Part shown: one piece after another, positions 1 to 55,334 of the stretch
Numbering within the stretch: position 1 is the first letter of the stretch
Layout of the letters: each line of letters starts with the position of its first letter
DNA from: a virus
Lineage: Duplodnaviria > Heunggongvirae > Uroviricota > Caudoviricetes
Direction: 5' to 3' (one strand)
Virus record (IMG/VR): IMGVR_UViG_2737471838_000004
Span: 1 to 55,334 of that record
Length of the DNA stretch: 55,334 bases
The notes under the pieces: generated by a model
What the model was told of the DNA's origin: nothing
Database searches by the model: none
Seen by the model: only the letters and a program-made list of their open reading frames with translations
Translations under genes and position numbers: made by a program

Positions 1-1446
1 ATGAGTATGTCATCCATACCGTCGTCCTCCCAATCCGGGAAGCTCTATGGCTGGGTCGAAAGAATTGGTAACAAGGTTCCCCATCCTTTTTTGCTCTTTA
101 TCTATTTGATAATCGTACTCATGGTGACGACGGCAATTTTGTCAGCCTTTGGCGTCAGTGCGAAAAACCCGACCGATGGTACGCCGGTGGTGGTGAAAAA
201 CCTGCTCAGTGTGGAAGGATTACACTGGTTTTTACCCAATGTGATTAAAAACTTTAGCGGTTTTGCTCCACTTGGAGCGATCCTGGCGCTGGTTTTAGGT
301 GCCGGCCTAGCGGAGCGCGTCGGCTTACTGCCAGCGCTAATGGTTAAAATGGCATCGCATGTTAATGCCCGCTACGCCAGTTATATGGTGCTGTTTATTG
401 CTTTTTTCAGCCACATTTCTTCCGATGCGGCGTTAGTGATCATGCCACCGATGGGTGCGCTGATTTTTCTGGCGGTGGGCAGGCATCCAGTTGCAGGTTT
501 ACTGGCTGCCATTGCAGGCGTAGGTTGCGGCTTTACGGCTAATTTACTGATTGTCACAACCGACGTGTTGCTGTCGGGGATCAGCACGGAAGCGGCGGCT
601 GCGTTCAATCCGCAAATGCACGTCAGTGTAATTGATAACTGGTATTTTATGGCCAGCTCCGTAGTCGTACTGACGATTGTTGGCGGCCTGATAACCGACA
701 AAATCATCGAGCCACGATTAGGTCAATGGCAGGGAAACAGCGATGAGAAACTGCAGACATTGACCGAAAGTCAGCGTTTTGGTTTACGCATAGCAGGTGT
801 CGTATCGCTACTTTTTATTGCTGCGATCGCGCTGATGGTGATCCCGGAAAACGGGATATTGCGCGATCCGATTAATCACACCGTGATGCCATCACCCTTT
901 ATTAAAGGTATCGTGCCACTGATCATTCTTTTTTTCTTTGTTGTCTCGCTGGCTTATGGCATCGCTACCCGCACAATTCGACGTCAGGCGGATTTACCGC
1001 ATTTAATGATTGAACCGATGAAAGAGATGGCGGGATTTATCGTGATGGTTTTTCCCCTCGCCCAATTTGTCGCCATGTTTAACTGGAGCAACATGGGGAA
1101 ATTCATCGCCGTGGGGCTGACCGATATACTTGAAAGTTCAGGGCTTAGCGGCATCCCGGCGTTTGTCGGTCTGGCGTTGCTTTCCTCTTTCTTATGCATG
1201 TTTATTGCCAGCGGTTCCGCAATCTGGTCGATTCTGGCCCCCATTTTCGTACCAATGTTTATGCTACTTGGCTTTCACCCGGCATTTGCGCAAATCCTCT
1301 TTCGTATTGCCGACTCATCCGTATTGCCTTTAGCGCCGGTATCTCCTTTTGTTCCACTGTTTCTTGGATTCCTGCAACGCTACAAACCAGACGCAAAACT
1401 GGGTACTTACTATTCGTTAGTCTTGCCCTATCCGCTTATCTTTTGA
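1..1446 (+). CDS. abgT: AbgT-family p-aminobenzoyl-glutamate transporter (host gene; 481-aa ORF ending at the prophage edge)
   Basis: ORF track 1..1446; N-terminus MSMSSIPSSSQSGKLYGWVERIGNKVPHPF and a multi-TM hydrophobic profile typical of the AbgT/YdaH family; lies outside the phage module. Confidence 0.8.
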   Translation: MSMSSIPSSSQSGKLYGWVERIGNKVPHPFLLFIYLIIVLMVTTAILSAFGVSAKNPTDGTPVVVKNLLSVEGLHWFLPNVIKNFSGFAPLGAILALVLGAGLAERVGLLPALMVKMASHVNARYASYMVLFIAFFSHISSDAALVIMPPMGALIFLAVGRHPVAGLLAAIAGVGCGFTANLLIVTTDVLLSGISTEAAAAFNPQMHVSVIDNWYFMASSVVVLTIVGGLITDKIIEPRLGQWQGNSDEKLQTLTESQRFGLRIAGVVSLLFIAAIALMVIPENGILRDPINHTVMPSPFIKGIVPLIILFFFVVSLAYGIATRTIRRQADLPHLMIEPMKEMAGFIVMVFPLAQFVAMFNWSNMGKFIAVGLTDILESSGLSGIPAFVGLALLSSFLCMFIASGSAIWSILAPIFVPMFMLLGFHPAFAQILFRIADSSVLPLAPVSPFVPLFLGFLQRYKPDAKLGTYYSLVLPYPLIF

Positions 1447-1534
1447 ATGGGTAGCATGTAGAAAAACTAATTTGTATTCAACGTCTTATGCTTTGTTTTT
1501 GTTTTTGATTTACCAATTTGGTCACTATTTGGTA

Positions 1535-1564
1535 CACAAAAAGAAACGAGGCGTTAGCCTCGTT
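1535..1564 (-). terminator. rho-independent terminator downstream of the tail-fibre gene
   Basis: perfect 8-bp stem AACGAGGC/GCCTCGTT with GTTA loop, followed on the minus strand by TTTCTTTTT; sits between stf stop and abgT stop. Confidence 0.5.
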
Positions 1565-1595
1565 TCGCGCGGCGATGTTCTTCGCACATCACCTC

Positions 1596-4091
1596 TTATT
1601 CTTCGCTTTCGGTCAACTGCCGGACAAGCTCTTCAAGTTTTGTGATCCGTTCATCCATAACGGCAATGTTAGCTCGTAGGCTGGCATTCTCCTCTTCCAG
1701 TTCGGTGACGCGCTTGTCTGTTTCGCGTGCCACCTGGACAAGTAAACCAGTCACCGCAGCGTAGTCAACATTGAGGTAACGCGTTTCCTCGCGTAGCTCG
1801 TTGCCGTCAGTGGTTGGGCCTTGTAACGCTTCACCGTAATGAGTAAACGATCCAACAGCCTCCGGTAGCGCCTCCATAACCTCCTGAGCGATAACGCCAG
1901 CGTAAGGCAGGCCGTTTTCCTTAAGGGTATAGGTGTACCCGTTCATTTTGCGGATTGCTTCAGTTGCATCACCTATAACCTGAATGTTGTCTTTCAGGTC
2001 GCGATCAGATGATTGGTTTACTGCTACGCACGTAACGTTTCCAGACGCTTTAATGTTTGTCACATCAAGTCTGTCGTTTGCGAAACTATATGCAATTGCG
2101 TTACTAACGCTTCCGGCATTATCATAATCGCGCTTCTGAATAAACCAGTTGCCAGCATTAGCAGCGAGAGTATAAGTAGGTGTGTTTGCAGGGCGATCTG
2201 TTTCATCAAATCTTATTGCAGGGGTAACACTATTTATTTGTAAAGGTTTTTCAATCGTTGATTTAAGTATCGCACTGTCAACAAGCAAATTACCTTCTGA
2301 GGTAAGATTTATGTATCTAGTAGTGCTATTTGAACCACCGCATGTAAACCTTATTGTTAGTCGACCTTGCTCATTTGGGTAGGTCTGAACATACATATCA
2401 CCAGCAAGGCGCACAGTGTTATCACTTGCTAACAGTCTAGTATGTAGCATCCCGCTACTAGTGTAGTTGCTAGTAGAATCACTAGTTTTGTCGAGAAACA
2501 TACTATCAAGCTGTGGACTGTTACTTCTACCCAATCCTAGATTAGTCCTGGCATTATCAAGGCTTGTCGTACCAGTGCCGCCTTGCGCTACGCTTAATGG
2601 AACCCATCCAGATCCGTTATGGCAACCCCACAATCCAGATGTTGACACCTGAAGGCGTGGCGCATCTGATAAATATTTCGAATAAACGTAAGTGGTGGAT
2701 TCGCCTTCTTCAACTCTTTCTGTTAATGCTATTTTTTTCCATGCGCTCCAACCTTGCTCGCCATAAGACCTTCTATAAATAATTGCCATATTGTTAAACA
2801 AATAATAGGTCTGTATGCACCCCTCAGAATCTCCTGCGCCAGTTTTTTGCACCAACAATGACCCTGCGATCCGTATAGGGTAATTTAATTCAGGTTTTGC
2901 GTTTGCTGATGATACTTGATGATAAAAGCCTGATGCGCTTCCTTTTAAGTCATCAAGATTCTGGCTATCGCTAAGGGTAGTTTTTGCATCATGCATAACC
3001 ATTAGGTTTTTTCTGGCTTCTGCTGCGTTTCCAGCACCAGTGCCGCCATACATAACGCCTAACTTAATCGCCCCGCCGTTTGAATAAGCACCCCACCCAG
3101 TGTTATTAACGAAGATATAATTTTTCTTTTCTCCGTCCCACAACTGAGTTTCTTTTGCAGTGTTACTAACCTGAAGCAAGCGATCTACTTCATCTTTTCT
3201 TGCGTGTCGTAACCATTGCGGGCCTGTTGATTCACTCCATTTATAAGTGTAAGCACTGCCAGTTATCTTACCTATAAAAAGGCCAGCAAATTCTGGTACG
3301 CCGCCCAAAGTAGGGCAAATAAAGCCAGATAAATAGCGCTCACCTGAAGCAATAGAAGGCCACCCGGTAGCAGCACCTTCCATGATGCGCAGAAAGCCAA
3401 TATAACCTGATGGGTTTCCTGAAATATCTGGGCAATCTCGAGGATTTGTGGAAAGACCTATGTTGGATCCGGTAATGGCCTGAGCCTGGTTGCGATAGTT
3501 TAGCGCATCGGCTGCTGCTTTTGCCGCATTCGTTTCGCTGGTGGCTGCCGCTGTTTTGCTGTTGCTGGATGCTGTTTCGCTGGCTTTTGCTGCATCCTGT
3601 GACGCTTTTGCCGCTGTGGCTGAGTTTGCTGCCGCCGTCTTTGATGCAGCCGCCGCGTTTTTGTCTGATTCTGTTTTTTGAGCGTTGGCGGTTGATTTCG
3701 CCGTTTCTGTGCGAATGTCGGCAAGAAGCTGCTTCATCTGACCATCACCGCCGAACTCATTCCACCATTCAACGGCAGCGGCAATCTCTGTTTCCTTGCC
3801 CTGGTAGTAACGCAGCGTTTCGGCTACGTCCTGAGCAAGCCCATCAACTGAGATCGAGTCAGATAGCAGAATACTAAATTTTGTTCCCGCAGGGATTGCA
3901 GGGTTAGCCGCTGGCGTCACTGACAATTCAGTACCGCTTTTAATTTCTGTAATGGTAAAGATCTGCACCGGATTGCCGATTGCAATAAGCGTGCACCCTA
4001 CACGGATGAGAGAAAGAGGCGCGGAAAAGTTTGTTCCCGTGCCTGTAACTGTGTTGCCATTGATGGCAATTGTTCCAGTTGTGTAAATCAT
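1596..4091 (-). CDS. stf: side tail fibre protein with C-terminal intramolecular-chaperone (peptidase S74-like) domain
   Basis: 831-aa ORF; lambda Stf-like N-terminus, long Ala/Ser/Thr-rich repeat region (AAKAS/TAAA), C-terminal DLKDNIQ...GYTYTLKENG...AQEV block typical of self-cleaving tail-fibre chaperone domains, ending in a coiled coil. Confidence 0.8.
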   Translation of the reverse strand: MIYTTGTIAINGNTVTGTGTNFSAPLSLIRVGCTLIAIGNPVQIFTITEIKSGTELSVTPAANPAIPAGTKFSILLSDSISVDGLAQDVAETLRYYQGKETEIAAAVEWWNEFGGDGQMKQLLADIRTETAKSTANAQKTESDKNAAAASKTAAANSATAAKASQDAAKASETASSNSKTAAATSETNAAKAAADALNYRNQAQAITGSNIGLSTNPRDCPDISGNPSGYIGFLRIMEGAATGWPSIASGERYLSGFICPTLGGVPEFAGLFIGKITGSAYTYKWSESTGPQWLRHARKDEVDRLLQVSNTAKETQLWDGEKKNYIFVNNTGWGAYSNGGAIKLGVMYGGTGAGNAAEARKNLMVMHDAKTTLSDSQNLDDLKGSASGFYHQVSSANAKPELNYPIRIAGSLLVQKTGAGDSEGCIQTYYLFNNMAIIYRRSYGEQGWSAWKKIALTERVEEGESTTYVYSKYLSDAPRLQVSTSGLWGCHNGSGWVPLSVAQGGTGTTSLDNARTNLGLGRSNSPQLDSMFLDKTSDSTSNYTSSGMLHTRLLASDNTVRLAGDMYVQTYPNEQGRLTIRFTCGGSNSTTRYINLTSEGNLLVDSAILKSTIEKPLQINSVTPAIRFDETDRPANTPTYTLAANAGNWFIQKRDYDNAGSVSNAIAYSFANDRLDVTNIKASGNVTCVAVNQSSDRDLKDNIQVIGDATEAIRKMNGYTYTLKENGLPYAGVIAQEVMEALPEAVGSFTHYGEALQGPTTDGNELREETRYLNVDYAAVTGLLVQVARETDKRVTELEEENASLRANIAVMDERITKLEELVRQLTESEE

Positions 4092-4267
4092 CGCAATGAC
4101 TCCATTATGTTAATTAACGGAATAATTCTACCATTTTGTGATCTATGTTGCATTTTATGCTTACACAAAATGTTTTGTTGATTTATATCAATATACAAAA
4201 TGTGGTTTTGTCGGATATTTAAGCCACCGGATAAACCGGATGAACCAACAAGAATGAGGATTCAAAA

Positions 4268-4516
4268 ATGAAAAACATGTTCAAAGTGGTATTATTCGCT
4301 GCGGCTGTTGCTCTTACTGGTTGCGCTGTTGACAAAGATGCTGCATTGCACAACCTGCCAAATAGCGGAGTGATTCCGCAAGAAATTGTCTATGATGCTA
4401 ATGGTCATCTTGTCTATGACACTGAAAAACTTCCGTATACTGGACAATGGTGTCATGAACTCGATCACAACATGCGCCGCATCGGTAGCCCGTCGAATTG
4501 TGTAGCTAACTACTAA
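4268..4516 (+). CDS. small secreted lipoprotein (moron, opposite strand to tail genes)
   Basis: 82 aa; signal peptide MKNMFKVVLFAAAVALTGC with lipobox LTGC; AGGA RBS; own terminator; located between J and stf. Confidence 0.6.
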   Translation: MKNMFKVVLFAAAVALTGCAVDKDAALHNLPNSGVIPQEIVYDANGHLVYDTEKLPYTGQWCHELDHNMRRIGSPSNCVANY

Positions 4517-4520
4517 AAGA

Positions 4521-4550
4521 AAACCCCGCGCGAAGCGGGGTTATTTTTTA
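4521..4550. terminator. bidirectional rho-independent terminator (ends lipoprotein gene on + and J on -)
   Basis: stem CCCCGC/GCGGGG with GCGAA loop, T-tract TTATTTTTT on +, A-run upstream giving T-tract on -; J stop codon lies in the T-tract. Confidence 0.6.
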
Positions 4551-7500
4551 TGACCAAGAACCAGAACTCCTTGTAACAAGCGCAAGTCCAGCCCTTCTTT
4601 CTGTACCTGTACTGGTGTTGGTGTATTCTTCTGTTATTGTTATGGTTACTTTTTGCGCCGTGATCCCTGTGACGCAATGTGATACCGTAAATCCAAATTG
4701 AGGCGTAGATGCCGCCCTCACGACTGAATATGTTTTACTATTTCCATTAATGTTTATTGTCACTTTTATGGTTGTTGACTGAGAATACTGATAGTAAGTC
4801 AGGTGATAAGGAATCATCACAAAAACGGTTTTAGAAAGCGAACTCGAAGACGAATCTGTATAAGTTTTAGTAACAGAACGCGATGCACTGTCCGACTGGT
4901 TAGGGAATGATGCTTGAGGTATAAAGTTAGTTGACGCGACATCGCCTACAAAACTTGTAGCCTCTAGCGACCCTTTAAATTTACCGCTATTTGCATACAC
5001 CGCCCCCCTTACCGTTACGTTGTTAAGCTCCGCGCTACCGTTTTTATTAATCATCCAGCCAGCCGAACCGGCTTTATAGTTGGTTGACTGTATTTGCTGT
5101 GCAATTTTAGCTGTAGTGATTGCTGCATCTGCAATTTTAGCCGTTCCTATTGATGCGTTTTTAATAAACGCTTCGCGCACATACATTGCACCATTTGTAA
5201 CATAGAAAGGTGTCGTATATGTGCCGTTTGCCGCCGTCATTAGCACAAAACGGTCAACAAGGAAAATGCATTGTGATTGTGTGCTACTTCCCGATCCGGT
5301 CATACCTAACGAAATCCCGGACGCATACTTCATGCCGTTATTGTCAGTAGCGATCTTAATGCTCCACGTTGCCGACATATCTGTTTCAATACCGGCAATT
5401 GCGGTTTTGTTTTCCTCGATTGATACCGATTGCCCGTCGATTGAGGCCGTGATACTTTCGATCTGCGTGGCGGTTGATTCCTTGTAAGATGTAAACGCTT
5501 CGCCCCACTCCGTGATCGATGCTTCGTTTGCTTCCAGTGATGCGCTAATCTCCGCAAACTGTGTAGCGTTGGCCTTTTCGTGGGTAGCAAGTGCCGTTTG
5601 CATTTCGGTAATGGCTGCCGACACATCATCATCGATTTGGGCTTGCAATTGCTCCAGTTTCTGCGCGGTCGCCTCCTTCTCTGTAGCAATAACTGAATCA
5701 ATGCGCTCAATTTCTGCTTTCGTTTCCGCTTTCTGGCTCTTATATTGCGCCGTTAACGATGTGCGGGTTCTGGCGTTAGCTAATGAGTTATTCATAAGCG
5801 CAATGGCTGCGTTTTGCAGGCTGGCGCGGGTCTGCATTAGCTCGTTTTCCTGCTCCGTCAATTCTACGCTGATTTCGTTAATCTGGCTTTCGTGCTCCCC
5901 AATTCCGTCCTCATTGTTTTTTATACGTTCTTCCAGATCGGCGGTTGATTCCTTCAGGTCGGTAATAGTCTGGTTCATTTCTTCCACGTCACCCATTAAA
6001 CCTCCTGTTACTTCGTCCATGGAGTCCTTGATCATGTTCTGGAATTGTTCGCTTTCCATAACTTCATTCAGCACGGCATCCGTGATTTCTTCGAAGTTTT
6101 CGGAAGGTTTACCGCTGGCTTCGATAAAGTCAGATACACCGAAAGCGTTTTTTGTGCGCACGTAAACGTAATACGTGTGCCCCGTTGCCATCCCGCCGAA
6201 GGTCCATTGATACCCGCGCCCGGTGAATTGCGCTGATGTGGTTACTTTGGATGGATCTGTGATCTGATTTTCCCCTGAGTAGTAGAACTCGTATGCTGTA
6301 TCAGTGGTTAGGGTTGTTTTGCTGATCGGGTACACCGTTGCCTGAAAAACACCAGGCACCCAATTAACGCCGACGGGGGCCGCTGGCGCACCAATAACCA
6401 GATCCACAATACTTTCTGCGCCCTTCATGCCAGTGTCATTACGACCGCGAATACCAAGCGTGTAGCTGCCTGCGTCGAGGCCATAAAATTCATAGCGGTA
6501 ATTCGTGGTTTCATAACTTGCCACCACGCGACCGTCTGCATTATATACGCGGATTTCAAAGGTAAGACGATGCGTTGTTGTCTGTGTTTCCCATGTTGCG
6601 CGGCATTGAACCGTTTCAGAACCAGCGTTTAACACTTTCAGATTTTCAATGTTAGGTACGCGGAAGTGATTAAGCGTGTCGTTGTTGATTTCGAAGACTG
6701 CGCCTTCATCAACTACGGCCTGTTTGTTAGGGTCGTGCTGTGCGGCTTCGATAGTGTATACGCTGTTATTTTCTGTTTCCGCTACGCTGGTGATCCTACA
6801 TAAAACGGGTTTTGCTGCTTCAGTCGATACAGCAAAAACAGTGCCATTGCGAATCCATGCCGGGGCCGCAGCAAGGGTAATATTGTTTCCGTTAATTCCG
6901 GTGATCTGGTGTTTTTTAAATTTACCATCGTTATCAAGTAATCTGATGGTGTCACCAGCCGCGATATATTCAGAATCAACCTTATCGACCGTTATCACTT
7001 TGCCATTGTTCGCCACGATACGACCGCCCAAACGAGCACCAGCGCGGTTATTGTCGAGGATCTCGATAATATCCCCAGGGGTGAAGTGAATGGCGTCACG
7101 GGCCATTTTAAACGTAAATTTCGACGGCTCGCGTTTTGCTGTTTCGATCAGCCATTTACCAGCGCGGTAAGCCTGTCCGCGAGAAGTACAGCCGAACGCC
7201 TCCAGCGTGGTTTCGTTGTAGCCGTCGCGGGCGATCAGTTCATCGTCAGAGACATACTCTTTTGACTGTTCCCAACCGTTACCCGGATCAGTCCAGGATA
7301 CAATCACGGCGTTGTAGCACTCAGCGCGGGCAAGGCTCGAACGGGTGAATACACCATCTACGACATTTGCGTTCGTGATAGTTGCAATCGGATCTTGTGG
7401 CGCATCAATCATCACTGTAAGACGTTGCCCATCCCATAACGCAATACCACGGAACATGCCAGCTATATTATCAAGTAAGTCGCGGGCGCTCATTTGCTCT

Positions 7501-8504
7501 GTGATGTAAGCGTTAAGCGTCATGCGAGGCTCTTTCCCACCGTAGCCATCATCAACCAACTGATCGCAATATTGTGAAAGCGTGTATAAAGCGCCATCGT
7601 CAACATCAATATAACCAGCCTGTCGAGCAAGGCCGAAACGGTCGTTTTTGATCAGGTAGCGGAACAACCACGCGGGGTTATTGGTGTACGCCTTTTTAAA
7701 GCCACCCAGCCATAAACCGGAATAAGTGCGCTTTTCCGGGTCGTAGTTATCAGGAATATCAACAATCAGTCCGCGAAGGTGATAGGTGCGGGTGGGCGTG
7801 TCAGTGTACTGATCATGATCAATCACCACTCCAGCTACAGCGGTGTGAGGATAAGACAAATTATCGTCGATGATTTCGCTGTAACTGCTCCACCGTGTAT
7901 CATTGCTAAGTAGATCGCTGTTGCTGTCTGCCGTTACTCGGCGAACGCGAATATCAAACGGCTTTTCATCCGGCGCGTTGATAATGTGAGCTTCCAAGTA
8001 TTCACCGCTCTGTTTACCAGGCCCGATGGTAATATCCTTAACCAGCGTCCACGTAGATGATGATGATGGCTTAACATCAACCATTAACATAACTGACGTG
8101 TTGTATTGATTGCCCATATCATCTGACTGAACGAGAGCGTCAACGCCAACATTTAATCTGACGCGGGTCACGTTCGGATCTGATACCGTCCTGACCAGTG
8201 GGGTGTCATGCGTTACTTTTGCGTTGACAATAACGGTTGATTCAATGGCGTTGAAGCCGTTGATTGGTGATTGATCAGCCGTACCATTACGCCATGCCAC
8301 GCTAACACCAGGGACTGATGTGTTTCCGCTTGCGTCAGTGATGGGAGTGTCATTAAGCATCACGCTGTTTAATGGAGCGGTTTGATTGACGCAGCCAAAA
8401 ATTGGACCTTCACTTAGAATATCCAGAACCCGATAAAATTGTTTGTGATACAAATTATCATTAATCAAGGTAGGTGTTTTCGCCTTACCGCCACCACTAG
8501 ACAT
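4548..8504 (-). CDS. J: host specificity / central tail fibre protein J
   Basis: ORF 4548..8543; start moved to the internal ATG (MSSGGGKAKTP) preceded by GGAGG; lambda gpJ-like N-terminal and central regions plus a long coiled-coil segment and divergent C-terminal domain. Confidence 0.85.
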   Translation of the reverse strand: MSSGGGKAKTPTLINDNLYHKQFYRVLDILSEGPIFGCVNQTAPLNSVMLNDTPITDASGNTSVPGVSVAWRNGTADQSPINGFNAIESTVIVNAKVTHDTPLVRTVSDPNVTRVRLNVGVDALVQSDDMGNQYNTSVMLMVDVKPSSSSTWTLVKDITIGPGKQSGEYLEAHIINAPDEKPFDIRVRRVTADSNSDLLSNDTRWSSYSEIIDDNLSYPHTAVAGVVIDHDQYTDTPTRTYHLRGLIVDIPDNYDPEKRTYSGLWLGGFKKAYTNNPAWLFRYLIKNDRFGLARQAGYIDVDDGALYTLSQYCDQLVDDGYGGKEPRMTLNAYITEQMSARDLLDNIAGMFRGIALWDGQRLTVMIDAPQDPIATITNANVVDGVFTRSSLARAECYNAVIVSWTDPGNGWEQSKEYVSDDELIARDGYNETTLEAFGCTSRGQAYRAGKWLIETAKREPSKFTFKMARDAIHFTPGDIIEILDNNRAGARLGGRIVANNGKVITVDKVDSEYIAAGDTIRLLDNDGKFKKHQITGINGNNITLAAAPAWIRNGTVFAVSTEAAKPVLCRITSVAETENNSVYTIEAAQHDPNKQAVVDEGAVFEINNDTLNHFRVPNIENLKVLNAGSETVQCRATWETQTTTHRLTFEIRVYNADGRVVASYETTNYRYEFYGLDAGSYTLGIRGRNDTGMKGAESIVDLVIGAPAAPVGVNWVPGVFQATVYPISKTTLTTDTAYEFYYSGENQITDPSKVTTSAQFTGRGYQWTFGGMATGHTYYVYVRTKNAFGVSDFIEASGKPSENFEEITDAVLNEVMESEQFQNMIKDSMDEVTGGLMGDVEEMNQTITDLKESTADLEERIKNNEDGIGEHESQINEISVELTEQENELMQTRASLQNAAIALMNNSLANARTRTSLTAQYKSQKAETKAEIERIDSVIATEKEATAQKLEQLQAQIDDDVSAAITEMQTALATHEKANATQFAEISASLEANEASITEWGEAFTSYKESTATQIESITASIDGQSVSIEENKTAIAGIETDMSATWSIKIATDNNGMKYASGISLGMTGSGSSTQSQCIFLVDRFVLMTAANGTYTTPFYVTNGAMYVREAFIKNASIGTAKIADAAITTAKIAQQIQSTNYKAGSAGWMINKNGSAELNNVTVRGAVYANSGKFKGSLEATSFVGDVASTNFIPQASFPNQSDSASRSVTKTYTDSSSSSLSKTVFVMIPYHLTYYQYSQSTTIKVTININGNSKTYSVVRAASTPQFGFTVSHCVTGITAQKVTITITEEYTNTSTGTERRAGLALVTRSSGSWS

Positions 8505-9063
8505 ATAGACCTCCAGTTTCGTGTAATTTCGTGTAACCGGCACCAGCTTTGTTTAGCTCTTCAATCATAAACGACCGCCACGCAACGGCGGCGTTAATCG
8601 CCATCTCGAGACCGCCCCACGACATAACGCTAAATGATTTGCTAATTCTTTTAGCGTTATCAGTGGTAATGCGTGCTCTAATAGATCTACCTTCTGCGTG
8701 CCAACACACTCCAAAAGGCAAGCCGTTAAACCTTATTGAACGACCTACAGTCATGTTTCTGGCGTTGCCTTTTTTATCTGTTACGCGTATGTTGTTGAAT
8801 TTATTGTTAAGCCCATTACCATCAATGTGATCTATGATTTCACCGCGTTTTAATTTTCTGCCGCTGCATAATTCGAAAACAATCCGGTGTGCATAATAGC
8901 GGCGGCCCTTCCATGTAATTTTCCAATACTTATTGCCGCTTTTTGCTGCTACTATTTTCCCCGCTGCGTCGCCCGCCCGTGCCGTTCTGCTGTTAGCGGT
9001 GACCTTCCACCTTAAACATGAAGGCGAATCCTCATCATAAACAAACAATTCAGACCAGTTCAC
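8497..9063 (-). CDS. HNH homing-endonuclease-like protein (HNH + AP2-like domain) inserted between tail genes I and J
   Basis: 188 aa; YAHRIVFE...GEIIDHIDGNGLNN...NIR motif pattern of HNH_3/AP2 endonucleases; paralogous to three other ORFs in the window. Confidence 0.7.
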   Translation of the reverse strand: MNWSELFVYDEDSPSCLRWKVTANSRTARAGDAAGKIVAAKSGNKYWKITWKGRRYYAHRIVFELCSGRKLKRGEIIDHIDGNGLNNKFNNIRVTDKKGNARNMTVGRSIRFNGLPFGVCWHAEGRSIRARITTDNAKRISKSFSVMSWGGLEMAINAAVAWRSFMIEELNKAGAGYTKLHETGGLYV

Positions 9064-9076
9064 TTTAACCCTCCTG

Positions 9077-9607
9077 TTAACTTACAACGTCTAGGGCGTC
9101 TTTATTATTGGTTGTGTCAATACCCAAGGAACCAACATTCGAACCTATTTTCATTTCACCCAACAGGATCGGCACTGGTCTACCCTGGCCAACCTTGTTT
9201 TCAACGCTGGTGTATGTGTTGTTAGATATGGTGTTATCTTGTGCGCTTTCTGCTGATGTTTTTATCTTCATATTGCGTGACATGAAGATCGAGAACGCAA
9301 CGCTGACAACCGAAACACCGATCAAAATCCAGCCTACAACGCCAATCCCTGCAATACCGCCTTCCACCACTGGCGCAACAATGACGGTAGTTCCGTCCGG
9401 GTATTTACTGTTAACCGCTGCGGGCGCGGTCTTTTCGTTATAATCTTTTCCGGCAATCCTCAGGCGCAATGGGGTACTTAAAAACGCCTTTTTGAACTCA
9501 TGATTCTGCGCAACCAGTAAGTTAAGCCCTTGCGCTGGCGTATCAACGCTTAAACACACCTTGCCGTAATATCTTCGAAGATTGCCCGTAAATCTAAATT
9601 TGAGCAT
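9077..9607 (-). CDS. I: tail assembly protein I
   Basis: 176 aa; position after K; hydrophobic central segment and C-terminal LLGEMKIGSNV similar to lambda gpI (LYGEMRVGSRV). Confidence 0.7.
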   Translation of the reverse strand: MLKFRFTGNLRRYYGKVCLSVDTPAQGLNLLVAQNHEFKKAFLSTPLRLRIAGKDYNEKTAPAAVNSKYPDGTTVIVAPVVEGGIAGIGVVGWILIGVSVVSVAFSIFMSRNMKIKTSAESAQDNTISNNTYTSVENKVGQGRPVPILLGEMKIGSNVGSLGIDTTNNKDALDVVS

Positions 9608-10281
9608 TTGTCAGATCTCCATATTGAGTTGGTCTGTCGAACATACGCAGGCCGCATTTGCTCGCGGCGGCTTAATAGTCCGGCATTGTCATGATGCAAA
9701 ACAGTATTGTCTCCCAGGTAAATCATCGCGTGACATGGGTCAGCGCCTTTAAACGGCTGGCGGATAATCACATCACCTGGCTGAATGCTTTGCGCGTCAA
9801 CCTGATAAAACCCGTTTAGCGGCAAGTTTTTTAAATACAGGTTTTCCCCACGCAGCCACCACCCATCGTTGCGCTCAAAGTCCGGTAGATCCACGCCACA
9901 AAGGTGATAGGCGTCACGGAAAAGCGAGTAACAATCTGTTTTCCCGTGCTCAAATTTACGGCCCAACAGGTGAGCCACCGGGCGGAATTTTCTAACCATG
10001 CCACCGGAACACAAATACCACGGCAGGCCGGAAATAACCTGCTGTTGTCGATCCCGTGCTGACAATATCAACGAATTGTCAGTATGGGAGTGAAAAACGG
10101 CGGTTATAACGCCTAATTCGTCAGCTTTGATATAATCGTCAGGCGATATTTTAAAGCTGTTGTGCGGCGTTTCAGACACGTTTAAGCACGGGTAAAAATA
10201 ATCGTTATCTATCACCAACCCGCACACTTCCTCGCGCTGGTGGGCTGCCGCATAGCGAATCATTTTATCTTCAAGTGCCAT
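9550..10281 (-). CDS. K: tail assembly protein K (MPN/JAMM + NlpC/P60 domains)
   Basis: ORF 9550..10377 trimmed to the ATG abutting the L stop; JAMM motif HSHTD and NlpC/P60-like Cys (DCYSLF); conserved position between L and I. Confidence 0.75.
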   Translation of the reverse strand: MALEDKMIRYAAAHQREEVCGLVIDNDYFYPCLNVSETPHNSFKISPDDYIKADELGVITAVFHSHTDNSLILSARDRQQQVISGLPWYLCSGGMVRKFRPVAHLLGRKFEHGKTDCYSLFRDAYHLCGVDLPDFERNDGWWLRGENLYLKNLPLNGFYQVDAQSIQPGDVIIRQPFKGADPCHAMIYLGDNTVLHHDNAGLLSRREQMRPAYVRQTNSIWRSDKCSNLDLRAIFEDITARCV

Positions 10282-10283
10282 AA

Positions 10284-10988
10284 TTAACCGACCTTGCTTG
10301 ATCCGGGGAAACATGAAATTGGTAACGGATTGGGGCGCGGGAAACGCAAACGGCAACCGCTCAGGCGGTGGCTGCATTTATCCAGTTTTGGATCGCTGGT
10401 CGATTCGTCTTTATCTGTAGCTACAGGGCCGCCACTGTATCCGCAACCGTCGCCCCGGTATTGCCACTGGCAAACGTCAGCGAGGATTGTGCGCCCAGGG
10501 ATAACTGCCTTGTCGGCATCAATTGGCGTTGAAAGTTCATATTGCACCTGGTCGGCTGTTTCTTCGCTCATCGCCTCAACGACGTAAAAAGATACAGCCT
10601 CGATAGATGGATCTGCATCTGGATTGCCATTGGGGAAGTTGACAGCGTCCAGATATTTTACTTCCACCTGGCGGCGCGTAACCTTCATTCCTCGCAGGTC
10701 GTTGAAATCGTTGTTCATCCCGGTGATTAGCCCGCCAATGTTGGCTACTACCATTTGCGGGCGCGAGTAAACGCCTTCGTTTTTCATTTCGAAGCCAGTA
10801 GCCTCGATTGGGTAGCTGTTGTAAGCCAAGCCCTTCCAGATAACCGGGCCGTAATAGCCATTCGTGCCGGAATGGAAGCGGATAACCTCGCCACCCAGGG
10901 GCGTGAGGTCTAATTCAAACAAGTCAATTACCGCTCCGACCCCTGCATCGACGGAATCAATAATCATTTCTGTAGGTATGCTGCGCAT
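10284..10988 (-). CDS. L: minor tail protein L
   Basis: 234 aa; clear similarity to lambda gpL (FLDAVNF.NGN, RGD.CGYSG, DKCS..LSGC). Confidence 0.85.
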   Translation of the reverse strand: MRSIPTEMIIDSVDAGVGAVIDLFELDLTPLGGEVIRFHSGTNGYYGPVIWKGLAYNSYPIEATGFEMKNEGVYSRPQMVVANIGGLITGMNNDFNDLRGMKVTRRQVEVKYLDAVNFPNGNPDADPSIEAVSFYVVEAMSEETADQVQYELSTPIDADKAVIPGRTILADVCQWQYRGDGCGYSGGPVATDKDESTSDPKLDKCSHRLSGCRLRFPRPNPLPISCFPGSSKVG

Positions 10989-11041
10989 TTTATCACCTTG
11001 TCATTTTGTGATCGCCATCACGCTAAATCATACCAAAACGG

Positions 11042-11070
11042 TTGATAGCGCTTTTTACAATATGTATATT
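11042..11070 (+). promoter_or_regulatory. sigma70-like promoter of moron cassette B (TTGATA-17-TATATT), -10 overlapped by inverted repeat ACAATAT-gt-ATATTGT
   Basis: near-consensus -35/-10 with 17-bp spacer in the L/M intergenic region, upstream of plus-strand ORFs. Confidence 0.4.
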
Positions 11071-11116
11071 GTACTCAAAAGGAAGCATGGTTAACAAAAT
11101 GGCGCGGAGGTGTTAT

Positions 11117-11272
11117 ATGGCTGACAAGGTGTGGAGGTTGACGGTGTTCCTGGCTGATGGCAGGGAAATGACTGTAGCTCTGTATAAAGACGAAGGCGAG
11201 GCACTGACTGACGCGCTTTTACTTGCTGAAGATGACCGCGTTTTGGGGTACAGGATAGAACCTGTCAAATGA
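11117..11272 (+). CDS. hypothetical small protein (moron cassette B)
   Basis: ORF 11042..11272 trimmed to the ATG preceded by GGAGG (MADKVWRLTV...); alternative start at 11087. Confidence 0.4.
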   Translation: MADKVWRLTVFLADGREMTVALYKDEGEALTDALLLAEDDRVLGYRIEPVK

Positions 11273-11284
11273 GAGGTTAACAAA

Positions 11285-11638
11285 ATGCAAAAGTATCGTC
11301 TTGATGTCTGGATGGCTGGTAGTGATGATTGGGAAGGTTACGGCTTGCATGACAGTTACGAAATGGCGGTCGAGGAAGGAGAAAAACTCGTTCGATTCTT
11401 CGGTCGCGCAAGAGAATTCAAAATTACTCCAGTACAAATACCGGATAAGGTGGAAGATATGAACCCGAAAGATATTAACTTTAACGTCAATGTTGAATTT
11501 GCTGATTCTATGGATCAATCTTGCCCTGGCGAAATACACGCAAAAGGTTTCCCGGCTGACGATCCTGAAGCAAAACGTGAATACGAAAAAGCGGCAAAAG
11601 ATTTCTGTATCGACAATTTGTCTGCGTTCAATAAATAG
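11285..11638 (+). CDS. hypothetical protein (moron cassette B)
   Basis: 117-aa ORF, acidic, tightly spaced after previous ORF. Confidence 0.5.
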   Translation: MQKYRLDVWMAGSDDWEGYGLHDSYEMAVEEGEKLVRFFGRAREFKITPVQIPDKVEDMNPKDINFNVNVEFADSMDQSCPGEIHAKGFPADDPEAKREYEKAAKDFCIDNLSAFNK

Positions 11639-11647
11639 GGTGGGAGT

Positions 11648-11896
11648 ATGGCGCGGCGTAATCACGGGGATTATGTGTACACGTTGAAACAGGCCGCCCG
11701 CCTTATCGGTTATCATGAACACGAATTTATTGATTTGCTGATTGAGCGCGGGATACTGTACCAGGTCTGTTTAACACTGTACCCGAAAGCGAAATACCTA
11801 CAGGAAAAGTTATTCATCATCATGACGGATGAAAACCAGGTCAACCATTCATTCGTTACTGATAAGGGCGTTAATTATCTGCGTGATAACTTATAG
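11648..11896 (+). CDS. hypothetical protein, possible HTH (moron cassette B)
   Basis: 82-aa ORF; GGGAG RBS; segment YTLKQAARLIGYHEHEFIDLL resembles a helix-turn-helix. Confidence 0.45.
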   Translation: MARRNHGDYVYTLKQAARLIGYHEHEFIDLLIERGILYQVCLTLYPKAKYLQEKLFIIMTDENQVNHSFVTDKGVNYLRDNL

Positions 11897-12052
11897 GTGA
11901 CAGATTATGAAAAATAGAAGTTTTGGCGCTAATAATAATGGGACTGATAGTATTTGGCGTTCATGCTGCCGATTGGGACTGGGCGGCGATAGCCAATAAT
12001 ATGGCGCACGCACACCCAATGAGTTTGCTGTATATTAACTACTAAAAGAAAA

Positions 12053-12080
12053 CCCCGCACGAAGCGGGGTTGTTTTTATA
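12053..12080. terminator. bidirectional rho-independent terminator, near-identical to the one at 4521..4550
   Basis: stem CCCCGC/GCGGGG, loop ACGAA, T-tract; about 41 bp including the preceding AACTACTAA shared with the 4509..4550 site (2 mismatches). Confidence 0.6.
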
Positions 12081-12276
12081 CACCATCAACCAAAAATAAA
12101 ACCTCCTTGCCTTCCCTGGATCTGCATCCTACATACCCATCACCAACATCATGAAGATACCATGTATCGCCATTGTCAGCCTTTACAGTAAGGTCGTTGA
12201 TCTCGTAGTCGTCAAATAATGTAAAAGCGTCAGTTTTGTCCACTACACAAGTCCCGTACATAACAACCACCCCCAA
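12076..12276 (-). CDS. hypothetical small protein downstream of M
   Basis: 66-aa ORF immediately after M on the same strand. Confidence 0.35.
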   Translation of the reverse strand: MGVVVMYGTCVVDKTDAFTLFDDYEINDLTVKADNGDTWYLHDVGDGYVGCRSREGKEVLFLVDGV

Positions 12277-12630
12277 TTAGCCAACAACTTGCTCAAATGT
12301 TGCGTTTAGCGTGTATACAGGCCCGTCCTTTGTCATACTCCAGCTACGGCAAACAAAAAGCCTTTGCACGCCATCCATAGACGGCGACCAGTAAAAAGCC
12401 TCGACAGCGCCGCGCGCCCTCAAGAATGCTTCTGCCTGGATCGCCACGTTCCCACTATCACCGCATCCTGCGCTACTGCCTTTAAAAACCAGGGTGTAGC
12501 TATCAAGCAACGTGTTAATCCCTTTCGCCTGGCGCTGTTCATAACCATCACCAAGTTTAACGACCGACACATTTGGTTCCCTGGTCACGCTGTAGCTTCT
12601 TTGCGGCGTCCATCTGAAAACTTCCGGCAT
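12277..12630 (-). CDS. M: minor tail protein M
   Basis: 117 aa; lambda gpM-like motifs (FRW.P, GDGYEQR, FEQVV); GGGGGAA RBS. Confidence 0.8.
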   Translation of the reverse strand: MPEVFRWTPQRSYSVTREPNVSVVKLGDGYEQRQAKGINTLLDSYTLVFKGSSAGCGDSGNVAIQAEAFLRARGAVEAFYWSPSMDGVQRLFVCRSWSMTKDGPVYTLNATFEQVVG

Positions 12631-12729
12631 GATTCCCCCTATAAGTTACATATTGCATACATCTTTACGCGCTTCTACGCGAAAAATGATAACTTCGTCA
12701 CAAGAATTATACCCAGTTTACGAAATGGC

Positions 12730-12758
12730 TTCACACAGGACGCAACAAGATGTATACA
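12730..12758 (+). promoter_or_regulatory. candidate promoter of moron cassette C (TTCACA-17-TATACA) with upstream AAATGGC module
   Basis: 17-bp spacer; the 12-mer AAATGGCTTCAC is shared with the cassette D promoter at 15951..15962. Confidence 0.35.
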
Positions 12759-12799
12759 GAAAGCAAGAAGAGAAAGCAGTACCGACAAAGGGGGCCAAT

Positions 12800-12955
12800 A
12801 TGGAACGCTATGTAGTGGTAATGCTAAACAAAGCATTCGAACAGGTGGAAGTTGCGATTGTGAAGGGTTTTGATGATGCATTCAAATACGGTCAATTCAT
12901 GATGAATGCAAAAGAAGATGAATACCGTGATTTCTTCCTGAAAGTGGTCAACTGA
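12800..12955 (+). CDS. hypothetical small protein (moron cassette C)
   Basis: ORF 12629..12955 trimmed to the ATG with AAAGGGGG RBS (MERYVVVMLNK...). Confidence 0.4.
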   Translation: MERYVVVMLNKAFEQVEVAIVKGFDDAFKYGQFMMNAKEDEYRDFFLKVVN

Positions 12956-12975
12956 TTGATTGCGTGGGGTGAGTT

Positions 12976-13230
12976 ATGAAATTGGTGGCGATTGGCAAAA
13001 ACCTGAAAGCACAGAAAAACGCACAGGAACGGATCATCAAAAAAGGCAAGGCTTTATTAAATTCTTTCCTGAAAAAAGAGGCCAACCCCAAAAAATTACG
13101 CGATGGCTACGGCTATAAATTTGACATCAACCCCGATTGGCGGTTATTCAGCGAAGATTTAAAGATGTGGTTAATTATTGACCATCTGGAATACAACCGC
13201 CACTGTGGCGTAAAAGGGGCGCATAAATGA
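12976..13230 (+). CDS. hypothetical basic protein (moron cassette C)
   Basis: 84-aa Lys-rich ORF. Confidence 0.45.
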   Translation: MKLVAIGKNLKAQKNAQERIIKKGKALLNSFLKKEANPKKLRDGYGYKFDINPDWRLFSEDLKMWLIIDHLEYNRHCGVKGAHK

Positions 13231-13533
13231 GGTGAAATATGGATGACGATAAATTCACCTGGCGGGAGATCTGGAACATCTGGCAGGTGATGTTTGCTCG
13301 CAGCTACATAGCAAGAAACGGCAGGTTGTGATTTGCGGAGGAAAATAAAATGAAAAACCCGGCAAATAAAAGCAATGTAAAACGTATGGCATGGGTGCTA
13401 AAATATATGGATAGCAAAGGGGATACATATACATGTCCATTTTTCAGGTATACTGACGCGGTGTTTACAAGAAGTGTACACGGAGGGAAAATTGAGAGAG
13501 GATATACAAGATTTGAGAATAACTAAAAGATAA

Positions 13534-13560
13534 CCCCGGCATTGTACCGGGGTTTTGTTT
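13534..13560. terminator. bidirectional rho-independent terminator (cassette C / tape measure gene)
   Basis: stem CCCCGG/CCGGGG, loop CATTGTA, T-tract TTTTGTTTATTTG; preceded by TAAAAGATAA. Confidence 0.55.
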
Positions 13561-15907
13561 ATTTGCGGCGCGGTTGCAACATTCCTCCCGGTCGTTGCGA
13601 TTCCCTTGCCATCATTTTCATTGCTACGCGCTCCATCGTCTGCTCAAGTCTGCGGCTATCTTCGTCGCTAAATCCGTTTGTGGTCTGAACTGTGATTTGC
13701 ACAGGCATATTGATGCCGCCACCATTGAAGAGATCGCGGCCAGGAATTACCCTACCATTTTCGCCAGGAATCATATACTGACGCCCGTTGCTCGTCTGGA
13801 ATAGCTCAGGTATTCCGTGTTCCCCTACTCGATACAGGCTACCACCATTAACAGAACCACCATTATAACGCCCGCCACCAAAGATTGACGTTGCCAGCGA
13901 CATGATCGCAGAAAGCGCCGCAGCACCAGCCGCCGCCCAGCTACCACCAGTTGACGCAGCCGTAGCCGCCGCTGCCGGGGCCGCCGCCGCTGCAATCTGG
14001 CCTTGTGCCGCTACCGCGCCTGCCGTGGTACTTGCTTGCGTGGCCTTGCTTTGTGTTTCCATCATTAACTGATCTGCTATCCAGTTAGCGGCAATTTCTG
14101 ATAGTTTGTTGCCAACGGTGTTAAGTATGCTACTTCCCAGGTTGGCAAAAACCTCGCTTAATGATTGAGTACCGTTTAACAGTCCTGTAAGGGCATTGCC
14201 CATGCCACCTTTCAGGCCGCTGGCGCAAGCGCCGATCAGTCCGTTTGTTTCGCTTTGCGCCTGCCATTGCTCCCACTTCAGATCCCGGATCTGTTGTTCG
14301 TATTCCAATTGCGCCTGTCTCTGTTGCGCCTCTGTAGCGCCCAGGTCCAATAGCATTTGCTTTCTTACGGCCCATTCATTTTGCGCCTGTTTGATTGGGT
14401 CAATTTCGCCCTTAAGCTGGTCCATTGGGCTAACTATGTGGTCCCATTTGTCGCGTAGCTCATCAACAGGGATTTGCGCCAATTCGTCCTTCAGTTCCTT
14501 GCCTATACCTTTCTGCGCGGCCTTGTACTCAAGGAGGGTTATTTTTCCCTGGGCAAATGCGGCGTCAATGGCCTTGCCGTTCTCCAGTGCTTTACGCATA
14601 GCGGCGGCGTCTTTGTTGTACTGGTCAGAGACTTTTATACCTTCATCACCAAGCCGATCAGCTTCAGATTTCTTGTCTTTTTTGCCCTTTTTACCTTTTT
14701 TCGGTTTACCAACTGGCTGATCGAATCCCGTGATCTTACCATCGTCAGCCTCACCCTGTTTCTCCATGAACTCATCATAGGCGGCAGTTGCGTTTTTAAT
14801 GTCGTTTGCAAACGTCATGACCTTACCAACTGTAGGGCCAAATTTCTTCTCGTTGTTGCTATTTAGCTCTTCCTTGCGCTTGTCAATGATTTCCTTCATC
14901 CATTTGTAGCCATCCATTAGCGCCTTGATTGGCGTTACCATCCTGATAATCTCTTCCGCCACCTCGCCAGCCTTAACAGCAACATCATCAAACATGTCGA
15001 TAAATTCGCTGCCAGCCGTTTTTAGTGTATTGAAACATGTTGCGGCGAATTTTGCGCCTTTACCTAATCCCTCAACGCCACCAGTGATTAAGTCTATTGC
15101 CGACACAACGCCATCTGATATGCCGAAAAGATCGTCTAGCTGTTCGACAAGTCCCATAACCTCAACTTTAAGCTCGTTGAAGGCCATGCCGGATGTGCGC
15201 GGCAACTGTGCGAACTTCTCGTTTGTTTCCTGCGTGGCGGCCTGGATCGCGTTAAGCATCCTTTCAGCAGTGATCTTGCCGTCCAGCATTTCAGCGCGGA
15301 ACTGACCCATTGACAACCCCATCTGTCGGGCCATTTCCTGTATGATTGTTGGGGTGTTGTCACGGATTGAGTTAAATTCTTCAGCCTGCAACACGCCAGC
15401 ATCAATAGCCTGGCGGAACTGGCGCATGGAGTTTGATAGTTGTTCCGCAGACACGCCGCCCAGGTTGCCGAGTTTTTGCAGCGTGCTAACCAGGTTGAGG
15501 ACCTGGCCTTCCGTAGCGGATGTGTTTTTTAGCGATATAGCAAGACCTTGCCACAGATCGCCAGTATCCTTGAGGCTTTGGCCTGTTTCTTTTGATATTT
15601 CTTTCAGTCTATTGAAAACGCGTTCCGTGGCCTCCGCTTCACCTGTAAGCAGTTTGATTTTTACGCGAAGCATTTTTGCCTGCTCCGCCATGTCAATAAA
15701 CTGGCGAACCGCCTCCGCAGCAAGCAACAGATGAATGACCCTGGATAGTGCTTTGATTGAAGTCTTAAGCGTGTTCACCTGGCGGTCAGCGCGTTTTGCG
15801 CCACGCTCGATACTGTCAAAAGCCTGGTCCGCCTGTCGCTGAGCGACTAGAAGTTGACCAGTTTTTGCATCAACTTCGTAATAAATTGTACCTAAACTGG
15901 TGGACAT
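13559..15907 (-). CDS. tail length tape measure protein
   Basis: 782 aa; long alpha-helical protein with Gly/Ala-rich C-terminal part; positioned between tail chaperone and M. Confidence 0.85.
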   Translation of the reverse strand: MSTSLGTIYYEVDAKTGQLLVAQRQADQAFDSIERGAKRADRQVNTLKTSIKALSRVIHLLLAAEAVRQFIDMAEQAKMLRVKIKLLTGEAEATERVFNRLKEISKETGQSLKDTGDLWQGLAISLKNTSATEGQVLNLVSTLQKLGNLGGVSAEQLSNSMRQFRQAIDAGVLQAEEFNSIRDNTPTIIQEMARQMGLSMGQFRAEMLDGKITAERMLNAIQAATQETNEKFAQLPRTSGMAFNELKVEVMGLVEQLDDLFGISDGVVSAIDLITGGVEGLGKGAKFAATCFNTLKTAGSEFIDMFDDVAVKAGEVAEEIIRMVTPIKALMDGYKWMKEIIDKRKEELNSNNEKKFGPTVGKVMTFANDIKNATAAYDEFMEKQGEADDGKITGFDQPVGKPKKGKKGKKDKKSEADRLGDEGIKVSDQYNKDAAAMRKALENGKAIDAAFAQGKITLLEYKAAQKGIGKELKDELAQIPVDELRDKWDHIVSPMDQLKGEIDPIKQAQNEWAVRKQMLLDLGATEAQQRQAQLEYEQQIRDLKWEQWQAQSETNGLIGACASGLKGGMGNALTGLLNGTQSLSEVFANLGSSILNTVGNKLSEIAANWIADQLMMETQSKATQASTTAGAVAAQGQIAAAAAPAAAATAASTGGSWAAAGAAALSAIMSLATSIFGGGRYNGGSVNGGSLYRVGEHGIPELFQTSNGRQYMIPGENGRVIPGRDLFNGGGINMPVQITVQTTNGFSDEDSRRLEQTMERVAMKMMARESQRPGGMLQPRRK

Positions 15908-15940
15908 GATTTAACCTCGTAAAGTGTGATCCTGATCTCT

Positions 15941-15986
15941 ATTTTATACAAAATGGCTTCACTTCAACGAATACATTTTGTATAAA
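15941..15986 (+). promoter_or_regulatory. candidate promoter of moron cassette D (TTCACT-17-TATAAA) bracketed by a perfect 13-bp inverted repeat TTTATACAAAATG / CATTTTGTATAAA
   Basis: inverted repeat arms overlap the -35 upstream region and the -10; located just upstream of plus-strand small ORFs. Confidence 0.4.
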
Positions 15987-16280
15987 GAGGCTAAAGGAAA
16001 GGGATAGAGTAAAGGGATTTAGAAGACCGGATTAACCGGAGGAAGCAAAAGAGGATAAGAAAATGAAAAACTACTACCGACCCAACGAGCATGAGCACTA
16101 TGCCGACTTTATCGAAGAAATGCTGAAAGCACTTAAAAACAAGAAATAAGCTGGGCAGGCAAATGGACACAATCAAAACAGTTATAGATGTATATATTAC
16201 GGCATGGTTAGCATTTAATGTGATGGCTGTGCTAGTGCTGGCAATGACAACCGAAGATAAACGTAATTAGGGGGTGTATC

Positions 16281-16583
16281 ATGGAAATGGTAATTTGCTT
16301 CGTAGGATTCATCGCAACTATGGTTGTGGCTCAGAAAAAACATCTGAATATGCTATTGGCATTCTTTGGTGCGCTGATTTGCTGGCCTGCTGTATTGATT
16401 TACGCACTGTGTGTTAACAAAAAGATGTTTAAACACTACGTCGATGCATTGACTTTCGTTAACATGGAGTACCCAAACGCAACTGACGTACAGAAAACAC
16501 AGGTTGCAACTTACCTATACGATAACGTGTACGATATTCACGACCTGGATGAGGCAAGATGCAGATTTGCAGCATACAAATAA
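16281..16583 (+). CDS. small integral membrane protein (moron cassette D)
   Basis: 100 aa with two hydrophobic helices; preceded by two mini-ORFs (about 16063..16149 and 16164..16271) and followed by a terminator. Confidence 0.5.
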   Translation: MEMVICFVGFIATMVVAQKKHLNMLLAFFGALICWPAVLIYALCVNKKMFKHYVDALTFVNMEYPNATDVQKTQVATYLYDNVYDIHDLDEARCRFAAYK

Positions 16584-16591
16584 AGATAAAG

Positions 16592-16618
16592 GCCCGGTTA
16601 ATTCCGGGCTTTTTCTTG
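16592..16618. terminator. bidirectional rho-independent terminator (cassette D / tail chaperone gene)
   Basis: stem GCCCGG/CCGGGC, loop TTAATT, T-tract TTTTTCTTG; preceded by TAAAGATAAA. Confidence 0.55.
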
Positions 16619-17278
16619 CTCGCGTTTTTTCATCAATTCCAGCACCCTTTTAGCGGCCTCCATTTGCTCATCATAATCACGTTTATTTATCTGAACGTTT
16701 GGCTTACGTTTCTCGTTTCTTTCGTCTGGTGGCGTTTTAGCGCGTACAGCGGCCCTATATCCGGTCATTGTCATACCCCACGCCTCAGACTCAGACAACC
16801 CCAGGTGAGCAACGGCAGAATAAACATACTCAAGGATGTCGAATGTTGGCTTGTACTCACCCTCCTGGTTTGTGACCGTGTCTTCATCTGGTCCGTCACC
16901 AATTAAACCGTGATACATGCAGTGTTGCGCCAGTGTGATAACGTCGCTGGTGGGCATCAATCCAGGTTTTAGTCTTAACTTACCAGAAGGAGTAAAGCTG
17001 CATTCGCCCAATAACGGGCCTATTTCGTCCTCTGAGCAACATTTCAGGACGTGGATGGACGTTTGCACTAACTCACCATAACAACGCGCCAGAATGCGAT
17101 TGCGGAGGTCTGTATCCGTTGGCAAGCGTTGTGGGTATTTGCCACCATGCACCGTTGCGAAATATTCAACCAGTTCCCTGTCACTGCCGATCTTAGCCAT
17201 TGCAGCAAAGCAGGGATTGAATTCGTAACGTCTGCCATCAACCACAACCGCAAACTGTCCTGTTCGAACGTGAATCAT
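16598..17278 (-). CDS. putative tail assembly chaperone
   Basis: ORF 16598..17287; sits between major tail and tape measure genes, acidic with basic C-terminal tail; no obvious G/GT frameshift partner; start probably ATG at 17278 (GGGTGA RBS). Confidence 0.4.
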   Translation of the reverse strand: MIHVRTGQFAVVVDGRRYEFNPCFAAMAKIGSDRELVEYFATVHGGKYPQRLPTDTDLRNRILARCYGELVQTSIHVLKCCSEDEIGPLLGECSFTPSGKLRLKPGLMPTSDVITLAQHCMYHGLIGDGPDEDTVTNQEGEYKPTFDILEYVYSAVAHLGLSESEAWGMTMTGYRAAVRAKTPPDERNEKRKPNVQINKRDYDEQMEAAKRVLELMKKREQEKARN

Positions 17279-17286
17279 AGTTGTCA

Positions 17287-17315
17287 CCCTAAAAATAAAG
17301 GGGCCAAATGGCCCC
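17287..17315 (-). terminator. stem-loop terminator/attenuator after major tail gene
   Basis: GGGGCCATTTGGCCCC hairpin followed by TTTATTTTT on the minus strand. Confidence 0.45.
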
Positions 17316-17326
17316 GATGTTAATAT

Positions 17327-17809
17327 TTACTGTTGCACTGACGGAACGTCACCTACTGTGACCTTGCCAGCGCTTTCGCACTCAATTGACCATGTTGATA
17401 CATCGTCGTGCGGATCTTCTTCTTTAAAGGAGGTGCAAAGGAACGGGCCTTCTGTTACGTCGAGCGGAGAAACGAGTTTAAGCCAGACGTAAGGCTGCGC
17501 ACCAGTTGTTTCGCCAGGGTTAATAACGTGGCGTTTAAGTACTTTCTGGTTGTGGATTTCTTCGGTGCGGGATACGCCGTCACCTGAGAAGGCAACAGAT
17601 TTGTAAGTTACCAGTGATTCTTTGGTGTAGTCTGCTGATTTATCAGCGGTGGCGTCTGCGGTTTCCCATTCTACGGAAAGAGATTTGCCACGCATCATGC
17701 CTAACGCTTTATAAGCGCCTTCTTCAGGTTTCGCATTAGGGCAAGCGATAGCGTAAAATACGGCAACGTCGCGGCCTAAGAACGAACCTTTATCACAAGT
17801 CTGAGACAT
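17327..17809 (-). CDS. major tail (tube) protein
   Basis: 160 aa; position and composition typical of siphovirus major tail subunits; followed by an attenuator hairpin. Confidence 0.7.
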   Translation of the reverse strand: MSQTCDKGSFLGRDVAVFYAIACPNAKPEEGAYKALGMMRGKSLSVEWETADATADKSADYTKESLVTYKSVAFSGDGVSRTEEIHNQKVLKRHVINPGETTGAQPYVWLKLVSPLDVTEGPFLCTSFKEEDPHDDVSTWSIECESAGKVTVGDVPSVQQ

Positions 17810-17822
17810 GTTTAGTTACCTC

Positions 17823-18209
17823 TTATCTAGATATGATGGTTTGGAAAGCTACGGTGAAAATAAAGCGCCCTTCTCTCGTCTGCATTGCAGGAATAGCGCC
17901 AATTGGTTTCATGTGAGTAATTTTATCAGTTTTGTATTCGGTTATCATACTCTGGCGTATTGCGTCGGCGAGGTCTTCCACTTCACTGATATTTGCGTCA
18001 TTGCGTGCTGAAATTACCAGGATGCGGAAATAATCACGGGTTACTGCTTCTTCACCAGCCGCGCCACCGTTTTGCTGTATGACAATGTACCTGTCGTTAT
18101 TCGAATTGGATCGCTCATTCCAGAAACGGGCCTGCAAAATATAACCTTCGTCGTACCCGTGGGACTTAATCCAATCCCTTATTTCGTCATATACTTCGCT
18201 GCGTTTCAT
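17823..18209 (-). CDS. tail completion / head-tail joining protein
   Basis: 128 aa; conserved position in head-tail joining block. Confidence 0.5.
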   Translation of the reverse strand: MKRSEVYDEIRDWIKSHGYDEGYILQARFWNERSNSNNDRYIVIQQNGGAAGEEAVTRDYFRILVISARNDANISEVEDLADAIRQSMITEYKTDKITHMKPIGAIPAMQTREGRFIFTVAFQTIISR

Positions 18210-18679
18210 GATTGTTTCGTCCAGTACCCAAGTTTTATCGTGTTCCAGATTTCATTGAAATTGTCTGGTTCCTCGAACGCCTTGCGCAAAAATTCCGGTT
18301 CAGCGTTAGGATCCCAGTAATAACCTTTCCCAGTACCTCCGCCGAACTCAACTACCTGTTTCGGGCCGAAATCAGAAAGGTTGTTGGTTTTACCAAAATG
18401 CTCGCGAGGCTGCCCCATTAATGTCCCCGGCATGTCATGCACCCATTCAGCATAGCGGGCGGTATATCCAACCCTTAGGCAAAGGCCGTTGCCGTTTTTC
18501 TCGACAGTCTGGTACATGCTGTTAATCAAAAAACCCGTATCAACTGGCGTCATTCCAGATGCAAGGCCGGACGCAACGTTTCCAACAATCCACAGCACTT
18601 CATAAGTCTTTTTGTCTGCTATATTCCTGATTTCTTCCGTCATTTTCATACGGACGCGTCTGACGCCTTTCAGTGGCAT
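18206..18679 (-). CDS. HK97 gp10-like tail component
   Basis: 157 aa; overlapping start/stop with neighbours; composition typical of HK97 gp10 family. Confidence 0.55.
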   Translation of the reverse strand: MPLKGVRRVRMKMTEEIRNIADKKTYEVLWIVGNVASGLASGMTPVDTGFLINSMYQTVEKNGNGLCLRVGYTARYAEWVHDMPGTLMGQPREHFGKTNNLSDFGPKQVVEFGGGTGKGYYWDPNAEPEFLRKAFEEPDNFNEIWNTIKLGYWTKQS

Positions 18680-18681
18680 AA

Positions 18682-19071
18682 TTAACCTCCTGTGACGATC
18701 TTATAATCCGGCGTGTCGTTAAACATACTCATGTCCCATTCAACGATCCCGGTTATAAAATTGGCCCCAGCCGCCAGCGGGTCAGCAATAGCAGTGGTGT
18801 CGCCAGTAGCAATCATCCAACCCTTTTCCGGGCGCTGCACTGGCTGCATCTTGTGAAGCAGTTCGGTATATACGGTTATTGTGTTGCTAACCTCATTCCC
18901 GTTTGCGTCTGTTGCGGTTCCGTCAGTGCGTTCCCATGCACAATCAATAAGATATGGCGTTCCGTATACATCGGAGTTTGTCCAGTCGTCACGCGTCACG
19001 GGGTAAATGGTGGCCAACGCTTTGTAGCTGAATCTCGCGATCTTACTCATAGCCATAGCTCCATTTAACAA
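18682..19071 (-). CDS. head-tail adaptor / head closure protein
   Basis: 129 aa; conserved position. Confidence 0.5.
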   Translation of the reverse strand: MLNGAMAMSKIARFSYKALATIYPVTRDDWTNSDVYGTPYLIDCAWERTDGTATDANGNEVSNTITVYTELLHKMQPVQRPEKGWMIATGDTTAIADPLAAGANFITGIVEWDMSMFNDTPDYKIVTGG

Positions 19072-19258
19072 TTTTCGGATGGGTTTTCGCCACGCGCGGG
19101 CAGAGAATTACCCATTCGCCAGCGTCATTGAGATATGCCGCCACCTGCCGCCCGGTATCAGTCTGCACCCACACGCGGGTGAACAGCTTCGGTAATAGCG
19201 GCTTCGGTAATGTAAGGTCATTCCACATTGCTACATCCTCCCGCTCTTGCCTATCCAC
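19043..19258 (-). CDS. hypothetical small protein
   Basis: 71-aa ORF overlapping neighbours in head-tail block. Confidence 0.3.
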   Translation of the reverse strand: MDRQEREDVAMWNDLTLPKPLLPKLFTRVWVQTDTGRQVAAYLNDAGEWVILCPRVAKTHPKIVKWSYGYE

Positions 19259-19617
19259 AGCCCAGCGTGCGCGGTATTCTGTGGATCTGCCGGAACCAAT
19301 TCAGCGGTGCAGTGATGTTTATCGAGGGAGTAAAGCAACGAATAGGCTGCTTTCCATTTTTGGTTGAAATCGACATATCGGTATGACTGGCTTGCGCCGT
19401 TCGTACCAGTATGCGAGGAAACGTATTTGTTAGCCTGGGTAAGTCCTAACAGGCCAATCAGGTAAAGTTGAATTAATGTTGCAGTGGAGGCCGGATAGTT
19501 GGCATCAAGGCATTCGTTAACGCTGTTTGCCTGCTCCACCAGCAAGGATAAGATAACGTCTGGCAGGTCAATACCCTGGCTTTCAAGATATTCCCGCGCC
19601 TGTTCTGTAGTGACCAT
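19231..19617 (-). CDS. head-tail connector (gp6-like) protein
   Basis: ORF 19231..19632 trimmed to MVTTEQAREY with GGAGAAG RBS; first gene after the capsid terminator. Confidence 0.5.
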   Translation of the reverse strand: MVTTEQAREYLESQGIDLPDVILSLLVEQANSVNECLDANYPASTATLIQLYLIGLLGLTQANKYVSSHTGTNGASQSYRYVDFNQKWKAAYSLLYSLDKHHCTAELVPADPQNTAHAGLWIGKSGRM

Positions 19618-19639
19618 TTGTCTTCTCCACATACAAAAA

Positions 19640-19668
19640 AAATCCCCGGCATCGCGCCGGGGAGTTAC
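19640..19668 (-). terminator. rho-independent terminator after major capsid gene
   Basis: CCCCGGC GCGAT GCCGGGG hairpin followed by TTTTTTTT on the minus strand. Confidence 0.55.
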
Positions 19669-19681
19669 AGGAAATTTATAA

Positions 19682-20734
19682 TTAAGATTGTTTGCCGTAA
19701 ACGACTCCGGAACGGCCCAACATGTCGCAGGTGATTTGTAAACCTTCGGCAGACATGATTTTGAAATTGTAGTTATCGGTAGGCATGGTGCGAGGAACAG
19801 GCACTACGCCAGTAGTCATACCGATCAGCGGGGTGATGACATCACGGCGGCGCTGATAAGCAATGATTTCGTTGCCTTTCAGTGCAAAGCTCTGACGAAT
19901 TTCACCAACAGGTGCGAACGGCATAACAGTTTTGAGCACGCTACCAACAACAGCACCGTTAACGATGTGCGGGCGGGCCAGGTTAGCCATAATTTCAGGT
20001 GACACCCACATGACATCATATTTTGCAACGAAGTTATTGCGGGCCAGAACACCGAATTCACCAATGGTGAAGAAGTTGATCAGTGCGTCAAATTGCGCAG
20101 TGGTCAGGTCAGTGGTCAGGGTCAGTTGTTGGGTGTTTTTGTGGTTTTTAATGCCCATTGCTTTATGACCATCAACAACCATTGCGTCATTACCTTCAAG
20201 GTAGAATTTAACGCGGCGTTTGTTGAATTTTTTCAGTTTCAGGCGCTGACTGTCCAGGGCAAGGTCAATGCCCACAGTGTTTAAGCCATGAGCTAAACGC
20301 CAGTTGACACCGTAACCAGCGGTAAACATCGGGATCGGGTCGCCATCGCTGCCGTATTCTGTGTGATCAAAGCCGTGCGGTGCCTGGCCATCCATAGACA
20401 TCACGACCTCATCGCTAATGTCGCCGGATACGCTGTACATTTTCAGCGTTTTACCGATAGGCAGTACGGTTTGAACACCCATCAGGTCGTTGACGATTTC
20501 GATGCCGATTTCTTCGGTGTTCAGTTCGATGATCTGGTTATCAATTTCTTTCCAGAACTCTTGAGCGAAGCCACCAACAGCGTTGCAGGCCAACATTTCA
20601 GCGGTCATGTTTGCCTTATTTGCAGTAATCATGGCGTCATGTTGAGCGTTAAAGATATTACGTTGCGCCCACAGTTCATTCCAATGGCCCTGCATACGGG
20701 CGTTGGTAGCGAGGTTTTCTTTAGTAAAGTACAT
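19682..20734 (-). CDS. major capsid protein
   Basis: 350 aa; position after decoration/scaffold genes and followed by a strong terminator. Confidence 0.8.
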   Translation of the reverse strand: MYFTKENLATNARMQGHWNELWAQRNIFNAQHDAMITANKANMTAEMLACNAVGGFAQEFWKEIDNQIIELNTEEIGIEIVNDLMGVQTVLPIGKTLKMYSVSGDISDEVVMSMDGQAPHGFDHTEYGSDGDPIPMFTAGYGVNWRLAHGLNTVGIDLALDSQRLKLKKFNKRRVKFYLEGNDAMVVDGHKAMGIKNHKNTQQLTLTTDLTTAQFDALINFFTIGEFGVLARNNFVAKYDVMWVSPEIMANLARPHIVNGAVVGSVLKTVMPFAPVGEIRQSFALKGNEIIAYQRRRDVITPLIGMTTGVVPVPRTMPTDNYNFKIMSAEGLQITCDMLGRSGVVYGKQS

Positions 20735-20751
20735 GTTTTTCCCCTTTTAAA

Positions 20752-21123
20752 TTAAGCTACGCGAACGCGGATGAAGTCTTCAGCTTCCAGTTTCACGTCT
20801 TCCTGGCAGTACGCGACAGTAACTTCGTTTACCTGGATGGCCTGATCTTTGGTGTAAGTACCAAGTGCAACGCGCATTGCGAATTCGCGGCCTGTTTCAA
20901 AGTAGTCAGCAACAACGGTTTCATTCGTTGCGATGGCATCGGCGATGGTTTTGCCTTCATGGAAAGCAGGGTTAACGATATACAAGCGGCCTTCTGCTGT
21001 GGTCGCTTTAACAAATTTACCGCCTTCCAGTTTAACCAGTTCACCAGGTTTTAATTCAGCACCAGCGAGGCGGGTTTCAGTGATGGATTTACCATCAATA
21101 TTTACACGACGAAAACGAAACAT
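20752..21123 (-). CDS. head decoration protein
   Basis: 123 aa; gpD-like size and position directly upstream of capsid gene. Confidence 0.5.
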   Translation of the reverse strand: MFRFRRVNIDGKSITETRLAGAELKPGELVKLEGGKFVKATTAEGRLYIVNPAFHEGKTIADAIATNETVVADYFETGREFAMRVALGTYTKDQAIQVNEVTVAYCQEDVKLEAEDFIRVRVA

Positions 21124-21139
21124 TGTGATCCCCTTTTAA

Positions 21140-22474
21140 TTAGAAATAGGTGTTAAAGTCTGGTACTTCGCCTTTTTTACCTTCGCTTGCTGCGTTGGTA
21201 GCCATCGGCGCGGCTTTGCCCAGGGATTTAAACATTGCATCGAGCGCATCGCCGCTTAATGCGTTAGCAACAATTTCGCCGTGAACTTTTGCTACTGCGG
21301 CGCGTTTTTCTTCGACTTCTTTATCTGCTTTGGCGGCAATTTCTTTTTTAATTGCTTTCTGGTTGGTCTGCAATTCTTCTACGCTTGCCTGTACTGGTTT
21401 TAATGCCTCTGCTACTGCATTAGCGATATTGGCTGCTAAGCCTTCGTTAATTTCTTTTACCAGTTCGGCGCGTTCTTCAGGTGTTAAAGGCATGTCGGTT
21501 TCCTCTTTCTTATTGGCCTGGATTTTTTCTTTCAGGATGAATAAATCGGATAGGTGTTCAGCGAATTGAGTAAACCAGGATTTCGATTCCTCGTTAGTTT
21601 GCAGTTCGCCATCATTGAGAATTATTTTACCAGCCTGTTTTTTGTATGTGCAAACTTGAGCAATTTCACGTTGTTGTGCTTCATGATATACACCATCGAC
21701 CAGGATGCCACCATCATAAGCACAATAAACGTAGCTTACTTGTTCGTCATTGAAGTCATGAATATAAACGTAGTCGGCGTCTTTATGTTTTTCTTGGAGC
21801 GCTGCGTAAAGCATTTTCTCTGTGGCACGATAGCTACCCTCCATCATCGCTTTTTGTGTCAGTGGTCTGGCGGTTGCGGTATTAACCATCAGGCCAACCC
21901 CCTGTTCCGGTGATGCGGCGGGCGGCTCATGCAGTAAAATAGCGTCATGGTCGATCGACATAATTTTAACAACGCTGTCAGCACCCTGGGCTTTCATCTC
22001 TTCCGTAGCTGGCATACGTTGACGATATACGGCGACGGATGACCAGATCGGATCTTTGCTTTCGCCTTTTTCCAGTGCTTCAAGTCGGCTCAATAACTCG
22101 CGGCCCTGTTCTGAATGGCTGGCGGTTTCAACATCAACCCATTTTTCCACATAAACACGATTGCCGCGTAATTCAACATTTCTGTTCCATGCGCCGCAAA
22201 AACCAATATTCAGTCCTTCCGGGCTAAATGCGGAAACGAATTCACCGTTAACCGTAGGATGGCCCAGCGGTGCGAGCGTACCTTCCAGAGATTGATAATT
22301 AGCAATGATTTCAGCTTCCGGGTAATATTCCCGATTCATAACGATATTAAAGGGCAACGTATAAGACGGGACTACAATGTGTTCGCGCCCGTTATATGTT
22401 TCCCGGCGGATGGTATTAGCGGTTAATTTGGTATTAACCTGAATCAGTTCTTTATTCACGGTTTTTACTCCCAA
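21140..22474 (-). CDS. putative scaffolding / prohead maturation protein
   Basis: 444 aa; Ala/Lys/Glu-rich helical C-terminus; located between MuF-like and decoration genes. Confidence 0.45.
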   Translation of the reverse strand: MGVKTVNKELIQVNTKLTANTIRRETYNGREHIVVPSYTLPFNIVMNREYYPEAEIIANYQSLEGTLAPLGHPTVNGEFVSAFSPEGLNIGFCGAWNRNVELRGNRVYVEKWVDVETASHSEQGRELLSRLEALEKGESKDPIWSSVAVYRQRMPATEEMKAQGADSVVKIMSIDHDAILLHEPPAASPEQGVGLMVNTATARPLTQKAMMEGSYRATEKMLYAALQEKHKDADYVYIHDFNDEQVSYVYCAYDGGILVDGVYHEAQQREIAQVCTYKKQAGKIILNDGELQTNEESKSWFTQFAEHLSDLFILKEKIQANKKEETDMPLTPEERAELVKEINEGLAANIANAVAEALKPVQASVEELQTNQKAIKKEIAAKADKEVEEKRAAVAKVHGEIVANALSGDALDAMFKSLGKAAPMATNAASEGKKGEVPDFNTYF

Positions 22475-23361
22475 TCTTCGCCATATTTAGCGTGCGCAAC
22501 CTTATAGTTTTCTTGCGCCCGATCTAATATTCGTTTGTTTAATATATTACCGTATTCGTCAACTAATACGGTAATCGTGCTACATTTGCAGTTAATTGAA
22601 TTAGGGGATTTGCTCCACCATTCGCGCTGCTCTTCTATGGTGTATGTTTTCCCGTGCCGCTGTGCGTGTGACAGCCTGGTAGTCGGTGACAATGCCGAAA
22701 TGTGCATCTGCATAGTGCGCAAGTTAAGCTCTTCAGTAGCCGCTTCTGCCTCATCCATACGCGCTGTGCGCAACGCTGTGCATATTTCAGTACGGGCAAT
22801 ACGTTTGCACCTGTATAGCGGTAATTGCGTTTCCTGCTGCAATGTGCGCGCTATTTCGAGTGGGTTTAAGCCACGGGCCATGCCTTCGGTTAATCGGCGG
22901 GCCATATCCTTCTTGATCTGTGCCGTCAGCCCGCGCATCTCTTCAAATACACGGGTACGGACCAGGGCAAGGCGCGTGCGATAGGTCTGGCTGGTTAATA
23001 CCGCCGACACTTCAGGGTAAGCCCTGGAATATGTGACTGACTGGTTAGCAAGGTTGGCATATTCCTGTGAAGTGCCGCGCTGATATGCCACTTTCACGTA
23101 TTCCTGCCAGAACCAGAAGTTCTCCGGGTCTGTTAACTCGAATATTTCATCAATCATGTCGCTGGCGTCTTCCAGCAAGTCATGTAATTCGTCAATGTAG
23201 ATCTGAAAGGTGTATTTCTTATTAACAGCCAGGCTGTATTGCATTCTGTCCAGTATGGCAATATACGGATCCGCAACTTTCTTCAGGCAGGCTTTAAAAC
23301 GCTTGATAGCGCCCGAACGTAACTTCCCTGTCATGGTCGGGTCTTCGGTGTTAGATGGCAT
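22465..23361 (-). CDS. phage head morphogenesis protein (Mu F / SPP1 gp7-like)
   Basis: ORF 22465..23409; C-terminal region typical of MuF-like minor head proteins; directly downstream of portal. Confidence 0.65.
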   Translation of the reverse strand: MPSNTEDPTMTGKLRSGAIKRFKACLKKVADPYIAILDRMQYSLAVNKKYTFQIYIDELHDLLEDASDMIDEIFELTDPENFWFWQEYVKVAYQRGTSQEYANLANQSVTYSRAYPEVSAVLTSQTYRTRLALVRTRVFEEMRGLTAQIKKDMARRLTEGMARGLNPLEIARTLQQETQLPLYRCKRIARTEICTALRTARMDEAEAATEELNLRTMQMHISALSPTTRLSHAQRHGKTYTIEEQREWWSKSPNSINCKCSTITVLVDEYGNILNKRILDRAQENYKVAHAKYGEDWE

Positions 23362-24742
23362 TATCGCGGCTGGAGGTATTCGCCTGATTATCTTCTTCAC
23401 CTTCATCATCGTTTTCCTCTTCCGTTTCCACTACACTGGCAGGGCCATCGTATCCGGCAGCCTCGCGGATCTCGTCACCGCTAAATATTTCTTCACCAGT
23501 AGCCAAACAAGCCTGATTGATTTGTGCCATTTTGTGTGCCGCTTCCAGTAGTTCGGCTTTGGTCATGGCGTTCAGGTCGTCCCATATCACTGATACGTCA
23601 ATTGGCATACTGATAAGGCGGAGATCTGCCATCTTGCTGAATAGATCCTCAAGTTCACCGCCGATTTCCTCCCTGCGGGTCATACAGCGGCTGTTGAAGT
23701 AGCGGAGGTCTTCGGTTGATGCGCGTTCGCCCTGCTGGTTCCCAACCAGGATGCGAGTCGGAATATCAATACCAGCGGCGGCGGTTTGCAGGTTGACATC
23801 ATAGGTTGCTGACGGGTCAGATACGGCAGTCACCAGCGGGCTAACTGTGGCCCCTTGTAATGCCATCATCACGTCGTTACCCTTATTCATTTCATCCGCT
23901 GCCTCGTTGAATTTTTCTCGAAGCTCTGTGACGTCGCATCCGTATGTGGCTGCCAGTGACCGGAAGTCAATATCCTTGTCGAACGAGATAGCTAACTGGC
24001 GGGCAGCGTTTTTCAGGAATGATTCACCGCTACCCCCTTCCACTTTCTCAAGCGACACAAAGGCGTTATATGACGGCTCAAGGAAGGCTATTGCATCATC
24101 AGAATAGTCACCGAAGATGAATATGCGGTCAGGGTGGATCCTTCTTGCTATGGTCTTACTGTTAATGCGTTCCTTGTACTCCCACCACGTCGGCAGGCCA
24201 TAGTTTTCATTATCCGGGTTTTCTTCGAAGTCCTTCGGCGTCAGAGCACCAGCCCATGCCGGGGTAAATTTGGCAATGCCTACGCCTTTTGTCACAGGCT
24301 GGTCCCACGCCTTACCATCTCTGACATGAATCAACAGGCCAGCATAACGACCGATGAGGCGGCGGCGGTCACATTCGGCAATGACGCGCCAAAATCTGTT
24401 GTCGAACTGTTTCTTGATTTCTCTTTCCCAGGGTGTTTCCTTTTCGGCCTTCTCGTCTTCGGTTCCCTCGATTAGCGTTGGCATGGTTCTCCAGCAGGTA
24501 GTGACAATCTTTTCTACAGCACCATGAGCGATACCACCGCGACGATACAGCTTGTATAGATCGTCATAGGTTATTTCTTCTTTGAATCCGTATTCACTCC
24601 ACGCAGCATCACGTTTGGCATCTATCCCCATAGTGAATGGGTGTGCTGCGGCATAGCGGGCGTAGGCCGCCTGGCGTTGAGACAAGGCAGCATTAACCGC
24701 CAATTCTAAATTGGATGGCATAATGTTTACTCCTGAATACAT
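23351..24742 (-). CDS. portal protein
   Basis: 463 aa; acidic C-terminus, position after TerL; start may be ATG at 24721 (AGGAG RBS) rather than 24742. Confidence 0.75.
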   Translation of the reverse strand: MYSGVNIMPSNLELAVNAALSQRQAAYARYAAAHPFTMGIDAKRDAAWSEYGFKEEITYDDLYKLYRRGGIAHGAVEKIVTTCWRTMPTLIEGTEDEKAEKETPWEREIKKQFDNRFWRVIAECDRRRLIGRYAGLLIHVRDGKAWDQPVTKGVGIAKFTPAWAGALTPKDFEENPDNENYGLPTWWEYKERINSKTIARRIHPDRIFIFGDYSDDAIAFLEPSYNAFVSLEKVEGGSGESFLKNAARQLAISFDKDIDFRSLAATYGCDVTELREKFNEAADEMNKGNDVMMALQGATVSPLVTAVSDPSATYDVNLQTAAAGIDIPTRILVGNQQGERASTEDLRYFNSRCMTRREEIGGELEDLFSKMADLRLISMPIDVSVIWDDLNAMTKAELLEAAHKMAQINQACLATGEEIFSGDEIREAAGYDGPASVVETEEENDDEGEEDNQANTSSRDNAI

Positions 24743-24799
24743 GTTTACGCGTTGCTACGCGAAAAATAGAAAAACTTGTTGGTAGTTGTGAGGCAGATT

Positions 24800-26284
24800 T
24801 TAAAATCCGCGCAGGCGCTTCGGTAACATGAGGCCCATCGCCTGTGGCTGGCTCAGTTCGGTAATGCCCCATACCATTGCGTCCATACGGTCAGGGGATT
24901 TTTTGGCGGTAGCTGGCACGTATTCCATCATTTGATTTTCCAGCGTGTACAGTTCACCAGTGTGGGCCACCCTTCCTTGTGCATACAGTGCAGATATTGG
25001 TTCGGCGCGGGCGAATTTACCCTTGCTTGCGTGTACCTTAACAATGCGGCCTTTGAATCCTGCATTGCGTAGCGTGGCCTCTGCCATTTCACCGCCCTGG
25101 TTGGTTTCGATAACCATCGCGTCAGCCTCATGAATGTCGTATGCGCTCATTGCTGCTTGCGCCCAGGCATTAGGGGACATGCGGCCTGAGTAGTCACCAT
25201 CAACAGAATACTGAGCATTTTTACCGCCACCGTAAGCGGAACATGCAACGATCCCCGTTTCGTCCGATTCTTCCGATGATGTTGTAGCCGGGTCGATAGC
25301 TATTACCGTGCGGATCTTGTCCTGCGTTATCTGCATCCGGTGCGCTGCGGTTATCATGGCTTCAGTCCACAATGCACCCTCTTCGTCGAATTTACGCGGG
25401 CGCTGCATGTACTGGGCCTCAAATGACCGCCTGTGTGCTTTCAGTCCAGCTTCATGATCGTCATTATGTTTCCTGGGCCACAGCCAGCCATCAGGCAGGT
25501 TGTGAGCAATAGGGATGGCGAACTCGTTTTCAGGGTACAAATCCCAATAGTCAACGCTGTTGTCGATCTTCACTGGCAGGTTCAGGTGATACCACTTTTC
25601 CCCGCTCCCACCGCGTAACAGGTAGCCGGACAAATCATCGTAATGGATGCGCTGCATAATGACGATAACAGGCGTCGTTTGCACTGCCAGACGTGACGCA
25701 AGCGTGTCGTTATAGTTGGTGTTTACCTGCTTTCTCACTACGTCAGAATAAGCGTCAGCAGGTTTCAATGGGTCGTCGATGATTAACGCGCCGTTAAATC
25801 CTGGTTCCATATACCCGGCACGGAACCCAGTTACCTGGCCAAGCGATGAGGTCGCGTACACGCCGCCACCGTATTCTGTCCACCACATAGATTTACTGTT
25901 GGCATCATTGCGGATCTTCATGGGCCACATTGCCTGATATTCAGGCGTGCAGATCATGTTTCTTACAGTCGAGGAATTTAGTAATGCCAGGTTGTTGGAA
26001 TAGGAAACGTGAAGGAATCGTGTGCGGGGATTTATTGCGAGGGACCGCGCCATCATGTTGATAGTTGCGATCATGGTTTTGCCGTACCCTGGAGGGATGT
26101 TAATGATGAGTCGGGTTATCTCACCATTGACAACGCGTTGCAGTGCGTCGCGGATAGCTAAATGATGGCCTGAGATTAACATCTTCGTTCCGTTCGCTTG
26201 CTTGTAAAAGTAGCGATTGAAAAACAGGCCATCGTTTTCACATTTGGACTGAATTACTCGTTCTCTGATTGTCAGCATAATCAC
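24800..26284 (-). CDS. terminase large subunit
   Basis: 494 aa; Walker A-like PPGYGKT, ATPase and nuclease regions typical of TerL. Confidence 0.9.
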   Translation of the reverse strand: MIMLTIRERVIQSKCENDGLFFNRYFYKQANGTKMLISGHHLAIRDALQRVVNGEITRLIINIPPGYGKTMIATINMMARSLAINPRTRFLHVSYSNNLALLNSSTVRNMICTPEYQAMWPMKIRNDANSKSMWWTEYGGGVYATSSLGQVTGFRAGYMEPGFNGALIIDDPLKPADAYSDVVRKQVNTNYNDTLASRLAVQTTPVIVIMQRIHYDDLSGYLLRGGSGEKWYHLNLPVKIDNSVDYWDLYPENEFAIPIAHNLPDGWLWPRKHNDDHEAGLKAHRRSFEAQYMQRPRKFDEEGALWTEAMITAAHRMQITQDKIRTVIAIDPATTSSEESDETGIVACSAYGGGKNAQYSVDGDYSGRMSPNAWAQAAMSAYDIHEADAMVIETNQGGEMAEATLRNAGFKGRIVKVHASKGKFARAEPISALYAQGRVAHTGELYTLENQMMEYVPATAKKSPDRMDAMVWGITELSQPQAMGLMLPKRLRGF

Positions 26285-26766
26285 ACCTCGTCTTCTACTT
26301 CCTGGACGATGCGGGCGATCTCTTCTTTCGTGACTTCCACCTGGACGGGCGCTTCTTCCTTGTTGCCTACGATCTCCTGTGTGACGCGCTCGCCATACTT
26401 ACGCGGTTGCAGTTTTGCTAATAGCCATTTACGAGTTTCAATCATCAAATGGTGTCTGTTCAGTTCTTCCTTTTTGATGTTCTCTGGCGCGTCAGCAAGG
26501 TCGATGATCTCATCAGCTAACACCTCGAAGCCGATCTCCTTCGCGCGCATATACATGTCCGAAAACTCCGGCACATCTCTGAACCACTTGAGGATTGTTG
26601 AACGTGCAGGCATACCAGGCATCTTCGAAATCTTGTTAATACTTTCGCCGTCCGACACAAGCTCGCAGATCTCCAATGCCTTTTCTTCTGAATAGCCATG
26701 TGGACGGCCCACCTTTTTGGCTGCTGGCTTTTTATCGTCAGCATTTGCCTTTTTAGTGCGGGCCAT
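26281..26766 (-). CDS. terminase small subunit
   Basis: 161 aa; N-terminal basic region plus HTH (ICELVSDGESINKISK), overlaps TerL start. Confidence 0.8.
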   Translation of the reverse strand: MARTKKANADDKKPAAKKVGRPHGYSEEKALEICELVSDGESINKISKMPGMPARSTILKWFRDVPEFSDMYMRAKEIGFEVLADEIIDLADAPENIKKEELNRHHLMIETRKWLLAKLQPRKYGERVTQEIVGNKEEAPVQVEVTKEEIARIVQEVEDEV

Positions 26767-26776
26767 ATTTCACCTC

Positions 26777-26860
26777 TCAATATTTATTGATGATATATAC
26801 GCAAGCAACAAAACTTGCACAGTATGTTAATACTTCCAACCAGTCGAATAGCTCTTTCAT
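26777..26860 (-). CDS. mini-protein, single hydrophobic helix (27 aa, MKELFDWLEVLTYCASFVACVYIINKY)
   Basis: hand-translated; ATGA overlap with preceding mini-gene; directly upstream of terS. Confidence 0.35.
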   Translation of the reverse strand: MKELFDWLEVLTYCASFVACVYIINKY

Positions 26861-27000
26861 TGTTTACCCTTGAATCTCTGTTTTGATTCTCTGTAAATAA
26901 GCCCGGTAATCATTACGATCACGTATACGCATAACATTAACGCGATAATAAGCACGCCAGAGCAAACTAAGAACATTAACAGATCGATAAACTCAAACAT
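26857..27000 (-). CDS. mini-protein, single hydrophobic helix (47 aa, MFEFIDLLMFLVCSGVLIIALMLCVYVIVMITGLIYRESKQRFKGKQ)
   Basis: hand-translated; AAGAGG RBS. Confidence 0.4.
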   Translation of the reverse strand: MFEFIDLLMFLVCSGVLIIALMLCVYVIVMITGLIYRESKQRFKGKQ

Positions 27001-27010
27001 GATTGCCTCT

Positions 27011-27082
27011 TTACATAATCGTAAACGCCCAGGTAATAAGGACGATAGCTAAAACCATGTATATAAAATCTGACTCTCTCAT
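27011..27082 (-). CDS. mini-protein, single hydrophobic helix (23 aa, MRESDFIYMVLAIVLITWAFTIM)
   Basis: hand-translated; AAGGTGG RBS. Confidence 0.35.
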   Translation of the reverse strand: MRESDFIYMVLAIVLITWAFTIM

Positions 27083-27097
27083 ATTGTTCCACCTTGT

Positions 27098-27142
27098 TTA
27101 CGCGAAGAAAACAATAACAACTAACAGCGTGCATATAGCCAT
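27098..27142 (-). CDS. possible micro-ORF (14 aa, MAICTLLVVIVFFA)
   Basis: hand-translated; weak RBS; may be non-coding spacer. Confidence 0.15.
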   Translation of the reverse strand: MAICTLLVVIVFFA

Positions 27143-27158
27143 GATTAAGAAATCACCG

Positions 27159-27233
27159 TCAGACATTTATAATAAACCCCACAATAACAACCGCCGCGAT
27201 ACATACGAATAATACAGCTTCGATAGTTTCCAT
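27159..27233 (-). CDS. mini-protein, single hydrophobic helix (24 aa, METIEAVLFVCIAAVVIVGFIINV)
   Basis: hand-translated; AGGTGA RBS. Confidence 0.35.
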   Translation of the reverse strand: METIEAVLFVCIAAVVIVGFIINV

Positions 27234-27241
27234 ATATTCAC

Positions 27242-27310
27242 CTATTGAGTCAGCGCGGTCATGGTAAGAACAATCGCAACGATCAGGAAAAAGAAATCAA
27301 GCCATTTCAT
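27242..27310 (-). CDS. mini-protein, single hydrophobic helix (22 aa, MKWLDFFFLIVAIVLTMTALTQ)
   Basis: hand-translated; GGGAG RBS; ATGA overlap with upstream mini-gene. Confidence 0.35.
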   Translation of the reverse strand: MKWLDFFFLIVAIVLTMTALTQ

Positions 27311-27387
27311 TTTTTAAACTCCCGGTATACGTCCACGGCAATAACTACAACTACAGCCACCAGCAATAGCATTTCATATGCGTTCAT
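27307..27387 (-). CDS. mini-protein, single hydrophobic helix (26 aa, MNAYEMLLLVAVVVVIAVDVYREFKK)
   Basis: C-terminal part of ORF-track entry 27307..27492; AGGTGA RBS before internal ATG. Confidence 0.4.
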   Translation of the reverse strand: MNAYEMLLLVAVVVVIAVDVYREFKK

Positions 27388-27395
27388 GCTTTCAC

Positions 27396-27470
27396 CTATA
27401 CAACGTTCTTCCACCAGAAATAGATAATGACGGCGACCAACGACCACCAGATGAGATCGTAAATATTCAT
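27396..27470 (-). CDS. mini-protein, single hydrophobic helix (24 aa, MNIYDLIWWSLVAVIIYFWWKNVV)
   Basis: hand-translated; GAAGG RBS. Confidence 0.35.
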   Translation of the reverse strand: MNIYDLIWWSLVAVIIYFWWKNVV

Positions 27471-27481
27471 GGTGAATACCT

Positions 27482-27568
27482 TCAGCTTTCAATGAATATC
27501 ATGATCGCCAGCCATACAGCGACGCAGGCAGAAAGGATAATGAGCGGGTCAATCATATTGTCACCCAT
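27482..27568 (-). CDS. mini-protein, single hydrophobic helix (28 aa, MGDNMIDPLIILSACVAVWLAIMIFIES)
   Basis: hand-translated; abuts previous mini-gene. Confidence 0.35.
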   Translation of the reverse strand: MGDNMIDPLIILSACVAVWLAIMIFIES

Positions 27569-27664
27569 CTAATATTTGCTCTTTACGGTTATCAGCACGG
27601 CAATAACAAAGCCAACCAGAAATACAGATATACCCATCAATCCGGCAATGGTGCTCTCGTCCAT
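27569..27664 (-). CDS. mini-protein, single hydrophobic helix (31 aa, MDESTIAGLMGISVFLVGFVIAVLITVKSKY)
   Basis: hand-translated; GGGGGTGA RBS; start 2 nt after stop of the HExxH gene. Confidence 0.4.
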   Translation of the reverse strand: MDESTIAGLMGISVFLVGFVIAVLITVKSKY

Positions 27665-27666
27665 AA

Positions 27667-28209
27667 TCACCCCCGCTTAAAGCTCATAACACGCGGTACA
27701 AGCGCTTCTTTTGCTTTAGCCTTGCGTTTCCCTTTCTTCGCTGTTTTTTCTTCTTCCTTCGGCTGTTCTGCCTGTTCTAATGCCTGCTCAACGACTTCAG
27801 CCGCCTGCATTGCCGCTACCTGTGCTTCGTTTGATTCTGCCAGGATCGGGAAGAATGCATCAAAGATGCGGCCCACCATGTAAGCGTAAGTCTCATTCGC
27901 CGGATGAGATGGATCAGTGGTAGCCACGACGCCTACATCGCTTAAAACGTGAAATGTAGTGTGCGCCGCTTCATGGACCAGTGTTCCTAACTCATTGTCG
28001 AATACTGCGATCACGTAGAAGTTACCGCCTTTCTCGCCAGTGCAAGTAAGCGTCAATCCTCCTGCCAGTTCGAAATCAGGTTCGATCGGAATTCCTGCCT
28101 TTTCGCAAAATTCATAAAACATCTCGCGGGTCGGGCAAAAGAAAACGGTTGTATGCTCAAAGAGCGGTACTTTGAATTGAGGCAATTTAATGCCTTTAGC
28201 CTTAGCCAT
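27667..28209 (-). CDS. HExxH-motif protein (putative zinc metallopeptidase-like) with Lys-rich C-terminal tail
   Basis: 180-aa ORF with AGGAGA RBS; motif LVHEAAHTTFH; C-terminus KEEEKTAKKGKRKAKAKE. Confidence 0.5.
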   Translation of the reverse strand: MAKAKGIKLPQFKVPLFEHTTVFFCPTREMFYEFCEKAGIPIEPDFELAGGLTLTCTGEKGGNFYVIAVFDNELGTLVHEAAHTTFHVLSDVGVVATTDPSHPANETYAYMVGRIFDAFFPILAESNEAQVAAMQAAEVVEQALEQAEQPKEEEKTAKKGKRKAKAKEALVPRVMSFKRG

Positions 28210-28487
28210 CAGAATAATCTCCTATTCTGAAAAATATAACCCCCGCAAAACTCGACACCGCAGGGAGTGAAAACAGCTATAAAACACTGAAAACGGCGCT
28301 TCATCAGTACCGTTTCCAGAATTTTATAAAATTGGTGAATGGCGCTTTCTTCTACCCAGGTAGCGCCATACCTGTTAATGAGGTTGTTTACCCGGTATTA
28401 CGTGTTTTTGAATTTCCGCCGTCGCTCGCGGGAAGGATTGGCCCGGTTATGGCTGGCTGACAGAAACGGCGACACGTCAACGCGCTG

Positions 28488-28976
28488 TTATTCTTTGCGT
28501 AAGCACTGCGTTTTGATGTATCCCTGAAGCGCGGTTATCTTCGCATCCTTCTCTTTCAGTTGTTCTCTGAGGGATAGATAAGCCGATTCAGCGTCGGGAG
28601 TGAGTCTACAGGCGGCTCCATCAATGGCGCTGGCGGATCCGGTGGAGTCGGACACTCGCACAGGTGTTGCGTTGACGCGCAACCGGATAGAACCGTTATC
28701 AATGCCAGTGCGCAGATCGGCAATGTCAGATCTGATAGCTTTAATTTCATCGTGATACCTCTTATCAAGTTTTGACAGTTCGGCGTTTAGCTCCTTCATC
28801 TGCTGAATAGTGTTACTTGCTGTTTTCAGTGCGCCTTGCGTGGTCGTTAATTCTTCCTGTAACCTTGTCGCCTCACTCTGGTAATAGCATGTTACGGCGG
28901 TAAGGCTGGCAATGATGCAAACAACAGCGGCGATGATTAACGCCTTCACCTTGTCCACGTTTCCCCCCATTCGCAA
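28488..28976 (-). CDS. Rz: i-spanin (Rz-like)
   Basis: 162 aa; N-terminal TM helix, coiled-coil periplasmic domain; embedded +1-frame lipoprotein ORF. Confidence 0.8.
28556..28750 (-). CDS. Rz1: o-spanin (Rz1-like lipoprotein) embedded in Rz
   Basis: ORF 28556..28768 trimmed to MKLKLSDL; lipobox LSGC, Pro-rich ([14 protein letters not shown]); entirely within Rz in another frame. Confidence 0.7.
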   Translation of the reverse strand: MKLKLSDLTLPICALALITVLSGCASTQHLCECPTPPDPPAPLMEPPVDSLPTLNRLIYPSENN

Positions 28977-29437
28977 ACGGCATATTCAACCTCGCGGCGG
29001 TTTACCAGGCCTTGCCACTTCTTACCGCCAGCGTATACCCAGCGCTTAAGCTGTGCGCACGCCTCTGATTTCTTGCCGTCATTGAGCAGTTTTAATAAGG
29101 TTGATGTTTTGAAGTTGGTCGCGCCTACGTTATAGGCGAATGAATAAAGTGCAGCGCGGGTGAAATCTGATATTTCGACTTTGATATATGGGTCAATCGC
29201 TTTTGCGGTCTTGTGTAGATCTTTATTTAACAAAGCATCGCATTCTGATTGCGTGTAAGTCTTGCCAAGCATGATGTCTTTTCCGACGTGTCCATAACAT
29301 ATCGTGTAAACACCGATGACATCTCTGTATGGCTTATACTCAACGCCTTCAAGGTCTTTTATCATCACCCCCGCAATAGCGATCGCCCCACCAGCCGCCG
29401 CCGCAACAATCTTGTTTTTCAGCGATTGGCTAATCAT
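28946..29437 (-). CDS. SAR endolysin (T4-lysozyme-like glycoside hydrolase)
   Basis: ORF 28946..29518 trimmed to [25 protein letters not shown] (signal-anchor-release segment), then lysozyme-like region; follows holin by 1 nt. Confidence 0.8.
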
Positions 29438-29438
29438 G

Positions 29439-29639
29439 TTACTTATTCCCCATTCGTGCGTCGTGTTCCTCTTGCGCCCGCTTATTCTCCTGTGATTTGA
29501 AGTAATAATTAACGGCAAATGTGCCTATGGTTGATAAGATACCCACAAAGACGGCAATGTCATTGATGGTTATCGCGCCGAAAAAAGCAGTTACGGCCCC
29601 GGTCACATACGCACACGCCTCCCGTATTCTGTCGAACAT
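29439..29639 (-). CDS. holin
   Basis: 66 aa; two hydrophobic helices and charged C-terminus; GGAGG RBS; first gene of lysis cassette. Confidence 0.7.
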
Positions 29640-29655
29640 AGATTTACCTCCAACA

Positions 29656-29682
29656 AAGCAAAAACCCGGCGCGGGGCCGGGT
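29656..29682 (-). terminator. terminator hairpin immediately upstream of holin (tR'-like)
   Basis: CCCGGC CCCGC GCCGGG hairpin followed by TTTTTGCTTTG on the minus strand. Confidence 0.5.
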
Positions 29683-29710
29683 AGTTACAGTTTCGCATTG
29701 TTAGGTAATA

Positions 29711-29739
29711 TTTTAATCTGTTTGTTTTCGACCCACAAA
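29711..29739 (-). promoter_or_regulatory. candidate late promoter (PR'-like; TTGTGG-17-TAAAAT)
   Basis: good -35/-10 with 17-bp spacer about 25 nt upstream of the terminator and about 70 nt upstream of the holin start. Confidence 0.4.
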
Positions 29740-29806
29740 TACGGCTTTACTGCTTTCTGTATATCAGGCCATTATCAAGTAGCATTTGCATGTGCCAACG
29801 ATCCAT

Positions 29807-29923
29807 CATACTTGATTCCCAGCATAGTTTTTCTGGATCCTGAATCATCACCTTGTCACCCTTAACCAGATAAGCGATGTTAAATAACATGTGCAAATAG
29901 ATGCCGTCTTCGATCTCGTTCAT
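29807..29923 (-). CDS. hypothetical small protein (38 aa), tandem paralog of next ORF
   Basis: hand-translated MNEIEDGIYLHMLFNIAYLVKGDKVMIQDPEKLCWNQV; ATGA overlap with upstream ORF. Confidence 0.3.
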
Positions 29924-30102
29924 AGCTCGCCAACCTTAAATAGTATGCCTTTATCAACGCTTAGCTTAATATCTTCCCTTGTTGTTTTGAAGAATGGCTC
30001 TGCGTATTCCTCACCATCTACGCTGATTGTTACGGTATCGCCGTCAACCATGTAAAAAACGTTTTCCATCTGGTTTACACCATAGATTCCGTCTTCAATC
30101 AT
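29920..30102 (-). CDS. hypothetical small protein
   Basis: 60-aa ORF (MIEDGIYGVNQ...) in tightly packed minus-strand array. Confidence 0.4.
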   Translation of the reverse strand: MIEDGIYGVNQMENVFYMVDGDTVTISVDGEEYAEPFFKTTREDIKLSVDKGILFKVGEL

Positions 30103-30299
30103 TTCTTGCGCTCCTTAATGGCTCGTTTGATCTGCGCCACCGTTGCAGCGAAGAAAGCGATGAAAACCAATACAGGCCAGAAAGGTATCTCAAATCCGCA
30201 ACGGTCGGCCTCGCTAACCTTAATAAAACATGACATCAGGATCGCGCCAGCGATATAAAGCAAAACAATCACAGCAATAAGGCATTCAATCATCTTCAC
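30099..30299 (-). CDS. small membrane protein
   Basis: 66 aa, two hydrophobic helices, basic C-terminus. Confidence 0.45.
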   Translation of the reverse strand: MKMIECLIAVIVLLYIAGAILMSCFIKVSEADRCGFEIPFWPVLVFIAFFAATVAQIKRAIKERKK

Positions 30300-30418
30300 C
30301 CCCCAAGATCGTGATAAATATCGTTAGGGTCTTCTCCATGTTCCTCGCAAAAACGATCAAATAGCGCCCAATTTTCAGAAAGAAACATGATTAATAAATT
30401 TTTATACCACTCTTCCAT

Positions 30419-30673
30419 TTAATCATCCTCATCGTCTTCATGTTCAGCAAGGAACTCATCAACCACGCGATAAGTTACTGGCGGGATGTATTCGAAATCA
30501 TCAGAATCGAGATCAAGCGTCCGGCGGTCGCCGTCATCATCCAGCGTATTCATCCCTAATTCACCGAAAGGGCCGTACCCCATACGGCCCAAGTATTCGC
30601 AACCAATCGTAAACCCAGGATATTCGCCTTTACACCTGATTTTGTATAGCTTACTTGATGCGCTCAATATCAA
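30419..30673 (-). CDS. hypothetical acidic protein
   Basis: 84-aa ORF, acidic C-terminus EHEDDEDD. Confidence 0.4.
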   Translation of the reverse strand: MILSASSKLYKIRCKGEYPGFTIGCEYLGRMGYGPFGELGMNTLDDDGDRRTLDLDSDDFEYIPPVTYRVVDEFLAEHEDDEDD

Positions 30674-30974
30674 TTCCCCCTGTCACACCTTCAGTCATTT
30701 TGTATTCAGCCACCAGTTCAGATCCAATCAATTCCACATCAACATCAGGGCAAGGATTAAGCACCACAGATGCAAAAACAAAATGCTTAACGTGATTTGT
30801 ATCATCAAGGTGTTTCACGTCAAAAGGCGGTTCAGGTACGTGAAAGCATTTAACGTGCGCATCGTCTTCAGTAGCTACACGGAAACATGCGCCAGGTTGC
30901 CCGGCGTACTGTCCCAATCTTTCTTCGTTCGGTAAAGTACCACGAAAAACTTTAACACTGGCAAATTTAGACAT
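30651..30974 (-). CDS. hypothetical protein
   Basis: 107-aa ORF in array. Confidence 0.4.
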   Translation of the reverse strand: MSKFASVKVFRGTLPNEERLGQYAGQPGACFRVATEDDAHVKCFHVPEPPFDVKHLDDTNHVKHFVFASVVLNPCPDVDVELIGSELVAEYKMTEGVTGGIDIERIK

Positions 30975-30997
30975 TTGTTATTCTCCTTCGTAAGAAA

Positions 30998-31297
30998 TTA
31001 AAATTCAGCACCAGGTAAGCTACGCGCTTTATTCACCGCATCGTGTTTTAACGATAAACCAGCGCGATAATTCATAATACCCATATTGCCAACAGGTATT
31101 TCATTATTTTCTGCCTTTATTCTGAACAACTGGTTTTTAGTGAAGATCCTGTCACCATCAGTGATGTATAACCAGTCTCCACGCTTACCAACAACGACAT
31201 GAGATCGGCCTAAACTGTCTTTAAATTCATAATTGCAGAAAACATCATCGTTAGGCACTTCAACAAAACAGCACGCTATGAACTTATCGCTTTTCAT
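30998..31297 (-). CDS. hypothetical protein
   Basis: 99-aa ORF in array. Confidence 0.4.
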   Translation of the reverse strand: MKSDKFIACCFVEVPNDDVFCNYEFKDSLGRSHVVVGKRGDWLYITDGDRIFTKNQLFRIKAENNEIPVGNMGIMNYRAGLSLKHDAVNKARSLPGAEF

Positions 31298-31593
31298 GAT
31301 TCAACCCTTCTGGTTTGATGGGCCATCCGGCCAGTGTTTTATTTTTCTTCGTCTCATTTAAATCCTAAACACTCAGCGTATTCGTCAATGCTTAATGCTT
31401 CTTCACCTGGTGCCAGCAATTCAAAGTAGCGGGCGTATAGTTCAAAAACCCATGCTGGATATTTAGCGTTAGCGTTCATTTTCTTGTCTCCCCTTCCGTC
31501 TTCTTTGACTTATATATAACAAAACGGCACTGCCGAAACAATGCCATTCTGTATACTTTGCGAGGTAGATCACATTTATTGATGCGAACAACA

Positions 31594-31809
31594 TTACCAC
31601 TTAACAAAACGCGCGATCGGTTCCTCGCCGAACTGGCTGGCAACGTGTCCACGCGCGTAACAATCCCAATAGCGCCAAGCGTCGCCGTGATCGTCTTTAA
31701 TGTATTGCGTGTTAAGTTCATCACCAGTAAGGTGACCTACTGTATATATTCCGCCGACCTCAAAGCATGATGTTTTTGATTCAGTGCATCTGACATACAT
31801 GATATTCAT
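31594..31809 (-). CDS. hypothetical protein
   Basis: 71-aa ORF in array. Confidence 0.35.
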   Translation of the reverse strand: MNIMYVRCTESKTSCFEVGGIYTVGHLTGDELNTQYIKDDHGDAWRYWDCYARGHVASQFGEEPIARFVKW

Positions 31810-31822
31810 TCCCTATTTGGAT

Positions 31823-32029
31823 TTATAAATAGCGCAACTGGCACACCATTACCGCCAGCGCCATCAACGAATCCGCTACCATCAAGATCGCTATAAAAAA
31901 CCACGGATCGCCGTCTTCATCATAAATGTACTGAATATCGTTAGTTCTGCTTATTAGCGTTTCTATGTCGTAAATCTCATCAACTACAAAAAGATCAGGG
32001 AAACGAGACTTTATACATTTTACAAACAT
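31823..32029 (-). CDS. hypothetical protein
   Basis: 68-aa ORF in array. Confidence 0.35.
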   Translation of the reverse strand: MFVKCIKSRFPDLFVVDEIYDIETLISRTNDIQYIYDEDGDPWFFIAILMVADSLMALAVMVCQLRYL

Positions 32030-32280
32030 CAGAAAACCCCTTTATAATCGACCGTGTATTTTGCTATCAGCTTCCATTCACAATAGCTTTCCATGTCGCG
32101 CGGTTGCCATCCTTTCATGCCTGCCGCACTTCGCGCAGCGTGACGGCGACAATTGTCGTTAAGGTCTACAACACACCACGGCTGAAGCACAAACATGTAA
32201 TTGGCCTCGTTGACCAGGATCGCCATCTGCTTTCCTGTTGCCTTATCTTTCGCCCGGAAATAGCTTACCCTTATTTTCAT
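32029..32280 (-). CDS. hypothetical protein
   Basis: 83-aa ORF in array. Confidence 0.4.
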   Translation of the reverse strand: MKIRVSYFRAKDKATGKQMAILVNEANYMFVLQPWCVVDLNDNCRRHAARSAAGMKGWQPRDMESYCEWKLIAKYTVDYKGVF

Positions 32281-32491
32281 TTTGATATACCTCGATCAAC
32301 ATTTCTTCCTCAAGGTTGGCAGGACGTTTACGGAATACCCCGGCAAAAACCAGATCGTCGAGTAGGTCTTCACGCTTAAATAACCACTCTTTCATTATCA
32401 CCCCGTCGTCACTGCGATATACGACGCCGTTTTTCAGAAAATAAAAAGTGTTGATGTCTGTCTGGAGGTATAGATCTTCGTAAACGTCCAT
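32243..32491 (-). CDS. hypothetical protein
   Basis: ORF 32243..32617 trimmed to MDVYEDLY start. Confidence 0.35.
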   Translation of the reverse strand: MDVYEDLYLQTDINTFYFLKNGVVYRSDDGVIMKEWLFKREDLLDDLVFAGVFRKRPANLEEEMLIEVYQNENKGKLFPGER

Positions 32492-32495
32492 AATG

Positions 32496-32723
32496 TTAAC
32501 TCTCGACCACTTCCAGCCCGCGCCCCTTGTCGCCAACGAAGTCGCCCAAGCTGAACGTATACGACCACGCCGGATTAATGTAGTGATCATCAGCGCCAGC
32601 GGCAATGAGGTCAGCACCGTTAATCATGCAAGTGACATTATCACTATGAACGACGTCAACCACCTTACCAACAACCTGTTTCAATGACGGATAACCGTGA
32701 TCGTGCAAGAATTTTACTTTCAT
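32496..32723 (-). CDS. hypothetical protein
   Basis: 75-aa ORF in array. Confidence 0.4.
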   Translation of the reverse strand: MKVKFLHDHGYPSLKQVVGKVVDVVHSDNVTCMINGADLIAAGADDHYINPAWSYTFSLGDFVGDKGRGLEVVES

Positions 32724-32725
32724 CT

Positions 32726-33004
32726 TTACCCCTTATAAGTAACAGCATCAGAAAGCAACAATACCGCCAACATCTCACCGTCATGTAACGGATCTGGAAT
32801 ACCAAAAAATATATCGCTTTTACTGTCAGGTACTACTACGCGCATATTGCCTTGTTTATCTTCATGTACGAACCACGGCTTTTCGTGTGGCTCAAACATG
32901 CCGAAAAGCAATTTAAGATCTATTTCTTCTCCCTTCGTGAATAACGATACATCCGTTGTTGCGATAACTAACGCTTTCTGATCTGCTGCTTTCTTTGCTT
33001 TCAT
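32726..33004 (-). CDS. hypothetical protein
   Basis: 92-aa ORF in array. Confidence 0.4.
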   Translation of the reverse strand: MKAKKAADQKALVIATTDVSLFTKGEEIDLKLLFGMFEPHEKPWFVHEDKQGNMRVVVPDSKSDIFFGIPDPLHDGEMLAVLLLSDAVTYKG

Positions 33005-33234
33005 TCCTCTGCCTCCCAGCGGTCAATGCTGATTAGAAAATCGCGGATAGCGTGGCGCTCGTCGCGCGTTGGTTTCCGCTTCCGGTAAATTTTGAAATCG
33101 AACCATTCTTTTTCTTGTTCGAAGTCCAGATCGTAAGCAAGCGCCTCAATATATCCGCAGTCGTGATACTGGTACGCCACGCCAGCACGAACAAAAAAGC
33201 GGGTTTTATCCCGCTTGTGCTCATAGATACGCAT
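33001..33234 (-). CDS. hypothetical protein
   Basis: 77-aa ORF, overlapping stop/start with neighbours. Confidence 0.4.
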   Translation of the reverse strand: MRIYEHKRDKTRFFVRAGVAYQYHDCGYIEALAYDLDFEQEKEWFDFKIYRKRKPTRDERHAIRDFLISIDRWEAEE

Positions 33235-33244
33235 ATTTCCCCCG

Positions 33245-33475
33245 CTATGCAGTTGTGTAGCTGTCTACCAGCTTTTCATCCTTCATTCTGGCAAGCTGTG
33301 CGATGTTCATCGTGTAGCCGCCATCAGAGAAAAGCCACTCCGCAGCCTTGCGACGAAAAGCGATATCATCATGGTTACGCGTCCATGTAGCGATCACCAC
33401 GCGCTTTCCGTCAGTGGCGAACATAGATAATTCGTTATCAACTACGTCGATAGCCTGCCAGATTTTTAGCTCCAT
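33245..33475 (-). CDS. hypothetical protein
   Basis: 76-aa ORF in array. Confidence 0.4.
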   Translation of the reverse strand: MELKIWQAIDVVDNELSMFATDGKRVVIATWTRNHDDIAFRRKAAEWLFSDGGYTMNIAQLARMKDEKLVDSYTTA

Positions 33476-33831
33476 GATTTATCCCCGTAAATTTTGAATA
33501 ATTCCCGTGCTTCCTGATCTTCGAATAACTTCATATGCAGATCATGCAGTCGGCGCATTGTGCGGAAGCGTGGTCTAAACTCCTGGTTTCTTTTAATGAA
33601 CTTACCACCAATTGAATAAATATGACCGTATGAATACCATCTATTCCCTACCCAAATTAGATAAATTTCACCCTCATAATTAAATTTGATTGTAAGCTCG
33701 TCAACATCCATTATTAATCCTTTGTCGAGGATGTCGTTTAGCATATCATCCCATTCTTTGAGAAACTGCTGTTGATACATGCCAAAAATTGTATTTGCAG
33801 CATGGCAAAGATAATCAATGATTATTTGCAT
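33466..33831 (-). CDS. hypothetical protein
   Basis: 121-aa ORF in array. Confidence 0.4.
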   Translation of the reverse strand: MQIIIDYLCHAANTIFGMYQQQFLKEWDDMLNDILDKGLIMDVDELTIKFNYEGEIYLIWVGNRWYSYGHIYSIGGKFIKRNQEFRPRFRTMRRLHDLHMKLFEDQEARELFKIYGDKSWS

Positions 33832-33835
33832 ATTA

Positions 33836-34048
33836 TCACCACATCATATAGTAAACGTTATCATCAGCTAATAAGTCGGCGTCATCCTGCGTCATGTGTC
33901 TGGCCTCAAGGAAAAAATCCTCATCATGCCACTCACTAACAAGCATTCGCGCCCATTTACGGCGCTGGCGTTTATTGTGTCGCAGATCATCAAAAGCCTT
34001 TAATGCTTTGTCGTATGCCCTTACAAGGCGCTTGCGGTTACTTTTCAT
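33836..34048 (-). CDS. hypothetical protein
   Basis: 70-aa ORF in array. Confidence 0.4.
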   Translation of the reverse strand: MKSNRKRLVRAYDKALKAFDDLRHNKRQRRKWARMLVSEWHDEDFFLEARHMTQDDADLLADDNVYYMMW

Positions 34049-34319
34049 CGCTATGATCCTGTAAACAGTCGTTATAGCCTTCGATGTATCCGGTTAATCC
34101 GGTATTACTTACTGACCAATCAGCAGAACGGCGTTTGATGGCCTTATCCATAGTCATTTCGTCGCCTGGTCCGCCCGACTCAATGTATTTTCTTAAATCC
34201 CTTGCTATCCACGCCCTCAATTGTTGTGTATCACGGCACAACCTCGCTGATAATGTCAGGTCATTAACCAGCTTTGCAAATAGATGTTCTTTTAATTTAG
34301 GCTTCATCATCGTCACCAC
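34038..34319 (-). CDS. hypothetical protein
   Basis: 93-aa ORF in array. Confidence 0.4.
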   Translation of the reverse strand: MVTMMKPKLKEHLFAKLVNDLTLSARLCRDTQQLRAWIARDLRKYIESGGPGDEMTMDKAIKRRSADWSVSNTGLTGYIEGYNDCLQDHSDEK

Positions 34320-34500
34320 GCTTGTAAATTTTGACAGGCTTAATAGGGATGGCAGGCAATTCGCCTTCGTTTAACGCGCTTGCCATGCCCAATATTAAAC
34401 GCGCTTCCGCACCAGTTACTTTCTTACACCATGCACCGCCTGTTTTATCTTCGAACAAGATAACGGCAAATTGATCGTTTATTTCCAGCTTATCCATCAC
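34297..34500 (-). CDS. hypothetical protein
   Basis: 67-aa ORF, ATGA overlap with the Q-like gene stop. Confidence 0.4.
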   Translation of the reverse strand: MMDKLEINDQFAVILFEDKTGGAWCKKVTGAEARLILGMASALNEGELPAIPIKPVKIYKRGDDDEA

Positions 34501-35219
34501 TCACCCCGCGTCACTCGTTTAATTTCGTTATCCGCCCGCGCCTCTTCTTTGAACAATTCAGCAATGGCGTCTTCATAGAAAGCGCGGTATTTCTTCCACC
34601 ACGTTGATCGGCTTACCGGGAAAACAAGCTGATTAACCTCCTGCCGGACAAGATCTACAGGGAAACGCGAGTACCCGCGCCCGCCGCAGTGCTGGCACGT
34701 TTTGAAAACTGGCATTTCCGCCGCTTCACTGGCTGCTTTATCCGGTACTTCGCCACGTCCCTTGCATTGTTTACAATGATTGCGAACTGTCCCATGCCCC
34801 TTGCATTTTTTGCAAAGGTGTTTTTCCCCGTATTCGTCAAACGTAAATTTATATCCGCCGCACTCCATACAAGTTTTTTCCGTCGCGGCACTCTGGCAAT
34901 AATCACGAAACGCGAAAACGGCAACAAGAATAATGAGATCATTGCGTTGTGCCTCGTCCAGTTCCATAACGTATTTATAGTCTTTTGCCATAGCTCTTAA
35001 ACGCTCTGTAAGCAAAACTACGGCCTTATGTTTTTCGGCTTGTGATAGTTCCATCTTCCCTAAAAAAGCGCTATAACCAAGCTCTACGCGCGATTGCGCC
35101 ATACCCGCAGCGGTTAGCGCATCCGTTGTATTAAGCACATCCGGGGACGTGCCCCGGCTTTCGTCTGATAATCGCGGTGATTTGGGAAAGTGGAATTTTA
35201 GAATTGATTCTAAATTCAT
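34497..35219 (-). CDS. Q: putative late-gene antiterminator Q (zinc-finger type)
   Basis: 240 aa; Cys cluster CMECGG...CKKCKGHG...CKQCKGRG...CQHCGGRG; located downstream of rusA/ninG as in lambdoid phages. Confidence 0.5.
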   Translation of the reverse strand: MNLESILKFHFPKSPRLSDESRGTSPDVLNTTDALTAAGMAQSRVELGYSAFLGKMELSQAEKHKAVVLLTERLRAMAKDYKYVMELDEAQRNDLIILVAVFAFRDYCQSAATEKTCMECGGYKFTFDEYGEKHLCKKCKGHGTVRNHCKQCKGRGEVPDKAASEAAEMPVFKTCQHCGGRGYSRFPVDLVRQEVNQLVFPVSRSTWWKKYRAFYEDAIAELFKEEARADNEIKRVTRGE

Positions 35220-35401
35220 TATTTGCCCCCGTAACGCGCTGCCAGTCGTTTACGATCAGAAATAGCTTGGACTAACTTTCTCTCAAGCTCTTTCAGTGCT
35301 AGCAATTCGCGCATGTGAAAAGCCTGGATTTGTCGTACCGTTTCTAAATCATGCTCATCACGCTGAATATCAATTTGCAGATCTTTAATTTCGTTTTTCA
35401 T
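35219..35401 (-). CDS. hypothetical small coiled-coil protein
   Basis: ORF 35219..35434 trimmed to MKNEIKDLQ. Confidence 0.3.
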   Translation of the reverse strand: MKNEIKDLQIDIQRDEHDLETVRQIQAFHMRELLALKELERKLVQAISDRKRLAARYGGK

Positions 35402-35804
35402 TGTCACCCCACATATTAGTCGCGTATTCGTCAATATCCGGTAGTAGGTCGCCGCGTTCGCGGATCTTAATAAACAATCGCCCGCCTTTTACCTTCCGGC
35501 AGCGAACAATTTTTATAGAATCGATTTGTCCGTCATCAGTCCAGAATCCGGCGTATGTAAGGCTATCAAAAAGGCATTTAGGGATATTATCCAGATCTCT
35601 GGTTCGGTTATCCGGCGGCGCGGCATGAATGGTAATTGCCAGTCGGCAAGATAGGTTAATATTTAAATTTAATAGCTCGATGATGTTTCTTACCTGTTCC
35701 CGGTATTCTTTCCCCACTTTACTGATATAATGAAAACCTCGTGAATGCCGGTAATACCTATTATTCGATGGCGGGTAAGGCAGGCTAAAAGAATATTCAT
35801 TCAT
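35385..35804 (-). CDS. rusA: Holliday junction resolvase RusA
   Basis: 139 aa; motifs PPSNNRYY, RDLDN, GFW.DD typical of RusA. Confidence 0.85.
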   Translation of the reverse strand: MNEYSFSLPYPPSNNRYYRHSRGFHYISKVGKEYREQVRNIIELLNLNINLSCRLAITIHAAPPDNRTRDLDNIPKCLFDSLTYAGFWTDDGQIDSIKIVRCRKVKGGRLFIKIRERGDLLPDIDEYATNMWGDNEKRN

Positions 35805-36289
35805 GGAGGATTTCTCATTTCATATTTGTGAAAACCGTATTTTATTTCAGCGTCACGTCTAGCGCGTATTGCGTCTTCTATATCTTTAAACCTCCCTAAA
35901 TAGATTGTTTTGCCGTTTACATGTATAAAAGCGTCATAAGCGTTTTTATGGAAGTAGACCCCGGTTATTCCTAGTTTATTATTTTTCTGCACGTTCCTAT
36001 TTTGTTGGTTTTGCTGTGGAGTAACAAGAAACAGGTTTTCTATATTATTATTTAGTCGGTTTCTATCAAAATGATCTATTTGATACCCTTCCGGGATCGG
36101 GCCGTTGTGCATCTCCCAAATAATATGATGTGCCAAATACATGTTTTGTTTGTATTTTATTAATCTGTAAGACGTTGTGCTACTCACACAACCAGCAAGA
36201 TCACCGACACAAATTTTTCCGTGTTTTGGTTTTATTTTCCAGTAAAGATCGCCATTTCTATATTCAAATATATCACCCCAATTATGCAC
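35801..36289 (-). CDS. HNH homing-endonuclease-like protein (HNH + AP2-like)
   Basis: 162 aa; IWEMHNGPIPEGYQIDHFDRNRLNN...NLFLVT; paralog of 49570..50073 and 52979..53437. Confidence 0.75.
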   Translation of the reverse strand: MHNWGDIFEYRNGDLYWKIKPKHGKICVGDLAGCVSSTTSYRLIKYKQNMYLAHHIIWEMHNGPIPEGYQIDHFDRNRLNNNIENLFLVTPQQNQQNRNVQKNNKLGITGVYFHKNAYDAFIHVNGKTIYLGRFKDIEDAIRARRDAEIKYGFHKYEMRNPP

Positions 36290-36890
36290 ACTTACCTCTC
36301 CTTAAATCATCTAATTTTTTTTGATAGTATTGAATAAGCTCTTTACACTCCTGAATGGTCCATTTATGAGTCTCGTTATTATTTTCTAATGCCTCCACCC
36401 GTTTTAAGCCAATGCGCTTAATCAAATTAATTCTGTATAGTTTGATATTCCCGTCTAATACCTGATTGCAGTGCTTACATTGACGATGAATATTGTCCTC
36501 ATTAAAACGAAGATGCCCGGCGGCGGCTACACTTCTCATATGCCCCGCGTCCCAACCGCATTGATCGCCGTAGTAAGTGCCACACGAAATACAGGGTAAA
36601 TTTGCGTCGCGCTCTCTTATATACGCATTACATACCGCCTGGCACTGTTTCAACCAATAACTACGCGGATTTAACTGTTTCCGCTTACGGTTGCGTTCTT
36701 CCCGCTGGCTATCACGGCGTTTCTTCCGTTCCATCGCCTTCATAGCCTTCTCACGGTCGCGGCATAACTGGTCAAACTTCAGTTCTTCCAGACATTCATC
36801 GCTGCACCACGTTTGATTGTGATATTTAGGCTCAAAAAAAACGCCGCAGCATTTGCAACGGCGTCGTATGGGTTTTTTAGGGTTTTGCAT
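36282..36890 (-). CDS. ninG: NinG (Rap) recombination-associated protein
   Basis: ORF 36282..37019 trimmed to MQNPKKPIRRRCKCCG with GGGGTGG RBS; Cys-rich N-terminus and LPCISCG...DAGH...RFNE..NIH.QC..CN motifs of the NinG family. Confidence 0.75.
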   Translation of the reverse strand: MQNPKKPIRRRCKCCGVFFEPKYHNQTWCSDECLEELKFDQLCRDREKAMKAMERKKRRDSQREERNRKRKQLNPRSYWLKQCQAVCNAYIRERDANLPCISCGTYYGDQCGWDAGHMRSVAAAGHLRFNEDNIHRQCKHCNQVLDGNIKLYRINLIKRIGLKRVEALENNNETHKWTIQECKELIQYYQKKLDDLRRGKCA

Positions 36891-36904
36891 AAAAACCACC
36901 CCGA

Positions 36905-37081
36905 TTATTTTTGATTCTCTGTTTCGTTCAGCCTTTCGGCGTGTCCGGCCCTTAGCCAATGATCTAAACATTCGTTGCACTCGTTGCAGTCTCCTTTCTT
37001 CGTGCTGCATACATTGCACATTGCACGCATGACGCTTTCTCGTTCATAGTCGTCATGCCATTGGTAATTATCAAAAGGCAT
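36905..37081 (-). CDS. small Cys-rich (zinc-ribbon-like) protein
   Basis: hand-translated 58 aa MPFDNYQWHDDYERESVMRAMCNVCSTKKGDCNECNECLDHW...; AAGGAGA RBS. Confidence 0.4.
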   Translation of the reverse strand: MPFDNYQWHDDYERESVMRAMCNVCSTKKGDCNECNECLDHWLRAGHAERLNETENQK

Positions 37082-37240
37082 AATGCTCTCTCCTTTTCAG
37101 GTGATTTCTACGCATTTCAGCGCTGCCGGATTTTTAAAGAGCATTTCGTTTGCTTGAAGTATACAAAATGGATACACCATAACAAGACAAAAAGCGCCAT
37201 TATGTGATCCGCATCACGCAATGACGCCATTTTGTAAATT

Positions 37241-38023
37241 TCAGTCCGGTAAAACGCGGTTAAGCGTAGTACGATTGATGGCACGGTCGTTAGCAAGGAA
37301 TACAGCACGGGCAAAGCCACGCGGCGTTAGTGAGCGGATCATCTTTGTTCGTTTCGTCCTGCCTCCGGTTTTCGCCCACCCAGGGTTATCACCAGAGTTA
37401 AGATCTACAGGTCTAAAAAGCGGCTGTTTAAATCCGTTACCGCACCATATGCAAGTTTTCTTTGTATATGCGTCGCGCGGCGGGTAAACATCCGGGAAAG
37501 CAGGATGTTTGTCATCTTCCGGCAGGTAGCCACCGTAAGCGCAAGGATTGAAGATAAAATCAGGCTTACGCCATAACGTTGACAGTGCGCCCACCGGATT
37601 TTCCACCATCCACGGCACGTTGTACATATTTGCCAGTTTTTCCACCAGTTTTGCGCTATTCGCCGCCTTCACCTGGAAGCCTGGATCTTTTTTTCGCTTG
37701 TCAGCGAACCAGCGAGCGCCAGACACGGCGAGATCGTCGCATGGCGGAAAACCCATGATAATATCAGGCTCCGGGTAAACTGATAATTCAGGCGAGAACA
37801 TCACCAGGAAATGGCTATCAATCCATACGTTAACGTATTCAATATTTGGATGAATTATTTTAACGCCTTCATAATCGCCGTGATTTGCGCCGTCATAGTT
37901 GAAGCAATAGCACTTATATCCCGCTTCAGCCCAATCTTTAACTGCGTACCCGCTGCCGTCGTACAGCGACCACACAACCCAACTTCTTAGCCAGTTATTT
38001 AACCAGTGTTTAGCCTTTCTCAT
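37241..38023 (-). CDS. divergent DNA cytosine-C5 methyltransferase-like protein
   Basis: 260 aa; motif I-like LYDGSGYA, motif IV-like GFPPCDDLAVSG (PCD rather than PCQ), motif VI-like MVENPVG. Confidence 0.5.
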   Translation of the reverse strand: MRKAKHWLNNWLRSWVVWSLYDGSGYAVKDWAEAGYKCYCFNYDGANHGDYEGVKIIHPNIEYVNVWIDSHFLVMFSPELSVYPEPDIIMGFPPCDDLAVSGARWFADKRKKDPGFQVKAANSAKLVEKLANMYNVPWMVENPVGALSTLWRKPDFIFNPCAYGGYLPEDDKHPAFPDVYPPRDAYTKKTCIWCGNGFKQPLFRPVDLNSGDNPGWAKTGGRTKRTKMIRSLTPRGFARAVFLANDRAINRTTLNRVLPD

Positions 38024-38565
38024 TTTATGCCCTCAAACGTGAAATAGCGGCGCATGATGATAGTGATCACCGTTACCGCTGCCATTTTTGAGATGAATTG
38101 CATTGCTGATATTTCAGGCATAAACGCCATGAATGATAGCGTAGGAAAAATCAACGCATCGCCAATGGCTGACGCTATATTTGCAGGCCAGCGCTTAGAA
38201 TCGAAATCACCAGGCAAAACCCGGTAAACGCCGCCAGAAATAAGCGCACCGGAAACAACCGCAACGAATGACGCTATCGCCACCATTCCGGCGTCGTAAT
38301 TTATCAGCACAGTAATTGCGCCAGCGGCGGCGCATGTAGTAGCTGACCATTTCAGGCCGCCGTCATATAACAGAAAGTCACGGATCATCATATTGACATA
38401 CACAGCGGCTACCGTGGTGATCGGAATTACCCACGGGCCACAGTGGTTAACAATAAGGTTGATGATCACGAAAACGGCGACATAAACGCAGGCTAATAAC
38501 CTGTTAATTGTCACCCTTTCCATTTTTATGATACCCCGCCGCGCGTAATAGCGATTCGTTGTCAA
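38020..38565 (-). CDS. multi-pass integral membrane protein
   Basis: 181-aa ORF with 4-5 predicted hydrophobic helices; start may be the internal MERVTINR. Confidence 0.5.
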   Translation of the reverse strand: MTTNRYYARRGIIKMERVTINRLLACVYVAVFVIINLIVNHCGPWVIPITTVAAVYVNMMIRDFLLYDGGLKWSATTCAAAGAITVLINYDAGMVAIASFVAVVSGALISGGVYRVLPGDFDSKRWPANIASAIGDALIFPTLSFMAFMPEISAMQFISKMAAVTVITIIMRRYFTFEGIK

Positions 38566-39016
38566 ACTTCACATCAAGCCGATTAGTAATCTTACCACCG
38601 TTAAACATCACAGGTGGGATTGTCCCCAGTACAATAGATGGTTCTGGTCCAGCAGGATCAGCAAAAGTTTTCTTCAATCCACCGATAGGGAGATCAAAAA
38701 CGCCCTGTTTCTTTCTTTGTTCTTCCTCCCGCTCCGTTAATATTTGCTCCGCTTTTAGCGCGTTATAAGCAATAAGGTCTATAAGAGTATCGAGCGGGTC
38801 GCTACCATTGCTTAAAACGGCCTCTAATCGCGCCTCCTTGAGACAAATTAGCAGATCCCATACATCAAGCGGGGTTAAATTTGTCCCCTTCTTAGCGTTG
38901 TAAATATTTGCTATTTTTGGCGCTGATTTTTCTTCTTTTCGATCGTATCCGTTTTGTTCCCCTCTTGCCTCAATAGTTTCAGCCGCAAGTCTTAGCAATT
39001 CAGCCGCTTTACTCAT
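38504..39016 (-). CDS. hypothetical protein
   Basis: ORF 38504..39034 trimmed to MSKAAELL; function unknown. Confidence 0.45.
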   Translation of the reverse strand: MSKAAELLRLAAETIEARGEQNGYDRKEEKSAPKIANIYNAKKGTNLTPLDVWDLLICLKEARLEAVLSNGSDPLDTLIDLIAYNALKAEQILTEREEEQRKKQGVFDLPIGGLKKTFADPAGPEPSIVLGTIPPVMFNGGKITNRLDVKFDNESLLRAAGYHKNGKGDN

Positions 39017-39548
39017 TTTCTGCACCTCTTGCATATAGCTCTTTACGTGTTATCTGCGTGAAAATACATTCATGTCTGCATCGTGGATGCCAGATCAAGA
39101 ACAAACTCCCTTTATTGTTTCCGCTTGCTGGTTTACCCGTCGCAGCATTGATAAACGCCAGCCGCCCTCGCGTAATTAATCGGCATTCGTTTGCCGTCTC
39201 CACGCCGTTCATAAACCAGTTAACAGAGATGTCGGCGGGCAACAACATTACACAGCCAATATGATTTCGGTGATGTTCCGTTGCTGCCTTATCAACGAAT
39301 GGCCCCGGATTAGAATATGGTGGATTAAGCCAGACATACTCACCAGGCATTGCCACCGCTCCCCACGGATAATGCAACGTGTCCATTTCTTCTGTTATAT
39401 ATCGCGGGATTAATGCGTTTGCCTTGTTTGCCGCCACGTCAGCGACGAATTCGAATTCACGATCCATTCCTCTAAAAACTGGTTTTGGCGTTTGCCATAA
39501 GTCCTTTATTTCTTTTGGCGTATGGCTTCCGCCGTAATCATTTTTCAT
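39009..39548 (-). CDS. dam: DNA N6-adenine methyltransferase (phage Dam-like)
   Basis: 179 aa; catalytic NPPY motif in WLNPPYSNPGPFV. Confidence 0.8.
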   Translation of the reverse strand: MKNDYGGSHTPKEIKDLWQTPKPVFRGMDREFEFVADVAANKANALIPRYITEEMDTLHYPWGAVAMPGEYVWLNPPYSNPGPFVDKAATEHHRNHIGCVMLLPADISVNWFMNGVETANECRLITRGRLAFINAATGKPASGNNKGSLFLIWHPRCRHECIFTQITRKELYARGAENE

Positions 39549-39557
39549 TACGCCCCC

Positions 39558-39791
39558 TTAGAAATAATCCTGATCAGTCCCCCAGCGGTTATTTAGATAC
39601 CCCACCAACCACACAAAACGCTCAATGCTAATTAGCGGGGCGACCTTGCGATAATGCTTGTCGAGTATCAGCCGCGTGGCTTTATCGCTGTATCCGTTCT
39701 TTTCTACCTCCGCTTTGCAGGCAGAAAGCGCCGCGCGTGCGGCAGTTTTTACGGCGTTGAATTGCGGCTCTGACAGGTTGAATAAAGCCAT
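39558..39791 (-). CDS. hypothetical protein
   Basis: 77-aa ORF in early-left operon. Confidence 0.4.
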   Translation of the reverse strand: MALFNLSEPQFNAVKTAARAALSACKAEVEKNGYSDKATRLILDKHYRKVAPLISIERFVWLVGYLNNRWGTDQDYF

Positions 39792-39793
39792 AA

Positions 39794-40045
39794 TTAAAAA
39801 GGATCATCCCAATCTGGCGCGGCAGTCCAGCAAAACCCGATAAATGCACTAACCGTTAATAAAGCGCGCCCTGCGGCAAGGATCTCGCCTATTTCGTTAA
39901 ATTCAGGCAGTGACCACGTAATAAACATTGCCCCCAGCATAATAACAACGATAACAGCCATGAACGCCAGGAAAACAAAAAGCGTAGCTAAAAGCCACGC
40001 TCCCAACCAGTTTAAAAAGCTCTTAACCATTTTAAACGTCCTCAA
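39794..40045 (-). CDS. small membrane protein
   Basis: 83 aa with two hydrophobic helices. Confidence 0.4.
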   Translation of the reverse strand: MRTFKMVKSFLNWLGAWLLATLFVFLAFMAVIVVIMLGAMFITWSLPEFNEIGEILAAGRALLTVSAFIGFCWTAAPDWDDPF

Positions 40046-40235
40046 TCACCCCGTCTTTTACACGCTCTTTAATATCCCAAACGTGAGGCTTGCATATTTC
40101 CTGATAATAGTGATCTGGCCTGCTGCCAAAATACCATTTGCCATCCATATAAAAATAAACGCCAGAAAAATTTCCTGGCGCTGCCTTTGTTGCTGATTCT
40201 GGAATTTTCCATTCTTTATAGTGTTTAAACTTCAT
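40032..40235 (-). CDS. hypothetical protein
   Basis: 67-aa ORF. Confidence 0.35.
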   Translation of the reverse strand: MKFKHYKEWKIPESATKAAPGNFSGVYFYMDGKWYFGSRPDHYYQEICKPHVWDIKERVKDGVIEDV

Positions 40236-40419
40236 GAGCTTTTAAATAACCTCTTCTGAATGCTTTGATGTAAAGTCCTAGCCTTCTTATATGCTGAACG
40301 CCATCAATGATGCGCACTAAATAAATCGCCCCGTTTGCGTCAGATACAAAACGACAACCAAAACCAATGCCGACTAACTTCAGGTTTTCAGGTATTCTAT
40401 AATCAGTTTCCTGTTCCAT
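40225..40419 (-). CDS. hypothetical protein
   Basis: 64-aa ORF. Confidence 0.35.
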   Translation of the reverse strand: MEQETDYRIPENLKLVGIGFGCRFVSDANGAIYLVRIIDGVQHIRRLGLYIKAFRRGYLKAHEV

Positions 40420-40517
40420 GCCTCACCTCATATGGTATTCAATAAACCACCTGATAAACAGGCATAAGGCAATAAAACCCCAGCAAATGCACATAAATAA
40501 CAATGTGTCGTCCATAG

Positions 40518-40736
40518 TTAAGCCTCAATTAATCCGTAGTCGAATTTACCCAAATATCTTTCAAGGCTAACGACTTCAATACCATCTACACATCTCTTCC
40601 ACACAGACACCTGGCTTTCATTTTCCCTGAAGTGCATATTAGAAAGCACTTCATCGGCTGGATAGCTTTTCCCGGCGACGTAGGCATCATGACCTACGCC
40701 ACCTTCTACGCAATAAAGCATGAATTCGCGTTCCAT
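40518..40736 (-). CDS. hypothetical protein
   Basis: 72-aa ORF. Confidence 0.4.
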   Translation of the reverse strand: MEREFMLYCVEGGVGHDAYVAGKSYPADEVLSNMHFRENESQVSVWKRCVDGIEVVSLERYLGKFDYGLIEA

Positions 40737-40835
40737 TTTGGCTTCCTCCGCACCGTAAACCTTTTGATTTCGGCTTACAAAACGGATATGCGATCACAAT
40801 ACAAAATGTATATTTATGTGATCTGAATCACTCGG

Positions 40836-41456
40836 TTAATGCAGTACACGTTTTCCCTGTTCAGGCATCGGCTGTGCGTTTTTCCGTGCATCATTAAGCA
40901 CAGCGATAGCCGCCTGTACACCGAAATCATTTGCGCGCATATCATTGCCAACCATTTCACCGTAAAACAGCGGCATAAACGCTTTTACTTCTTCTTCTTT
41001 ATGGCCTTCCTCAATGCATTTCTGTAACATCTTAACTTCAAAGATGTTTTTCATCAGTCCGCGCATAGAATGCAGTGAAACACTACCAAGCTGATCCTTG
41101 TTCAACGGGAAAATAACAGCACTTCCGAACGCGAGCGGATCAACCTCTTCCGGCACTGGTACGCGTCCGAATTCTTCCTCCATGCGCTTCACAAAAGTAA
41201 GAGAGAATACATAACGCGCTACCGATGTTTTTTCTTCCATACTTAAAGACACGTAATCGCGGATTGACGCACCCATCACAATATCAACAACCTGTAGCGC
41301 CAGATTTAAATCAGCGTCATACGCGCCAGCTTCCATATCTTTCAATACTTCGTGATAATCCTTCGTTTCCACTTCATGAAAACTTGCGTCTTCAGTGTAG
41401 CGAGTGATTAACATGCCATCGCTGCCGAGTGAATAAGCTGTTTTGATGTCGTTCAT
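40836..41456 (-). CDS. hypothetical protein
   Basis: 206-aa ORF. Confidence 0.5.
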   Translation of the reverse strand: MNDIKTAYSLGSDGMLITRYTEDASFHEVETKDYHEVLKDMEAGAYDADLNLALQVVDIVMGASIRDYVSLSMEEKTSVARYVFSLTFVKRMEEEFGRVPVPEEVDPLAFGSAVIFPLNKDQLGSVSLHSMRGLMKNIFEVKMLQKCIEEGHKEEEVKAFMPLFYGEMVGNDMRANDFGVQAAIAVLNDARKNAQPMPEQGKRVLH

Positions 41457-41469
41457 GATGTTTAGCCTT

Positions 41470-41802
41470 TTATAGTGGGTGATGCCATTTCATTTCAGTT
41501 TCTGGATTAAACGGGTTTCCTTCTCTTGAAAGGAATAAATCACGCTCCCGTTTCAGTTCTTCCGGACTTATTTCTATTTCATCAATCTGACCGAACGATC
41601 CTGGCATCATTCGTTTTAAATCAGATAGCGGACGCATAAGGCCGCAACCGCGTAACAGCATATCGACCGCGAATTGCCGCCGCCCGCCAGCGTCATTGAA
41701 GCGCCGCGCCCAGGACACAACCACGATCCGGCGTTCGAACTCAATAAATAGTGATAGCTTGTTTGATTCTGCATCATATGCTTTATGGAATTTAATTTTC
41801 AT
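41470..41802 (-). CDS. hypothetical protein
   Basis: 110-aa ORF. Confidence 0.45.
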   Translation of the reverse strand: MKIKFHKAYDAESNKLSLFIEFERRIVVVSWARRFNDAGGRRQFAVDMLLRGCGLMRPLSDLKRMMPGSFGQIDEIEISPEELKRERDLFLSREGNPFNPETEMKWHHPL

Positions 41803-41983
41803 TTAACACCTCGACGTATTGCTCAAGATGCCATTGACCCACCTCGTCGTAATCTTCATCGAATATTGTTACTTGACCGCCTGGCCCGAAATAAAAGGCA
41901 GTAGCAATAAATTCATACCCGAACCACGCGCGGAGTTTTTCACCACCGTTCAGGTGTTTAACCTTCACTAATTTTATAGCCAT
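41792..41983 (-). CDS. hypothetical protein
   Basis: 63-aa ORF. Confidence 0.35.
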   Translation of the reverse strand: MAIKLVKVKHLNGGEKLRAWFGYEFIATAFYFGPGGQVTIFDEDYDEVGQWHLEQYVEVLNEN

Positions 41984-42246
41984 ACGCCGAACATCCCATT
42001 CAGACCAGCGAACAACCGCCGCCAGTGGTTTTCAACATAAGCCCGGAACGGCTTAACGCGAACATTGCGGGCCTTCAGTTCAATCTTGTCGAAGAAACGC
42101 GGCTCTATAATTGTTCCATCCAGATATTTAACCAGGATCGGGCGCTCAAGATCGTTATATGTCTTGTTCAGCACGACCAGCCCAGGGTCACTACGATATG
42201 CTGGCAAAACAACGAGATCACCAGCTTTTGCATTCCACGGAGTCAT
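41974..42246 (-). CDS. hypothetical protein
   Basis: 90-aa ORF. Confidence 0.4.
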   Translation of the reverse strand: MTPWNAKAGDLVVLPAYRSDPGLVVLNKTYNDLERPILVKYLDGTIIEPRFFDKIELKARNVRVKPFRAYVENHWRRLFAGLNGMFGVWL

Positions 42247-42483
42247 AACATCACCCCTTTACCAATAAGGCCAATCACCGCAGCCAGTGCGCCACAAAAG
42301 ACAACCGTAAACAGGAAGCAAATAACGCAAAACGCGACCGTTACAATATCATTACTGACTTTCATAATTAGCCTCACATATTAGTAATCAGTTTTATGAT
42401 CGCCACCGTAATATAAAGCGATACGCTGAGATACAGCACCGCCACCGCTACCGCCGCAAGCAATGCGGCAATTTTTGCAAGAT

Positions 42484-42735
42484 TCATTTCCCGCCCTCCG
42501 CAATGAATTTATCAAGCCATTTGTTATTCGCCAGTCGTTCGGCATCTTCGCCAAATGATTTACGTTCGCTTAATTCCTGTAGAGTAGGGAAAGGCCATTT
42601 GTCGTGCCACCCTGCCGACGCTTCGAACTCATAGTTTCCGCCGCCGAACTCGATAAACACATCGCTATCATCAATGTTTTCCTGGTTTCTCTGAAAACAT
42701 CTGCCGTTATTTTCGCTTAATGTTGTGGCTGTCAT
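42484..42735 (-). CDS. hypothetical protein
   Basis: ORF 42484..42963 trimmed to MTATTLSENN to avoid overlap with upstream gene. Confidence 0.35.
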   Translation of the reverse strand: MTATTLSENNGRCFQRNQENIDDSDVFIEFGGGNYEFEASAGWHDKWPFPTLQELSERKSFGEDAERLANNKWLDKFIAEGGK

Positions 42736-42748
42736 GATTAACACCTCA

Positions 42749-43054
42749 TTAATCGTTAATAACCTGGCCCATACGACCGCGATATTTGCGCATACGTGGA
42801 TCGACATATTCAGGCCAGTGCATATCCGGTTTTCTTTGCAGTGGGTAAAAACTTGCTTGCCAGTTGTCGAACCATATTTGCTTTGCGTACAGGTCACTAA
42901 ATCTTTTTGCCATCCGTTCCGCTGCCGTGCCGCATAAAAAAAGCCCATGATCGATTTGATCACGGGCTTCTTTTAATACTTGCTCTTTTGTTCGCGGAAT
43001 CGGTGGCGCATTAAGATAATGCGTAGATTCTGCTTTTGCCATACTGTAAACCAA
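42749..43054 (-). CDS. hypothetical protein
   Basis: 101-aa ORF directly downstream of ssb; start uncertain. Confidence 0.4.
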   Translation of the reverse strand: MVYSMAKAESTHYLNAPPIPRTKEQVLKEARDQIDHGLFLCGTAAERMAKRFSDLYAKQIWFDNWQASFYPLQRKPDMHWPEYVDPRMRKYRGRMGQVIND

Positions 43055-43478
43055 TAGGACTGAATGGAATATCGTCGTCGAAGTCCATCGGCGGCGGATT
43101 ATTCCCGTTATTATTCTGCTGCTGCGGCGGCGCTTTCTGCTGCTGGCCTTGCTGCTGGCCTTGTTGGTTGACGTTCATGAATTCGAACTCATTAACCGCC
43201 ACTTCGACCGCCGTCCCCTTCGTGCCATCGTTCCGGTCAAACTGCCGAACATCCAGGCGACCGCTTACCACTATCTTTCCACCCTTGCGGATATGCGGCG
43301 CTAATTTTTCCGCACGCTCACCAAATACCAGACAAGTGATCCACATTACCCGCTTATTATCGCCGTAGCCATTCGTTACAGCTAACGGAAAACTACCAAT
43401 AGCTTTCCCGTTTTGCGTGTAGCGCACTTCCATATCATTACCGATATTCCCGCCCAGCGTGATTGAATTTAAACTCAT
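43011..43478 (-). CDS. ssb: single-stranded DNA-binding protein
   Basis: 155 aa; OB-fold region, Gln/Gly-rich linker and acidic C-terminal tail DFDDDIPF. Confidence 0.85.
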   Translation of the reverse strand: MSLNSITLGGNIGNDMEVRYTQNGKAIGSFPLAVTNGYGDNKRVMWITCLVFGERAEKLAPHIRKGGKIVVSGRLDVRQFDRNDGTKGTAVEVAVNEFEFMNVNQQGQQQGQQQKAPPQQQNNNGNNPPPMDFDDDIPFSPIGLQYGKSRIYALS

Positions 43479-44113
43479 TAATTGATCTCCCCGTTAAGCT
43501 CTTTTAAGCGAATGTCATAAACGTCTTTCGCTTTCTGTTGTTGTTCTGAATCCTTAGGCAATAGCTTCCAGCACTTGCCGAAGATCTCGCGTAACTTGTT
43601 AGCGTCAGGCGCTTTTGCTGCTGCATCACAGAAACGTGCTAATACTTCATCAGGATTTGGCGGCGCTTTCTGCTGCTGTTGTTTTGGCGGGTTTTTCTGC
43701 TGTCGCGGCTGTTGATTTGTCTGTTTCGCGTAAGCATCAGTATCAGGATCTTTTGCGTCATCAATGCAGAATAAGCCGTTCAAAGCATATTTTCGCGCGT
43801 AACTTGATGTCGCTCCTGTTAGCTGGCTTGCATCCATACCCTTCTTGCTTTCTTCCTCCCTGGCGTAAGCAGTTACCGCTATTACGTCTTCACCGTCGCT
43901 TAATGTTGCAGTTGCTTTCACATAATAGCGATTGCCGATCAGGACAATTTCATCACTTACAGTCAGCGTGATATTTTGAAGCAGTGGTTTAACCGCCTCT
44001 AGAATATCCTCCGCCGACCTGTAATTATACCCGCCAAAATTATTACGCTGATTTTTCGGCGCGTTCAGCGTTTGCTGAATCGTCCACAGCTTTTTGTGTA
44101 ACTCTGTTTTCAC
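43478..44113 (-). CDS. erf: Erf-family single-strand annealing protein
   Basis: 211 aa; N-terminal region with YNYRSAEDI typical of ERF recombinases; GTG start with AAGGAGA RBS; adjacent to ssb. Confidence 0.65.
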   Translation of the reverse strand: MKTELHKKLWTIQQTLNAPKNQRNNFGGYNYRSAEDILEAVKPLLQNITLTVSDEIVLIGNRYYVKATATLSDGEDVIAVTAYAREEESKKGMDASQLTGATSSYARKYALNGLFCIDDAKDPDTDAYAKQTNQQPRQQKNPPKQQQQKAPPNPDEVLARFCDAAAKAPDANKLREIFGKCWKLLPKDSEQQQKAKDVYDIRLKELNGEIN

Positions 44114-44262
44114 TATTTAATCTCCTTCGCTGTTAACACTACGTATAAGGCTTTATTCGCGGCGCTCCACATTTCGGCATCGTGAAGCATTTCCGCTACA
44201 GCCAGTTTGAATTGAAGCGCCTCGATAACCATAATGTCACCTCCTGCTGTTTACATTTTGTA

Positions 44263-44553
44263 TTAATGGTAGCGGACTTTATCCAGGGGTTTTTCCCCTA
44301 GTTGGCGTGGTTGCGTTGCGTGGTAGTAGTTGCCGCTTTCATTCTCCGTATACCATTTTACTGATCCTTTGCGACGTTCTTTAATGCTATTTGATTTGCA
44401 TCTTTCCTCGTTTGCAAAGCGAATAGCTTTATCCACATTGTCTGTTTTATTAATTGCAGGTGATGATTTTCTTTCGTTTTCTCTTTTTATTCTTCTGCGT
44501 TCCCTGGCATTCATTTTGCTATCACATTTGCCATACATAATTGTAACGGTCAT
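44263..44553 (-). CDS. N: N-like transcription antiterminator (arginine-rich motif)
   Basis: 96 aa; N-terminus MTVTIMYGK...NARERRRIKRENERK resembles the P22 N-type arginine-rich boxB-binding motif; AAGGAGA RBS; first gene downstream of pL-like promoter and nutL-like site. Confidence 0.55.
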   Translation of the reverse strand: MTVTIMYGKCDSKMNARERRRIKRENERKSSPAINKTDNVDKAIRFANEERCKSNSIKERRKGSVKWYTENESGNYYHATQPRQLGEKPLDKVRYH

Positions 44554-44608
44554 AATCTGATCTCCTTATATCCTTGATGATACTTAATAAAAATCATCTT
44601 CGTTAATT

Positions 44609-44646
44609 GCCGCACTTCCAGCGGCTGACCAGATTGTTAAAGAGCG
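44609..44646 (-). promoter_or_regulatory. nutL-like site: boxA (CGCTCTTTAACAA) + 8-nt spacer + boxB-like hairpin (GCCGC TGGAAGT GCGGC)
   Basis: read on minus strand in the leader between pL-like promoter and N; boxA matches the CGCTCTTTAACAA consensus. Confidence 0.45.
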
Positions 44647-44903
44647 GCTTAACATCTTTCAACTAATCCCGCAATCATCGCCGTTTCCGGTGTGACCCTG
44701 CTCACTCCAAGCAAGCTGACTCGTCGCCTTGCGTGCGGTTTCGTGGGGGATGTGACGCTTTAGACACCCCATGCGCCTTGTTATCAGTGCCGCTTTCGGT
44801 CCCCCAGCGGGGAGTTACTCCACGGTTGACAAGGTGTTAAGCCTGATTTTTTAAAGTGCCTGGAAGGTGCTTTTTTGTTTCCTGCCTCCTTCCTTTGATT
44901 CGC

Positions 44904-44932
44904 AATATACGCCCTGTGATATGTCGAGTCAA
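44904..44932 (-). promoter_or_regulatory. pL-like early-left promoter (TTGACT-17-TATATT)
   Basis: near-consensus sigma70 promoter downstream of the cI terminator, reading toward N; preceded by TATACAAAATGG. Confidence 0.5.
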
Positions 44933-45024
44933 TCCATTTTGTATACTTTTTTTAAAATATCTTCTATCTCATTGATTTTTAAATGATAAAAACCGTTTTT
45001 GGTTTACGTTTTGGTGCTTTCCGG

Positions 45025-45050
45025 GCAAAGAAAAGCCGCCATCCGGCGGC
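45025..45050 (-). terminator. rho-independent terminator after repressor gene
   Basis: GCCGCCGGATGGCGGC hairpin followed by TTTTCTTTG on the minus strand. Confidence 0.55.
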
Positions 45051-45056
45051 TAATGT

Positions 45057-45704
45057 TTATGGCAGGTTCACGATCTTCGCATCCACTACCACGCCTATGA
45101 TTTTAGATTCTGGATTCATAGGGATTGGCGGATACAGAGGATTGAGAGAACGTAAAAGCCTTTGACCTCCATCAATAACAAGCTGTTTAAACGTAGGCGT
45201 TTGCCCTTCCTCCAGTTGGGCTATAACCAGTTTTCCGTCAATAGCTGGCGCGTGCGGATCGACAAGTATCATCGTCCCCGCTGGTATACTCAATCCTTGC
45301 GGCGCGTTCATTGATTCGCCTTTAGCTACCAGCCAATAACTATCATCTGAACAAATAACGCTAGTCGTAACGTGTGGTAATGTTGATCGCCTTGTGTCTT
45401 CCATATTGTTTACTGCGTCCTTCCAGTCAACAACCGGGTAACTGCCTAAATCACGCGGCGGCGCACCCGGCAACGTGTTAGAAACAGAATCATCAATGAC
45501 CATTCCGTCATGAGTAACAGTGAATTGCCGACGACCAAGCGCCCGCATAATCCGCGCAATGTCTTCAAGATTTGGCTCACGGCGACCATTCAGCCAGTGT
45601 GATAAGCCGCCTTTCGTGATCCCCATGAGATCCGCCAATGAATCCTGGCTCATGCCTTGCGCACGCATAAGCTGCTTTGCTAAGTCATACCATTTTGTTT
45701 TCAT
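45057..45704 (-). CDS. cI: CI-like immunity repressor (HTH + S24 LexA-like autopeptidase domain)
   Basis: 215 aa; N-terminal HTH (QDSLADLMGITKGGLSHWLNGRR), C-terminal S24 motifs GESM and FKQL. Confidence 0.85.
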   Translation of the reverse strand: MKTKWYDLAKQLMRAQGMSQDSLADLMGITKGGLSHWLNGRREPNLEDIARIMRALGRRQFTVTHDGMVIDDSVSNTLPGAPPRDLGSYPVVDWKDAVNNMEDTRRSTLPHVTTSVICSDDSYWLVAKGESMNAPQGLSIPAGTMILVDPHAPAIDGKLVIAQLEEGQTPTFKQLVIDGGQRLLRSLNPLYPPIPMNPESKIIGVVVDAKIVNLP

Positions 45705-45870
45705 GTCGCTACCCTATAACCTCAAAAAGTTTGACGCAAGTCACAAAACGTATTTTTCAAGCCTTGATCTTAAAGCTCCATTCTGTAAACTTTCAGACAA
45801 GGTAAGACCATACTTGCAAGGATGCAAGAAAAAAGATAATGGAAAGCACAAAAAGGCACATACCTTAAAA

Positions 45871-45902
45871 GCTCTTTAAAAACCAGGTGTCGCTGCGAAG
45901 CG
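45871..45902 (+). promoter_or_regulatory. nutR-like site: boxA-like (GCTCTTTAAAAA) + 8-nt spacer + small GNRA-type hairpin
   Basis: in the cI/right-operon intergenic region upstream of the first plus-strand gene; weaker match than nutL. Confidence 0.3.
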
Positions 45903-46009
45903 AAAAACAAATATCACGCAACGGCGGGATCTGTTGAGCGGTCAGTCACTGCTATCTAATGCTAATGGGATACCCGCCCGCGCGTTCACTCTAATCATAG
46001 GAGAAAAAT

Positions 46010-46255
46010 ATGTATTACGTGCGCAAGGCTTTTGATATTCGCCTGAATAACAATGATCCGGCGCAAAAACTCATCTTAATTGCACTGGCAACAAAGGCCG
46101 GATGCAACGGTAAAAGCGAAGTAACGCCGGAAGAGATCGCTGAAATGTGCGAAATTTCGTTACGAGATACTATCTCTGCACTTCATCAACTGAAAAGAAG
46201 CGGCCTGATCAGCCAGCTGCCAGGTTTCTTCTGTGTTTATCAGTTGATGTTCTAG
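46010..46255 (+). CDS. small HTH protein, first gene of rightward operon (possible Cro-like / initiator-N-domain paralog)
   Basis: 81 aa; AGGAG RBS; resembles N-terminal HTH domain of the following O-like protein. Confidence 0.45.
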   Translation: MYYVRKAFDIRLNNNDPAQKLILIALATKAGCNGKSEVTPEEIAEMCEISLRDTISALHQLKRSGLISQLPGFFCVYQLMF

Positions 46256-46276
46256 TTTATCAGGAGGCCAATATTT

Positions 46277-47305
46277 ATGAGTATGCGGCTAATGGTCGAG
46301 GTATTCCATACTGAGGTCGGGAACCCAATGCACAAACTAGTGCTGTTGAAGTTAGCTGATAACGCTAATGATAACGGCGAGTGTTACCCTTCTTACCATC
46401 ACATAGCAAAGGAATGCGAGATCAGTAAGAGTACAGCAATGAGGGCTGTCGACGCACTTTGTGAAAAAGGTCTATTGATTAAACAACCAAGATACTTAAT
46501 CGGAGGAAAGGAGCAAACGAGTAACTTCTATGTGATAGTTCTGCCATCATTGCAGGGTAGTGTCACAGTGACACCGGGGGTAGTGTCAGAGAGACACCAG
46601 GGTAGTGTCACAGTGACACCGGGGGTAGTGTCAGAGAGACACCAGGGTAGTGTCACAGTGACACCGGGGGTAGTGTCAGAGAGACACCCTAATCAGTCAT
46701 ATATAACCAGTAAAGAGAACATTAAGAACAATACACTTCGTGTATTGGAAAAAGACGAGTCTATCAGCGAAGAAGATCGGGTGGCTGATTTGGCAGCGTC
46801 GCGCGTACTCGATCACTATAACAACAAGTTTAATAGCAAGCATAAGGAGAAAAAATACTTTGTTAACCTACTGAAGAAGACAAAAACACGAGGCGCATAT
46901 ACTGAAGAAGATTTGATCATGGTTATCGACTGGATAGCGGAAACATGGTCGTTTAAACCGGAACCGATAAAGATCGCCAGGGTAAGCCGCTTTGATGAAT
47001 ACCGGGCAAAGGCTGAACAATGGCGAAGAGTTACAGCTACTGTAAACGCTGCCGATGTGGTGGAAGAGTTTAACATCACGTTTGATGGACTGTTGCCACC
47101 TGCCGAACTTGATCGTGATCTTGAACGCAAGATCTATGCGTTCACTGACTACCTGAAAGACAAAAGCATTAACGGCTTTATCGCCTACTTTGAAGCGTTC
47201 AAAAACACGGCTTCAGATTTTTACTTCGGCAATGGCTTCACTGCGACACTTGATTTCCTGCTTAAACCAAAAACGCTACGTGATACACGCGCTGGCGCTC
47301 TTTGA
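46277..47305 (+). CDS. replication initiation protein (lambda O-like) containing internal iteron array
   Basis: 342 aa; N-terminal HTH domain, linker encoded by 3 x 45-bp direct repeats (QGSVTVTPGVVSERH x3), C-terminal domain. Confidence 0.7.
   Translation: MSMRLMVEVFHTEVGNPMHKLVLLKLADNANDNGECYPSYHHIAKECEISKSTAMRAVDALCEKGLLIKQPRYLIGGKEQTSNFYVIVLPSLQGSVTVTPGVVSERHQGSVTVTPGVVSERHQGSVTVTPGVVSERHPNQSYITSKENIKNNTLRVLEKDESISEEDRVADLAASRVLDHYNNKFNSKHKEKKYFVNLLKKTKTRGAYTEEDLIMVIDWIAETWSFKPEPIKIARVSRFDEYRAKAEQWRRVTATVNAADVVEEFNITFDGLLPPAELDRDLERKIYAFTDYLKDKSINGFIAYFEAFKNTASDFYFGNGFTATLDFLLKPKTLRDTRAGAL
46553..46687 (+). repeat. origin iterons: 3 tandem 45-bp repeats, each two about 22-bp sub-iterons with internal dyad GTGTCAC..GTGACAC / GTGTC..GACAC
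   Basis: perfect tandem copies of CAGGGTAGTGTCACAGTGACACCGGGGGTAGTGTCAGAGAGACAC inside the O-like gene, followed by an AT-rich stretch. Confidence 0.8.
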
Positions 47306-47438
47306 CCAACCACGATACACAAAAACCCAAAATAACCAACCAAGCAAGCTCACCAGCGAGCTAAATTGCATTGGGTGCTACACTTGCATACCTTTAGATG
47401 TTTATCTCGTTAGAGAGCGTTTTAGAGAGGATTTTAAA

Positions 47439-47540
47439 ATGGACGGTAAACACATTTTCGCCCTGGCTTTTGCCATCGCTGCTGCAATCGCTGTTAACGT
47501 AGCGTTGTTCGGCGGTTTGTTCCTTCTTGTCAATCCATAA
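47439..47540 (+). CDS. possible small membrane peptide (33 aa)
   Basis: hand-identified MDGKHIFALAFAIAAAIAVNVALFGGLFLLVNP with GAGAGG RBS. Confidence 0.3.
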   Translation: MDGKHIFALAFAIAAAIAVNVALFGGLFLLVNP

Positions 47541-47672
47541 CCTTCATACCAGTCTGTAAGTCAAAAATTAGCCACCTGAAAGCGCCTCTGACGCAATAAG
47601 ACACTGCAACCTGTGCAATCGGGTTACGCGGTGGGATTTTTGCGTTGTAGCGCGTTTTACGGAGAAATTACA

Positions 47673-48416
47673 ATGTCTGAGTTGATGAGTTTTAATTTTG
47701 ATAACAATAAAATCACTGCTGTAATTTATGACGGTAAACCTGCTTTCGTTGCAATGGATGTGGCGCGGGCGTTAGGGTACGCAACTCCGCAAAAAGCAAT
47801 TAGTGACCACTGTAAGTCATTGATAAAAATAAAATGTTCTGAAATGGAACATTTGGGATTCACTCCAATCCCGCAAGGAGTAACGCTAATCCATGAATCA
47901 GATGTTTACCGTCTGGTGATGCGTTCAAAAATAGAATCGGCTGAGCGCTTCCAGGATTGGGTGTGTGAGGAGGTTCTCCCTGCTTTGCGTGAAAATGGAC
48001 ATTACGGTTTTAAACCAGCTTTGCCGGATTTCACTGACCCAGTCGCTGCGGCTCGCGCATGGGCGGATGAGGTGGAGAAAAAACGATTAGCACAGAAAGA
48101 AGTTGATCGTCTGGCGCTGGAAAACAAGGAATTAGCGCCAAAAGCGGCTGTCTGTGATGCGATTGTAAAAAATAAACAGCATCGCAATGCTACACAGGTT
48201 GCCAAGCCTTTGGGTATGACTGCTACGCAACTCAACAAAAAACTTGAACAGGTTGACGTGTACGATACTCGAATTAAGCGCGGCGGGCGTATGTTCAAAC
48301 AGTGGTTCGTAGATGAAGGCTATGGAGTGGTAAAATGTTCGGCTGATGGTTACGTCCAATCACTATTTACTGCTAAGGGCCAGATTTGGGTATCTGAACT
48401 TTTTGCTTGTAAGTAG
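47673..48416 (+). CDS. Bro-N domain antirepressor-like protein
   Basis: ORF 47613..48416 trimmed to MSELMSFNF with GGAGAAA RBS; N-terminal Bro-N-like region (FNFDNNKITAV...AMDVARALGY). Confidence 0.65.
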   Translation: MSELMSFNFDNNKITAVIYDGKPAFVAMDVARALGYATPQKAISDHCKSLIKIKCSEMEHLGFTPIPQGVTLIHESDVYRLVMRSKIESAERFQDWVCEEVLPALRENGHYGFKPALPDFTDPVAAARAWADEVEKKRLAQKEVDRLALENKELAPKAAVCDAIVKNKQHRNATQVAKPLGMTATQLNKKLEQVDVYDTRIKRGGRMFKQWFVDEGYGVVKCSADGYVQSLFTAKGQIWVSELFACK

Positions 48417-48449
48417 GTATACATTTTGTTAACTGGAGGAATTAACATT

Positions 48450-49580
48450 ATGTCGCAAAGAAAAATCAGCGATGAACAATTGATCGCTGAATACAACAAC
48501 GGTTTAACGTACAAACAGATCGCTGAAAAGTACGGCATGTCTAAACGCAATGTCGAACGCCTGGGCGCAAAACTGGCAAAACGCGGTTTAATATCAACAC
48601 GCCGCGCGCCTGGTTTTAGCGTTACTGGCGAGTCAGTGCTTGTTGACAATAACGGGAATACAGTCATGCGCTGGATTAAAACAGCCCGTGACCGCGACGA
48701 AATGGAAATGCTAATGGAAGCTGCACGCGACGCTTTCACGGATGAAATACCACGCGCGGAGGCCGTGCCAGTTCCGGAAATTGATTTTCAAAAAAGCCTG
48801 GCTCTTTATCCGGTATTTGATCTGCATATCGGGGCGCTTGCTCATAAAGCTGAATGCGGCGAGAGCTACGACACTGGGATCGCTGAGCGCGTGTTGAATG
48901 ACTTCTTTGACTACGCCGTTGGCGCTGCGCCGATGTCTGAAAAAGCTGTATTGCTTCTCGGTGGCGATCTGCTTCACTCTGACGGTATGGTCCCGGTGAC
49001 GCCAACAAGCGGGCACATTCTTGATCAAGATAGTCGCTACGCAAAACTTGTTTATGTGGCGATCCGGTCTGTCCGTCGTGCGGTAGGGAAGATGTTGCTA
49101 AATCATAAGGATGTGGAAATCCAGGTGTTATCAGGGAATCATGACCAGTCTGGTATGATTTGGCTACGTGCGGCGCTGGCGGCTTTTTACGAAGATGAAC
49201 CGCGCGTGACGGTTGATGTGTCCCCTGCCATCGTCCACCACACACAGTACGGAAAAACGTTCCTTGCTTACCACCACGGGCACACTATCAAAAAGCCTGA
49301 AAATTTATTGTCTGCTTGCGTCTCTGACTGGCGGGAAGACTTTGGCAAGTCAAAATATGTTTACGTACATGTGGGCCATTTGCACCATAAATCAGTGACA
49401 GAATCATCTATAGGCATAGTTGAACATCATGGCACGTTAGCGGGAAAAGACGCTTATTCAACTAATGGAGGATGGAGATCGCAACGTTGCGCTGCGGTTA
49501 TCATTTACAGTCCTGACTATGGCGAAATTGGTCGCTTTGTATATAGGCCTGAAATGGTGGAGTGTCATAATGTGGGATGA
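48450..49580 (+). CDS. HTH-domain protein fused to calcineurin-like metallophosphoesterase domain
   Basis: ORF 48426..49580 trimmed to MSQRKISDE (GGAGG RBS); N-terminal HTH (LTYKQIAEKYGMSKRNVERL); phosphoesterase motifs DLHIG, GGDLLHSD, GNHD, GHLHH. Confidence 0.55.
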   Translation: MSQRKISDEQLIAEYNNGLTYKQIAEKYGMSKRNVERLGAKLAKRGLISTRRAPGFSVTGESVLVDNNGNTVMRWIKTARDRDEMEMLMEAARDAFTDEIPRAEAVPVPEIDFQKSLALYPVFDLHIGALAHKAECGESYDTGIAERVLNDFFDYAVGAAPMSEKAVLLLGGDLLHSDGMVPVTPTSGHILDQDSRYAKLVYVAIRSVRRAVGKMLLNHKDVEIQVLSGNHDQSGMIWLRAALAAFYEDEPRVTVDVSPAIVHHTQYGKTFLAYHHGHTIKKPENLLSACVSDWREDFGKSKYVYVHVGHLHHKSVTESSIGIVEHHGTLAGKDAYSTNGGWRSQRCAAVIIYSPDYGEIGRFVYRPEMVECHNVG

Positions 49581-50073
49581 TTTATTTACCTATAGTGACG
49601 GCGTTCTATATTGGTCTTGTAATCGTGCAAACAACAAAATAAAAGCAGGTAGCGTGGCTGGATGTAAACATTATCGCGGATATTGGACTGTACGCGTTAA
49701 TGGTATTTGTTGCACATGGCGTCACCGCATTATCTGGGAAATGTTTAACGGCCCTATTCCTGATGGAATGGAAATAGATCACATAAATCATGTACCTGGT
49801 GATGATAGAATCGAAAACTTAAGGATGGTGACAAGGAAGGAGAATAACAGAAACAAAACAATGCCATCAAGTAACACTAGCGGATGCGTTGGCGTTACGT
49901 GGAACAAGAAAACCAATAAATGGCGTGCGCAAATAGGTATAAGGGGGTCTGATGGGAAAAAGAAAACAATATACGTTTATTACGGTGACTCATTTGATGA
50001 TGCCGTAAAAGCAAGAAAAGAAGCTGAAAGAATGTATAACTTTCATAGCAATCACGGCATTTCTTTACCATGA
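49570..50073 (+). CDS. HNH homing-endonuclease-like protein (HNH + AP2-like)
   Basis: ORF 49465..50073 trimmed to MWDDLFTYSDGVLYW; IIWEMFNGPIPDGMEIDHINH...NLRMVT. Confidence 0.75.
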   Translation: MWDDLFTYSDGVLYWSCNRANNKIKAGSVAGCKHYRGYWTVRVNGICCTWRHRIIWEMFNGPIPDGMEIDHINHVPGDDRIENLRMVTRKENNRNKTMPSSNTSGCVGVTWNKKTNKWRAQIGIRGSDGKKKTIYVYYGDSFDDAVKARKEAERMYNFHSNHGISLP

Positions 50074-50107
50074 ATATTCCATTTTGTAAACCGGAGGCAA
50101 TAACATA

Positions 50108-51523
50108 ATGGTAACTGAGCAAATAAACTCGCTACGGCAGGAACGTGAGGCGTCAGTTATCGGCGGGCTACTGTTAGGTGGCCTTACTCCTAACGCGCAA
50201 GATGTTCTCGCCACACTTGATCCTGAAGTGTTCACGATCCCGCTTTATAAACGTGCGTTTGAAGTTATCCGGGCACAAGCCAGAAACAGGAATCTCATCG
50301 ATGCATTGCTGGTCGGTGATGAGATTGGTAATGAAAATTTCGTACCGCTGATGCAAACGGCGCGATCGTGCCCTTCTGCTGCCAACCTGAAGGGATACGC
50401 ACAGTTACTACGTGAAGAGCACCAGCGGCGGCAGATGTTGGAACTTATCGACGATATACGCTACAAGCTGGAGACGGGGACGCTAGAGGTCGTCAAAGAG
50501 ACGATGAAAGATTTTGATTCCCGGTATTCAAAATTAAAGGTAACGAAAGACAAGATTATCCCCGTTCTGTTGCGCGATGCGGTCCAGGAGTACACAGAAG
50601 TTTTAAGTAAGCGCATGGAATGCGGTGTCAATTCTGACAACATCAAAACAGGGATAGAACCACTCGACGAAATGTTAGGCGGCATTAACGCTACTGATTT
50701 AGTGCTTCTCGCCGGACGCCCTGGGTCTGGTAAATCTGCGTTGGCGCTGACAATTGCACGCGCTGCTGCTGAACGCCCTTACCCTGGAAGCAAGGATCAG
50801 CGGGTTGGCGTTTTGTTCTTCACGCTTGAAATGTCACTCGATCAGATGACTGAACGCGCTATCGCTGGCGCTGGCAATTTATCAACTGACTGCCTGCGCA
50901 ATCCGGTAAAACTTGATGATGAGGGGTGGGCGCATGTAGGCCAGGGGATGAGCGCACTTGCTAACCTTGAGGTGTGGATCGTTGACGCATCGCAGTTAAC
51001 GGTTGAGGAAATACGCGCAACAACGGAACGCATGAAGCAGGATCACCCGAACTTGGGTATGGTAATGATTGATTATATCGGTTTAATGCAGCTTGCTAAG
51101 GCAGAACGTCACGATCTCGCCGTGGGGCAATTATCGTGGTCGTTAAAGATGATGGCGAAAGAATTGCGTGTACCAGTGTTGGCGCTGGCGCAACTGTCAC
51201 GCCGCGTTGAGGAACGACCGAACAAGCGCCCTAACAATTCTGATCTTCGTGATTCTGGCAACCTTGAGCAAGATGCCGACAGGATCATCATGGTTTACCG
51301 CGATGGGTATTACGACGAGCAGTCTGTTGCCCGCGAATACATGGAAATCATTGTGTCAAAAAACCGTCATGGTAAGTCTGGAACTGTTTACCAGCGGTTT
51401 GATGACAACGGTAATATCTTGCCATGCGACCAGGCGCGCGCAGCCGCAGCGTGTATTCAGTCAATGAATCATCGCACAAGCCGTTTTAACCAACGAAACA
51501 ATCAGAATAACACATCTTTTTAA
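50108..51523 (+). CDS. dnaB: replicative DNA helicase (DnaB-like)
   Basis: 471 aa; DnaB N-terminal domain, Walker A GRPGSGKSA, RecA-like C-terminal domain. Confidence 0.85.
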   Translation: MVTEQINSLRQEREASVIGGLLLGGLTPNAQDVLATLDPEVFTIPLYKRAFEVIRAQARNRNLIDALLVGDEIGNENFVPLMQTARSCPSAANLKGYAQLLREEHQRRQMLELIDDIRYKLETGTLEVVKETMKDFDSRYSKLKVTKDKIIPVLLRDAVQEYTEVLSKRMECGVNSDNIKTGIEPLDEMLGGINATDLVLLAGRPGSGKSALALTIARAAAERPYPGSKDQRVGVLFFTLEMSLDQMTERAIAGAGNLSTDCLRNPVKLDDEGWAHVGQGMSALANLEVWIVDASQLTVEEIRATTERMKQDHPNLGMVMIDYIGLMQLAKAERHDLAVGQLSWSLKMMAKELRVPVLALAQLSRRVEERPNKRPNNSDLRDSGNLEQDADRIIMVYRDGYYDEQSVAREYMEIIVSKNRHGKSGTVYQRFDDNGNILPCDQARAAAACIQSMNHRTSRFNQRNNQNNTSF

Positions 51524-51602
51524 TCAATATGAGCAAACGGCTTACCGGAAAGTTTACCGCTTTCTGGTGGCTGTTATCGCGTTTTAAATGAGGCTAAAAA
51601 CA

Positions 51603-52160
51603 ATGAGCGCTGAACTTGAAACAAAAGTTATCAATATCCTTGAACTTGATGGCATCGCAACAATGCACCAGTTACGCAATAAAACGGGGTTATTGGCTGG
51701 ATATGACAAAAACGGGTTACTTCCTGAGGCAATTAAACACTTAATAAAAAACGGTATCGTCGAGCGCGTATATACATGTTTTGGACGCCGCCGCCGTCTG
51801 CTGGGCTATCGTATTAAACAGTTATATGCTGAACGTCGTGAGAGTGTTGCGTCGTTATTTAGTGACTACAGCGTTAAAAAGCGTATGCGCGACATTAGCG
51901 CTGAAACGGGAATACCGTGGAATTATCTATCTCGTACTCTGCGTTTAATGGTTATTGATGAAACGCTTTGCGTTGACCCTAACCGACACGGGGTAAATTT
52001 TTACTCATTGTTTAAACCTGGGCGCTTCGGTCACGCTAATGATTTGGCGTTTGACTTTGACAGCCGCCTGAACGAATACCGGAAAAATAACGGCCTGCTA
52101 CCGGATAAACCAGTATTTGAGATTGAAAAACTTAACGGTGAAACGGGGTTGGAATTATGA
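51603..52160 (+). CDS. hypothetical protein
   Basis: ORF 51588..52160 trimmed to MSAELETKV. Confidence 0.45.
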   Translation: MSAELETKVINILELDGIATMHQLRNKTGLLAGYDKNGLLPEAIKHLIKNGIVERVYTCFGRRRRLLGYRIKQLYAERRESVASLFSDYSVKKRMRDISAETGIPWNYLSRTLRLMVIDETLCVDPNRHGVNFYSLFKPGRFGHANDLAFDFDSRLNEYRKNNGLLPDKPVFEIEKLNGETGLEL

Positions 52161-52363
52161 GACGTGTAATTTTTTATTCAGTTGAAACATTCATTGACGA
52201 ATCTCACTTTAAATTTCCATGCAATTCTTGCGGCGCGATGGTTTATACACCTCCACTAATGCGCAAGTACAGGCACGTAAAATTTAACCGGGCTTTTGTG
52301 CCGATTCGTTACGCTTTGCAGGCGTTGCGCGGTGAATTACGGAACACAATGCGGATTGTGTAA
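52157..52363 (+). CDS. hypothetical small protein
   Basis: 68-aa ORF overlapping stop of previous gene. Confidence 0.4.
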   Translation: MRRVIFYSVETFIDESHFKFPCNSCGAMVYTPPLMRKYRHVKFNRAFVPIRYALQALRGELRNTMRIV

Positions 52364-52372
52364 GGTGAGATC

Positions 52373-52570
52373 ATGAATAAAGAGTTAGATTTAACAGTTG
52401 AAGACTTGAGCACGATTGCGGAATACATGCGAGGTGACGATCCTGATAAGCCTGTTGTTGTTGATATGAGGTACTTAAAAAGCGCTTTTATGACAAGCTC
52501 GCGCCTAATTTCTTTGCGGGCGATCATGTATGCGCGGGCGCAGTGGAAAAATAGTAACGGTGTATCATGA
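52373..52570 (+). CDS. hypothetical small protein
   Basis: 65-aa ORF. Confidence 0.4.
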   Translation: MNKELDLTVEDLSTIAEYMRGDDPDKPVVVDMRYLKSAFMTSSRLISLRAIMYARAQWKNSNGVS

Positions 52571-52986
52571 GGCAAATTAGATTTGAGATAGTAAACGACG
52601 CCGTGAAAGAAAATGCTGTCAGGCAGATAAGAGAGATCCAGCCTGATAGCAAAAGCCCGCTGATAATTACCATCCAGGAGAAAACCCGCTCGCTAAGTCA
52701 AAATGCGAGACTGCACGCCATGCTATCTGATATAGCAAGGCAAGCTGAGTATTTAGGCAAAAAAAGAACCATTGATTTTTGGAAGGGTTTATTTGTTTCT
52801 GGATGGATGATTGCTACTGGGTATAAAGCTGAAATAATTCCAGGGCTTGAAGGTGAGTTTATCAATATAAGGGTAAGCACTACAACTTTAAGCAAACGAG
52901 ATTTAAACGAATTAATGGAATATATCGAAGCATGGTGCGTCGCCAATGGTGTAAGATTATCAACGTGGAGAGTATATAATGGTTGA
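52567..52986 (+). CDS. ninB: NinB (Orf) recombination mediator
   Basis: 139 aa; NinB-family signature (ITIQEKTRSLSQNARLHAMLSDIARQ). Confidence 0.8.
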   Translation: MRQIRFEIVNDAVKENAVRQIREIQPDSKSPLIITIQEKTRSLSQNARLHAMLSDIARQAEYLGKKRTIDFWKGLFVSGWMIATGYKAEIIPGLEGEFINIRVSTTTLSKRDLNELMEYIEAWCVANGVRLSTWRVYNG

Positions 52987-53437
52987 TTGGCATTATTACT
53001 TTGAATATAGGGAAGGATTTTTGTATTGGAAGGTGAATCCTTCATGCAAAATAAAGGCTGGAGCATTGGCTGGAAGTTTCAGCCATCGCGGATACATGAA
53101 GGTAAGCATAAATAAAAGGCGTTATTATGTTCATCGGATTGTTTGGGAAATGCACAACGGCCCAATCCCTGTTGGGTATGAGGTGGATCATATAGATAGG
53201 AATCCATCCAATAATTTAATTCAGAATTTACGCCTTGTTACTCATAGGGTTAATATGAGGAACCAACCTCCTAAGACTAATAGCGGATGCATGGGTGTAT
53301 CATGGTATAAAGCATATAATAAATGGCAGGTTAGAATTAAAGTTGATGGTGTTACTTTATTTATAGGGTATTTTGAAAAATTAAGTGACGCAATAAATGC
53401 GAGAAAGGAAGCTGAATCTAAGTATTGGGGGCAATAA
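52979..53437 (+). CDS. HNH homing-endonuclease-like protein (HNH + AP2-like)
   Basis: 152 aa; YVHRIVWEMHNGPIPVGYEVDHIDRNPSNN...NLRLVT. Confidence 0.75.
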   Translation: MVDWHYYFEYREGFLYWKVNPSCKIKAGALAGSFSHRGYMKVSINKRRYYVHRIVWEMHNGPIPVGYEVDHIDRNPSNNLIQNLRLVTHRVNMRNQPPKTNSGCMGVSWYKAYNKWQVRIKVDGVTLFIGYFEKLSDAINARKEAESKYWGQ

Positions 53438-53613
53438 TGGTTAGTTACTACATGGCTAAACCTACTGGAATTTTGTATAAGATTGATGGCGAATACGTTT
53501 ACTATTTTCACAACCAGGCGCGCGAGTGGCGATTGTGTCACGCGCACTTTCAACACGAAATAGAAAACCATCCTGAATACTTTATCAAAGTTGACAATGT
53601 AACGGTGGCGTAA
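53437..53613 (+). CDS. hypothetical small protein
   Basis: ORF 53425..53613 trimmed to ATG overlapping HNH stop (TAATG). Confidence 0.35.
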   Translation: MVSYYMAKPTGILYKIDGEYVYYFHNQAREWRLCHAHFQHEIENHPEYFIKVDNVTVA

Positions 53614-53614
53614 C

Positions 53615-54265
53615 ATGGCAATTAAAACACCTCATGCGATAGGCAAAATGATCCACAGATTCCGCGCTGATATTCCGTCTTTCGAAGTGGCAACGTTTTT
53701 AAGTTATTACGATTTTGGTATGGAGTATTACGCAGGATCTAAGGTTGGCGGCGAATCTTATACATTGATGGCTAATACGTGGCGCTTTATACGTTTCTCT
53801 GAAAAGGATGATGACGGTATGAATAAAGAAAGTGAAGTTATTGATGAATTAATCGAAGATGAACGCTGCGACTGCGAAACGCAACCAGAAAAAACGGAAT
53901 GGAAGCAAGGAGAAAAGCCGCCATGCGGCGTGTGGTTGGAGTGTTATTATCCTGATGGTTATCTAGTTGGGATTGTAATGTTTAAATTTGTCGGTGATAA
54001 ATTCGGCGTGTACACTGAAAAAGGCAGTAAACAGCAAGAACATACCATTGATTGGGGTTTTTGTAATTATTTTTTATACGTTGATCCTAAAGAAAAAGCA
54101 CTTGCTGAAATCGCGTTTGCGCTGGCTACTAAGGTGATTGGTGAAGACGCGGCAAAAGAGATTGACTTTAACCATGACAATGATTTTTCGTGCGATTATC
54201 GCAATATGGCGCAAGCTATTATTGATGGATGTATCGGACACGTTGAATACACGGGGAAAAGATAA
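53615..54265 (+). CDS. hypothetical protein
   Basis: 216-aa ORF. Confidence 0.45.
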   Translation: MAIKTPHAIGKMIHRFRADIPSFEVATFLSYYDFGMEYYAGSKVGGESYTLMANTWRFIRFSEKDDDGMNKESEVIDELIEDERCDCETQPEKTEWKQGEKPPCGVWLECYYPDGYLVGIVMFKFVGDKFGVYTEKGSKQQEHTIDWGFCNYFLYVDPKEKALAEIAFALATKVIGEDAAKEIDFNHDNDFSCDYRNMAQAIIDGCIGHVEYTGKR

Positions 54266-54483
54266 TGGATAAGATCGGCACAATACTTATTAATCGCGAG
54301 CAAGTGCAAAAAATGTTAGGCGGGCTTAGTAAGTCCGCCTTTTTTAAGCTCGTTAAAAAATGGAAAGATGCGGGAACTCCTTTCCCTGAACCTGTTAAGG
54401 GGATGCCAGCATTAAAGCGCGGCGGATCTCTTTACCGTTATCAGGATGTTATTTCATTTTGTAAATCAATGGGCTTCATGTAG
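54265..54483 (+). CDS. putative excisionase / AlpA-like HTH regulator
   Basis: 72 aa; small HTH protein convergent with and overlapping the integrase 3' end. Confidence 0.45.
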   Translation: MDKIGTILINREQVQKMLGGLSKSAFFKLVKKWKDAGTPFPEPVKGMPALKRGGSLYRYQDVISFCKSMGFM

Positions 54484-55334
54484 TAATCAGCCAGTTTATT
54501 CATCGCCTCTATTTGCTCCTTCACGTAATCATACTGATCATATATAGCCATCATTCCCGCCAGTTTATGACCTAAAACCTTTTCTGCTACGTGCGGCGCA
54601 ATGCCAAGCGCTGAAAGGTTTGTCCTTACAGTGCGGCGCAAGTCGTGACACGACCACGGCTCGCCGCCCATCCTTAGCATCAAATCCCTTGCGGCTGTTT
54701 TCGGCACGCTCCTGTCTACCGCTTCATCCCTTCCAGAAAGCACGGGAACGAAGATAAAATTAAAGCCGTGCAAATCCATAGCTTCACGCAATAAATCAAC
54801 GCTAACGTCGGATAAACCGCGCTTAAACTCATTTCTGTTCTTACTCAATGCACCCGGCACGGTCCACACGCAGTTATCAAGATCGAAATGTTCGCGCCTT
54901 GCGTTTGTTAGTTCGCTTGTTCTGCATCCGGTGAATATAATCAGCTTCATCAATATCTGATTTAGCCGCGCCATTTTTGAACTGTCTATAATGCTGATTA
55001 GATGGTGAATCTCTTGTATTGATAAGACGCGTTTCCTTTGCGCCGGGTTTTTGCCTACGTCTTTCACGCGTAGCAATGATATGTCGTCACGCTCCACGCG
55101 GCGGCGGCGCATGGCATATTTTATAACCGCCTTCATCCTGTTTAAGACTATCCCGGCCTGAACGGGCGCGCCACCATTAGCTACCTTTCTAAAAATTCCC
55201 TCCCACATCATAGCGTCCATATCATCGACTATATAGCCACCGTATGGTTTTATGACGTGCTTATCTAGCATGGCCTCAACCTGCTTATAATTGACCATGT
55301 TCCTTGCCTGCGGCGATTCCATGTACTCACTCAC
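54441..55334 (-). CDS. int: tyrosine integrase (C-terminal 297 aa; N-terminus beyond window end)
   Basis: catalytic region HDLRRT...LGHK...Y at C-terminus; ORF runs off the right edge. Confidence 0.85.
   Translation of the reverse strand: MSEYMESPQARNMVNYKQVEAMLDKHVIKPYGGYIVDDMDAMMWEGIFRKVANGGAPVQAGIVLNRMKAVIKYAMRRRRVERDDISLLRVKDVGKNPAQRKRVLSIQEIHHLISIIDSSKMARLNQILMKLIIFTGCRTSELTNARREHFDLDNCVWTVPGALSKNRNEFKRGLSDVSVDLLREAMDLHGFNFIFVPVLSGRDEAVDRSVPKTAARDLMLRMGGEPWSCHDLRRTVRTNLSALGIAPHVAEKVLGHKLAGMMAIYDQYDYVKEQIEAMNKLADYYMKPIDLQNEITS

Follow-up and report, generated by a model that had tools for sequence, protein, structure and literature searches.

A moron in the sense of Juhala and Hendrix is absent from otherwise similar phages, carries its own promoter and terminator, differs in base composition from its neighbors and is expressed while the prophage is repressed. 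Classical lambdoid cases are HK97 gene 15, located in the tail region, and lom and bor of lambda. In P22, the immI region consists of mnt, arc and ant. In phage phi80, taiEcA/atiEcA form a 'noncontiguous operon', in which the late operon is interrupted in the reverse orientation (He et al., 2024; PMC11364771). In such an operon, the genes on either side are carried by a single RNA, antisense to the reversed gene or genes. The reversed gene of phi80 is on in the lysogen, and its expression is lower when late transcription runs (PMC11364771).

The window considered here (the whole stretch of DNA analyzed, 55,334 nt) represents a mEpimmI-type (mEp021-like) temperate coliphage, which by its sequence is assigned to the mEp021 group and has its tail operon on the minus strand. 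A plus-strand unit composed of a predicted promoter, four small genes and a predicted bidirectional terminator lies between the minus-strand tail genes L (10284-10988; Pfam Phage_tail_L, 5e-72) and M (12277-12630; Pfam Phage_min_tail, 6e-29). Its orientation is opposite to that of the late (tail) operon, and it separates M and a 66-aa ORF from L-K-I-J, such that opposed genes interrupt the operon. To our knowledge, the unit has no counterpart in lambda. With moderate confidence, and with a mechanism that we infer in part, we regard it as an accessory operon that is conserved across the phage family and reversed within the tail-gene operon of a mEpimmI-type temperate coliphage.

Of the systems described, phi80 tai/ati is the closest analogue. 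In both phages, one or more reversed accessory genes interrupt the late operon and a small late-strand gene adjoins them, the counterpart here being the 66-aa ORF at 12076-12276. On the other hand, the interruption occupies a packaging-gene upstream site in phi80 and the M/L gap here, and it contains one gene of ~26 kDa in phi80 and four small genes here. The phi80 genes form a tail-assembly-inhibition (Tai/Ati) system, and any role of the present unit in defense or counter-defense would be conjectural. In a tblastn search of 50,697 phage records, among which phi80 is assumed to be, none of the three queries (gene 2, KilAC and the 66-aa ORF) matched phi80.

Conservation of the unit and its relation to morons

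The unit resembles classical morons in having its own promoter and terminator, in its placement between conserved morphogenesis genes and in a G+C content lower than that of its flanks (0.41-0.46 in the cassette; 0.50-0.53 in L and M). In addition, the small membrane protein at its 3' end recalls superinfection-exclusion morons. The GC-skew flips at the cassette alongside the drop in G+C, and the two together are compatible with plus-strand coding and with a foreign origin. Unlike a classical moron, however, the unit is multi-gene and antisense to the late operon, and its core (the promoter, gene 1, gene 2 and the KilAC gene) is present in 51/51 family genomes examined. Since all family members have it, the core is not a sporadic moron. 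The preliminary description of this DNA had called the cassette a moron, a name that suits its predicted promoter and terminator and its differing G+C, but not the distribution of its core, as only the 3' end varies from one family member to another, apart from an optional insert of 77-79 aa.

The same description had staked its reading on the ORFs recurring in relatives. They are conserved in the 51 family genomes and in 34 complete E. coli genomes; the latter come from 5426 searched, and the tail-gene context of the cassette was identical in every one. The cassette was likewise found in 50/50 related loci. Purifying selection (pooled dN/dS 0.10-0.26) indicates that the cassette genes are real. 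Independence from the late operon, as first proposed, agrees with the predicted promoter and terminator, with selection on the genes and with their orientation against the tail genes, and the cassette is predicted to be an autonomous transcription unit in which a sigma-70 promoter, real genes and a terminator are all its own.

The predicted plus-strand promoter and the dyad over its -10

A near-consensus promoter, TTGATA-17-TATATT, had been noticed in the L/M gap. This plus-strand sigma-70 match (11042-11070; 10/12 consensus positions, predicted start near 11077) has the top promoter score within 10500-13600. The inverted repeat previously reported over the -10 is also present, although its arms measure 8 bp rather than 7 bp: the dyad TACAATAT-GT-ATATTGTA (11056-11073) is a perfect inverted repeat (8+2+8) that lies over the spacer and the -10. 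Neither element exceeds chance as a sequence match, as the window contains 7 promoter matches of at least 10/12 (14.5 in Markov simulations) and 4 perfect 8-bp inverted repeats (~6 expected). The credibility of the promoter and the dyad comes from their position together with their conservation.

Among 44 distinct relatives, 23 of the 28 positions at 11052-11079 are invariant, compared with 21% of the third codon positions of L (P ~1e-11), and the figure for the intergenic positions as a whole is 72/128 against the same 21% (P 1e-17). Judged by these comparisons, the regulatory DNA is strongly constrained, much more than synonymous sites. The -10 is invariant at 6/6 positions and the -35 at 5/6 (44 sequences), with most relatives carrying a weaker -35, TTGATC. 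The promoter pattern was found in 50/50 related loci, with the terminator 923-1387 nt further downstream. In one relative (L016), gene 1 has been swapped for an unrelated ORF, yet the regulatory region has been kept.

Within the dyad, 15/18 positions are invariant. Conservation of the left arm goes further than promoter function demands. In the right arm, position 11071 is polymorphic, 59% of relatives having G and 41% T, and no other change compensates for this. The dyad had been described as operator-like; it is a putative operator, and the uncompensated polymorphism of its right arm speaks against this role. As RNA, the dyad folds weakly (-3.7 kcal/mol, not significant), which argues that it is a DNA-level element; a reading as an RNA element was discarded, given this fold and the lack of any Rfam family at 10500-13700. 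The consensus core of a LexA box is CTGT...ACAG. By inspection, this core is missing from the dyad, and a LexA box was rejected, as was an operator common to the immunity region, other copies of the dyad in the window occurring only at 3 mismatches and at chance frequency. Its ACAAT...ATTGT pattern resembles that of phage 434 operators, but with an N8 rather than an N6 center.

The dyad could equally be explained as two opposed -10 elements. On the minus strand, TTGTTA-18-TACAAT (11068-11097; 9/12) faces L and overlies the plus-strand -10. Reading from 11097 to 11068, it might restart transcription of L-K-I-J past the terminator, in which case the two overlapping promoters would compete for RNA polymerase. 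The strong late-strand terminator that precedes L-J favors such a restart, and so does the location of the minus-strand -35 within the invariant GTTAACAAAA. In addition, the right arm varies only at 11071, which would be the third, tolerant position of the minus-strand -10 (TACAAT or TAAAAT). We nevertheless consider opposed promoters improbable. Matches of 9/12 are common (9 found in the 3-kb region against 5.5 expected), and, as the minus-strand match lies inside the conserved block, its conservation is inseparable from that of the plus-strand signals. Moreover, GTTAACAAAATG recurs ahead of gene 2, where no promoter is needed, which points to a role in translation initiation. It would also be wasteful for a prophage to express its tail-tip genes constitutively, and the conservation of the left arm would be left unexplained.

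A CRP-type site upstream of the promoter

The strongest hint of regulated expression is a conserved CRP-type site that the preliminary description had overlooked. The dyad TGTGATCGCCATCACG (TGTGA-N6-TCACG; 11007-11022) has one mismatch to TGTGA-N6-TCACA, matching 9/10 core positions. In 44 distinct relatives, its half-sites are invariant or 98% conserved, while 5/6 spacer positions vary. The window holds 7 CRP-type sites against 1.55 expected, a number reached in 0/100 shuffles.

Class I CRP sites center near -61.5 (or -71.5, -82.5, -92.5). As in class I promoters such as lac P1, a TGTGA-N6-TCAC dyad lies ~26-28 bp upstream of the -35 here, close to -61.5. The putative site is centered at 11014.5, that is, at -62.5 from the predicted start at 11077. 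The two main haplotypes differ by 1 bp in the distance to the -35, and the one with the extra base places the site at -63.5. In contrast to lac P1, neither center is exactly the canonical -61.5, the start position being itself a prediction, and the core promoter here is already fairly strong. The same layout is found upstream of a NinG-like gene elsewhere in the window, where a CRP-type site (37203-37218) accompanies TTGTTA-16-TATACT.

Alternatively, a phage regulator rather than host CRP might bind the TGTGA-N6-TCAC site, which would wire the cassette into the lysis-lysogeny circuit. Three intergenic sites (11007, 37203 and 40817) share the longer pattern TGTGATC-N4-ATCAC, weaker related sites lie beside the CI-like gene (44691 and 45730), and an 81-aa protein adjoining CI has weak Pfam matches to Crp-like and other winged-helix families (E ~5e-4, below cut-off). 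However, the sites match the E. coli CRP consensus as well as the lac site does, and at two promoters their spacing of ~26-28 bp to the -35 is that of a class I activator. In the immunity region, only single sites occur and no operator array of this type; a search for operators of the CI-like repressor likewise gave no clear array. A phage regulator at this site seems unlikely.

Genes 1 and 2 and their leader

The plus-strand ORFs of 51, 117 and 82 aa reported earlier were recovered at 11117-11272, 11285-11638 and 11648-11896. Ahead of the first lies a conserved plus-strand leader (11089-11116), in which GTTAACAAAATGG is followed by a GGAGGTG Shine-Dalgarno sequence for the ATG at 11117. The sequence GGTTAACAAAATG occurs again ahead of gene 2 (11275-11287). 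The leader includes an upstream ATG at 11099, which in the window is in frame with gene 1. In relative L010 this ATG is the sole possible gene 1 start, and in relatives of the L008 type an upstream ORF of 7 codons begins there. Gene 1 (51 aa, or 57 aa from 11099; phrog_29559, 8e-27; pooled dN/dS 0.235) encodes a small soluble protein, for which the NCBI label 'transporter' was found to be unsupported.

Gene 2 (117 aa; phrog_38567, 2e-49; pooled dN/dS 0.234) has a variable N-terminal domain with a beta-beta-alpha-beta arrangement, and a C-terminal domain in which conservation is high and two cysteines are invariant. AlphaFold2 models residues 1-52 at a pLDDT of ~95 and the C-terminal domain with low confidence. 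An hhalign comparison of gene 1 with the N-domain of gene 2, using diverse alignments derived from the locus, gave a probability of 89.6% (P 1.9e-6); the first such comparison, with shallow alignments, had given a P of 0.015. By this profile similarity, gene 1 is a paralogue of the N-terminal half of gene 2. The gene 2 family is limited to these E. coli phages. When 1.84 billion representative proteins were searched with its profile, only fragments of the same family and one stand-alone homologue of the C-domain were returned; the homologue is encoded on an unrelated phage contig, within an array of small genes, and its neighbors are uninformative. To judge from such searches, the relatives of the gene 1 and gene 2 proteins are found in this phage group only. 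Genes 1, 2 and 4 had no match in Pfam, NCBIfam or PADLOC.

Gene 3, a stand-alone KilAC protein

Gene 3 (11648-11896, plus strand; 82 aa) encodes a KilAC (ANT) domain, Pfam PF03374, by itself. The match scores 29.9 bits (cut-off 25.3; E 7.3e-7) and aligns residues 10-82 with positions 23-105 of the 108 in the profile. Its pooled dN/dS is 0.105. No AntA/B, Bro-N, pRha or KilA-N domain precedes it, whereas characterized antirepressors have two domains, the N-terminal one being AntA/B, Bro-N, pRha or KilA-N (PMC9043618). A KilAC-like gene was listed among the core genes in the manual analysis of the pangenome of these phages (PMC11893012). A scan of genome contigs with the KilAC protein yielded no confirmed locus. 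AriS of Listeria phage phi10403S also carries a PF03374 KilAC domain, which by itself inhibits the SOS response (PMC9043618), but the likeness of gene 3 to AriS, as far as their sequences go, is at the family level only.

Such a domain raises the question of whether the cassette is a second immunity or antirepressor module like immI of P22. The target of the KilAC protein, perhaps acting with the products of genes 1 and 2, would then be either the CI-like repressor, which it would inactivate or circumvent, or RecA/SOS, which it would modulate; a dedicated repressor would use the dyad as its operator, and CRP would link induction to nutrients. The two loci are alike in having an antirepressor-family gene in a regulatory module of the late region and a dyad over a promoter, which is an operator in P22 and a putative one here. 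The annotation of mEp021 places gene 3 in the antirepressor KilAC family. Phages that are not UV-inducible frequently rely on antirepressors. Most of the present group are reported not to be UV-inducible (PMC11893012), and the action of the AriS KilAC domain on the SOS response points the same way. Furthermore, both catalytic residues of the CI-like repressor (Ser and Lys) are intact, whereas Ala-Val stands in place of the Ala-Gly cleavage site of lambda and the linker is free of AG or CG; this reading of the cleavage site comes from one pairwise alignment across a poorly aligned linker. Against such a module, gene 3 is devoid of the N-terminal AntA/B, Bro-N or pRha domain of characterized antirepressors. 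Unlike in P22, neither a gene for an Arc/Mnt-type ribbon-helix-helix protein nor a sar-like or other known regulatory RNA was found. The dyad is not a LexA box and is unlike anything in the immunity region. Taken together, we think a second immunity module doubtful.

Gene 4, the terminator and the 66-aa ORF

The 3' end of the cassette encodes tiny single-pass membrane peptides of 23-49 aa in nearly all relatives. Gene 4 (11907-12045, plus strand; pooled dN/dS 0.264) is one of these, a peptide of 45 aa in relatives, with the sequence MKIEVLALIIMGLIVFGVHAADWDW...INY. In the window it is frameshifted: the A run at 11910-11914 is one A longer (A5) than in six mEp phages (A4), so that the hydrophobic frame (11923-12045) is out of phase with the ATG at 11907, and the conserved ATG-started frame is lost. 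The short hydrophobic ORF ending in NY that had been reported is present at 11923-12045 and does end in INY, but it is actually the frameshifted remnant of conserved gene 4. With respect to a type I toxin-antitoxin system, which pairs a small hydrophobic toxin with a dedicated antisense RNA, no known RNA family (Rfam, 10500-13700) and no dedicated antisense promoter were identified.

Beyond gene 4, the shared terminator of the preliminary description was recovered as a strong hairpin at 12051-12071, called on both strands as a bidirectional intrinsic terminator with U-tracts on each (-16.9 kcal/mol, z -4.1, and -15.5 kcal/mol, z -2.7). Its stem is retained in relatives while its loop varies, and it is common to the cassette and the convergent late-strand genes. 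The 66-aa ORF (minus strand; phrog_3249, 1.6e-22) is accessory and outside the plus-strand unit; it lies directly downstream of M and abuts the terminator. Its homologues belong to the early small-gene cluster of the T1-like phage Rtp (rtp57) rather than to tail genes, and for this reason a role as a tail component was rejected.

Expression and possible role

Host RNA polymerase with sigma-70 would initiate near 11077, and the resulting RNA, ~1 kb long, would extend to the bidirectional terminator. cAMP-CRP, bound at TGTGA-N6-TCACG ~62 bp upstream, probably stimulates the promoter, which would tie expression to carbon status, and the dyad over the -10 probably allows a repressor to close it. 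This repressor may be encoded by the cassette itself, the winged-helix KilAC protein being the obvious candidate. Since no phage late factor is needed, the unit is expected to be active in the lysogen, a state in which, judging from the layout of its signals, we infer that the cassette is expressed. After induction, late transcription could reach L, K, I and J only by passing the terminator and then crossing the cassette head-on, which should silence it in the manner of the phi80 tai/ati 'noncontiguous operon'.

The cassette would yield two small soluble proteins alongside the KilAC protein and one or more tiny membrane peptides. Most likely, these serve the prophage state, either through control of induction or SOS or through exclusion of competing phages. 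Conservation across the family, which resembles that of a core gene set, would also be compatible with a cassette that acts in the lytic cycle, as a host-takeover or anti-defense module that is silent in the lysogen and turned on after infection or induction. The stand-alone homologue of the gene 2 C-domain in the small-gene array of an unrelated phage and the homologues of the 66-aa ORF among the early genes of virulent T1-like phages lend this some appeal. However, the orientation of the cassette opposes the only lytic transcription nearby, its sigma-70 promoter is predicted to be self-sufficient, the bidirectional terminator insulates it, and no PADLOC or other defense or anti-defense family was matched. 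A lytic module is, in our estimation, a poor prospect. More speculative still, and very improbable, is a nutrient-sensing switch for induction or maintenance that is activated by cAMP-CRP and repressed through the dyad and that would determine if the prophage remains silent, in a family whose CI-like repressor appears to be without the RecA-dependent Ala-Gly cleavage site and which is reportedly for the most part not UV-inducible; in this switch, the KilAC-only protein and the two paralogues would act as an unconventional antirepressor or as a tuner of RecA/SOS, and late transcription would lock the decision.

Among E. coli isolates from the human gut, mEpimmI-type phages are reported to be as frequent as lambdoid ones (PMC11893012), and this conserved reverse operon has so far been described only through 'hypothetical protein' annotations. 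If the prophage-expressed accessory operon favored here is correct, it would provide a clean natural case of a cAMP-CRP-controlled prophage operon, noncontiguous within essential tail genes, as well as a handle on the role of a stand-alone KilAC domain and on two protein families that have no relatives beyond this phage group. If the predictions fail, it would be another set of conserved small phage genes without an assigned function. As to the passage of late transcripts, the phage group encodes an N-like antiterminator, and late RNA crossing the cassette would need minus-strand read-through at 12051-12071.

Phage Identity and Conservation of the Cassette

The window is a mEpimmI-type temperate coliphage, from a group whose description was published in 2025 (PMC11893012). 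Its DNA at 10900-12400 is 84-94% identical to that of mEp013, mEp021, mEp044, mEp010, mEp515, mEp554, and MagusPhagus, which by annotation have the same layout. The late (tail) operon is on the minus strand and includes the tape measure gene (13559-15907), an M-like gene (12277-12630; Pfam Phage_min_tail, 6e-29), an L-like gene (10284-10988; Phage_tail_L, 5e-72) and, beyond L, K, I, an HNH-like ORF and J, in that order. The cassette sits between L and M on the plus strand, head-on to this operon, and in public records it is annotated as hypothetical proteins only. The HNH-endonuclease-like ORF (188 aa; 8497-9063, minus strand), between I and J, occurs at the equivalent site in mEp021 and mEp515 but not in mEp013, mEp044, mEp010, or mEp554; it looks like a mobile homing-type insertion.

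The preliminary description had made its case depend on conservation of the ORFs in related prophages, and they are conserved. Among 7 phage records and 43 IMG/VR contigs encoding the 117-aa protein, the promoter pattern followed by a terminator 923-1387 nt downstream is found in 50/50 loci, and the cassette occurs in 34 of 5426 complete E. coli genomes, with the same tail-gene context in the two inspected. Pooled pairwise dN/dS is lowest for gene 3 (0.105) and amounts to 0.235, 0.234 and 0.264 for genes 1, 2 and 4, respectively; genes 1-4 are therefore real and under purifying selection.

Promoter, Dyad, and Terminator

The promoter proposed earlier, TTGATA-17-TATATT, is present at 11042-11070, where it matches the consensus at 10/12 positions and is the top promoter match in 10500-13600. 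The inverted repeat described over its -10 element exists as well, with arms of 8 bp instead of the 7 bp first given (TACAATAT-GT-ATATTGTA, 11056-11073), and the predicted terminator at 12051-12071 folds into a strong hairpin (-16.9 and -15.5 kcal/mol) followed by a U-run on either strand. By sequence matching alone, the promoter and dyad signals are no higher than chance: across the window there are 7 promoter matches scoring 10/12 or better, vs. a mean of 14.5 in Markov-simulated sequences, and 4 perfect inverted repeats with 8-bp arms and a short spacer, vs. about 6 expected. The case for these signals therefore lies in their position and conservation. Across 44 distinct sequences, 21% of the third codon positions of L, taken as the reference, are invariant, compared with 72/128 positions of the intergenic region (10989-11116; P ~1e-17) and 23/28 positions of 11052-11079 (P ~1e-11). 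The -10 hexamer is invariant at 6/6 positions and the -35 hexamer at 5/6, reading TTGATC in most relatives. In the related locus L016, the regulatory region is kept though an unrelated 52-aa ORF replaces gene 1. The regulatory DNA is thus under strong constraint.

The dyad may represent two opposed -10 elements rather than an operator, as a minus-strand TTGTTA-18-TACAAT match lies at 11097-11068 and the sole polymorphic position of the right arm falls on a tolerant -10 position; this arrangement, however, leaves the conserved left arm unexplained. Elsewhere in the window, a strong minus-strand promoter (TTGACT-17-TATATT, 10/12; 44904-44932) lies between the CI-like and N-like genes, and the sequence just before it, AAAATGGATTGA, recurs ahead of the cassette promoter in many relatives (CCAAAATGGATTGATC).

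A CRP-type Site Upstream of the Promoter

Overlooked previously was a CRP-type dyad, TGTGATCGCCATCACG, at 11007-11022. Across 44 distinct sequences the half-sites show no variation or 98% conservation and the spacer is variable at 5/6 positions, a pattern that would be expected if a dimeric helix-turn-helix protein reads the site. The dyad is centred 27.5 bp from the -35 element and at about -62.5 from the predicted start (one base more in a second haplotype), which would place it close to a class I activator position. CRP-type sites number 7 in the window vs. 1.55 expected, and 0/100 shuffles reach 7. A phage regulator, rather than host CRP, may read the cassette site: the CI-like gene is flanked by single weaker CRP-type sites, and an 81-aa protein beside it has weak winged-helix Pfam matches, but no operator array was found in the immunity region. 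In the 2025 description of the group (PMC11893012), CRP goes unmentioned and the word "promoter" refers solely to Ptac on the vector.

Further intergenic CRP-type dyads closely resembling the cassette site (TGTGATC-N4-ATCAC) lie at 37203-37218 and 40817-40832. The former lies ~26 bp upstream of a promoter (TTGTTA-16-TATACT) that faces the NinG-like gene, with spacing as in the cassette, and the latter adjoins a 14/16 match to the cassette dyad at 40800-40815 (TACAAAATGTATATTT).

Gene Products

The 51-, 117-, and 82-aa plus-strand ORFs are all present as first described. Judged by profile alignment, gene 1 is a paralogue of the N-terminal half of gene 2, a relationship that had been missed; the two align end to end (hhalign probability 89.6%, P 1.9e-6), with P 0.59 for the control alignment of gene 1 to the C-terminal half. 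Genes 1 and 2 are each preceded by the motif GGTTAACAAAATG. An upstream ATG at 11099, conserved and likewise unnoticed before, is in frame with gene 1 in the window, is the sole available start in the related locus L010, and opens a 7-codon upstream ORF in relatives of the L008 type, so gene 1 may encode either 51 or 57 aa, depending on which start is used. The gene 1 family forms 52 clusters in a search of 5.8 billion proteins and the gene 2 family 60, both confined to these E. coli phages. Many gene 1 family members (P0062-P0101) carry the NCBI name "transporter," which has no sequence basis in this small, soluble, charged protein and is almost certainly a propagated annotation artefact.

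The N-domain of gene 2 is modelled confidently (pLDDT ~95) as beta-beta-alpha-beta, while its C-domain, with a low-confidence model, is highly conserved and has two invariant cysteines. A fold search with gene 2 gave generic matches only, and a search of 1.84 billion representatives gave only 13 matches, mostly fragments of its own family. A 56-aa homologue of the C-domain (P0120; L054, 5001-5171) stands alone among arrayed small genes of unknown function on an unrelated, phage-like metagenome contig of 58 kb, which makes the C-domain a module in its own right.

Gene 3 encodes a stand-alone KilAC domain (ANT, PF03374) exceeding the curated cut-off, and its protein is 100% identical to mEp021 gp71. 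Its remoter relatives are C-terminal domains within larger proteins of the Rha or antirepressor type. By sequence gene 3 is a family member, but it does not have the two domains that make up characterised antirepressors. The KilAC domain alone inhibits the SOS response in Listeria (PMC9043618), which by analogy would be the only experimental lead on the function of a cassette product.

The hydrophobic ORF noted earlier is present and ends INY. What escaped notice is that this gene 4 (11907-12045) is frameshifted in the window by an extra A at 11910-11914 (A5 vs. A4), which could be a real inactivation or a homopolymer sequencing error; six mEp phages encode the intact 45-aa peptide. Truncated 28-aa forms in relatives (L032, L042-L046) start at the same internal Met or right next to it (MGLIVFG... 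or MWLIVFG...). Relatives differ at the 3′ end of the cassette: nearly all have at least one tiny single-pass membrane peptide, of three unrelated types (23-49 aa), some have an additional 67-aa soluble protein, and some carry a 77-79-aa insert upstream of the KilAC gene.

Proposed Working and Known Systems

In the proposed scheme, sigma-70 RNA polymerase would start near 11077, assisted by cAMP-CRP from about -62, and stop at the bidirectional terminator, while a repressor could shut the promoter via the dyad over the -10. The cassette would be active in the lysogen, because no phage late factor is needed. After induction, late transcription would have to read past the terminator and traverse 1 kb of the cassette in antisense to reach L-K-I-J, which should silence the cassette. 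In phi80, the reversed gene taiEcA is on in the lysogen and drops when Q is supplied (PMC11364771); silencing by late transcription has been shown for taiEcA, whereas we infer it for the cassette. The cassette would work both like a moron and like the "noncontiguous operon" of phi80 tai/ati. The earlier moron label fits this working but not the sporadic presence of a moron, as the core is kept in all 50 loci. No homology to Tai/Ati was found by tblastn of gene 2, KilAC, and the 66-aa ORF beside M against 50,697 phage records, phi80 being assumed among them.

A lytic-phase role may be considered, but it is opposed by the orientation of the cassette, its promoter type, and its insulation through the terminator. 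The cassette may also be an antirepressor module. The CI-like repressor (45057-45704, minus strand; HTH_3 and Peptidase_S24) retains the catalytic Ser (GESM) and Lys (TFKQL), but its linker has Ala-Val at the lambda CI Ala111-Gly112 self-cleavage site and contains no AG or CG dipeptide, a substitution that could explain why the group is, as reported, mostly not UV-inducible (PMC11893012). Both the substitution and the reported phenotype favor an antirepressor; the absence from the KilAC protein of the N-terminal domain of known antirepressors argues against one.

Other Inserts in the Tail-Gene Cluster

The 66-aa ORF (12076-12276, minus strand) lies on the late strand between the terminator and M, the position of the counter-defence gene in the phi80 tai/ati arrangement. 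Virulent T1-like phages carry homologues of the ORF (39-52% identity), and that of Rtp, rtp57, is within an early small-gene cluster, so the ORF is taken as an accessory gene and not a tail component.

The tail-gene cluster of the mEpimmI-type family looks like a hotspot for accessory cassettes in reverse orientation. A second reverse-facing cassette (12629-13554), between M and the tape measure gene, has its own bidirectional terminator (13532-13554) and includes genes for a 51-aa protein (phrog_29810) and an 84-aa protein with a ParE-like toxin domain (Pfam, 1.6e-11), along with other small ORFs. It may represent a toxin-antitoxin pair; upstream of it, no promoter match reached 9/12. In a related prophage, of E. 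coli STEC308 (L053, 9805-10594), a further reverse-facing insert just past the tape measure gene is annotated as "type VI secretion system-associated protein TagO."

Follow-up and report, generated by a model that had tools for sequence, protein, structure and literature searches.

The tail module of this phage raises the question of why short operons on the opposite strand stand between its tail genes, and whether two of them, cassettes C and D, are built from common promoter and terminator parts. The window, the whole 55,334-nucleotide stretch of viral DNA that was analysed, shares 96.9% DNA identity with mEp554 and is a temperate siphophage of the mEpimmI group (mEp021/mEp554-like); the region considered here is its tail module.

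Antisense operons between the tail genes

The tail genes of the window are recognised by Pfam and form a − strand operon, into which short + strand operons break at fixed junctions. Cassettes C and D are framed by three of these genes:

12277..12630, − strand: minor tail protein M gene (Pfam Phage_min_tail, E 6e-29), whose start adjoins cassette C
13559..15907, − strand: tape measure protein (TMP) gene (Pfam TMP_3, E 2e-49)
16598..17287, − strand: DUF6246 gene (PF19759, E 7e-57), in the position of the tail assembly chaperone

A preliminary description placed C and D on the strand opposite to the tail genes, within an arrangement spanning four tail-gene junctions. Both points hold: the four-junction arrangement is real in the window, and each ORF of C and D is preceded by a Shine-Dalgarno sequence and shows excess variation at third codon positions. 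The limits given there agree with the M start at 12630, the TMP gene at 13559–15907 and the DUF6246 gene stop at 16598, but not with an end of cassette D at 16618; the true end is the hairpin at 16592–16609 with its T-tract. GC content is 0.40–0.41 in the cassettes versus 0.47–0.51 in the tail genes. The cargo is as follows, with variable sites given by codon position:

12800..12955, + strand: C1, 51 aa, phrog_29810, in 42/44 loci, variable sites 0/0/12
12976..13230, + strand: C2, 84 aa, ParE-like domain (PF24732, E 1.6e-11), in 44/44 loci
13239..13331, + strand: C3, accessory ORF of 30 aa, in 28/44 loci, variable sites 3/1/11
13350..13526, + strand: C4, accessory ORF of 58 aa, in 20/44 loci, variable sites 10/10/36
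16063..16149, + strand: D1, 28 aa, in 29/45 loci, variable sites 3/1/11
16163..16270, + strand: D2, 35 aa, one hydrophobic segment as read from the sequence, in 10/45 loci
16281..16583, + strand: D3, 100 aa, two N-terminal hydrophobic segments as read from the sequence, in 9/45 loci, variable sites 22/11/48

C2 is named 'ParE family toxin-like protein' in RefSeq and UniRef; its structure model has a pLDDT of 55.6, too poor for use. D3 has no match in Pfam, PHROG or PADLOC.

A probable promoter module in cassettes B, C and D

We favour, with a probability of about 0.6, a reading in which cassettes of the B/C/D type are insulated antisense slots with a shared sigma-70-type promoter module, a bidirectional terminator and exchangeable cargo. 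Cassettes C and D would each begin with a homologous module composed of the A-rich ACAAAATGG followed by a TTCAC(A/T) −35 and, after 17 nt, a TGTATA-type −10, and cassette B would carry a near-consensus version of it. The elements concerned are these:

11007..11070, + strand: cassette B counterpart, CRP-like TGTGA-TCGCCA-TCACG (about −62.5) and the near-consensus promoter TTGATA-17-TATATT
12687..12702, unstranded: CRP-like site TGATA-ACTTCG-TCACA, centred about −70.5 from the inferred cassette C start
12723..12734, + strand: cassette C copy of the 12-mer AAATGGCTTCAC, comprising an A-rich upstream element and the start of the −35
12730..12758, + strand: candidate cassette C promoter TTCACA-17-TATACA, lacking the −7 T; TTCAC and TGTATA invariant in relatives
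15925..15940, unstranded: CRP-like site TGTGA-TCCTGA-TCTCT, centred about −60.5 from the inferred cassette D start
15945..15984, unstranded: 11-bp inverted repeat TATACAAAATG / CATTTTGTATA flanking the 12-mer and −35, both arms near-invariant in 34 distinct relatives
15951..15962, + strand: cassette D copy of the 12-mer
15958..15986, + strand: candidate cassette D promoter TTCACT-17-TATAAA, lacking the −7 T; most conserved stretch of its junction (identity 0.88–0.93)
16027..16071, + strand: cassette D leader, with a small hairpin CCGGATTAACCGG, an RBS and ATGAAAAAC, homologous to the cassette A leader (4227–4276)

As first described, the 12-mer is exact at both + strand positions, with 17-nt spacers from TTCACA (12730–12735) to TATACA (12753–12758) and from TTCACT (15958–15963) to TATAAA (15981–15986). 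These are its only two exact copies in the whole window, and shuffling of the two 5′ regions gave a common 12-mer in 12 of 5000 trials. In nearly all distinct relatives the 12-mer keeps a constant offset, ~93 nt relative to the start of M and ~46 nt relative to that of TMP; it is the meeting point of the upstream A-tract and the −35. The module had been described as a feature of C and D; it is indeed common to both but is not restricted to them, as cassette B also carries the longer form, ACAAAATGG-n-TTsAy-17-TGTATA. A single frame, CAAAATGG-n-TT(G/C)A(T/C)n-17-TGTATA, aligns all three.

Identity in the D junction peaks at 0.93/0.88 over 15944–15983 and falls to 0.44 past 16004. The cassette C 5′ region is 80–94% conserved throughout, so that the promoter does not stand out there by conservation. 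Across loci in which TMP identity to the window's protein is as low as 53% (best segment), TTCAC, TGTATA and the CRP-like half-sites are fixed and the spacers vary. These patterns bear on the possibility that the similarity reflects common descent and has no function today, being left by a duplicated ancestral cassette edge or by short recombination linkers. Such an origin is favoured by the different combinations of common parts in the four cassettes and by cargo replacement breakpoints that adjoin those parts. We nevertheless regard it as very unlikely, given that the D promoter core is more conserved than its flanks, the TMP-proximal side included, and that the short elements stay constant despite spacer changes.

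The sigma-70 and CRP matrices used here are approximate, having been built from published consensus frequencies. On the former, the cassette B promoter ranks 2/110,668 (10/12 in the consensus scanner), and the C and D promoters rank ~176–179 of 110,668 positions, each being the best + strand candidate in its own junction. In no relative do the −10 hexamers of C and D have the −7 T. The absence of this highly conserved final T accounts for the silence of the consensus scanner on both promoters, which are probably weak or activator-dependent; with such poor −10 elements, constitutive activity is not assured.

Class I CRP promoters such as lac P1 combine a TGTGA-N6-TCACA-like site near −61.5 or −71.5 with a suboptimal core. 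In the CRP-like sites of B, C and D the half-sites are conserved and the offsets fixed, while the 6-nt spacers vary: in B the half-sites are invariant and the spacer variable in 33 relatives, in C the relatives carry TGAGA-N6-TCACA at an unchanged offset with a variable spacer, and in D the TGTGAT is invariant and the site, at 15.5 bits, is second in the window on the approximate CRP matrix. On that matrix the scores are comparable to that of the lac site, and no single score lies above the best match in shuffled windows. As in lac P1, one or two helical turns separate the sites from a suboptimal core downstream, and the DNA before the −35 is A-rich; unlike in lac P1, the offsets counted from an assumed start site miss the canonical ones by 1 bp, D has a weak right half-site and the sites are predicted. 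The sites suggest that B, C and D may be subject to class I activation by cAMP-CRP. Similar palindromes at 37204–37217 and 40818–40831 lie inside promoter-like cores, not upstream of them, and are therefore better fitted by a repressor operator.

Repetition of the shared sequence elsewhere raises another reading, in which it is mainly a phage or host regulator site, ACAAAATGG / CATTTTGTATA being a genome-wide regulatory word and the −35 overlap secondary. The 12-mer overlaps the 9-mer ACAAAATGG, which has 9 copies in the window versus 0.84 expected (a roughly tenfold excess), and CATTTTGTATA has 5 exact copies versus 0.09 expected. Copies of the word occur in the window at junctions A, B and D, in relatives at junction C, and also in early-region intergenic DNA at 37160–37238 and at 44934–44945; that of D is the 11-bp inverted repeat around the −35, and cassette A shares the 12-mer CATTTTGTGATC with B and the 11-mer TATACAAAATG with D. 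We consider this reading distinctly improbable, however, as it comes with no candidate binding protein, several copies lie in coding DNA (for example 45690–45698, within the repressor gene), and spacing and orientation are unequal among the junctions.

Bidirectional terminators at the convergent ends

Cassettes C and D both end, as initially noted, with an A-tract, a GC hairpin and a T-tract. The "TAAAGATAA" string that had been taken as a common design is generic terminator anatomy: where genes converge on a bidirectional terminator, this is simply its A-tract, and in relatives A-richness alone is kept, not the string.

13524..13564, unstranded: bidirectional intrinsic terminator between the convergent C4 and TMP genes, with A-tract, hairpin (13532–13554) and T-tract; T16 of mEp554, TERM_10 of mEp021
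16581..16616, unstranded: bidirectional intrinsic terminator of cassette D, hairpin at 16592–16609; T14 of mEp554, TERM_9 of mEp021

The C terminator reads TAA-AAGATAA-CCCCGG..CCGGGG-TTTTGTTT and that of D TAA-AGATAAAG-GCCCGG..CCGGGC-TTTTT; both fold at −15 to −20 kcal/mol on both strands, and both hairpins are independently annotated as terminators in GenBank records. The loop of the D hairpin contains the DUF6246 gene stop codon. The terminators of A, B and C have ACTAAAAGA[A/T]AACCCCG in common. Parts are thus reused across cassettes: the promoter frame in B, C and D, the leader in A and D, and the terminator in A, B and C at 85–100% identity.

Bidirectional intrinsic terminators mapped by transcript ends in E. 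coli likewise have a GC hairpin with A-tract and T-tract between convergent stop codons. Unlike in the bacterial cases, one direction here is a phage late operon that still needs readthrough; a terminator within such an operon requires readthrough, antitermination or re-initiation. In the favoured reading, each terminator would sit exactly between the final cassette gene and the converging tail gene, keeping cassette transcripts from antisense entry into the tail genes and, in the other direction, attenuating or blocking tail-strand transcription unless antiterminated.

The need to pass these elements is also where the conserved word might serve the tail strand, with internal sigma-70 promoters ahead of M, TMP, L and the tail fibre gene restarting transcription past each antisense cassette. 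GTGAAG, the reverse complement of CTTCAC, would be the −35 in C, with a perfect TATAAT −10, and the adjacent downstream TGTGA palindromes, which fall at about +1 to +5 relative to the candidate − strand starts, would act as operators that keep these promoters off.

12706..12711, − strand: TATAAT −10 of a candidate internal M promoter, 17 nt from GTGAAG (12729–12734)

On the approximate sigma-70 matrix, the − strand candidates of C and D outscore the + strand ones on overlapping DNA: GTGAAG-17-TATAAT in C ranks 19/110,668, its TATAAT invariant in 39 distinct relatives amid varying flanks, and TTGAAG-15-TAAAAT in D ranks 49, with TATTTTATAC invariant. Also on the − strand, cassette B has TTGTTA-18-TACAAT (TAAAAT there in relatives) and cassette A TCAACA-18-TAAAAT. 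Tail-strand hairpin-plus-T-tract terminators follow TMP, DUF6246, the tube gene and the small gene (12076–12276) downstream of M, so that re-initiation would be useful to a transcript meeting them. The geometry, however, is unequal. The 12-mer is a −35 in C only, that of D being the adjacent CTTCAA at a short 15-nt spacer and not conserved in relatives; the + strand geometry, by contrast, is the same in B, C and D. Promoter-like matches are, moreover, common in AT-rich intergenic DNA (20 scanner matches versus 22.9 expected). We hold the tail-strand role to be rather unlikely; its promoters would be compatible with the + strand ones as back-to-back divergent pairs.

Fixed slots with conserved and exchangeable genes

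A comparison with the tail modules of relatives had been proposed to see whether the junctions are empty or carry different cargo. Across 49 loci, + strand cassettes are present at L|M, M|TMP and TMP|DUF6246 in all that span the junction, so that the B, C and D junctions are never empty, and the distal C cargo and most D cargo differ. As every related locus spanning a junction is occupied there, the cassettes cannot be maintained as four independent insertions. B2 and B3 are found in 41/41 loci, and C1, C2, B2 and B3 are core genes of the lineage. Variation is confined to the distal C cargo and most of the D cargo, between fixed promoter and terminator edges, and the cargo is mosaic among related loci. 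Just downstream of the D promoter, at least four alternative leaders or cargos start past 16004 in relatives; D/A-type leader copies number 25 in the D slot and 13 in the A slot, and the 3′-edge terminator hairpins persist regardless of the preceding cargo. In the insulated-slot reading, the promoter-proximal genes (C1, the ParE-like C2 and D1) would be conserved and the distal cargo, mostly predicted small membrane, secreted or lipoprotein genes, would be swapped among relatives by recombination between the conserved edges.

In phage lambda, bor and lom are autonomously transcribed accessory genes among the late genes, thought to be expressed in lysogens. Morons of temperate phages in general are autonomous accessory genes embedded in late genes and thought active in lysogens (PMC3594210). 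These are single sporadic insertions, whereas the window has four lineage-wide slots with reused regulatory parts and, in part, core genes. HK97 gene 15, the first described moron (Juhala et al. 2000; Cumby et al. 2012; reviewed in PMC3594210), occupies the same chaperone|tape-measure slot as cassette D; it is equipped with a promoter and a terminator of its own, deviates in GC content and encodes a small, prophage-expressed inner-membrane exclusion protein (PMC3594210). D2 and D3 are likewise small and hydrophobic, but the D proteins have no Pfam match at E <= 0.01, hence none to YebO, the gp15 family. Unlike gene 15, the unit in the window is a multi-gene operon whose slot is filled in every relative examined. 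This unit is antisense to the tail genes.

Closer in phage group are the cassette A-type lipoproteins of mEp021 and mEp010 (Lpp021 and Lpp010), which exclude superinfecting phages (PMC11893012) and whose genes also lie in the structural cluster. Cassettes B, C and D are absent from that paper, which also says nothing of the antisense orientation or of common promoter, leader and terminator parts (PMC11893012). Cassette A of the window (4268–4516) carries its lipoprotein gene between those for J and the tail fibre, where mEp554 has mEp554_111, and it has its leader in common with D and its terminator in common with B and C. A likely role of the cargo would be in host-interaction or exclusion functions expressed from the prophage, of the kind demonstrated by experiment for the lipoprotein of sister cassette A. 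The cassettes are fixed slots for conserved and swappable accessory genes, and thus a variant of phage morons.

Tail-operon layout and gene content of the junctions

Across 12400-16900, identity to Escherichia phage mEp554 is 96.9%, and identity to mEp044, mEp010, and mEp021 is 89-94%. Of 5426 complete E. coli genomes, 35 have prophages that match this region at 92% identity or less; strains 127, UMNK88, and STEC306-308 are examples of carriers. These phages and prophages are placed in the mEpimmI group, whose members are non-lambdoid, Nus-dependent temperate siphophages (PMC11893012). The tail operon runs on the − strand, and + strand genes occupy four of its junctions, here called cassettes A to D, with ORFs A1, B1-B3, C1-C4, and D1-D3.

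Tail genes and cassette gaps
1596-4091, − strand, tail fibre gene (Pfam Peptidase_S74)
4092-4547, + strand ORFs, cassette A gap between J and the tail fibre gene
9550-10377, − strand, K (Pfam NlpC/P60 and JAB)
10284-10988, − strand, L (Pfam Phage_tail_L)
10989-12075, + strand ORFs, cassette B gap between L and a small gene adjoining M
12277-12630, − strand, M (Pfam Phage_min_tail)
12631-13558, + strand ORFs, cassette C gap between M and the tape measure protein (TMP) gene
13559-15907, − strand, TMP (Pfam TMP_3)
15908-16597, + strand ORFs, cassette D gap between TMP and the DUF6246 gene
16598-17287, − strand, chaperone-position gene (Pfam DUF6246)
17327-17809, − strand, tube gene (Pfam Phage_tail_2)

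For comparison, 47 viral loci were retrieved with a tape-measure query and joined by mEp554 and mEp021, and the core tail genes were mapped in all of them; a scan of the genome collection with TMP peptide patterns yielded no confirmed relatives. The preliminary description had regarded the cassettes as independent insertions, a view that the relatives contradict: no B, C, or D junction is empty in any locus that covers it, and C1 and C2 are present almost throughout.

Junction occupancy in relatives
Gap B, 1.0-1.7 kb: B1 in 39/41 loci (near-core); B2 and B3 in 41/41 (core)
Gap C, 0.68-2.1 kb: C1 in 42/44 (core); C2 in 44/44 (core); C3 in 28/44 (accessory); C4 in 20/44 (accessory)
Gap D, 0.64-1.28 kb: D1 in 29/45 (accessory); D2 in 10/45 (accessory); D3 in 9/45 (accessory)

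Elsewhere among the relatives, the C slot is filled by an HNH endonuclease, a zinc-ribbon protein, or other small ORFs, and the cargo of the D slot consists of predicted lipoproteins and secreted proteins 106-245 aa long. HNH endonuclease genes occur in differing tail junctions (mEp021_78 at 5854-6420 of the mEp021 locus, slot C of L008, and slot B of L033 and others); no other cargo family was seen in two or more slots.

As first proposed, genuine genes lie on the + strand: each ORF has a Shine-Dalgarno sequence, and variation falls at third codon positions even in ORFs of 28-30 aa. In the mEp554 record PP180005 the D-slot ORFs (mEp554_92 and mEp554_93, 13721-14272 of that locus) are annotated on the tail-gene strand; because codon-position variation and ribosome-binding sites favor the opposite strand, this annotation is probably wrong. 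Within 11907-12045, one run is longer by an A in the window (ATGAAAAAT) than in mEp554 and mEp021 (ATGAAAAT). The extra base shifts the frame of the last cassette B gene, which encodes a 45-aa hydrophobic peptide in those two phages, and may be a true frameshift or an artefact of sequencing through a homopolymer.

Candidate promoters and upstream elements

The 12-mer AAATGGCTTCAC that was said to be common to the 5′ edges of cassettes C and D is exact at 12723-12734 and 15951-15962, with no third exact copy in the window; when the two 5′ regions were shuffled 5000 times, 12 of the shuffles produced a 12-mer in common. The described geometry also holds, in that both −35 elements overlap the 12-mer and both spacers are 17 nt, from TTCACA (12730-12735) to TATACA (12753-12758) in C and from TTCACT (15958-15963) to TATAAA (15981-15986) in D. 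If two mismatches are allowed, 38 of 39 distinct C junctions place the 12-mer some 93 nt from the M start, 34 of them with an exact copy. Of 38 distinct D junctions, 32 place it some 46 nt from the TMP start. Reading the 12-mer as a peptide start (ATG GCT TCA C..) was rejected, as it has no Shine-Dalgarno sequence, the C frame is broken by indels in relatives, and the D frame stops after 10 codons. Inspection against consensus sequences likewise ruled out sigma-54, LexA, and IHF readings of the motifs.

Alignment of the four upstream regions reveals a single frame in B, C, and D, comprising CAAAATGG, one base, TT(G/C)A(T/C)n, 17 nt, and TGTATA. The B version, TTGATA-17-TATATT, scores 10/12 to consensus with a promoter scanner and ranks 2nd of 110,668 positions on an approximate sigma-70 matrix built from consensus frequencies. 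On the same matrix C and D rank about 176th to 179th, and they are the top + strand candidates within their own junctions. The candidate C and D promoters have conserved −35/17/−10 frames homologous to the near-consensus B promoter, but −10 hexamers that fall short of it. Typical sigma-70 promoters have hexamers 16-18 nt apart, with −11 A and −7 T; C and D have a spacer of 17, −35 matches of 5/6 and 4/6, and A at −11 of TATACA and TATAAA, and they lack the −7 T, as do all relatives. As neither −10 ends in T, a consensus scanner calls neither promoter, and we regard both as candidates.

Among 35 distinct D sequences, identity peaks at 0.93 and 0.88 over 15944-15983 and is 0.44 past 16004, where several unrelated leaders and cargos start. 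The whole C 5′ region is 80-94% conserved, so that conservation alone is uninformative for a C promoter. The most conserved block of that junction (0.94 identity) is TTTACGCGCTTCTACGCGAAA at 12664-12684, which contains a direct repeat of TACGCG one helical turn apart and has no obvious role. The promoter and leader DNA of C and D matched seven of 50,697 phage records, all of the mEpimmI type, which indicates that the module is not a widely mobile promoter.

The same junction DNA possibly holds − strand promoters for the tail genes, which would stand back-to-back with the + strand set. In C, the six bases that end the 12-mer read GTGAAG on the − strand, 17 nt away from a perfect TATAAT (12711 to 12706). 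All 39 distinct relatives keep this TATAAT between flanks that vary; the pair ranks 19th in the window on the sigma-70 matrix. The D counterpart, TTGAAG-15-TAAAAT, ranks 49th, and the B and A junctions have − strand candidates too. However, the D − strand −35 is neither part of the 12-mer nor conserved, and the − strand geometry differs between C and D, whereas the + strand geometry is identical in B, C, and D. For this reason the + strand reading is ranked first.

Upstream of the + strand promoter frames, CRP-like sites are visible at all four junctions.

CRP-like sites (offsets assume a start site 7 nt after the −10)
4137-4152, cassette A, TGTGA-TCTATG-TTGCA, no offset given
11007-11022, cassette B, TGTGA-TCGCCA-TCACG, −62.5 / −63.5
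12687-12702, cassette C, TGATA-ACTTCG-TCACA (TGAGA-TCTTCA-TCACA in relatives), −70.5
15925-15940, cassette D, TGTGA-TCCTGA-TCTCT, −60.5

Class I CRP sites are positioned at −61.5 and −71.5, and the offsets of the B, C, and D sites are within 1 bp of these positions (B at −62.5). Compared with a class I site (TGTGA-N6-TCACA near −61.5, −71.5, or −82.5), the cores match at 8-9 of 10 positions by sequence. Relatives keep the half-sites and their offsets unchanged and vary in the 6-nt spacers. On an approximate matrix built from the CRP consensus, the D, B, A, and C sites rank 2nd, 5th, 10th, and 15th in the window. D scores 15.5, B scores 14.3, and the C variant common in relatives scores 18.7, against 15.6 for the lac site; no single score exceeds the best hit in shuffled windows. 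These features suggest that the cassettes may be subject to class I CRP activation, which would explain conserved promoters with poor −10 hexamers. If so, the ACAAAATGG element would lie at the docking place of the RNA polymerase alpha subunit.

Palindromes of the form GTGATC..ATCAC, CRP- or operator-like, are also found in early-region intergenic DNA at 37204-37217, 40818-40831, and 31556-31577, where they overlap promoter-like cores such as GATCACATAAT and are not upstream of them. The first two lie inside such cores, the position of a repressor operator, which counts against the CRP reading. The cro-position protein (46010-46255) has a weak Crp-like HTH match (E 7e-4). Literature searches turned up no relevant work on CRP-regulated morons or on transcripts of these prophages.

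The 9-mer ACAAAATGG occurs nine times in the window against 0.84 expected (4131-4139, 11094-11102, 15948-15956, 23527-23535, 37163-37171, 37227-37235, 44934-44942, 45690-45698, and 50079-50087), and the 11-mer CATTTTGTATA has five exact copies against 0.09 expected. Copies fall at the A, B, and D junctions of the window, at the C junction in relatives, and in early intergenic DNA; many lie in intergenic promoter-like DNA, at times as inverted pairs, and at the D junction the word makes an 11-bp inverted repeat around the −35. The word may be promoter-associated or regulator-binding DNA.

For cassette A, no convincing + strand promoter was found. A candidate TATACA-16-GATATT, chosen post hoc, would place the CRP-like site at −81.5. 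Upstream of the cassette A lipoprotein gene, 4146-4205 is a 30-nt tandem duplication (70% identity) with two ACAAAATG words.

Leaders, terminators, and transcription of the tail strand

Cassettes A and D have a common leader, CCGGAT(A/T)AACCGGA followed by a purine-rich ribosome-binding region and ATGAAAAAC. An Rfam scan of 3500-18000 at E ≤ 1 gave no match, and thus no known RNA element in the leaders. Parts are reused in differing combinations, with the promoter frame in B, C, and D, the leader in A and D, and the terminator in A, B, and C, the last sharing ACTAAAAGA[A/T]AACCCCG.

The 3′ ends of C and D have the order previously described, a stop codon, an A-rich run, a GC hairpin (13532-13554 and 16592-16609), and a T-run. 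The string TAA + AAGA(A/T)AA, which had been proposed as a terminator design, is not conserved in relatives, where A-richness alone is kept; it is an A-tract that becomes the U-tract for the opposite strand. A terminator scanner calls the A, B, and C hairpins on both strands; on D it calls the − strand hairpin, and its sole + strand call is a hairpin offset by 13 nt. For each strand, folding of the terminator regions yields −15 to −20 kcal/mol, with z-scores of −2.4 to −4.4. A GC hairpin with U-tracts on both strands between convergent genes is what characterizes a bidirectional intrinsic terminator, and the GenBank records of mEp554 and mEp021 predict the same hairpins as terminators, mostly for the tail strand.

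Hairpins C and D are placed precisely where the stop codons of convergent genes meet: 4 nt separate hairpin C from that of TMP, and the stop codon of the DUF6246 gene is in the loop of hairpin D, so that a hairpin arm encodes the last residues (…KARN). Translation could interfere with tail-strand termination. A further strong intrinsic terminator directly follows the tube gene (17300-17315, − strand; GGGGCC-ATTT-GGCCCC and a T-run), annotated as T13 in mEp554 and TERM_8 in mEp021, which suggests either stoichiometric attenuation or a need for late antitermination. Given terminators inside the tail operon, tail-strand transcription must read through, be antiterminated, or restart. Gp17 and nut sites have been described for early transcription only (PMC11893012).

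The A and B terminators (4507-4566 and 12036-12095) are direct repeats, 85% identical over 60 nt, on either side of the J to L genes at a distance of 7.5 kb. In a prophage, such repeats could be substrates for deletion of the tail-tip genes.

Cargo and the nature of the slots

C2 matches Pfam ParE_like (PF24732, 44.5 bits vs a cut-off of 24.4) and is named ParE family toxin-like protein in RefSeq. A PDB sequence search gave no match, and the structure prediction was poor (pLDDT 55.6), leaving no usable model for a fold search. Its close homologues are restricted to this prophage lineage, with distant ones in phage isolates Sortsne, phiKp_21, and Kc237. For C1, searches of Pfam and NCBIfam gave no match. 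Pairing of C1 and C2 as a classical ParDE-type toxin-antitoxin system is weakened by loci L038 and L042, in which C2 directly follows the promoter without C1, so that the pair is not obligate.

D2 and D3 are small, hydrophobic, and without a family match, and a PDB sequence search with D3 gave no significant match. An NCBIfam search of the cassette proteins gave no matches, nor did PADLOC defence models at E ≤ 0.01 for C1-C4, D1-D3, B1, B2, and A1. In mEp021 and mEp010, lipoproteins of the cassette A type confer exclusion of superinfecting phages (PMC11893012), and HK97 gp15, an inner-membrane exclusion protein, occupies the same chaperone/tape-measure slot as D (PMC3594210). By this analogy, our best guess for D is a role in exclusion or surface modification.

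In terms of the Juhala/Hendrix definition, the cassettes resemble morons in that accessory cargo sits within the tail operon in DNA of low GC, between a predicted promoter and a terminator. C and D each have their own downstream factor-independent terminator (hairpin and T-tract, 13532-13564 and 16592-16616), kept in relatives, and the GC content of the cassettes is 0.40-0.44 (C 0.413, D 0.399) vs 0.47-0.51 in tail genes and 0.48-0.51 in M, TMP, and DUF6246. Unlike morons, they are antisense and multi-gene, in fixed slots built from shared parts, and their promoter-proximal genes are not extra DNA absent from related phages; distal cargo alone is sporadic (C4, D2, D3). The paper defining the mEpimmI group notes only lipoprotein genes in the structural cluster (PMC11893012).

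The cassettes are real, conserved moron-like units. They may constitute four hard-wired, insulated antisense slots built from one toolkit (CRP-like site, A-rich element, −35/−10 frame, leader, and bidirectional terminator), with host-interaction genes co-switched by cAMP-CRP according to the nutritional state of the host, and with divergent promoters and operators at the same nodes splitting the tail operon into separately controlled segments. We consider this full reading unlikely, at roughly one chance in five.

Phages of the mEpimmI group are reported to be as common as lambdoid phages among coliphages from human faeces (PMC11893012), so their accessory genes likely shape E. coli behavior in the gut. 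Fixed, insulated slots that combine conserved control parts with exchangeable cargo would mark entry points for new exclusion, defence, and surface-modifying genes, and would supply precise, testable promoters and terminators. If the CRP link is true, accessory genes of the prophage would be expressed in step with carbon status, and one would have to ask how transcription of the tail genes gets past four antisense units and several terminators on the sense strand.

Follow-up and report, generated by a model that had tools for sequence, protein, structure and literature searches.

The DNA analysed here, all 55,334 nucleotides of the IMG/VR virus record IMGVR_UViG_2737471838_000004 (hereafter the window), carries what is, judged by sequence comparison, a real, family-wide, strongly constrained and previously undescribed cis-element in two copies. 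One copy lies on the minus strand upstream of the gene for a minor tail protein of the lambda M type (CATTTTTCGCGTAGAAGCGCGTAAAGATGTATGCA, 12654..12688), and the other, also on the minus strand, upstream of the portal gene (TATTTTTCGCGTAGCAACGCGTAAACATGTATTCA, 24734..24768). These intervals delimit the full block of about 35 nt that is common to both sites and spans (C/T)ATTTTT through a common CA. We tentatively read the element, with a probability of about 0.4, as a stem-loop in the sense-strand leader through which the processing, stability or translation of the mRNA would be controlled, probably with the help of a sequence-specific factor.

The window belongs to a temperate coliphage of the mEp021-like (mEpimmI) kind, whose late genes are encoded on the minus strand. 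In megablast searches, the M region matches mEp013, mEp554, mEp010, mEp044, mEp515, mEp021 and MagusPhagus at 83–96% identity, all of them members of the mEp021 group of Nus-dependent, non-lambdoid temperate coliphages. The mEpimmI family is the one described in PMC11893012, and its members were as common as lambdoid phages in the source collection from human faeces (PMC11893012). The element is not described in that paper, which mentions no hairpin, stem-loop or palindrome, and a full-text literature search for stem-loops of phage late operons, or for RNase E processing elements, in the neighbourhood of a portal gene returned nothing relevant. The gene 3' of the first copy was assigned through PF05939 (E 6e-29), and the second copy is flanked by TerL on its 5' side and by the portal gene (PF06381) on its 3' side, in agreement with the minus-strand locations upstream of M and portal given in the original prediction. 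The phage also encodes a lambda-type Q (PF03589).

The M start codon (ATG, 12630-12628, minus strand) is preceded by the Shine-Dalgarno sequence GGGGG at 12639-12635, and the corresponding AGGAG of the portal gene is found at 24734-24730 on the same strand. Translation of the portal likely starts at the ATG at 24721-24719 (minus strand), from which the MagusPhagus portal is annotated; the ATG of the longest open reading frame, 24742, falls within the element. The portal copy is thereby contained in a gap of 78 nt between the TerL stop codon (24802-24800) and the ATG at 24721. In the GenBank record of mEp021 (L002, MH706966.1, 28919-28960), the portal coding sequence begins at the ATG within the element and the annotated ribosome-binding site lies inside the coding sequence. 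The mEp021 sequence after AACATTAT (ATTGCGTTT...) also diverges from that of all relatives (GCCATCC...), which may reflect an assembly or annotation problem in this SOLiD-based genome. A separate annotation issue concerns Escherichia coli RefSeq prophages, for example NZ_CP023377.1 (2562545-2562630), where PGAP calls the portal gene "anti-CBASS protein Acb1 family protein". The same protein is Phage_portal_3 (PF06381) by Pfam and an annotated portal in mEp021 and MagusPhagus, and the Acb1 name is probably an artefact of naming.

Two accessory cassettes of opposite orientation enclose an island made up of M and a small gene downstream of it; bidirectional terminators at 12051-12071 and 13532-13554 mark the boundaries of the island. 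The cassette between the tape-measure gene and M occupies approximately 12800-13530 on the plus strand, and its homologue in mEp021 consists of genes 65-68 (L002 40127-41976). Its genes, with domains as scanned in mEp021, encode a 51-residue protein, followed by a ParE-like toxin (PF24732) and by a pair of treble-clef zinc-finger/CapR-homology proteins, of which one carries a T5orf172 domain in addition; the cassette resembles a toxin-antitoxin or defence island within the tail operon.

The M and portal copies are identical at 28 of 32 positions, and the number of such copies expected by chance is 0. The similarity noted in the original prediction was therefore genuine, with the count slightly higher than the "about 27 of 32" proposed and the block reaching further 3', to the CA at 12655-12654 and 24735-24734, where the similarity between the sites ends. 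Each copy consists of T5, followed by CGCG-N6-CGCG and then by TAAA(G/C)ATGTAT, so that the predicted arms, the preceding T-run and the following ATGTAT are present in both. The regions that precede the element at the two sites are not significantly similar (p = 0.92), which argues against a larger duplicated promoter-plus-leader unit. A degenerate 30-nt pattern with up to three mismatches occurs in the window at these two sites only, and the chance expectation for it was 0.00 in 100 dinucleotide-preserving shuffles. A covariance model trained on 31 distinct natural variants scored the M copy at 69.8 bits (E 3.5e-13) and the portal copy at 64.7 bits (E 5e-12); because the next-best match in the window reached only 14.8 bits (E ~1), we count exactly two copies. 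A partial third copy that had been proposed at about 27091..27107 amounts to a match of 10–12 nucleotides, gives no covariance-model match at E <= 10, and is absent from mEp021. The two copies are oriented alike: each lies on the strand that is transcribed for the late genes, between an upstream unit and a ribosome-binding site. The spacing differs from the 25–35 nt to the ribosome-binding site earlier claimed for both: measured from the extended hairpin, the Shine-Dalgarno sequence is 20 nt away at M and 5 nt away at the portal gene.

The element is present at 31 of 31 M loci (protein identity at least 84%) and at 49 of 49 portal loci (at least 83%) in IMG/VR, all of which were fetched through the M and portal proteins and thus independently of the element. 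Both copies were found in seven phage records. Among 5426 complete E. coli genomes, the portal site occurs in 34 and the M site in 34, at one place each per genome, and RefSeq carries no annotation at the M site in E. coli genomes. An exact-pattern scan of IMG/VR that left the 3' half of the loop free returned 88 stretches, nearly all of which were the same two sites in contigs of 50–57 kb. Three odd matches fell outside the two sites. The one inspected, TTCGCGTAGTATCGCGTAAACATACAT in IMGVR_UViG_3300002653_000003 (9038-9057), is part of the 3' UTR in a contig of a picorna-like RNA virus that encodes a 2809-residue polyprotein, and was treated as a chance match. Outside the family, M homologues of approximately 70% identity in other phages are without the element, as are the TerL-portal gaps of Klebsiella RAH1, Cronobacter ES2, ES18 and SPN3UB.

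Two kinds of insertion adjoin the element in relatives. In one contig (L081, 4035-4508, minus strand), a gene for a 157-residue HNH homing-type endonuclease is inserted between the M leader and M, and the element, with the loop TAGAAA, is kept upstream of the insert; the conserved M leader comprises the element and ATGTAACTTAT. At the portal site, an insert of about 70 nt with the palindrome CTTCGAAAAATTTTCGAAG is found between the TerL stop codon and the conserved AAAATCTG that precedes the element. It is present at L009 (7983-8060) and at 13 other IMG/VR loci (for example L181, L192, L195 and L206), approximately one quarter of the relatives.

Nucleotide diversity among distinct sequences of the portal copy is 0.012; adjacent third-codon positions have values of 0.16-0.21, and the preceding 30 nt a value of 0.17. 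Diversity is 0.004 in the 12 nt between the element and the ATG, and the whole stretch from the portal Shine-Dalgarno sequence to the ATG (24719..24734) is conserved as strongly as the element. The M copy has a diversity of 0.084 compared with 0.23 at third-codon positions, so that the element as a whole evolves 3- to 15-fold slower than neighbouring third-codon positions. The M core is mostly invariant, with zero diversity at the U-run, most stem positions and the UAAA, and shows low-level variation at a few stem and loop positions. The loop is conserved asymmetrically, with an unvarying UAG and a 3' half that varies. Natural variants include a 1-nt loop deletion (TAGAT, with a 5-nt loop), a U-run shorter by 1 nt, and a 9-bp spacing of the half-sites in L116. 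Loop types are also swapped between the sites, with the portal-type CAA in the M copy of L112 and the M-type AAG in some portal copies (L190). The original prediction named absence from homologous phages as a refutation; the element is conserved in them and its diversity lies far below that of third-codon positions, and it is therefore functional.

On the sense strand, the element is predicted to fold as CGCG-U/AGNN/R-CGCG, with a lower stem formed by the U-run and A-run that contains one bulged U. The predicted M stem-loop, taken from a 46-nt fold, extends over 12660..12688 (minus strand). Its lower stem pairs CAUUUUU with AAAGAUG around the bulged U at 12667, and its upper stem pairs CGCGU with GCGCG below the loop AGAA (12676-12673), giving a 12-bp helix CAUUUUUCGCGU / AGAA / GCGCG-(U)-AAAGAUG. 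In its 46-nt context this copy has a predicted energy of -13.6 kcal/mol (z = -3.39), and none of 200 shuffles was as stable. The sense strand is favoured over the antisense strand (-11.1 vs -5.6 kcal/mol), and the same holds for 20 of 20 M variants, with means of -9.35 vs -5.18 kcal/mol. The predicted portal stem-loop (24740..24768, minus strand) has a core hairpin of about -6 kcal/mol, with the upper stem CGCGU/ACGCG and the loop AGCA (24756-24753). A U.C mismatch, itself conserved, weakens the lower stem, the antisense strand folds equally well, and the 46-nt context (z = -0.54) is no better than shuffles.

Across the variants, the loops seen are AGAA, AGCA, AGAG, AGCU, AGCG and, once, GGAA. 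The 5' edge of the similarity between the two copies coincides with the base of the extended helix, while six conserved nucleotides 3' of the helix (UAU-N-CA) lie outside the hairpin. A longer lower helix in the M copy of the window is not conserved among relatives. With a U-run 5' and an A-run 3' of the hairpin, the arrangement is the mirror image of a terminator. As the original prediction held, an intrinsic terminator can be dismissed in either orientation: the U-run precedes the hairpin on the minus strand and the A-run follows it on the plus strand, on neither strand does a T-run come after the hairpin, and the terminator scan lists neither site.

Among the 31 distinct variants, 92.7% of the cells are paired in the sense strand. 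None of the 12 base pairs is altered on both sides, and the covariation score (0.096, compared with 0.112 in shuffles) is not above chance, a test that is low in power because the relatives are close (at least 83% protein identity). As there is no compensatory double substitution, the choice between RNA and DNA rests on weak asymmetries. In our own tally of alignment A1, where the element occupies columns 9-43, approximately six to seven one-sided changes of Watson-Crick pairs give a G.U pair in the sense strand, examples being TGCG in one or the other arm, A-to-G changes facing the U-run, and A10 to G, and approximately one to two favour the antisense strand. A metagenome scan in which the arms were left free yielded about 26 true copies among the matches listed, all with CGCG or TGCG arms, and the other matches listed were AT-rich chance matches. 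The invariant CGCG arms indicate selection on the sequence, which a DNA site would explain equally well.

In the reading that we prefer, a cis-acting stem-loop in the untranslated leader of the late mRNA, just before the portal and M ribosome-binding sites, would be recognized by a sequence-specific factor of the phage or host and would set the fate of the downstream message. Such a factor is suggested by the arms and the loop's 5' half, which stay the same instead of covarying. In the version that we favour, which is conjecture throughout, an endonuclease would cut the conserved U-rich tract that immediately precedes the hairpin, which would then form the new 5' end and shield the portal/head and M segments from decay that depends on the 5' end. 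The upstream RNA from which the segments would thereby be uncoupled is terminase mRNA in the case of portal/head and, in the case of M, untranslated RNA of about 2 kb that is antisense to the cassette. A role as translational operator would be an equally compatible variant. The case for a leader hairpin is indirect and draws on the position and orientation at both sites, the strong constraint, and the sense-favouring folds of M. The 1-nt offset in the lower stem (the bulged U) also favours a hairpin, because a two-fold symmetric site in double-stranded DNA would not accommodate the offset. The excess of one-sided changes to G.U in the sense strand, the natural variants with a shorter loop or U-run, the conservation of the loop in its 5' half alone, and the match between the 5' edge of the similarity and the base of the extended helix point the same way. 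The HNH insertion in L081 fits a leader or stability role better than M-specific translation, because the element stays at the 5' end of the unit. Counting against a leader hairpin are the lack of any pair changed on both sides, the weak portal fold with its U.C mismatch in the lower stem, the unequal distance to the Shine-Dalgarno sequence (20 vs 5 nt), and the conserved UAU-N-CA, which a hairpin leaves unexplained.

The promoter-like context of the M copy is relevant to the readings that place the element in DNA. A TATAAT hexamer at 12706..12711 (minus strand), invariant in 27 of 27 distinct relatives, is a candidate -10 of a separate M promoter. It lies 17 nt upstream of the extended hairpin, its -35 (GTGAAG) is weak, and it was not called by the promoter scan; as an M promoter, it would put the element at about +12 to +46 of the transcript. 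The weak -35 overlaps that of a promoter-like TTCACA-17-TATACA on the plus strand (12730-12758), for the gene of the 51-residue protein that starts at 12800, and the M intergenic region (12631-12800, 170 bp) looks like a divergent promoter region. It also contains a CRP-like site (12702-12687), TGTGA-N6-TATCA in the window and TGTGA-N6-TCTCA in most relatives, whose centre is at about -70.5 relative to the start predicted on the plus strand. No comparable promoter precedes the portal copy in a scan of 10000-29000. In the same interval, a search for sigma-70 promoters (-35 and -10 with a spacing of 16–18 bp, at least 9 of 12 matches) did not list the element, which by eye has just a -10-like AAAnAT and no -35. 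A plus-strand (antisense) promoter running through the element was rejected on inspection, the hexamers being conserved neither between the copies nor among relatives.

A double-stranded DNA operator, in which a dimeric regulator of the phage or host would bind the inverted repeat TTTnCGCG-N6-CGCGnAAA as a repressor or roadblock, appears unlikely to us but deserves to be taken seriously. It could, for example, silence the TATAAT promoter before M, and read-through into the head genes, in the lysogen. Both CGCG half-sites are invariant instead of covarying, their centres are 10 bp apart and hence one helical turn, and the portal copy folds no better as sense than as antisense RNA. A protein bound to the M element, at about +12 to +46 of the conserved TATAAT, would block RNA polymerase; no promoter is evident upstream of the portal copy, however, and the two sites are the only ones in the genome, neither of them near a regulator gene. 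The geometry is also less regular than a dimer would suggest. The half-sites are 9 bp apart in the natural variant L116, the flanking complementarity is offset by one base so that two-fold symmetry does not extend beyond CGCG, and the centre of the site is conserved asymmetrically, with TAG fixed and the other half free. Furthermore, both sites have the same orientation relative to the genes, which is not required of a symmetric operator, and no candidate binding protein was recognized among the genes scanned.

Quite improbable, in our estimate, is an internal late promoter core without a -35 that depends on an activator and boosts transcription of the head and tail-tip genes atop Q antitermination. 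The original prediction, which named an RNA processing or stability element, translational control and a protein-binding site, does not list this reading, with which the data are also compatible. Here AAA(G/C)AT (12666-12661 and 24746-24741) would serve as the -10, CA as -1/+1, and the CGCG palindrome as an activator site at about -20.5. With T36 of alignment A1 as -7, the block shared by the copies spans exactly -34 to +1, and the invariant positions of the hexamer are A at -11 and T at -7, those most important for sigma-70, with -9 and -8 variable; the CA 6–7 nt downstream is conserved in both copies. Yet the scan for sigma-70 promoters did not call it, and a TG extension is lacking as well as a -35. 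The portal start would coincide with the first A of the AGGAG Shine-Dalgarno sequence and leave a leader of 13 nt. The CRP-like site at M, centred about -40.5/-41.5 from the CA start, would suit such a promoter but equally suits a class I site (-70.5) of the divergent plus-strand promoter. The late promoters of phage P1, with their Lpa-bound inverted repeat, provide a precedent (PMC10695390, PMC3152322), but no Lpa homologue (tblastn E > 3) or other late activator was recognized among the genes scanned, and the -22 region of P1 LPpac is unrelated. A lambda-type Q, together with a PR'-like promoter and terminator, should moreover already drive the whole late region. That the element has no function of its own, and is a duplicated remnant or recombination linker with copies kept alike by gene conversion, is very improbable. 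The swapped loop types in L112 and L190 do suggest gene conversion, and insertions (the HNH gene and the 70-nt palindromic insert) adjoin the element; against this, orthologous diversity is 0.012 compared with 0.17–0.21 in flanks and at synonymous sites, both copies are retained in every genome examined, and a direct repeat 12 kb apart is a deletion hazard that would be lost if useless.

The candidate late promoter PR' is located at 29640-29760 (minus strand), just upstream of the holin gene. It consists of TTGTGG-17-TAAAAT, then AACAAT, which is -10-like and falls in the early transcribed region, and finally the terminator CCCGGCCCCGCGCCGGGTTTTT. This arrangement, located downstream of the Q gene (PF03589), is similar to that of lambda PR'/tR'. 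The element was rejected as a Q-binding element: the spacer of mEp021 PR' has GTAGAGCGTAAACA and that of the window PR' has GTGGGTCGAAAACA, with the elements unchanged, and the 9-mer GCGTAAACA that is shared with the mEp021 PR' spacer is absent from the window PR'.

Another repeated sequence, the 10-mer TACAAAATGG, occurs 21 times in the window with up to one mismatch, compared with 6.1 +/- 2.4 expected, and goes undescribed in the mEpimmI paper (PMC11893012). Sites are found at 12719-12728 (+), 15947-15956 (+), 15973-15982 (-), 11093-11102 (+), 37162-37171 (+), 37227-37236 (-), 44934-44943 (-) and 50079-50088 (-). The 10-mer lies 1 nt upstream of the -35 of the PR-like promoter of mEp021 (window homologue 44934-44943) and of the accessory-cassette promoters that oppose the late genes (12719-12728 and 15947-15956), whereas the site at 11093-11102 is downstream of a predicted promoter instead. 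In the region upstream of the tape-measure gene, it is arranged as an inverted repeat of 11 bp, TATACAAAATG-N18-CATTTTGTATA. The 10-mer is probably the site of a phage regulator.

Several further classes were considered for the element and set aside. Rfam 15 gave no match at the gathering threshold across the window, and at E <= 10 none at the M site and two sub-threshold chance matches at the portal site. The conserved helix, just 12 bp with one bulge, is too short for an RNase III processing site, which requires duplex RNA of some 20 bp, or around two helical turns. A search for an antisense or small-RNA partner elsewhere in the genome gave just chance 9–11-mers. Compared by eye with the RfaH ops consensus, GGCGGTAGNNTG, the element shares only GTAG(C).

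Late-gene control of the mEpimmI phages is undescribed beyond the predicted Q protein, and the element provides a handle on how these phages balance terminase, head and tail-tip expression, and on late operons that are interrupted by oppositely oriented accessory cassettes. Being small, present in two copies and easily mutated, it is a tractable experimental target. If it is an ordinary stabilizing hairpin, the gain would be modest. A more far-reaching speculation, to which we give little weight, is that these phages have a second layer of late control beside the lambda-type Q, in which a dedicated factor reads CGCG-UAG-NNN-CGCG at the head and tail-tip modules. The element would then represent either a new class of late promoter without a -35 and with a palindrome in the spacer, resembling P1 in layout but built of unrelated parts, or a new kind of signal in the leader RNA, by which transcription complexes or messages would be re-armed or protected once past the terminase genes and the antisense moron cassette.

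Among known systems, one comparison is with the nut sites of this phage group itself, nutL, nutR1 and nutR2, which depend on Gp17 (PMC11893012). In the window, nut sites with boxA GCTCTTTAA and loops of the GNRA type are located at 37142-37100, 44645-44608 and 45871-45905, and the boxB hairpins of the phage have the form CGCU-GNRA-RGCG with the loops GAAA, GCGA and GGAAG. As in these sites, the element has a small hairpin with a GC stem in the leader RNA and a purine-rich loop closed by U. Unlike these sites, it has an AGNN loop that is not GNRA-like, and it is found in the late region, not behind early promoters. The search for boxA (GCTCTTTAA) found it at 37128, 44631 and 45871 only, with a weak match at 31819 and none near 12690 or 24770. 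A nut-like site for the N-like Gp17 was therefore rejected, since there is no boxA and the loops (AGAA, AGCA) are of the wrong type.

Phage P1 carries 11 late promoters whose conserved inverted repeat of 9 bp is bound by Lpa (PMC10695390) and centred at -22 (PMC3152322). Promoters of the Lpa type also have a -10 hexamer 4 bp downstream of the repeat. The element resembles these promoters in having an inverted repeat approximately 20–22 bp upstream of a possible start, no -35, and copies before units of structural genes; its palindrome centre falls at -20.5 if CA is taken as +1, a start position that is assumed, compared with -22 in P1. It differs in that only two copies exist, the promoter is putative, and the sequence is unrelated to the -22 region of LPpac, ATGTGACTT, with its -10 TACCCT. 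The P1 Lpa system as such does not apply, as the best tblastn match of P1 Lpa in the window has an E value of 3.5 and the box sequence is unrelated.

The loop invites comparison with a eukaryotic enzyme. Rnt1p, the RNase III of yeast, recognizes hairpins with AGNN tetraloops; the RNase III of E. coli is not known to have loop specificity. The element has, like Rnt1p substrates, an A-G-N-N loop on a continuous stem, but the stem is only 12 bp, and we regard the resemblance as a lead.

The preferred reading, a leader stem-loop, finds its counterparts in the processing of E. coli papBA by RNase E and in the 5' stabilizer hairpin of ompA, where leader or intercistronic stem-loops reportedly give differential mRNA stability. 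As in papBA and ompA, a short GC-rich hairpin is found in the untranslated gap just before a cistron, in the same orientation as the genes, and is adjoined by a conserved AU- or U-rich single-stranded tract. The element departs from them in that its arms keep their sequence, something for which a stabilizer that acts by structure alone has no need, and in that the same sequence is used twice in one phage genome.

Follow-up and report, generated by a model that had tools for sequence, protein, structure and literature searches.

The inverted repeat and its surroundings

The stretch of DNA analysed here, called the window, comprises 55,334 nucleotides. It comes from a temperate coliphage of the mEp021/mEpimmI group and is 95% identical to mEp044 and mEp554 over the repeat region (PMC11893012). 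A small cassette on the plus strand is separated from the start of the tape measure gene by 155 bp, and the inverted repeat sits in this gap. The surrounding features are:

13559..15907, minus strand: tape measure protein gene (Pfam TMP_3, E = 2e-49), with its ATG at 15907, 36 bp from the left arm
15943..15955, plus strand: left arm of the perfect inverted repeat, TTTATACAAAATG
15974..15986, plus strand: right arm of the perfect inverted repeat, CATTTTGTATAAA
16027..16039, plus strand: leader hairpin CCGG-ATTAA-CCGG, also found in the leader of a lipoprotein cassette at 4110-4270
16063..16149, plus strand: first cassette ORF, 28 aa (MKNYYRPNEHEHYADFIEEMLKALKNKK), conserved in relatives with a long leader
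16163..16270, plus strand: second cassette ORF, 35 aa, hydrophobic, no family match (Pfam, PHROG)
16281..16583, plus strand: third cassette ORF, 100 aa, N-terminal half hydrophobic, no family match (Pfam, PHROG)
16592..16622, both strands: terminator-like hairpins closing the cassette; terminators are annotated here in related phages
16598..17287, minus strand: DUF6246 tail-region gene (Pfam DUF6246, E = 7e-57), the other boundary of the cassette slot

The arms are separated by a spacer of 18 bp (15956-15973). The initial annotation had described this perfect 13-bp inverted repeat at 15942..15954 and 15973..15985; the repeat exists, but both of its arms lie one position further along. Perfect pairing cannot be extended beyond 13 bp, and a repeat search returned an imperfect version with 18-nt arms at 89%. 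The window contains no other perfect inverted repeat of at least 12 bp with a spacer of 3-40 bp. One or more such 13-bp repeats arose in 4.5% of windows simulated with an order-2 Markov model; on its own, the repeat is only marginally unlikely.

The cassette consists of a promoter region, genes and a two-way terminator, and it points against the late operon from a position between conserved late genes. It has the organisation of a moron: a promoter block and a terminator flank the genes, and the cargo between DUF6246 and the tape measure gene varies. Relatives carry TagO-like proteins, a 138-aa protein, a 100-aa protein or others in this slot, while the flanking DUF6246 gene is the same in all related loci. 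The 28-aa ORF has no match in Pfam or PHROG. Its protein sequence is preserved, with synonymous changes in the DNA, among relatives that have the same long, purine-rich leader, and it may encode a genuine micro-protein or else a leader peptide.

The window contains a second cassette whose promoter and leader (4110-4270) are paralogous to those of the cassette studied here. They lie upstream of a lipoprotein gene (4268-4513) that matches phrog_12984 and probably encodes the Lpp superinfection-exclusion protein (PMC11893012). The two cassettes share TGTGATCTATGT, two operator-like sites, the CCGGATAAACCGG hairpin and a GAGGAT ribosome-binding site followed by ATGAAAAAC. In the lipoprotein cassette, the operator-like sites are ACACAAAATGTTT at 4163 and ATACAAAATGTGG at 4193, 30 bp apart and in direct orientation.

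Operator-like sites and a predicted promoter

The functional unit behind the repeat is a 13-bp pseudo-palindrome, ATACA-N3-TGTAT, of which the repeat holds two copies, here termed O_D1 and O_D2; its length would suit a single repressor dimer. The relevant elements are:

15925..15931, plus strand: conserved TGTGATC, the right part of a third operator-like site in most relatives
15946..15958, unstranded: operator-like site O_D1, ATACAAAATGGCT, matching 8/10 specified positions of ATACA-N3-TGTAT
15958..15963, plus strand: predicted -35 of the cassette promoter, TTCACT, of which the leading TT alone is invariant among relatives
15971..15983, unstranded: operator-like site O_D2, ATACATTTTGTAT, with both half-sites (ATACA and TGTAT) perfect
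15981..15986, plus strand: predicted -10, TATAAA, separated from the -35 by 17 bp; some relatives have TATAAG or TATAGA

The centres of O_D1 and O_D2 are 25 bp apart, or ~2.4 helical turns. The last base of O_D1 is the first T of the -35, and O_D2 covers the first three bases of the -10. The 13-bp arms correspond to the outer two-thirds of the two sites, which sit in inverted orientation. What had been annotated as a single dyad would therefore be better described as two adjacent dimer-type operators in inverted orientation, judging from this arrangement. The promoter elements proposed in the initial annotation, a -35 within the spacer and a -10 overlapped by the right arm, are borne out insofar as both hexamers are present with a spacing of 17 bp. 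TTCACT aligns with the -35 of the window phage's early promoter (TTGACT) and with that of its relatives' early promoters (TTGCAT). The -10 variants TATAAA, TATAAG and TATAGA all lack the near-universal final T. A consensus promoter scan called no promoter-like site at 15500-17000 because of this missing final T; the scan neither confirms nor excludes a cassette promoter.

Conservation of the locus was assessed from 19 homologous loci (17 distinct sequences), which had been retrieved with BLAST, not with the motif, from genome records of phages and E. coli. Mean column conservation over the 19 loci is 0.995 in the left arm and 0.968 in the right arm, compared with 0.83 in the spacer and 0.58-0.73 in the flanks. 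The left arm is invariant in all but one locus (18/19), and variants of the right arm are limited to A to G changes at arm positions 2, 12 or 13. An exact-pattern scan of IMG/VR added 42 contigs with the dyad at the same place. Across about 60 loci in phages and prophages of the mEp021/mEpimmI group, the spacer length is fixed at 18 bp and the arms are almost invariant, while spacer sequence, flanks and downstream cargo genes vary. A conserved block of ~66 bp fronts the variable cargo slot. Many relatives have a poor inner half of O_D2 (CTCCA); best conserved are its outer half and the flanking TTT/AAA, which the 13-mer does not include.

A third operator-like site, ATACAAAATGTGA, is present 29 bp upstream of O_D1 in most relatives. 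In the window its left half has decayed and only TGTGATC is left. The same heptamer can also be read as a CRP-like half-site (TGTGA-N6-TCTCT).

A degenerate form of the 13-mer with at most one mismatch occurs at seven sites in the window against 2.1 expected, a modest enrichment, and a pair of degenerate 13-mers 24-26 bp apart arises in 6% of simulations. The enrichment is much stronger for the 10-mer core, ATACAAAATG, with 8 copies in the window and 0.24 expected. Most copies are found in intergenic regulatory gaps, and one immediately adjoins the -35 of the early promoter that precedes nutR1/gp17. The conserved arms and the enriched core word together argue that the repeat is not a product of chance. 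We had also considered ATACAAAATG as a non-palindromic motif ('M1') of the UP element, DnaA box (TTATACAAA) or IHF site type; this was dropped in view of the 13-bp pseudo-palindrome and the sites adjacent to rep (see below).

Rep and the early promoters of related phages

The candidate binder of these sites is the CI-like immunity repressor Rep, which is encoded about 29 kb away. The immunity region of the window phage contains:

44904..44944, minus strand: early promoter, upstream of nutR1/gp17 and downstream of rep, with the same architecture as the repeat locus
45057..45704, minus strand: CI-like immunity repressor Rep (Pfam HTH_3 and Peptidase_S24)
45741..45791, unstranded: region divergent from rep, with the degenerate sites ATACGTTTTGTGA (45741-45753) and TTACAGAATGGAG (45776-45788)

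Rep of mEp021 has been shown to confer immunity, and the published work leaves its operators undefined (PMC11893012). A full-text literature search for an operator sequence of this repressor returned nothing relevant. The recognition-helix region is conserved, reading ITKGGLSHWLNGRREP in the window phage's Rep and ITKGAVSHWLNARREP in homologues.

The early promoter of the window phage comprises an O1 site, ATACAAAATGGAT (44944-44932), a -35 TTGACT, a spacer of 17 bp, a -10 TATATT and a degenerate O2 site, TCACAGGGCGTAT (44919-44907). O1 has one mismatch to ATACA-N3-TGTAT and O2 has three. Set side by side, the early promoter reads ATACAAAATGGA-TTGACT-N17-TATATT and the repeat locus ATACAAAATGGC-TTCACT-N17-TATAAA. 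In mEp013 the spacer of the early promoter has diverged, and the core word, the -35 and the -10 are unchanged. A CRP-like palindrome in the early-promoter spacer, entertained as an alternative repressor operator, is not conserved in mEp013, and CRP-like palindromes were rejected in this role.

Both sites in the region divergent from rep have at least three mismatches, and TTACAGAATGGAG overlaps the -10 of a predicted plus-strand promoter, TTGATC-N16-TAAACT. A further site found at -22 from rep in related lineages (see below) is absent in the window. Given the degenerate sites in the phage's own immunity region, the mEpimmI repressor may have drifted in specificity. The operon divergent from rep begins with the gene for an 81-aa winged-helix protein (46010-46255, plus strand), which has sub-threshold matches to Crp-like HTH domains and better matches to the N-terminal domains of replication initiators. 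No obvious Cro homologue is encoded between this gene and rep in the window, unlike in a Klebsiella phage (L269), where the gene opposite rep across the gap is an annotated XRE-family regulator.

The exact-pattern scan of IMG/VR identified a single contig (L029) that carries the same N18 dyad at another locus. There the dyad brackets TTGCAT-N17-TATATT, which is the early promoter, and boxA/boxB come immediately after it, along with the gene for an arginine-rich N-like protein. Upstream of the dyad is the gene for a repressor that is 46% identical to the window phage's Rep and has the same recognition-helix region. Three further related sites are present in the gap just upstream of rep in this contig, pointing to the 13-bp ATACA-N3-TGTAT as the true unit.

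We then collected 62 loci encoding Rep homologues and sampled loci of the diverged lineages for such sites. In the sampled loci of lineages with 36-53% identity, the rep start codon is preceded by three ATACA-N3-TGTAT sites, at positions of about -81, -48 and -22 relative to it, and Klebsiella phage ST512-KPC3phi13.5 likewise has three such sites upstream of rep. Downstream of rep, a pair of sites exactly 25 bp apart is found in ten sampled loci of the lineages with 42-53% identity and in the Klebsiella phage. The ten aligned pairs read [gt]ATACAwwwyGTAT-TGCAT...(12 bp in all)...ATACrTTTTGTAT-ATT. In all ten loci, the last base of the first site is also the first of the -35 (TTGCAT), and the -10 (TATATT) starts within the second site. 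The layout of the repeat locus (operator, 12 bp, operator) is the same, base for base, as that of these early promoters. The canonical early promoters also possess a third site, at a distance of 28-34 bp and in most cases 28-30 bp.

IMG/VR scans with variable gaps (N6-17 and N19-45) returned unrelated low-GC phages only. In one family of them (L072, L075, L082, L088, L089, L092, L093 and L096; GC about 0.26), ATACAAAATG-N28-CATTTTGTATAAT surrounds a consensus promoter, TTGACT-N17-TATAAT. The N28 spacing is one helical turn longer, and the arrangement could reflect convergence or a distantly related repressor family. A scan of genome contigs with a pattern that proved too loose (18 specified bases) gave 109 mostly irrelevant matches, made up of terminator-like hairpins and conserved alphaproteobacterial sequence; one contig (L191) was relevant. 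It has a perfect double palindrome, ATACAAAATGTAT-N12-ATACATTTTGTAT, at 5780-5830, upstream of an arginine-rich N-like ORF (5274-5528, minus strand) in DNA of GC 0.41, and no Rep homologue was found within the 8 kb examined. Among the irrelevant matches, TACAAAATGgatgtgatcataggtgtaCATTTTGTA recurs across alphaproteobacterial contigs (L100-L205), many of them from Pelagibacterales and Rickettsiales; it probably belongs to some conserved gene or element that has nothing to do with the window phage.

Candidate repressor operators and competing explanations

We think it reasonably likely that the repeat is an operator pair for the CI-like (HTH and S24 peptidase) immunity repressor, placed over a sigma-70 promoter that reads rightward into the cassette at 16063-16583. 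A repressor operator had been one of the possibilities raised in the initial annotation, and it gains support from the matching two-site geometry at the early promoters beside rep in ten sampled loci of phages that encode Rep homologues. The reading builds on what was observed at the DNA level: the sites, their spacing, their strong conservation and the identity of their geometry with that of the early promoters in diverged relatives. From these we infer that Rep of the window phage, a Cro-like partner, or both would bind O_D1 and O_D2, that the cassette promoter would fire at about 15993, and that binding would repress it. In a lysogen, Rep dimers would occupy both sites, probably cooperatively. 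Adjacent operators in lambda (OR1 and OR2) are about 24-25 bp apart, centre to centre, and the similar spacing of 25 bp at the repeat suggests that binding may be cooperative. The bound repressor would occlude the -35 and the -10, and the cassette would be silent. Upon loss of the repressor, by induction or in a fresh infection, the cassette would form an early transcription unit that runs antisense to the tail operon. The accessory genes thus probably answer to the lysis-lysogeny switch and are not expressed freely.

Several other explanations of the repeat need to be weighed. It could mark back-to-back divergent promoters without a dedicated repressor, the dyad being the two -10 elements for the cassette and the tape measure gene. 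In such an arrangement the -35 elements would share the 18-bp spacer, and each A/T-rich arm would act as a UP-like element for the other promoter. By symmetry, both strands indeed read ATACAAAATG-NN-hexamer-N17-TATAAA, and the outer TTT/AAA, which complete TATAAA without being part of the 13-mer operator, show conservation on either side. With a minus-strand terminator-like hairpin just upstream, after DUF6246, it could also be helpful to re-initiate transcription ahead of the tape measure gene. However, the minus-strand '-35' (nTCGTT) has at most 2/6 matches to the consensus, neither -10 has the final T, and the CATTTTG part is invariant although we know of no sigma-70 requirement for it. Promoters alone also leave unexplained why, in many phages, the 13-mers recur as a classic set of three operators just ahead of rep. 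We consider divergent promoters unlikely.

An RNA hairpin in the late (minus-strand) mRNA, within the 5' UTR of the tape measure gene, would have a 13-bp stem and an 18-nt loop and could serve in processing, stability or translation control. Transcription of the late operon must cross the repeat region, and both strands fold well compared with shuffled sequences (-17.6 and -16.9 kcal/mol; z = -6.7 and -5.3). In a longer fold, the flanks pair with the Shine-Dalgarno region of the tape measure gene; this long-range pairing, which might sequester the Shine-Dalgarno region, was discarded when it proved not to be conserved in relatives. The pattern of substitutions does not favour an RNA, either: 10/13 pairs are invariant and there is one double change only, a result equalled by 119/500 shuffles. 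One-sided changes create C-A mismatches on the minus strand in PAR, LSU61, 2017C and others, and on the plus strand in L047/L049. What is conserved is the sequence itself and not merely its pairing, and the same arms adjoin rep in other phages. A covariation test on the arms gave no significant signal, the arms being too invariant for the test to inform. An Rfam scan of 15700-16700 (E <= 1) returned three sub-threshold matches, all near the terminator, and no family match for the repeat. In its A/U-rich stem, its large 18-nt loop, its lack of a U-tract and its lack of covariation, the repeat resembles neither an intrinsic terminator nor a structured RNA. We regard a role as an RNA element as very unlikely, and the cruciform or hairpin put forward in the initial annotation as an alternative to an operator finds no support in these results.

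The site might instead be read by another protein, with the dyad incidental or bound by that factor. One candidate is host CRP, acting from TGTGATC and with the left arm as an alpha-CTD/UP region; another is a phage winged-helix protein. TGTGATC is conserved in almost every locus, always equally far from the dyad, and the window has 14 copies of it against 6.1 expected; the weak -35 is as in activator-dependent promoters. In addition, good TGTGA-N6-TCACA palindromes are present beside other ATACAAAATG sites at 11007, 37203 and 40817. The sequence TGTGA-TCCTGA-TCTCT has its centre at 15932.5, which corresponds to about -61 relative to the predicted start; the CRP site of the lac promoter is likewise centred at about -61, and class I CRP-dependent promoters have theirs near -61.5. 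One half of this sequence is perfect and conserved and the other is poor, and it could equally be the remnant of a third operator. The second half-site is poor in the relatives as well (TCTCT, TATCT or TAACT), where TGTGA forms the right half of the third operator-like site ATACAAAATGTGA. CRP-like sites overall are not enriched in the window (27 against 23.8 expected), and CRP would not account for the invariant right arm. As for a winged-helix protein, the Crp-like HTH matches of the 81-aa protein, the first gene product of the leftward operon, are weak and sub-threshold, and those to replication-initiator domains are better. Recognition by such a factor in place of the repressor seems improbable to us; CRP acting from TGTGATC as an additional input is possible.

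Finally, the repeat might be a chance palindrome, for which the simulation frequency given above leaves some room, or a DNA cruciform without a sequence-specific reader. Extrusion of a cruciform with an 18-bp loop is energetically very unfavourable. Conservation in about 60 loci amid variable flanks, along with the excess of the core ATACAAAATG, effectively refutes both, and we give them almost no credence.

Returning to the operator pair for Rep, we note that it would functionally resemble a CI/Cro operator pair of the lambda type, such as OR1-OR2 over PR or OL over PL, while the cassette resembles a moron. As in lambda, the sites are short pseudo-palindromes; they lie over the predicted -35 and -10 of an early-type promoter and are predicted to bind an HTH and S24 repressor. 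The homologues also share with lambda the three sites upstream of the repressor gene, facing a divergent gene (XRE-family in L269). The differences are that the site has 13 bp (ATACA-N3-TGTAT) instead of 17 bp, that the copy described here is about 29 kb from the immunity region, in the tail gene cluster, where it would drive an accessory cassette on the opposite strand, and that rep and the N-like gene are co-oriented in the mEp021/mEpimmI group, unlike in lambda-type layouts. The 14-18 bp operators of the phage 434/P22 type (ACAA-N6-TTGT) are similar in being compact dyads with ACA/TGT cores and an A/T-rich centre, but differ in half-site spacing and sequence. The S24 domain of P22 c2 and 434 repressors is homologous to that of the window phage's Rep, whereas their N-terminal domains do not align with the Rep HTH, with matches beginning at about residue 17 or later. 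In summary, the predicted departures from known systems are the sequence and 13-bp length of the site, its location in the late operon and the repression of accessory genes in the lysogen.

The last point concerns the nature of the cassette. With its own promoter region and terminator, its position between conserved tail genes and its variable cargo, it is like the lambdoid morons lom, bor and cor. Expression while the prophage is repressed is generally ascribed to classical morons. The cassette described here differs in having putative immunity-type operators over its promoter, which predicts silence in the lysogen. Apparent immunity control of this tail-region cassette alters what would be expected of it by default as a moron, and the small membrane proteins of the cassette would be more likely to act at induction or in early infection than as lysogenic-conversion factors. 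The paralogous promoter of the lipoprotein cassette does not sit easily with simple repression: it drives the putative Lpp exclusion protein, and lysogens are commonly presumed to produce exclusion lipoproteins.

A more far-reaching proposal, which we put forward tentatively and would not be surprised to see fail, is that the slot between DUF6246 and the tape measure gene is a hotspot for cargo exchange, and that the promoter residing there is a transplanted copy of the immunity-controlled early promoter, equipped with better operators than the early promoter of the phage itself. The cargo genes would then be 'anti-morons', held off by the prophage repressor. If this were true, their transcription, antisense to the tail operon, would start only minutes after induction or infection, and the same might perhaps apply to the Lpp cassette. 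The repressor-bound site might also serve as a distant looping partner or as a roadblock in the late region. More generally, we propose that ATACA-N3-TGTAT represents the previously undefined operators of the mEpimmI (mEp021-group) repressor; sites of this sequence are common to a wider family of enterobacterial, N-dependent temperate phages.

Repressor-type sites are also found far from rep in other short intergenic gaps of the window, at 4163, 4193, 11055, 37161, 40799 and 44251. In this respect the phage is similar to mycobacteriophage L5 with its 'stoperators' and to phage 186 with its CI flanking sites, which have repressor-type sites in intergenic gaps far from the repressor gene. The sites described here differ in being pseudo-palindromic and, at the repeat, paired over a promoter, rather than single asymmetric sites oriented with transcription.

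Further sequence elements are present in some of these gaps and elsewhere in the window. At 10985-11100, a strong promoter-like sequence (TTGATA-N17-TATATT) upstream of another plus-strand cassette is flanked by the operator-like words TACCAAAACGG and TTACAATATGTAT (11055) and by a CRP-like palindrome, TGTGATCGCCATCACG (11007). On the minus strand at 31500-31575, ATACAGAATG-N18-CGTTTTGTTAT is an imperfect copy of the N18 dyad that brackets TTGTTT-N17-TATATA; it is upstream of a 41-aa ORF and the lysis region, and mEp013 has no counterpart of this region. A site with perfect half-sites, ATACAGCTTGTAT (24545-24557), is located inside a structural gene and may be due to chance. The gap at 37100-37240 probably contains nutR2, with a boxA-like GCTCTTTAAAAA on the minus strand. 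It contains ATACAAAATGGAT (37161), an inverted TTACAAAATG (37228) and the CRP-like TGTGATCCGCATCACG (37203), as well as a plausible minus-strand promoter, TTGTTA-N16-TATACT, the -10 of which lies inside an operator-like site. A single operator-like site, ATACAAAATGTAA (44251-44263), overlaps the stop codon of the N-like gp17 gene. Finally, an intergenic gap of the early operon contains a perfect 13-bp palindromic site, ATACAAAATGTAT (40799-40811), 24 bp from the weaker TTACAAAACGGAT (40775) and adjoined by a near-consensus CRP-like palindrome, TGTGATCTGAATCACT (40817-40832); these sites (40775-40832) are largely conserved in mEp013.
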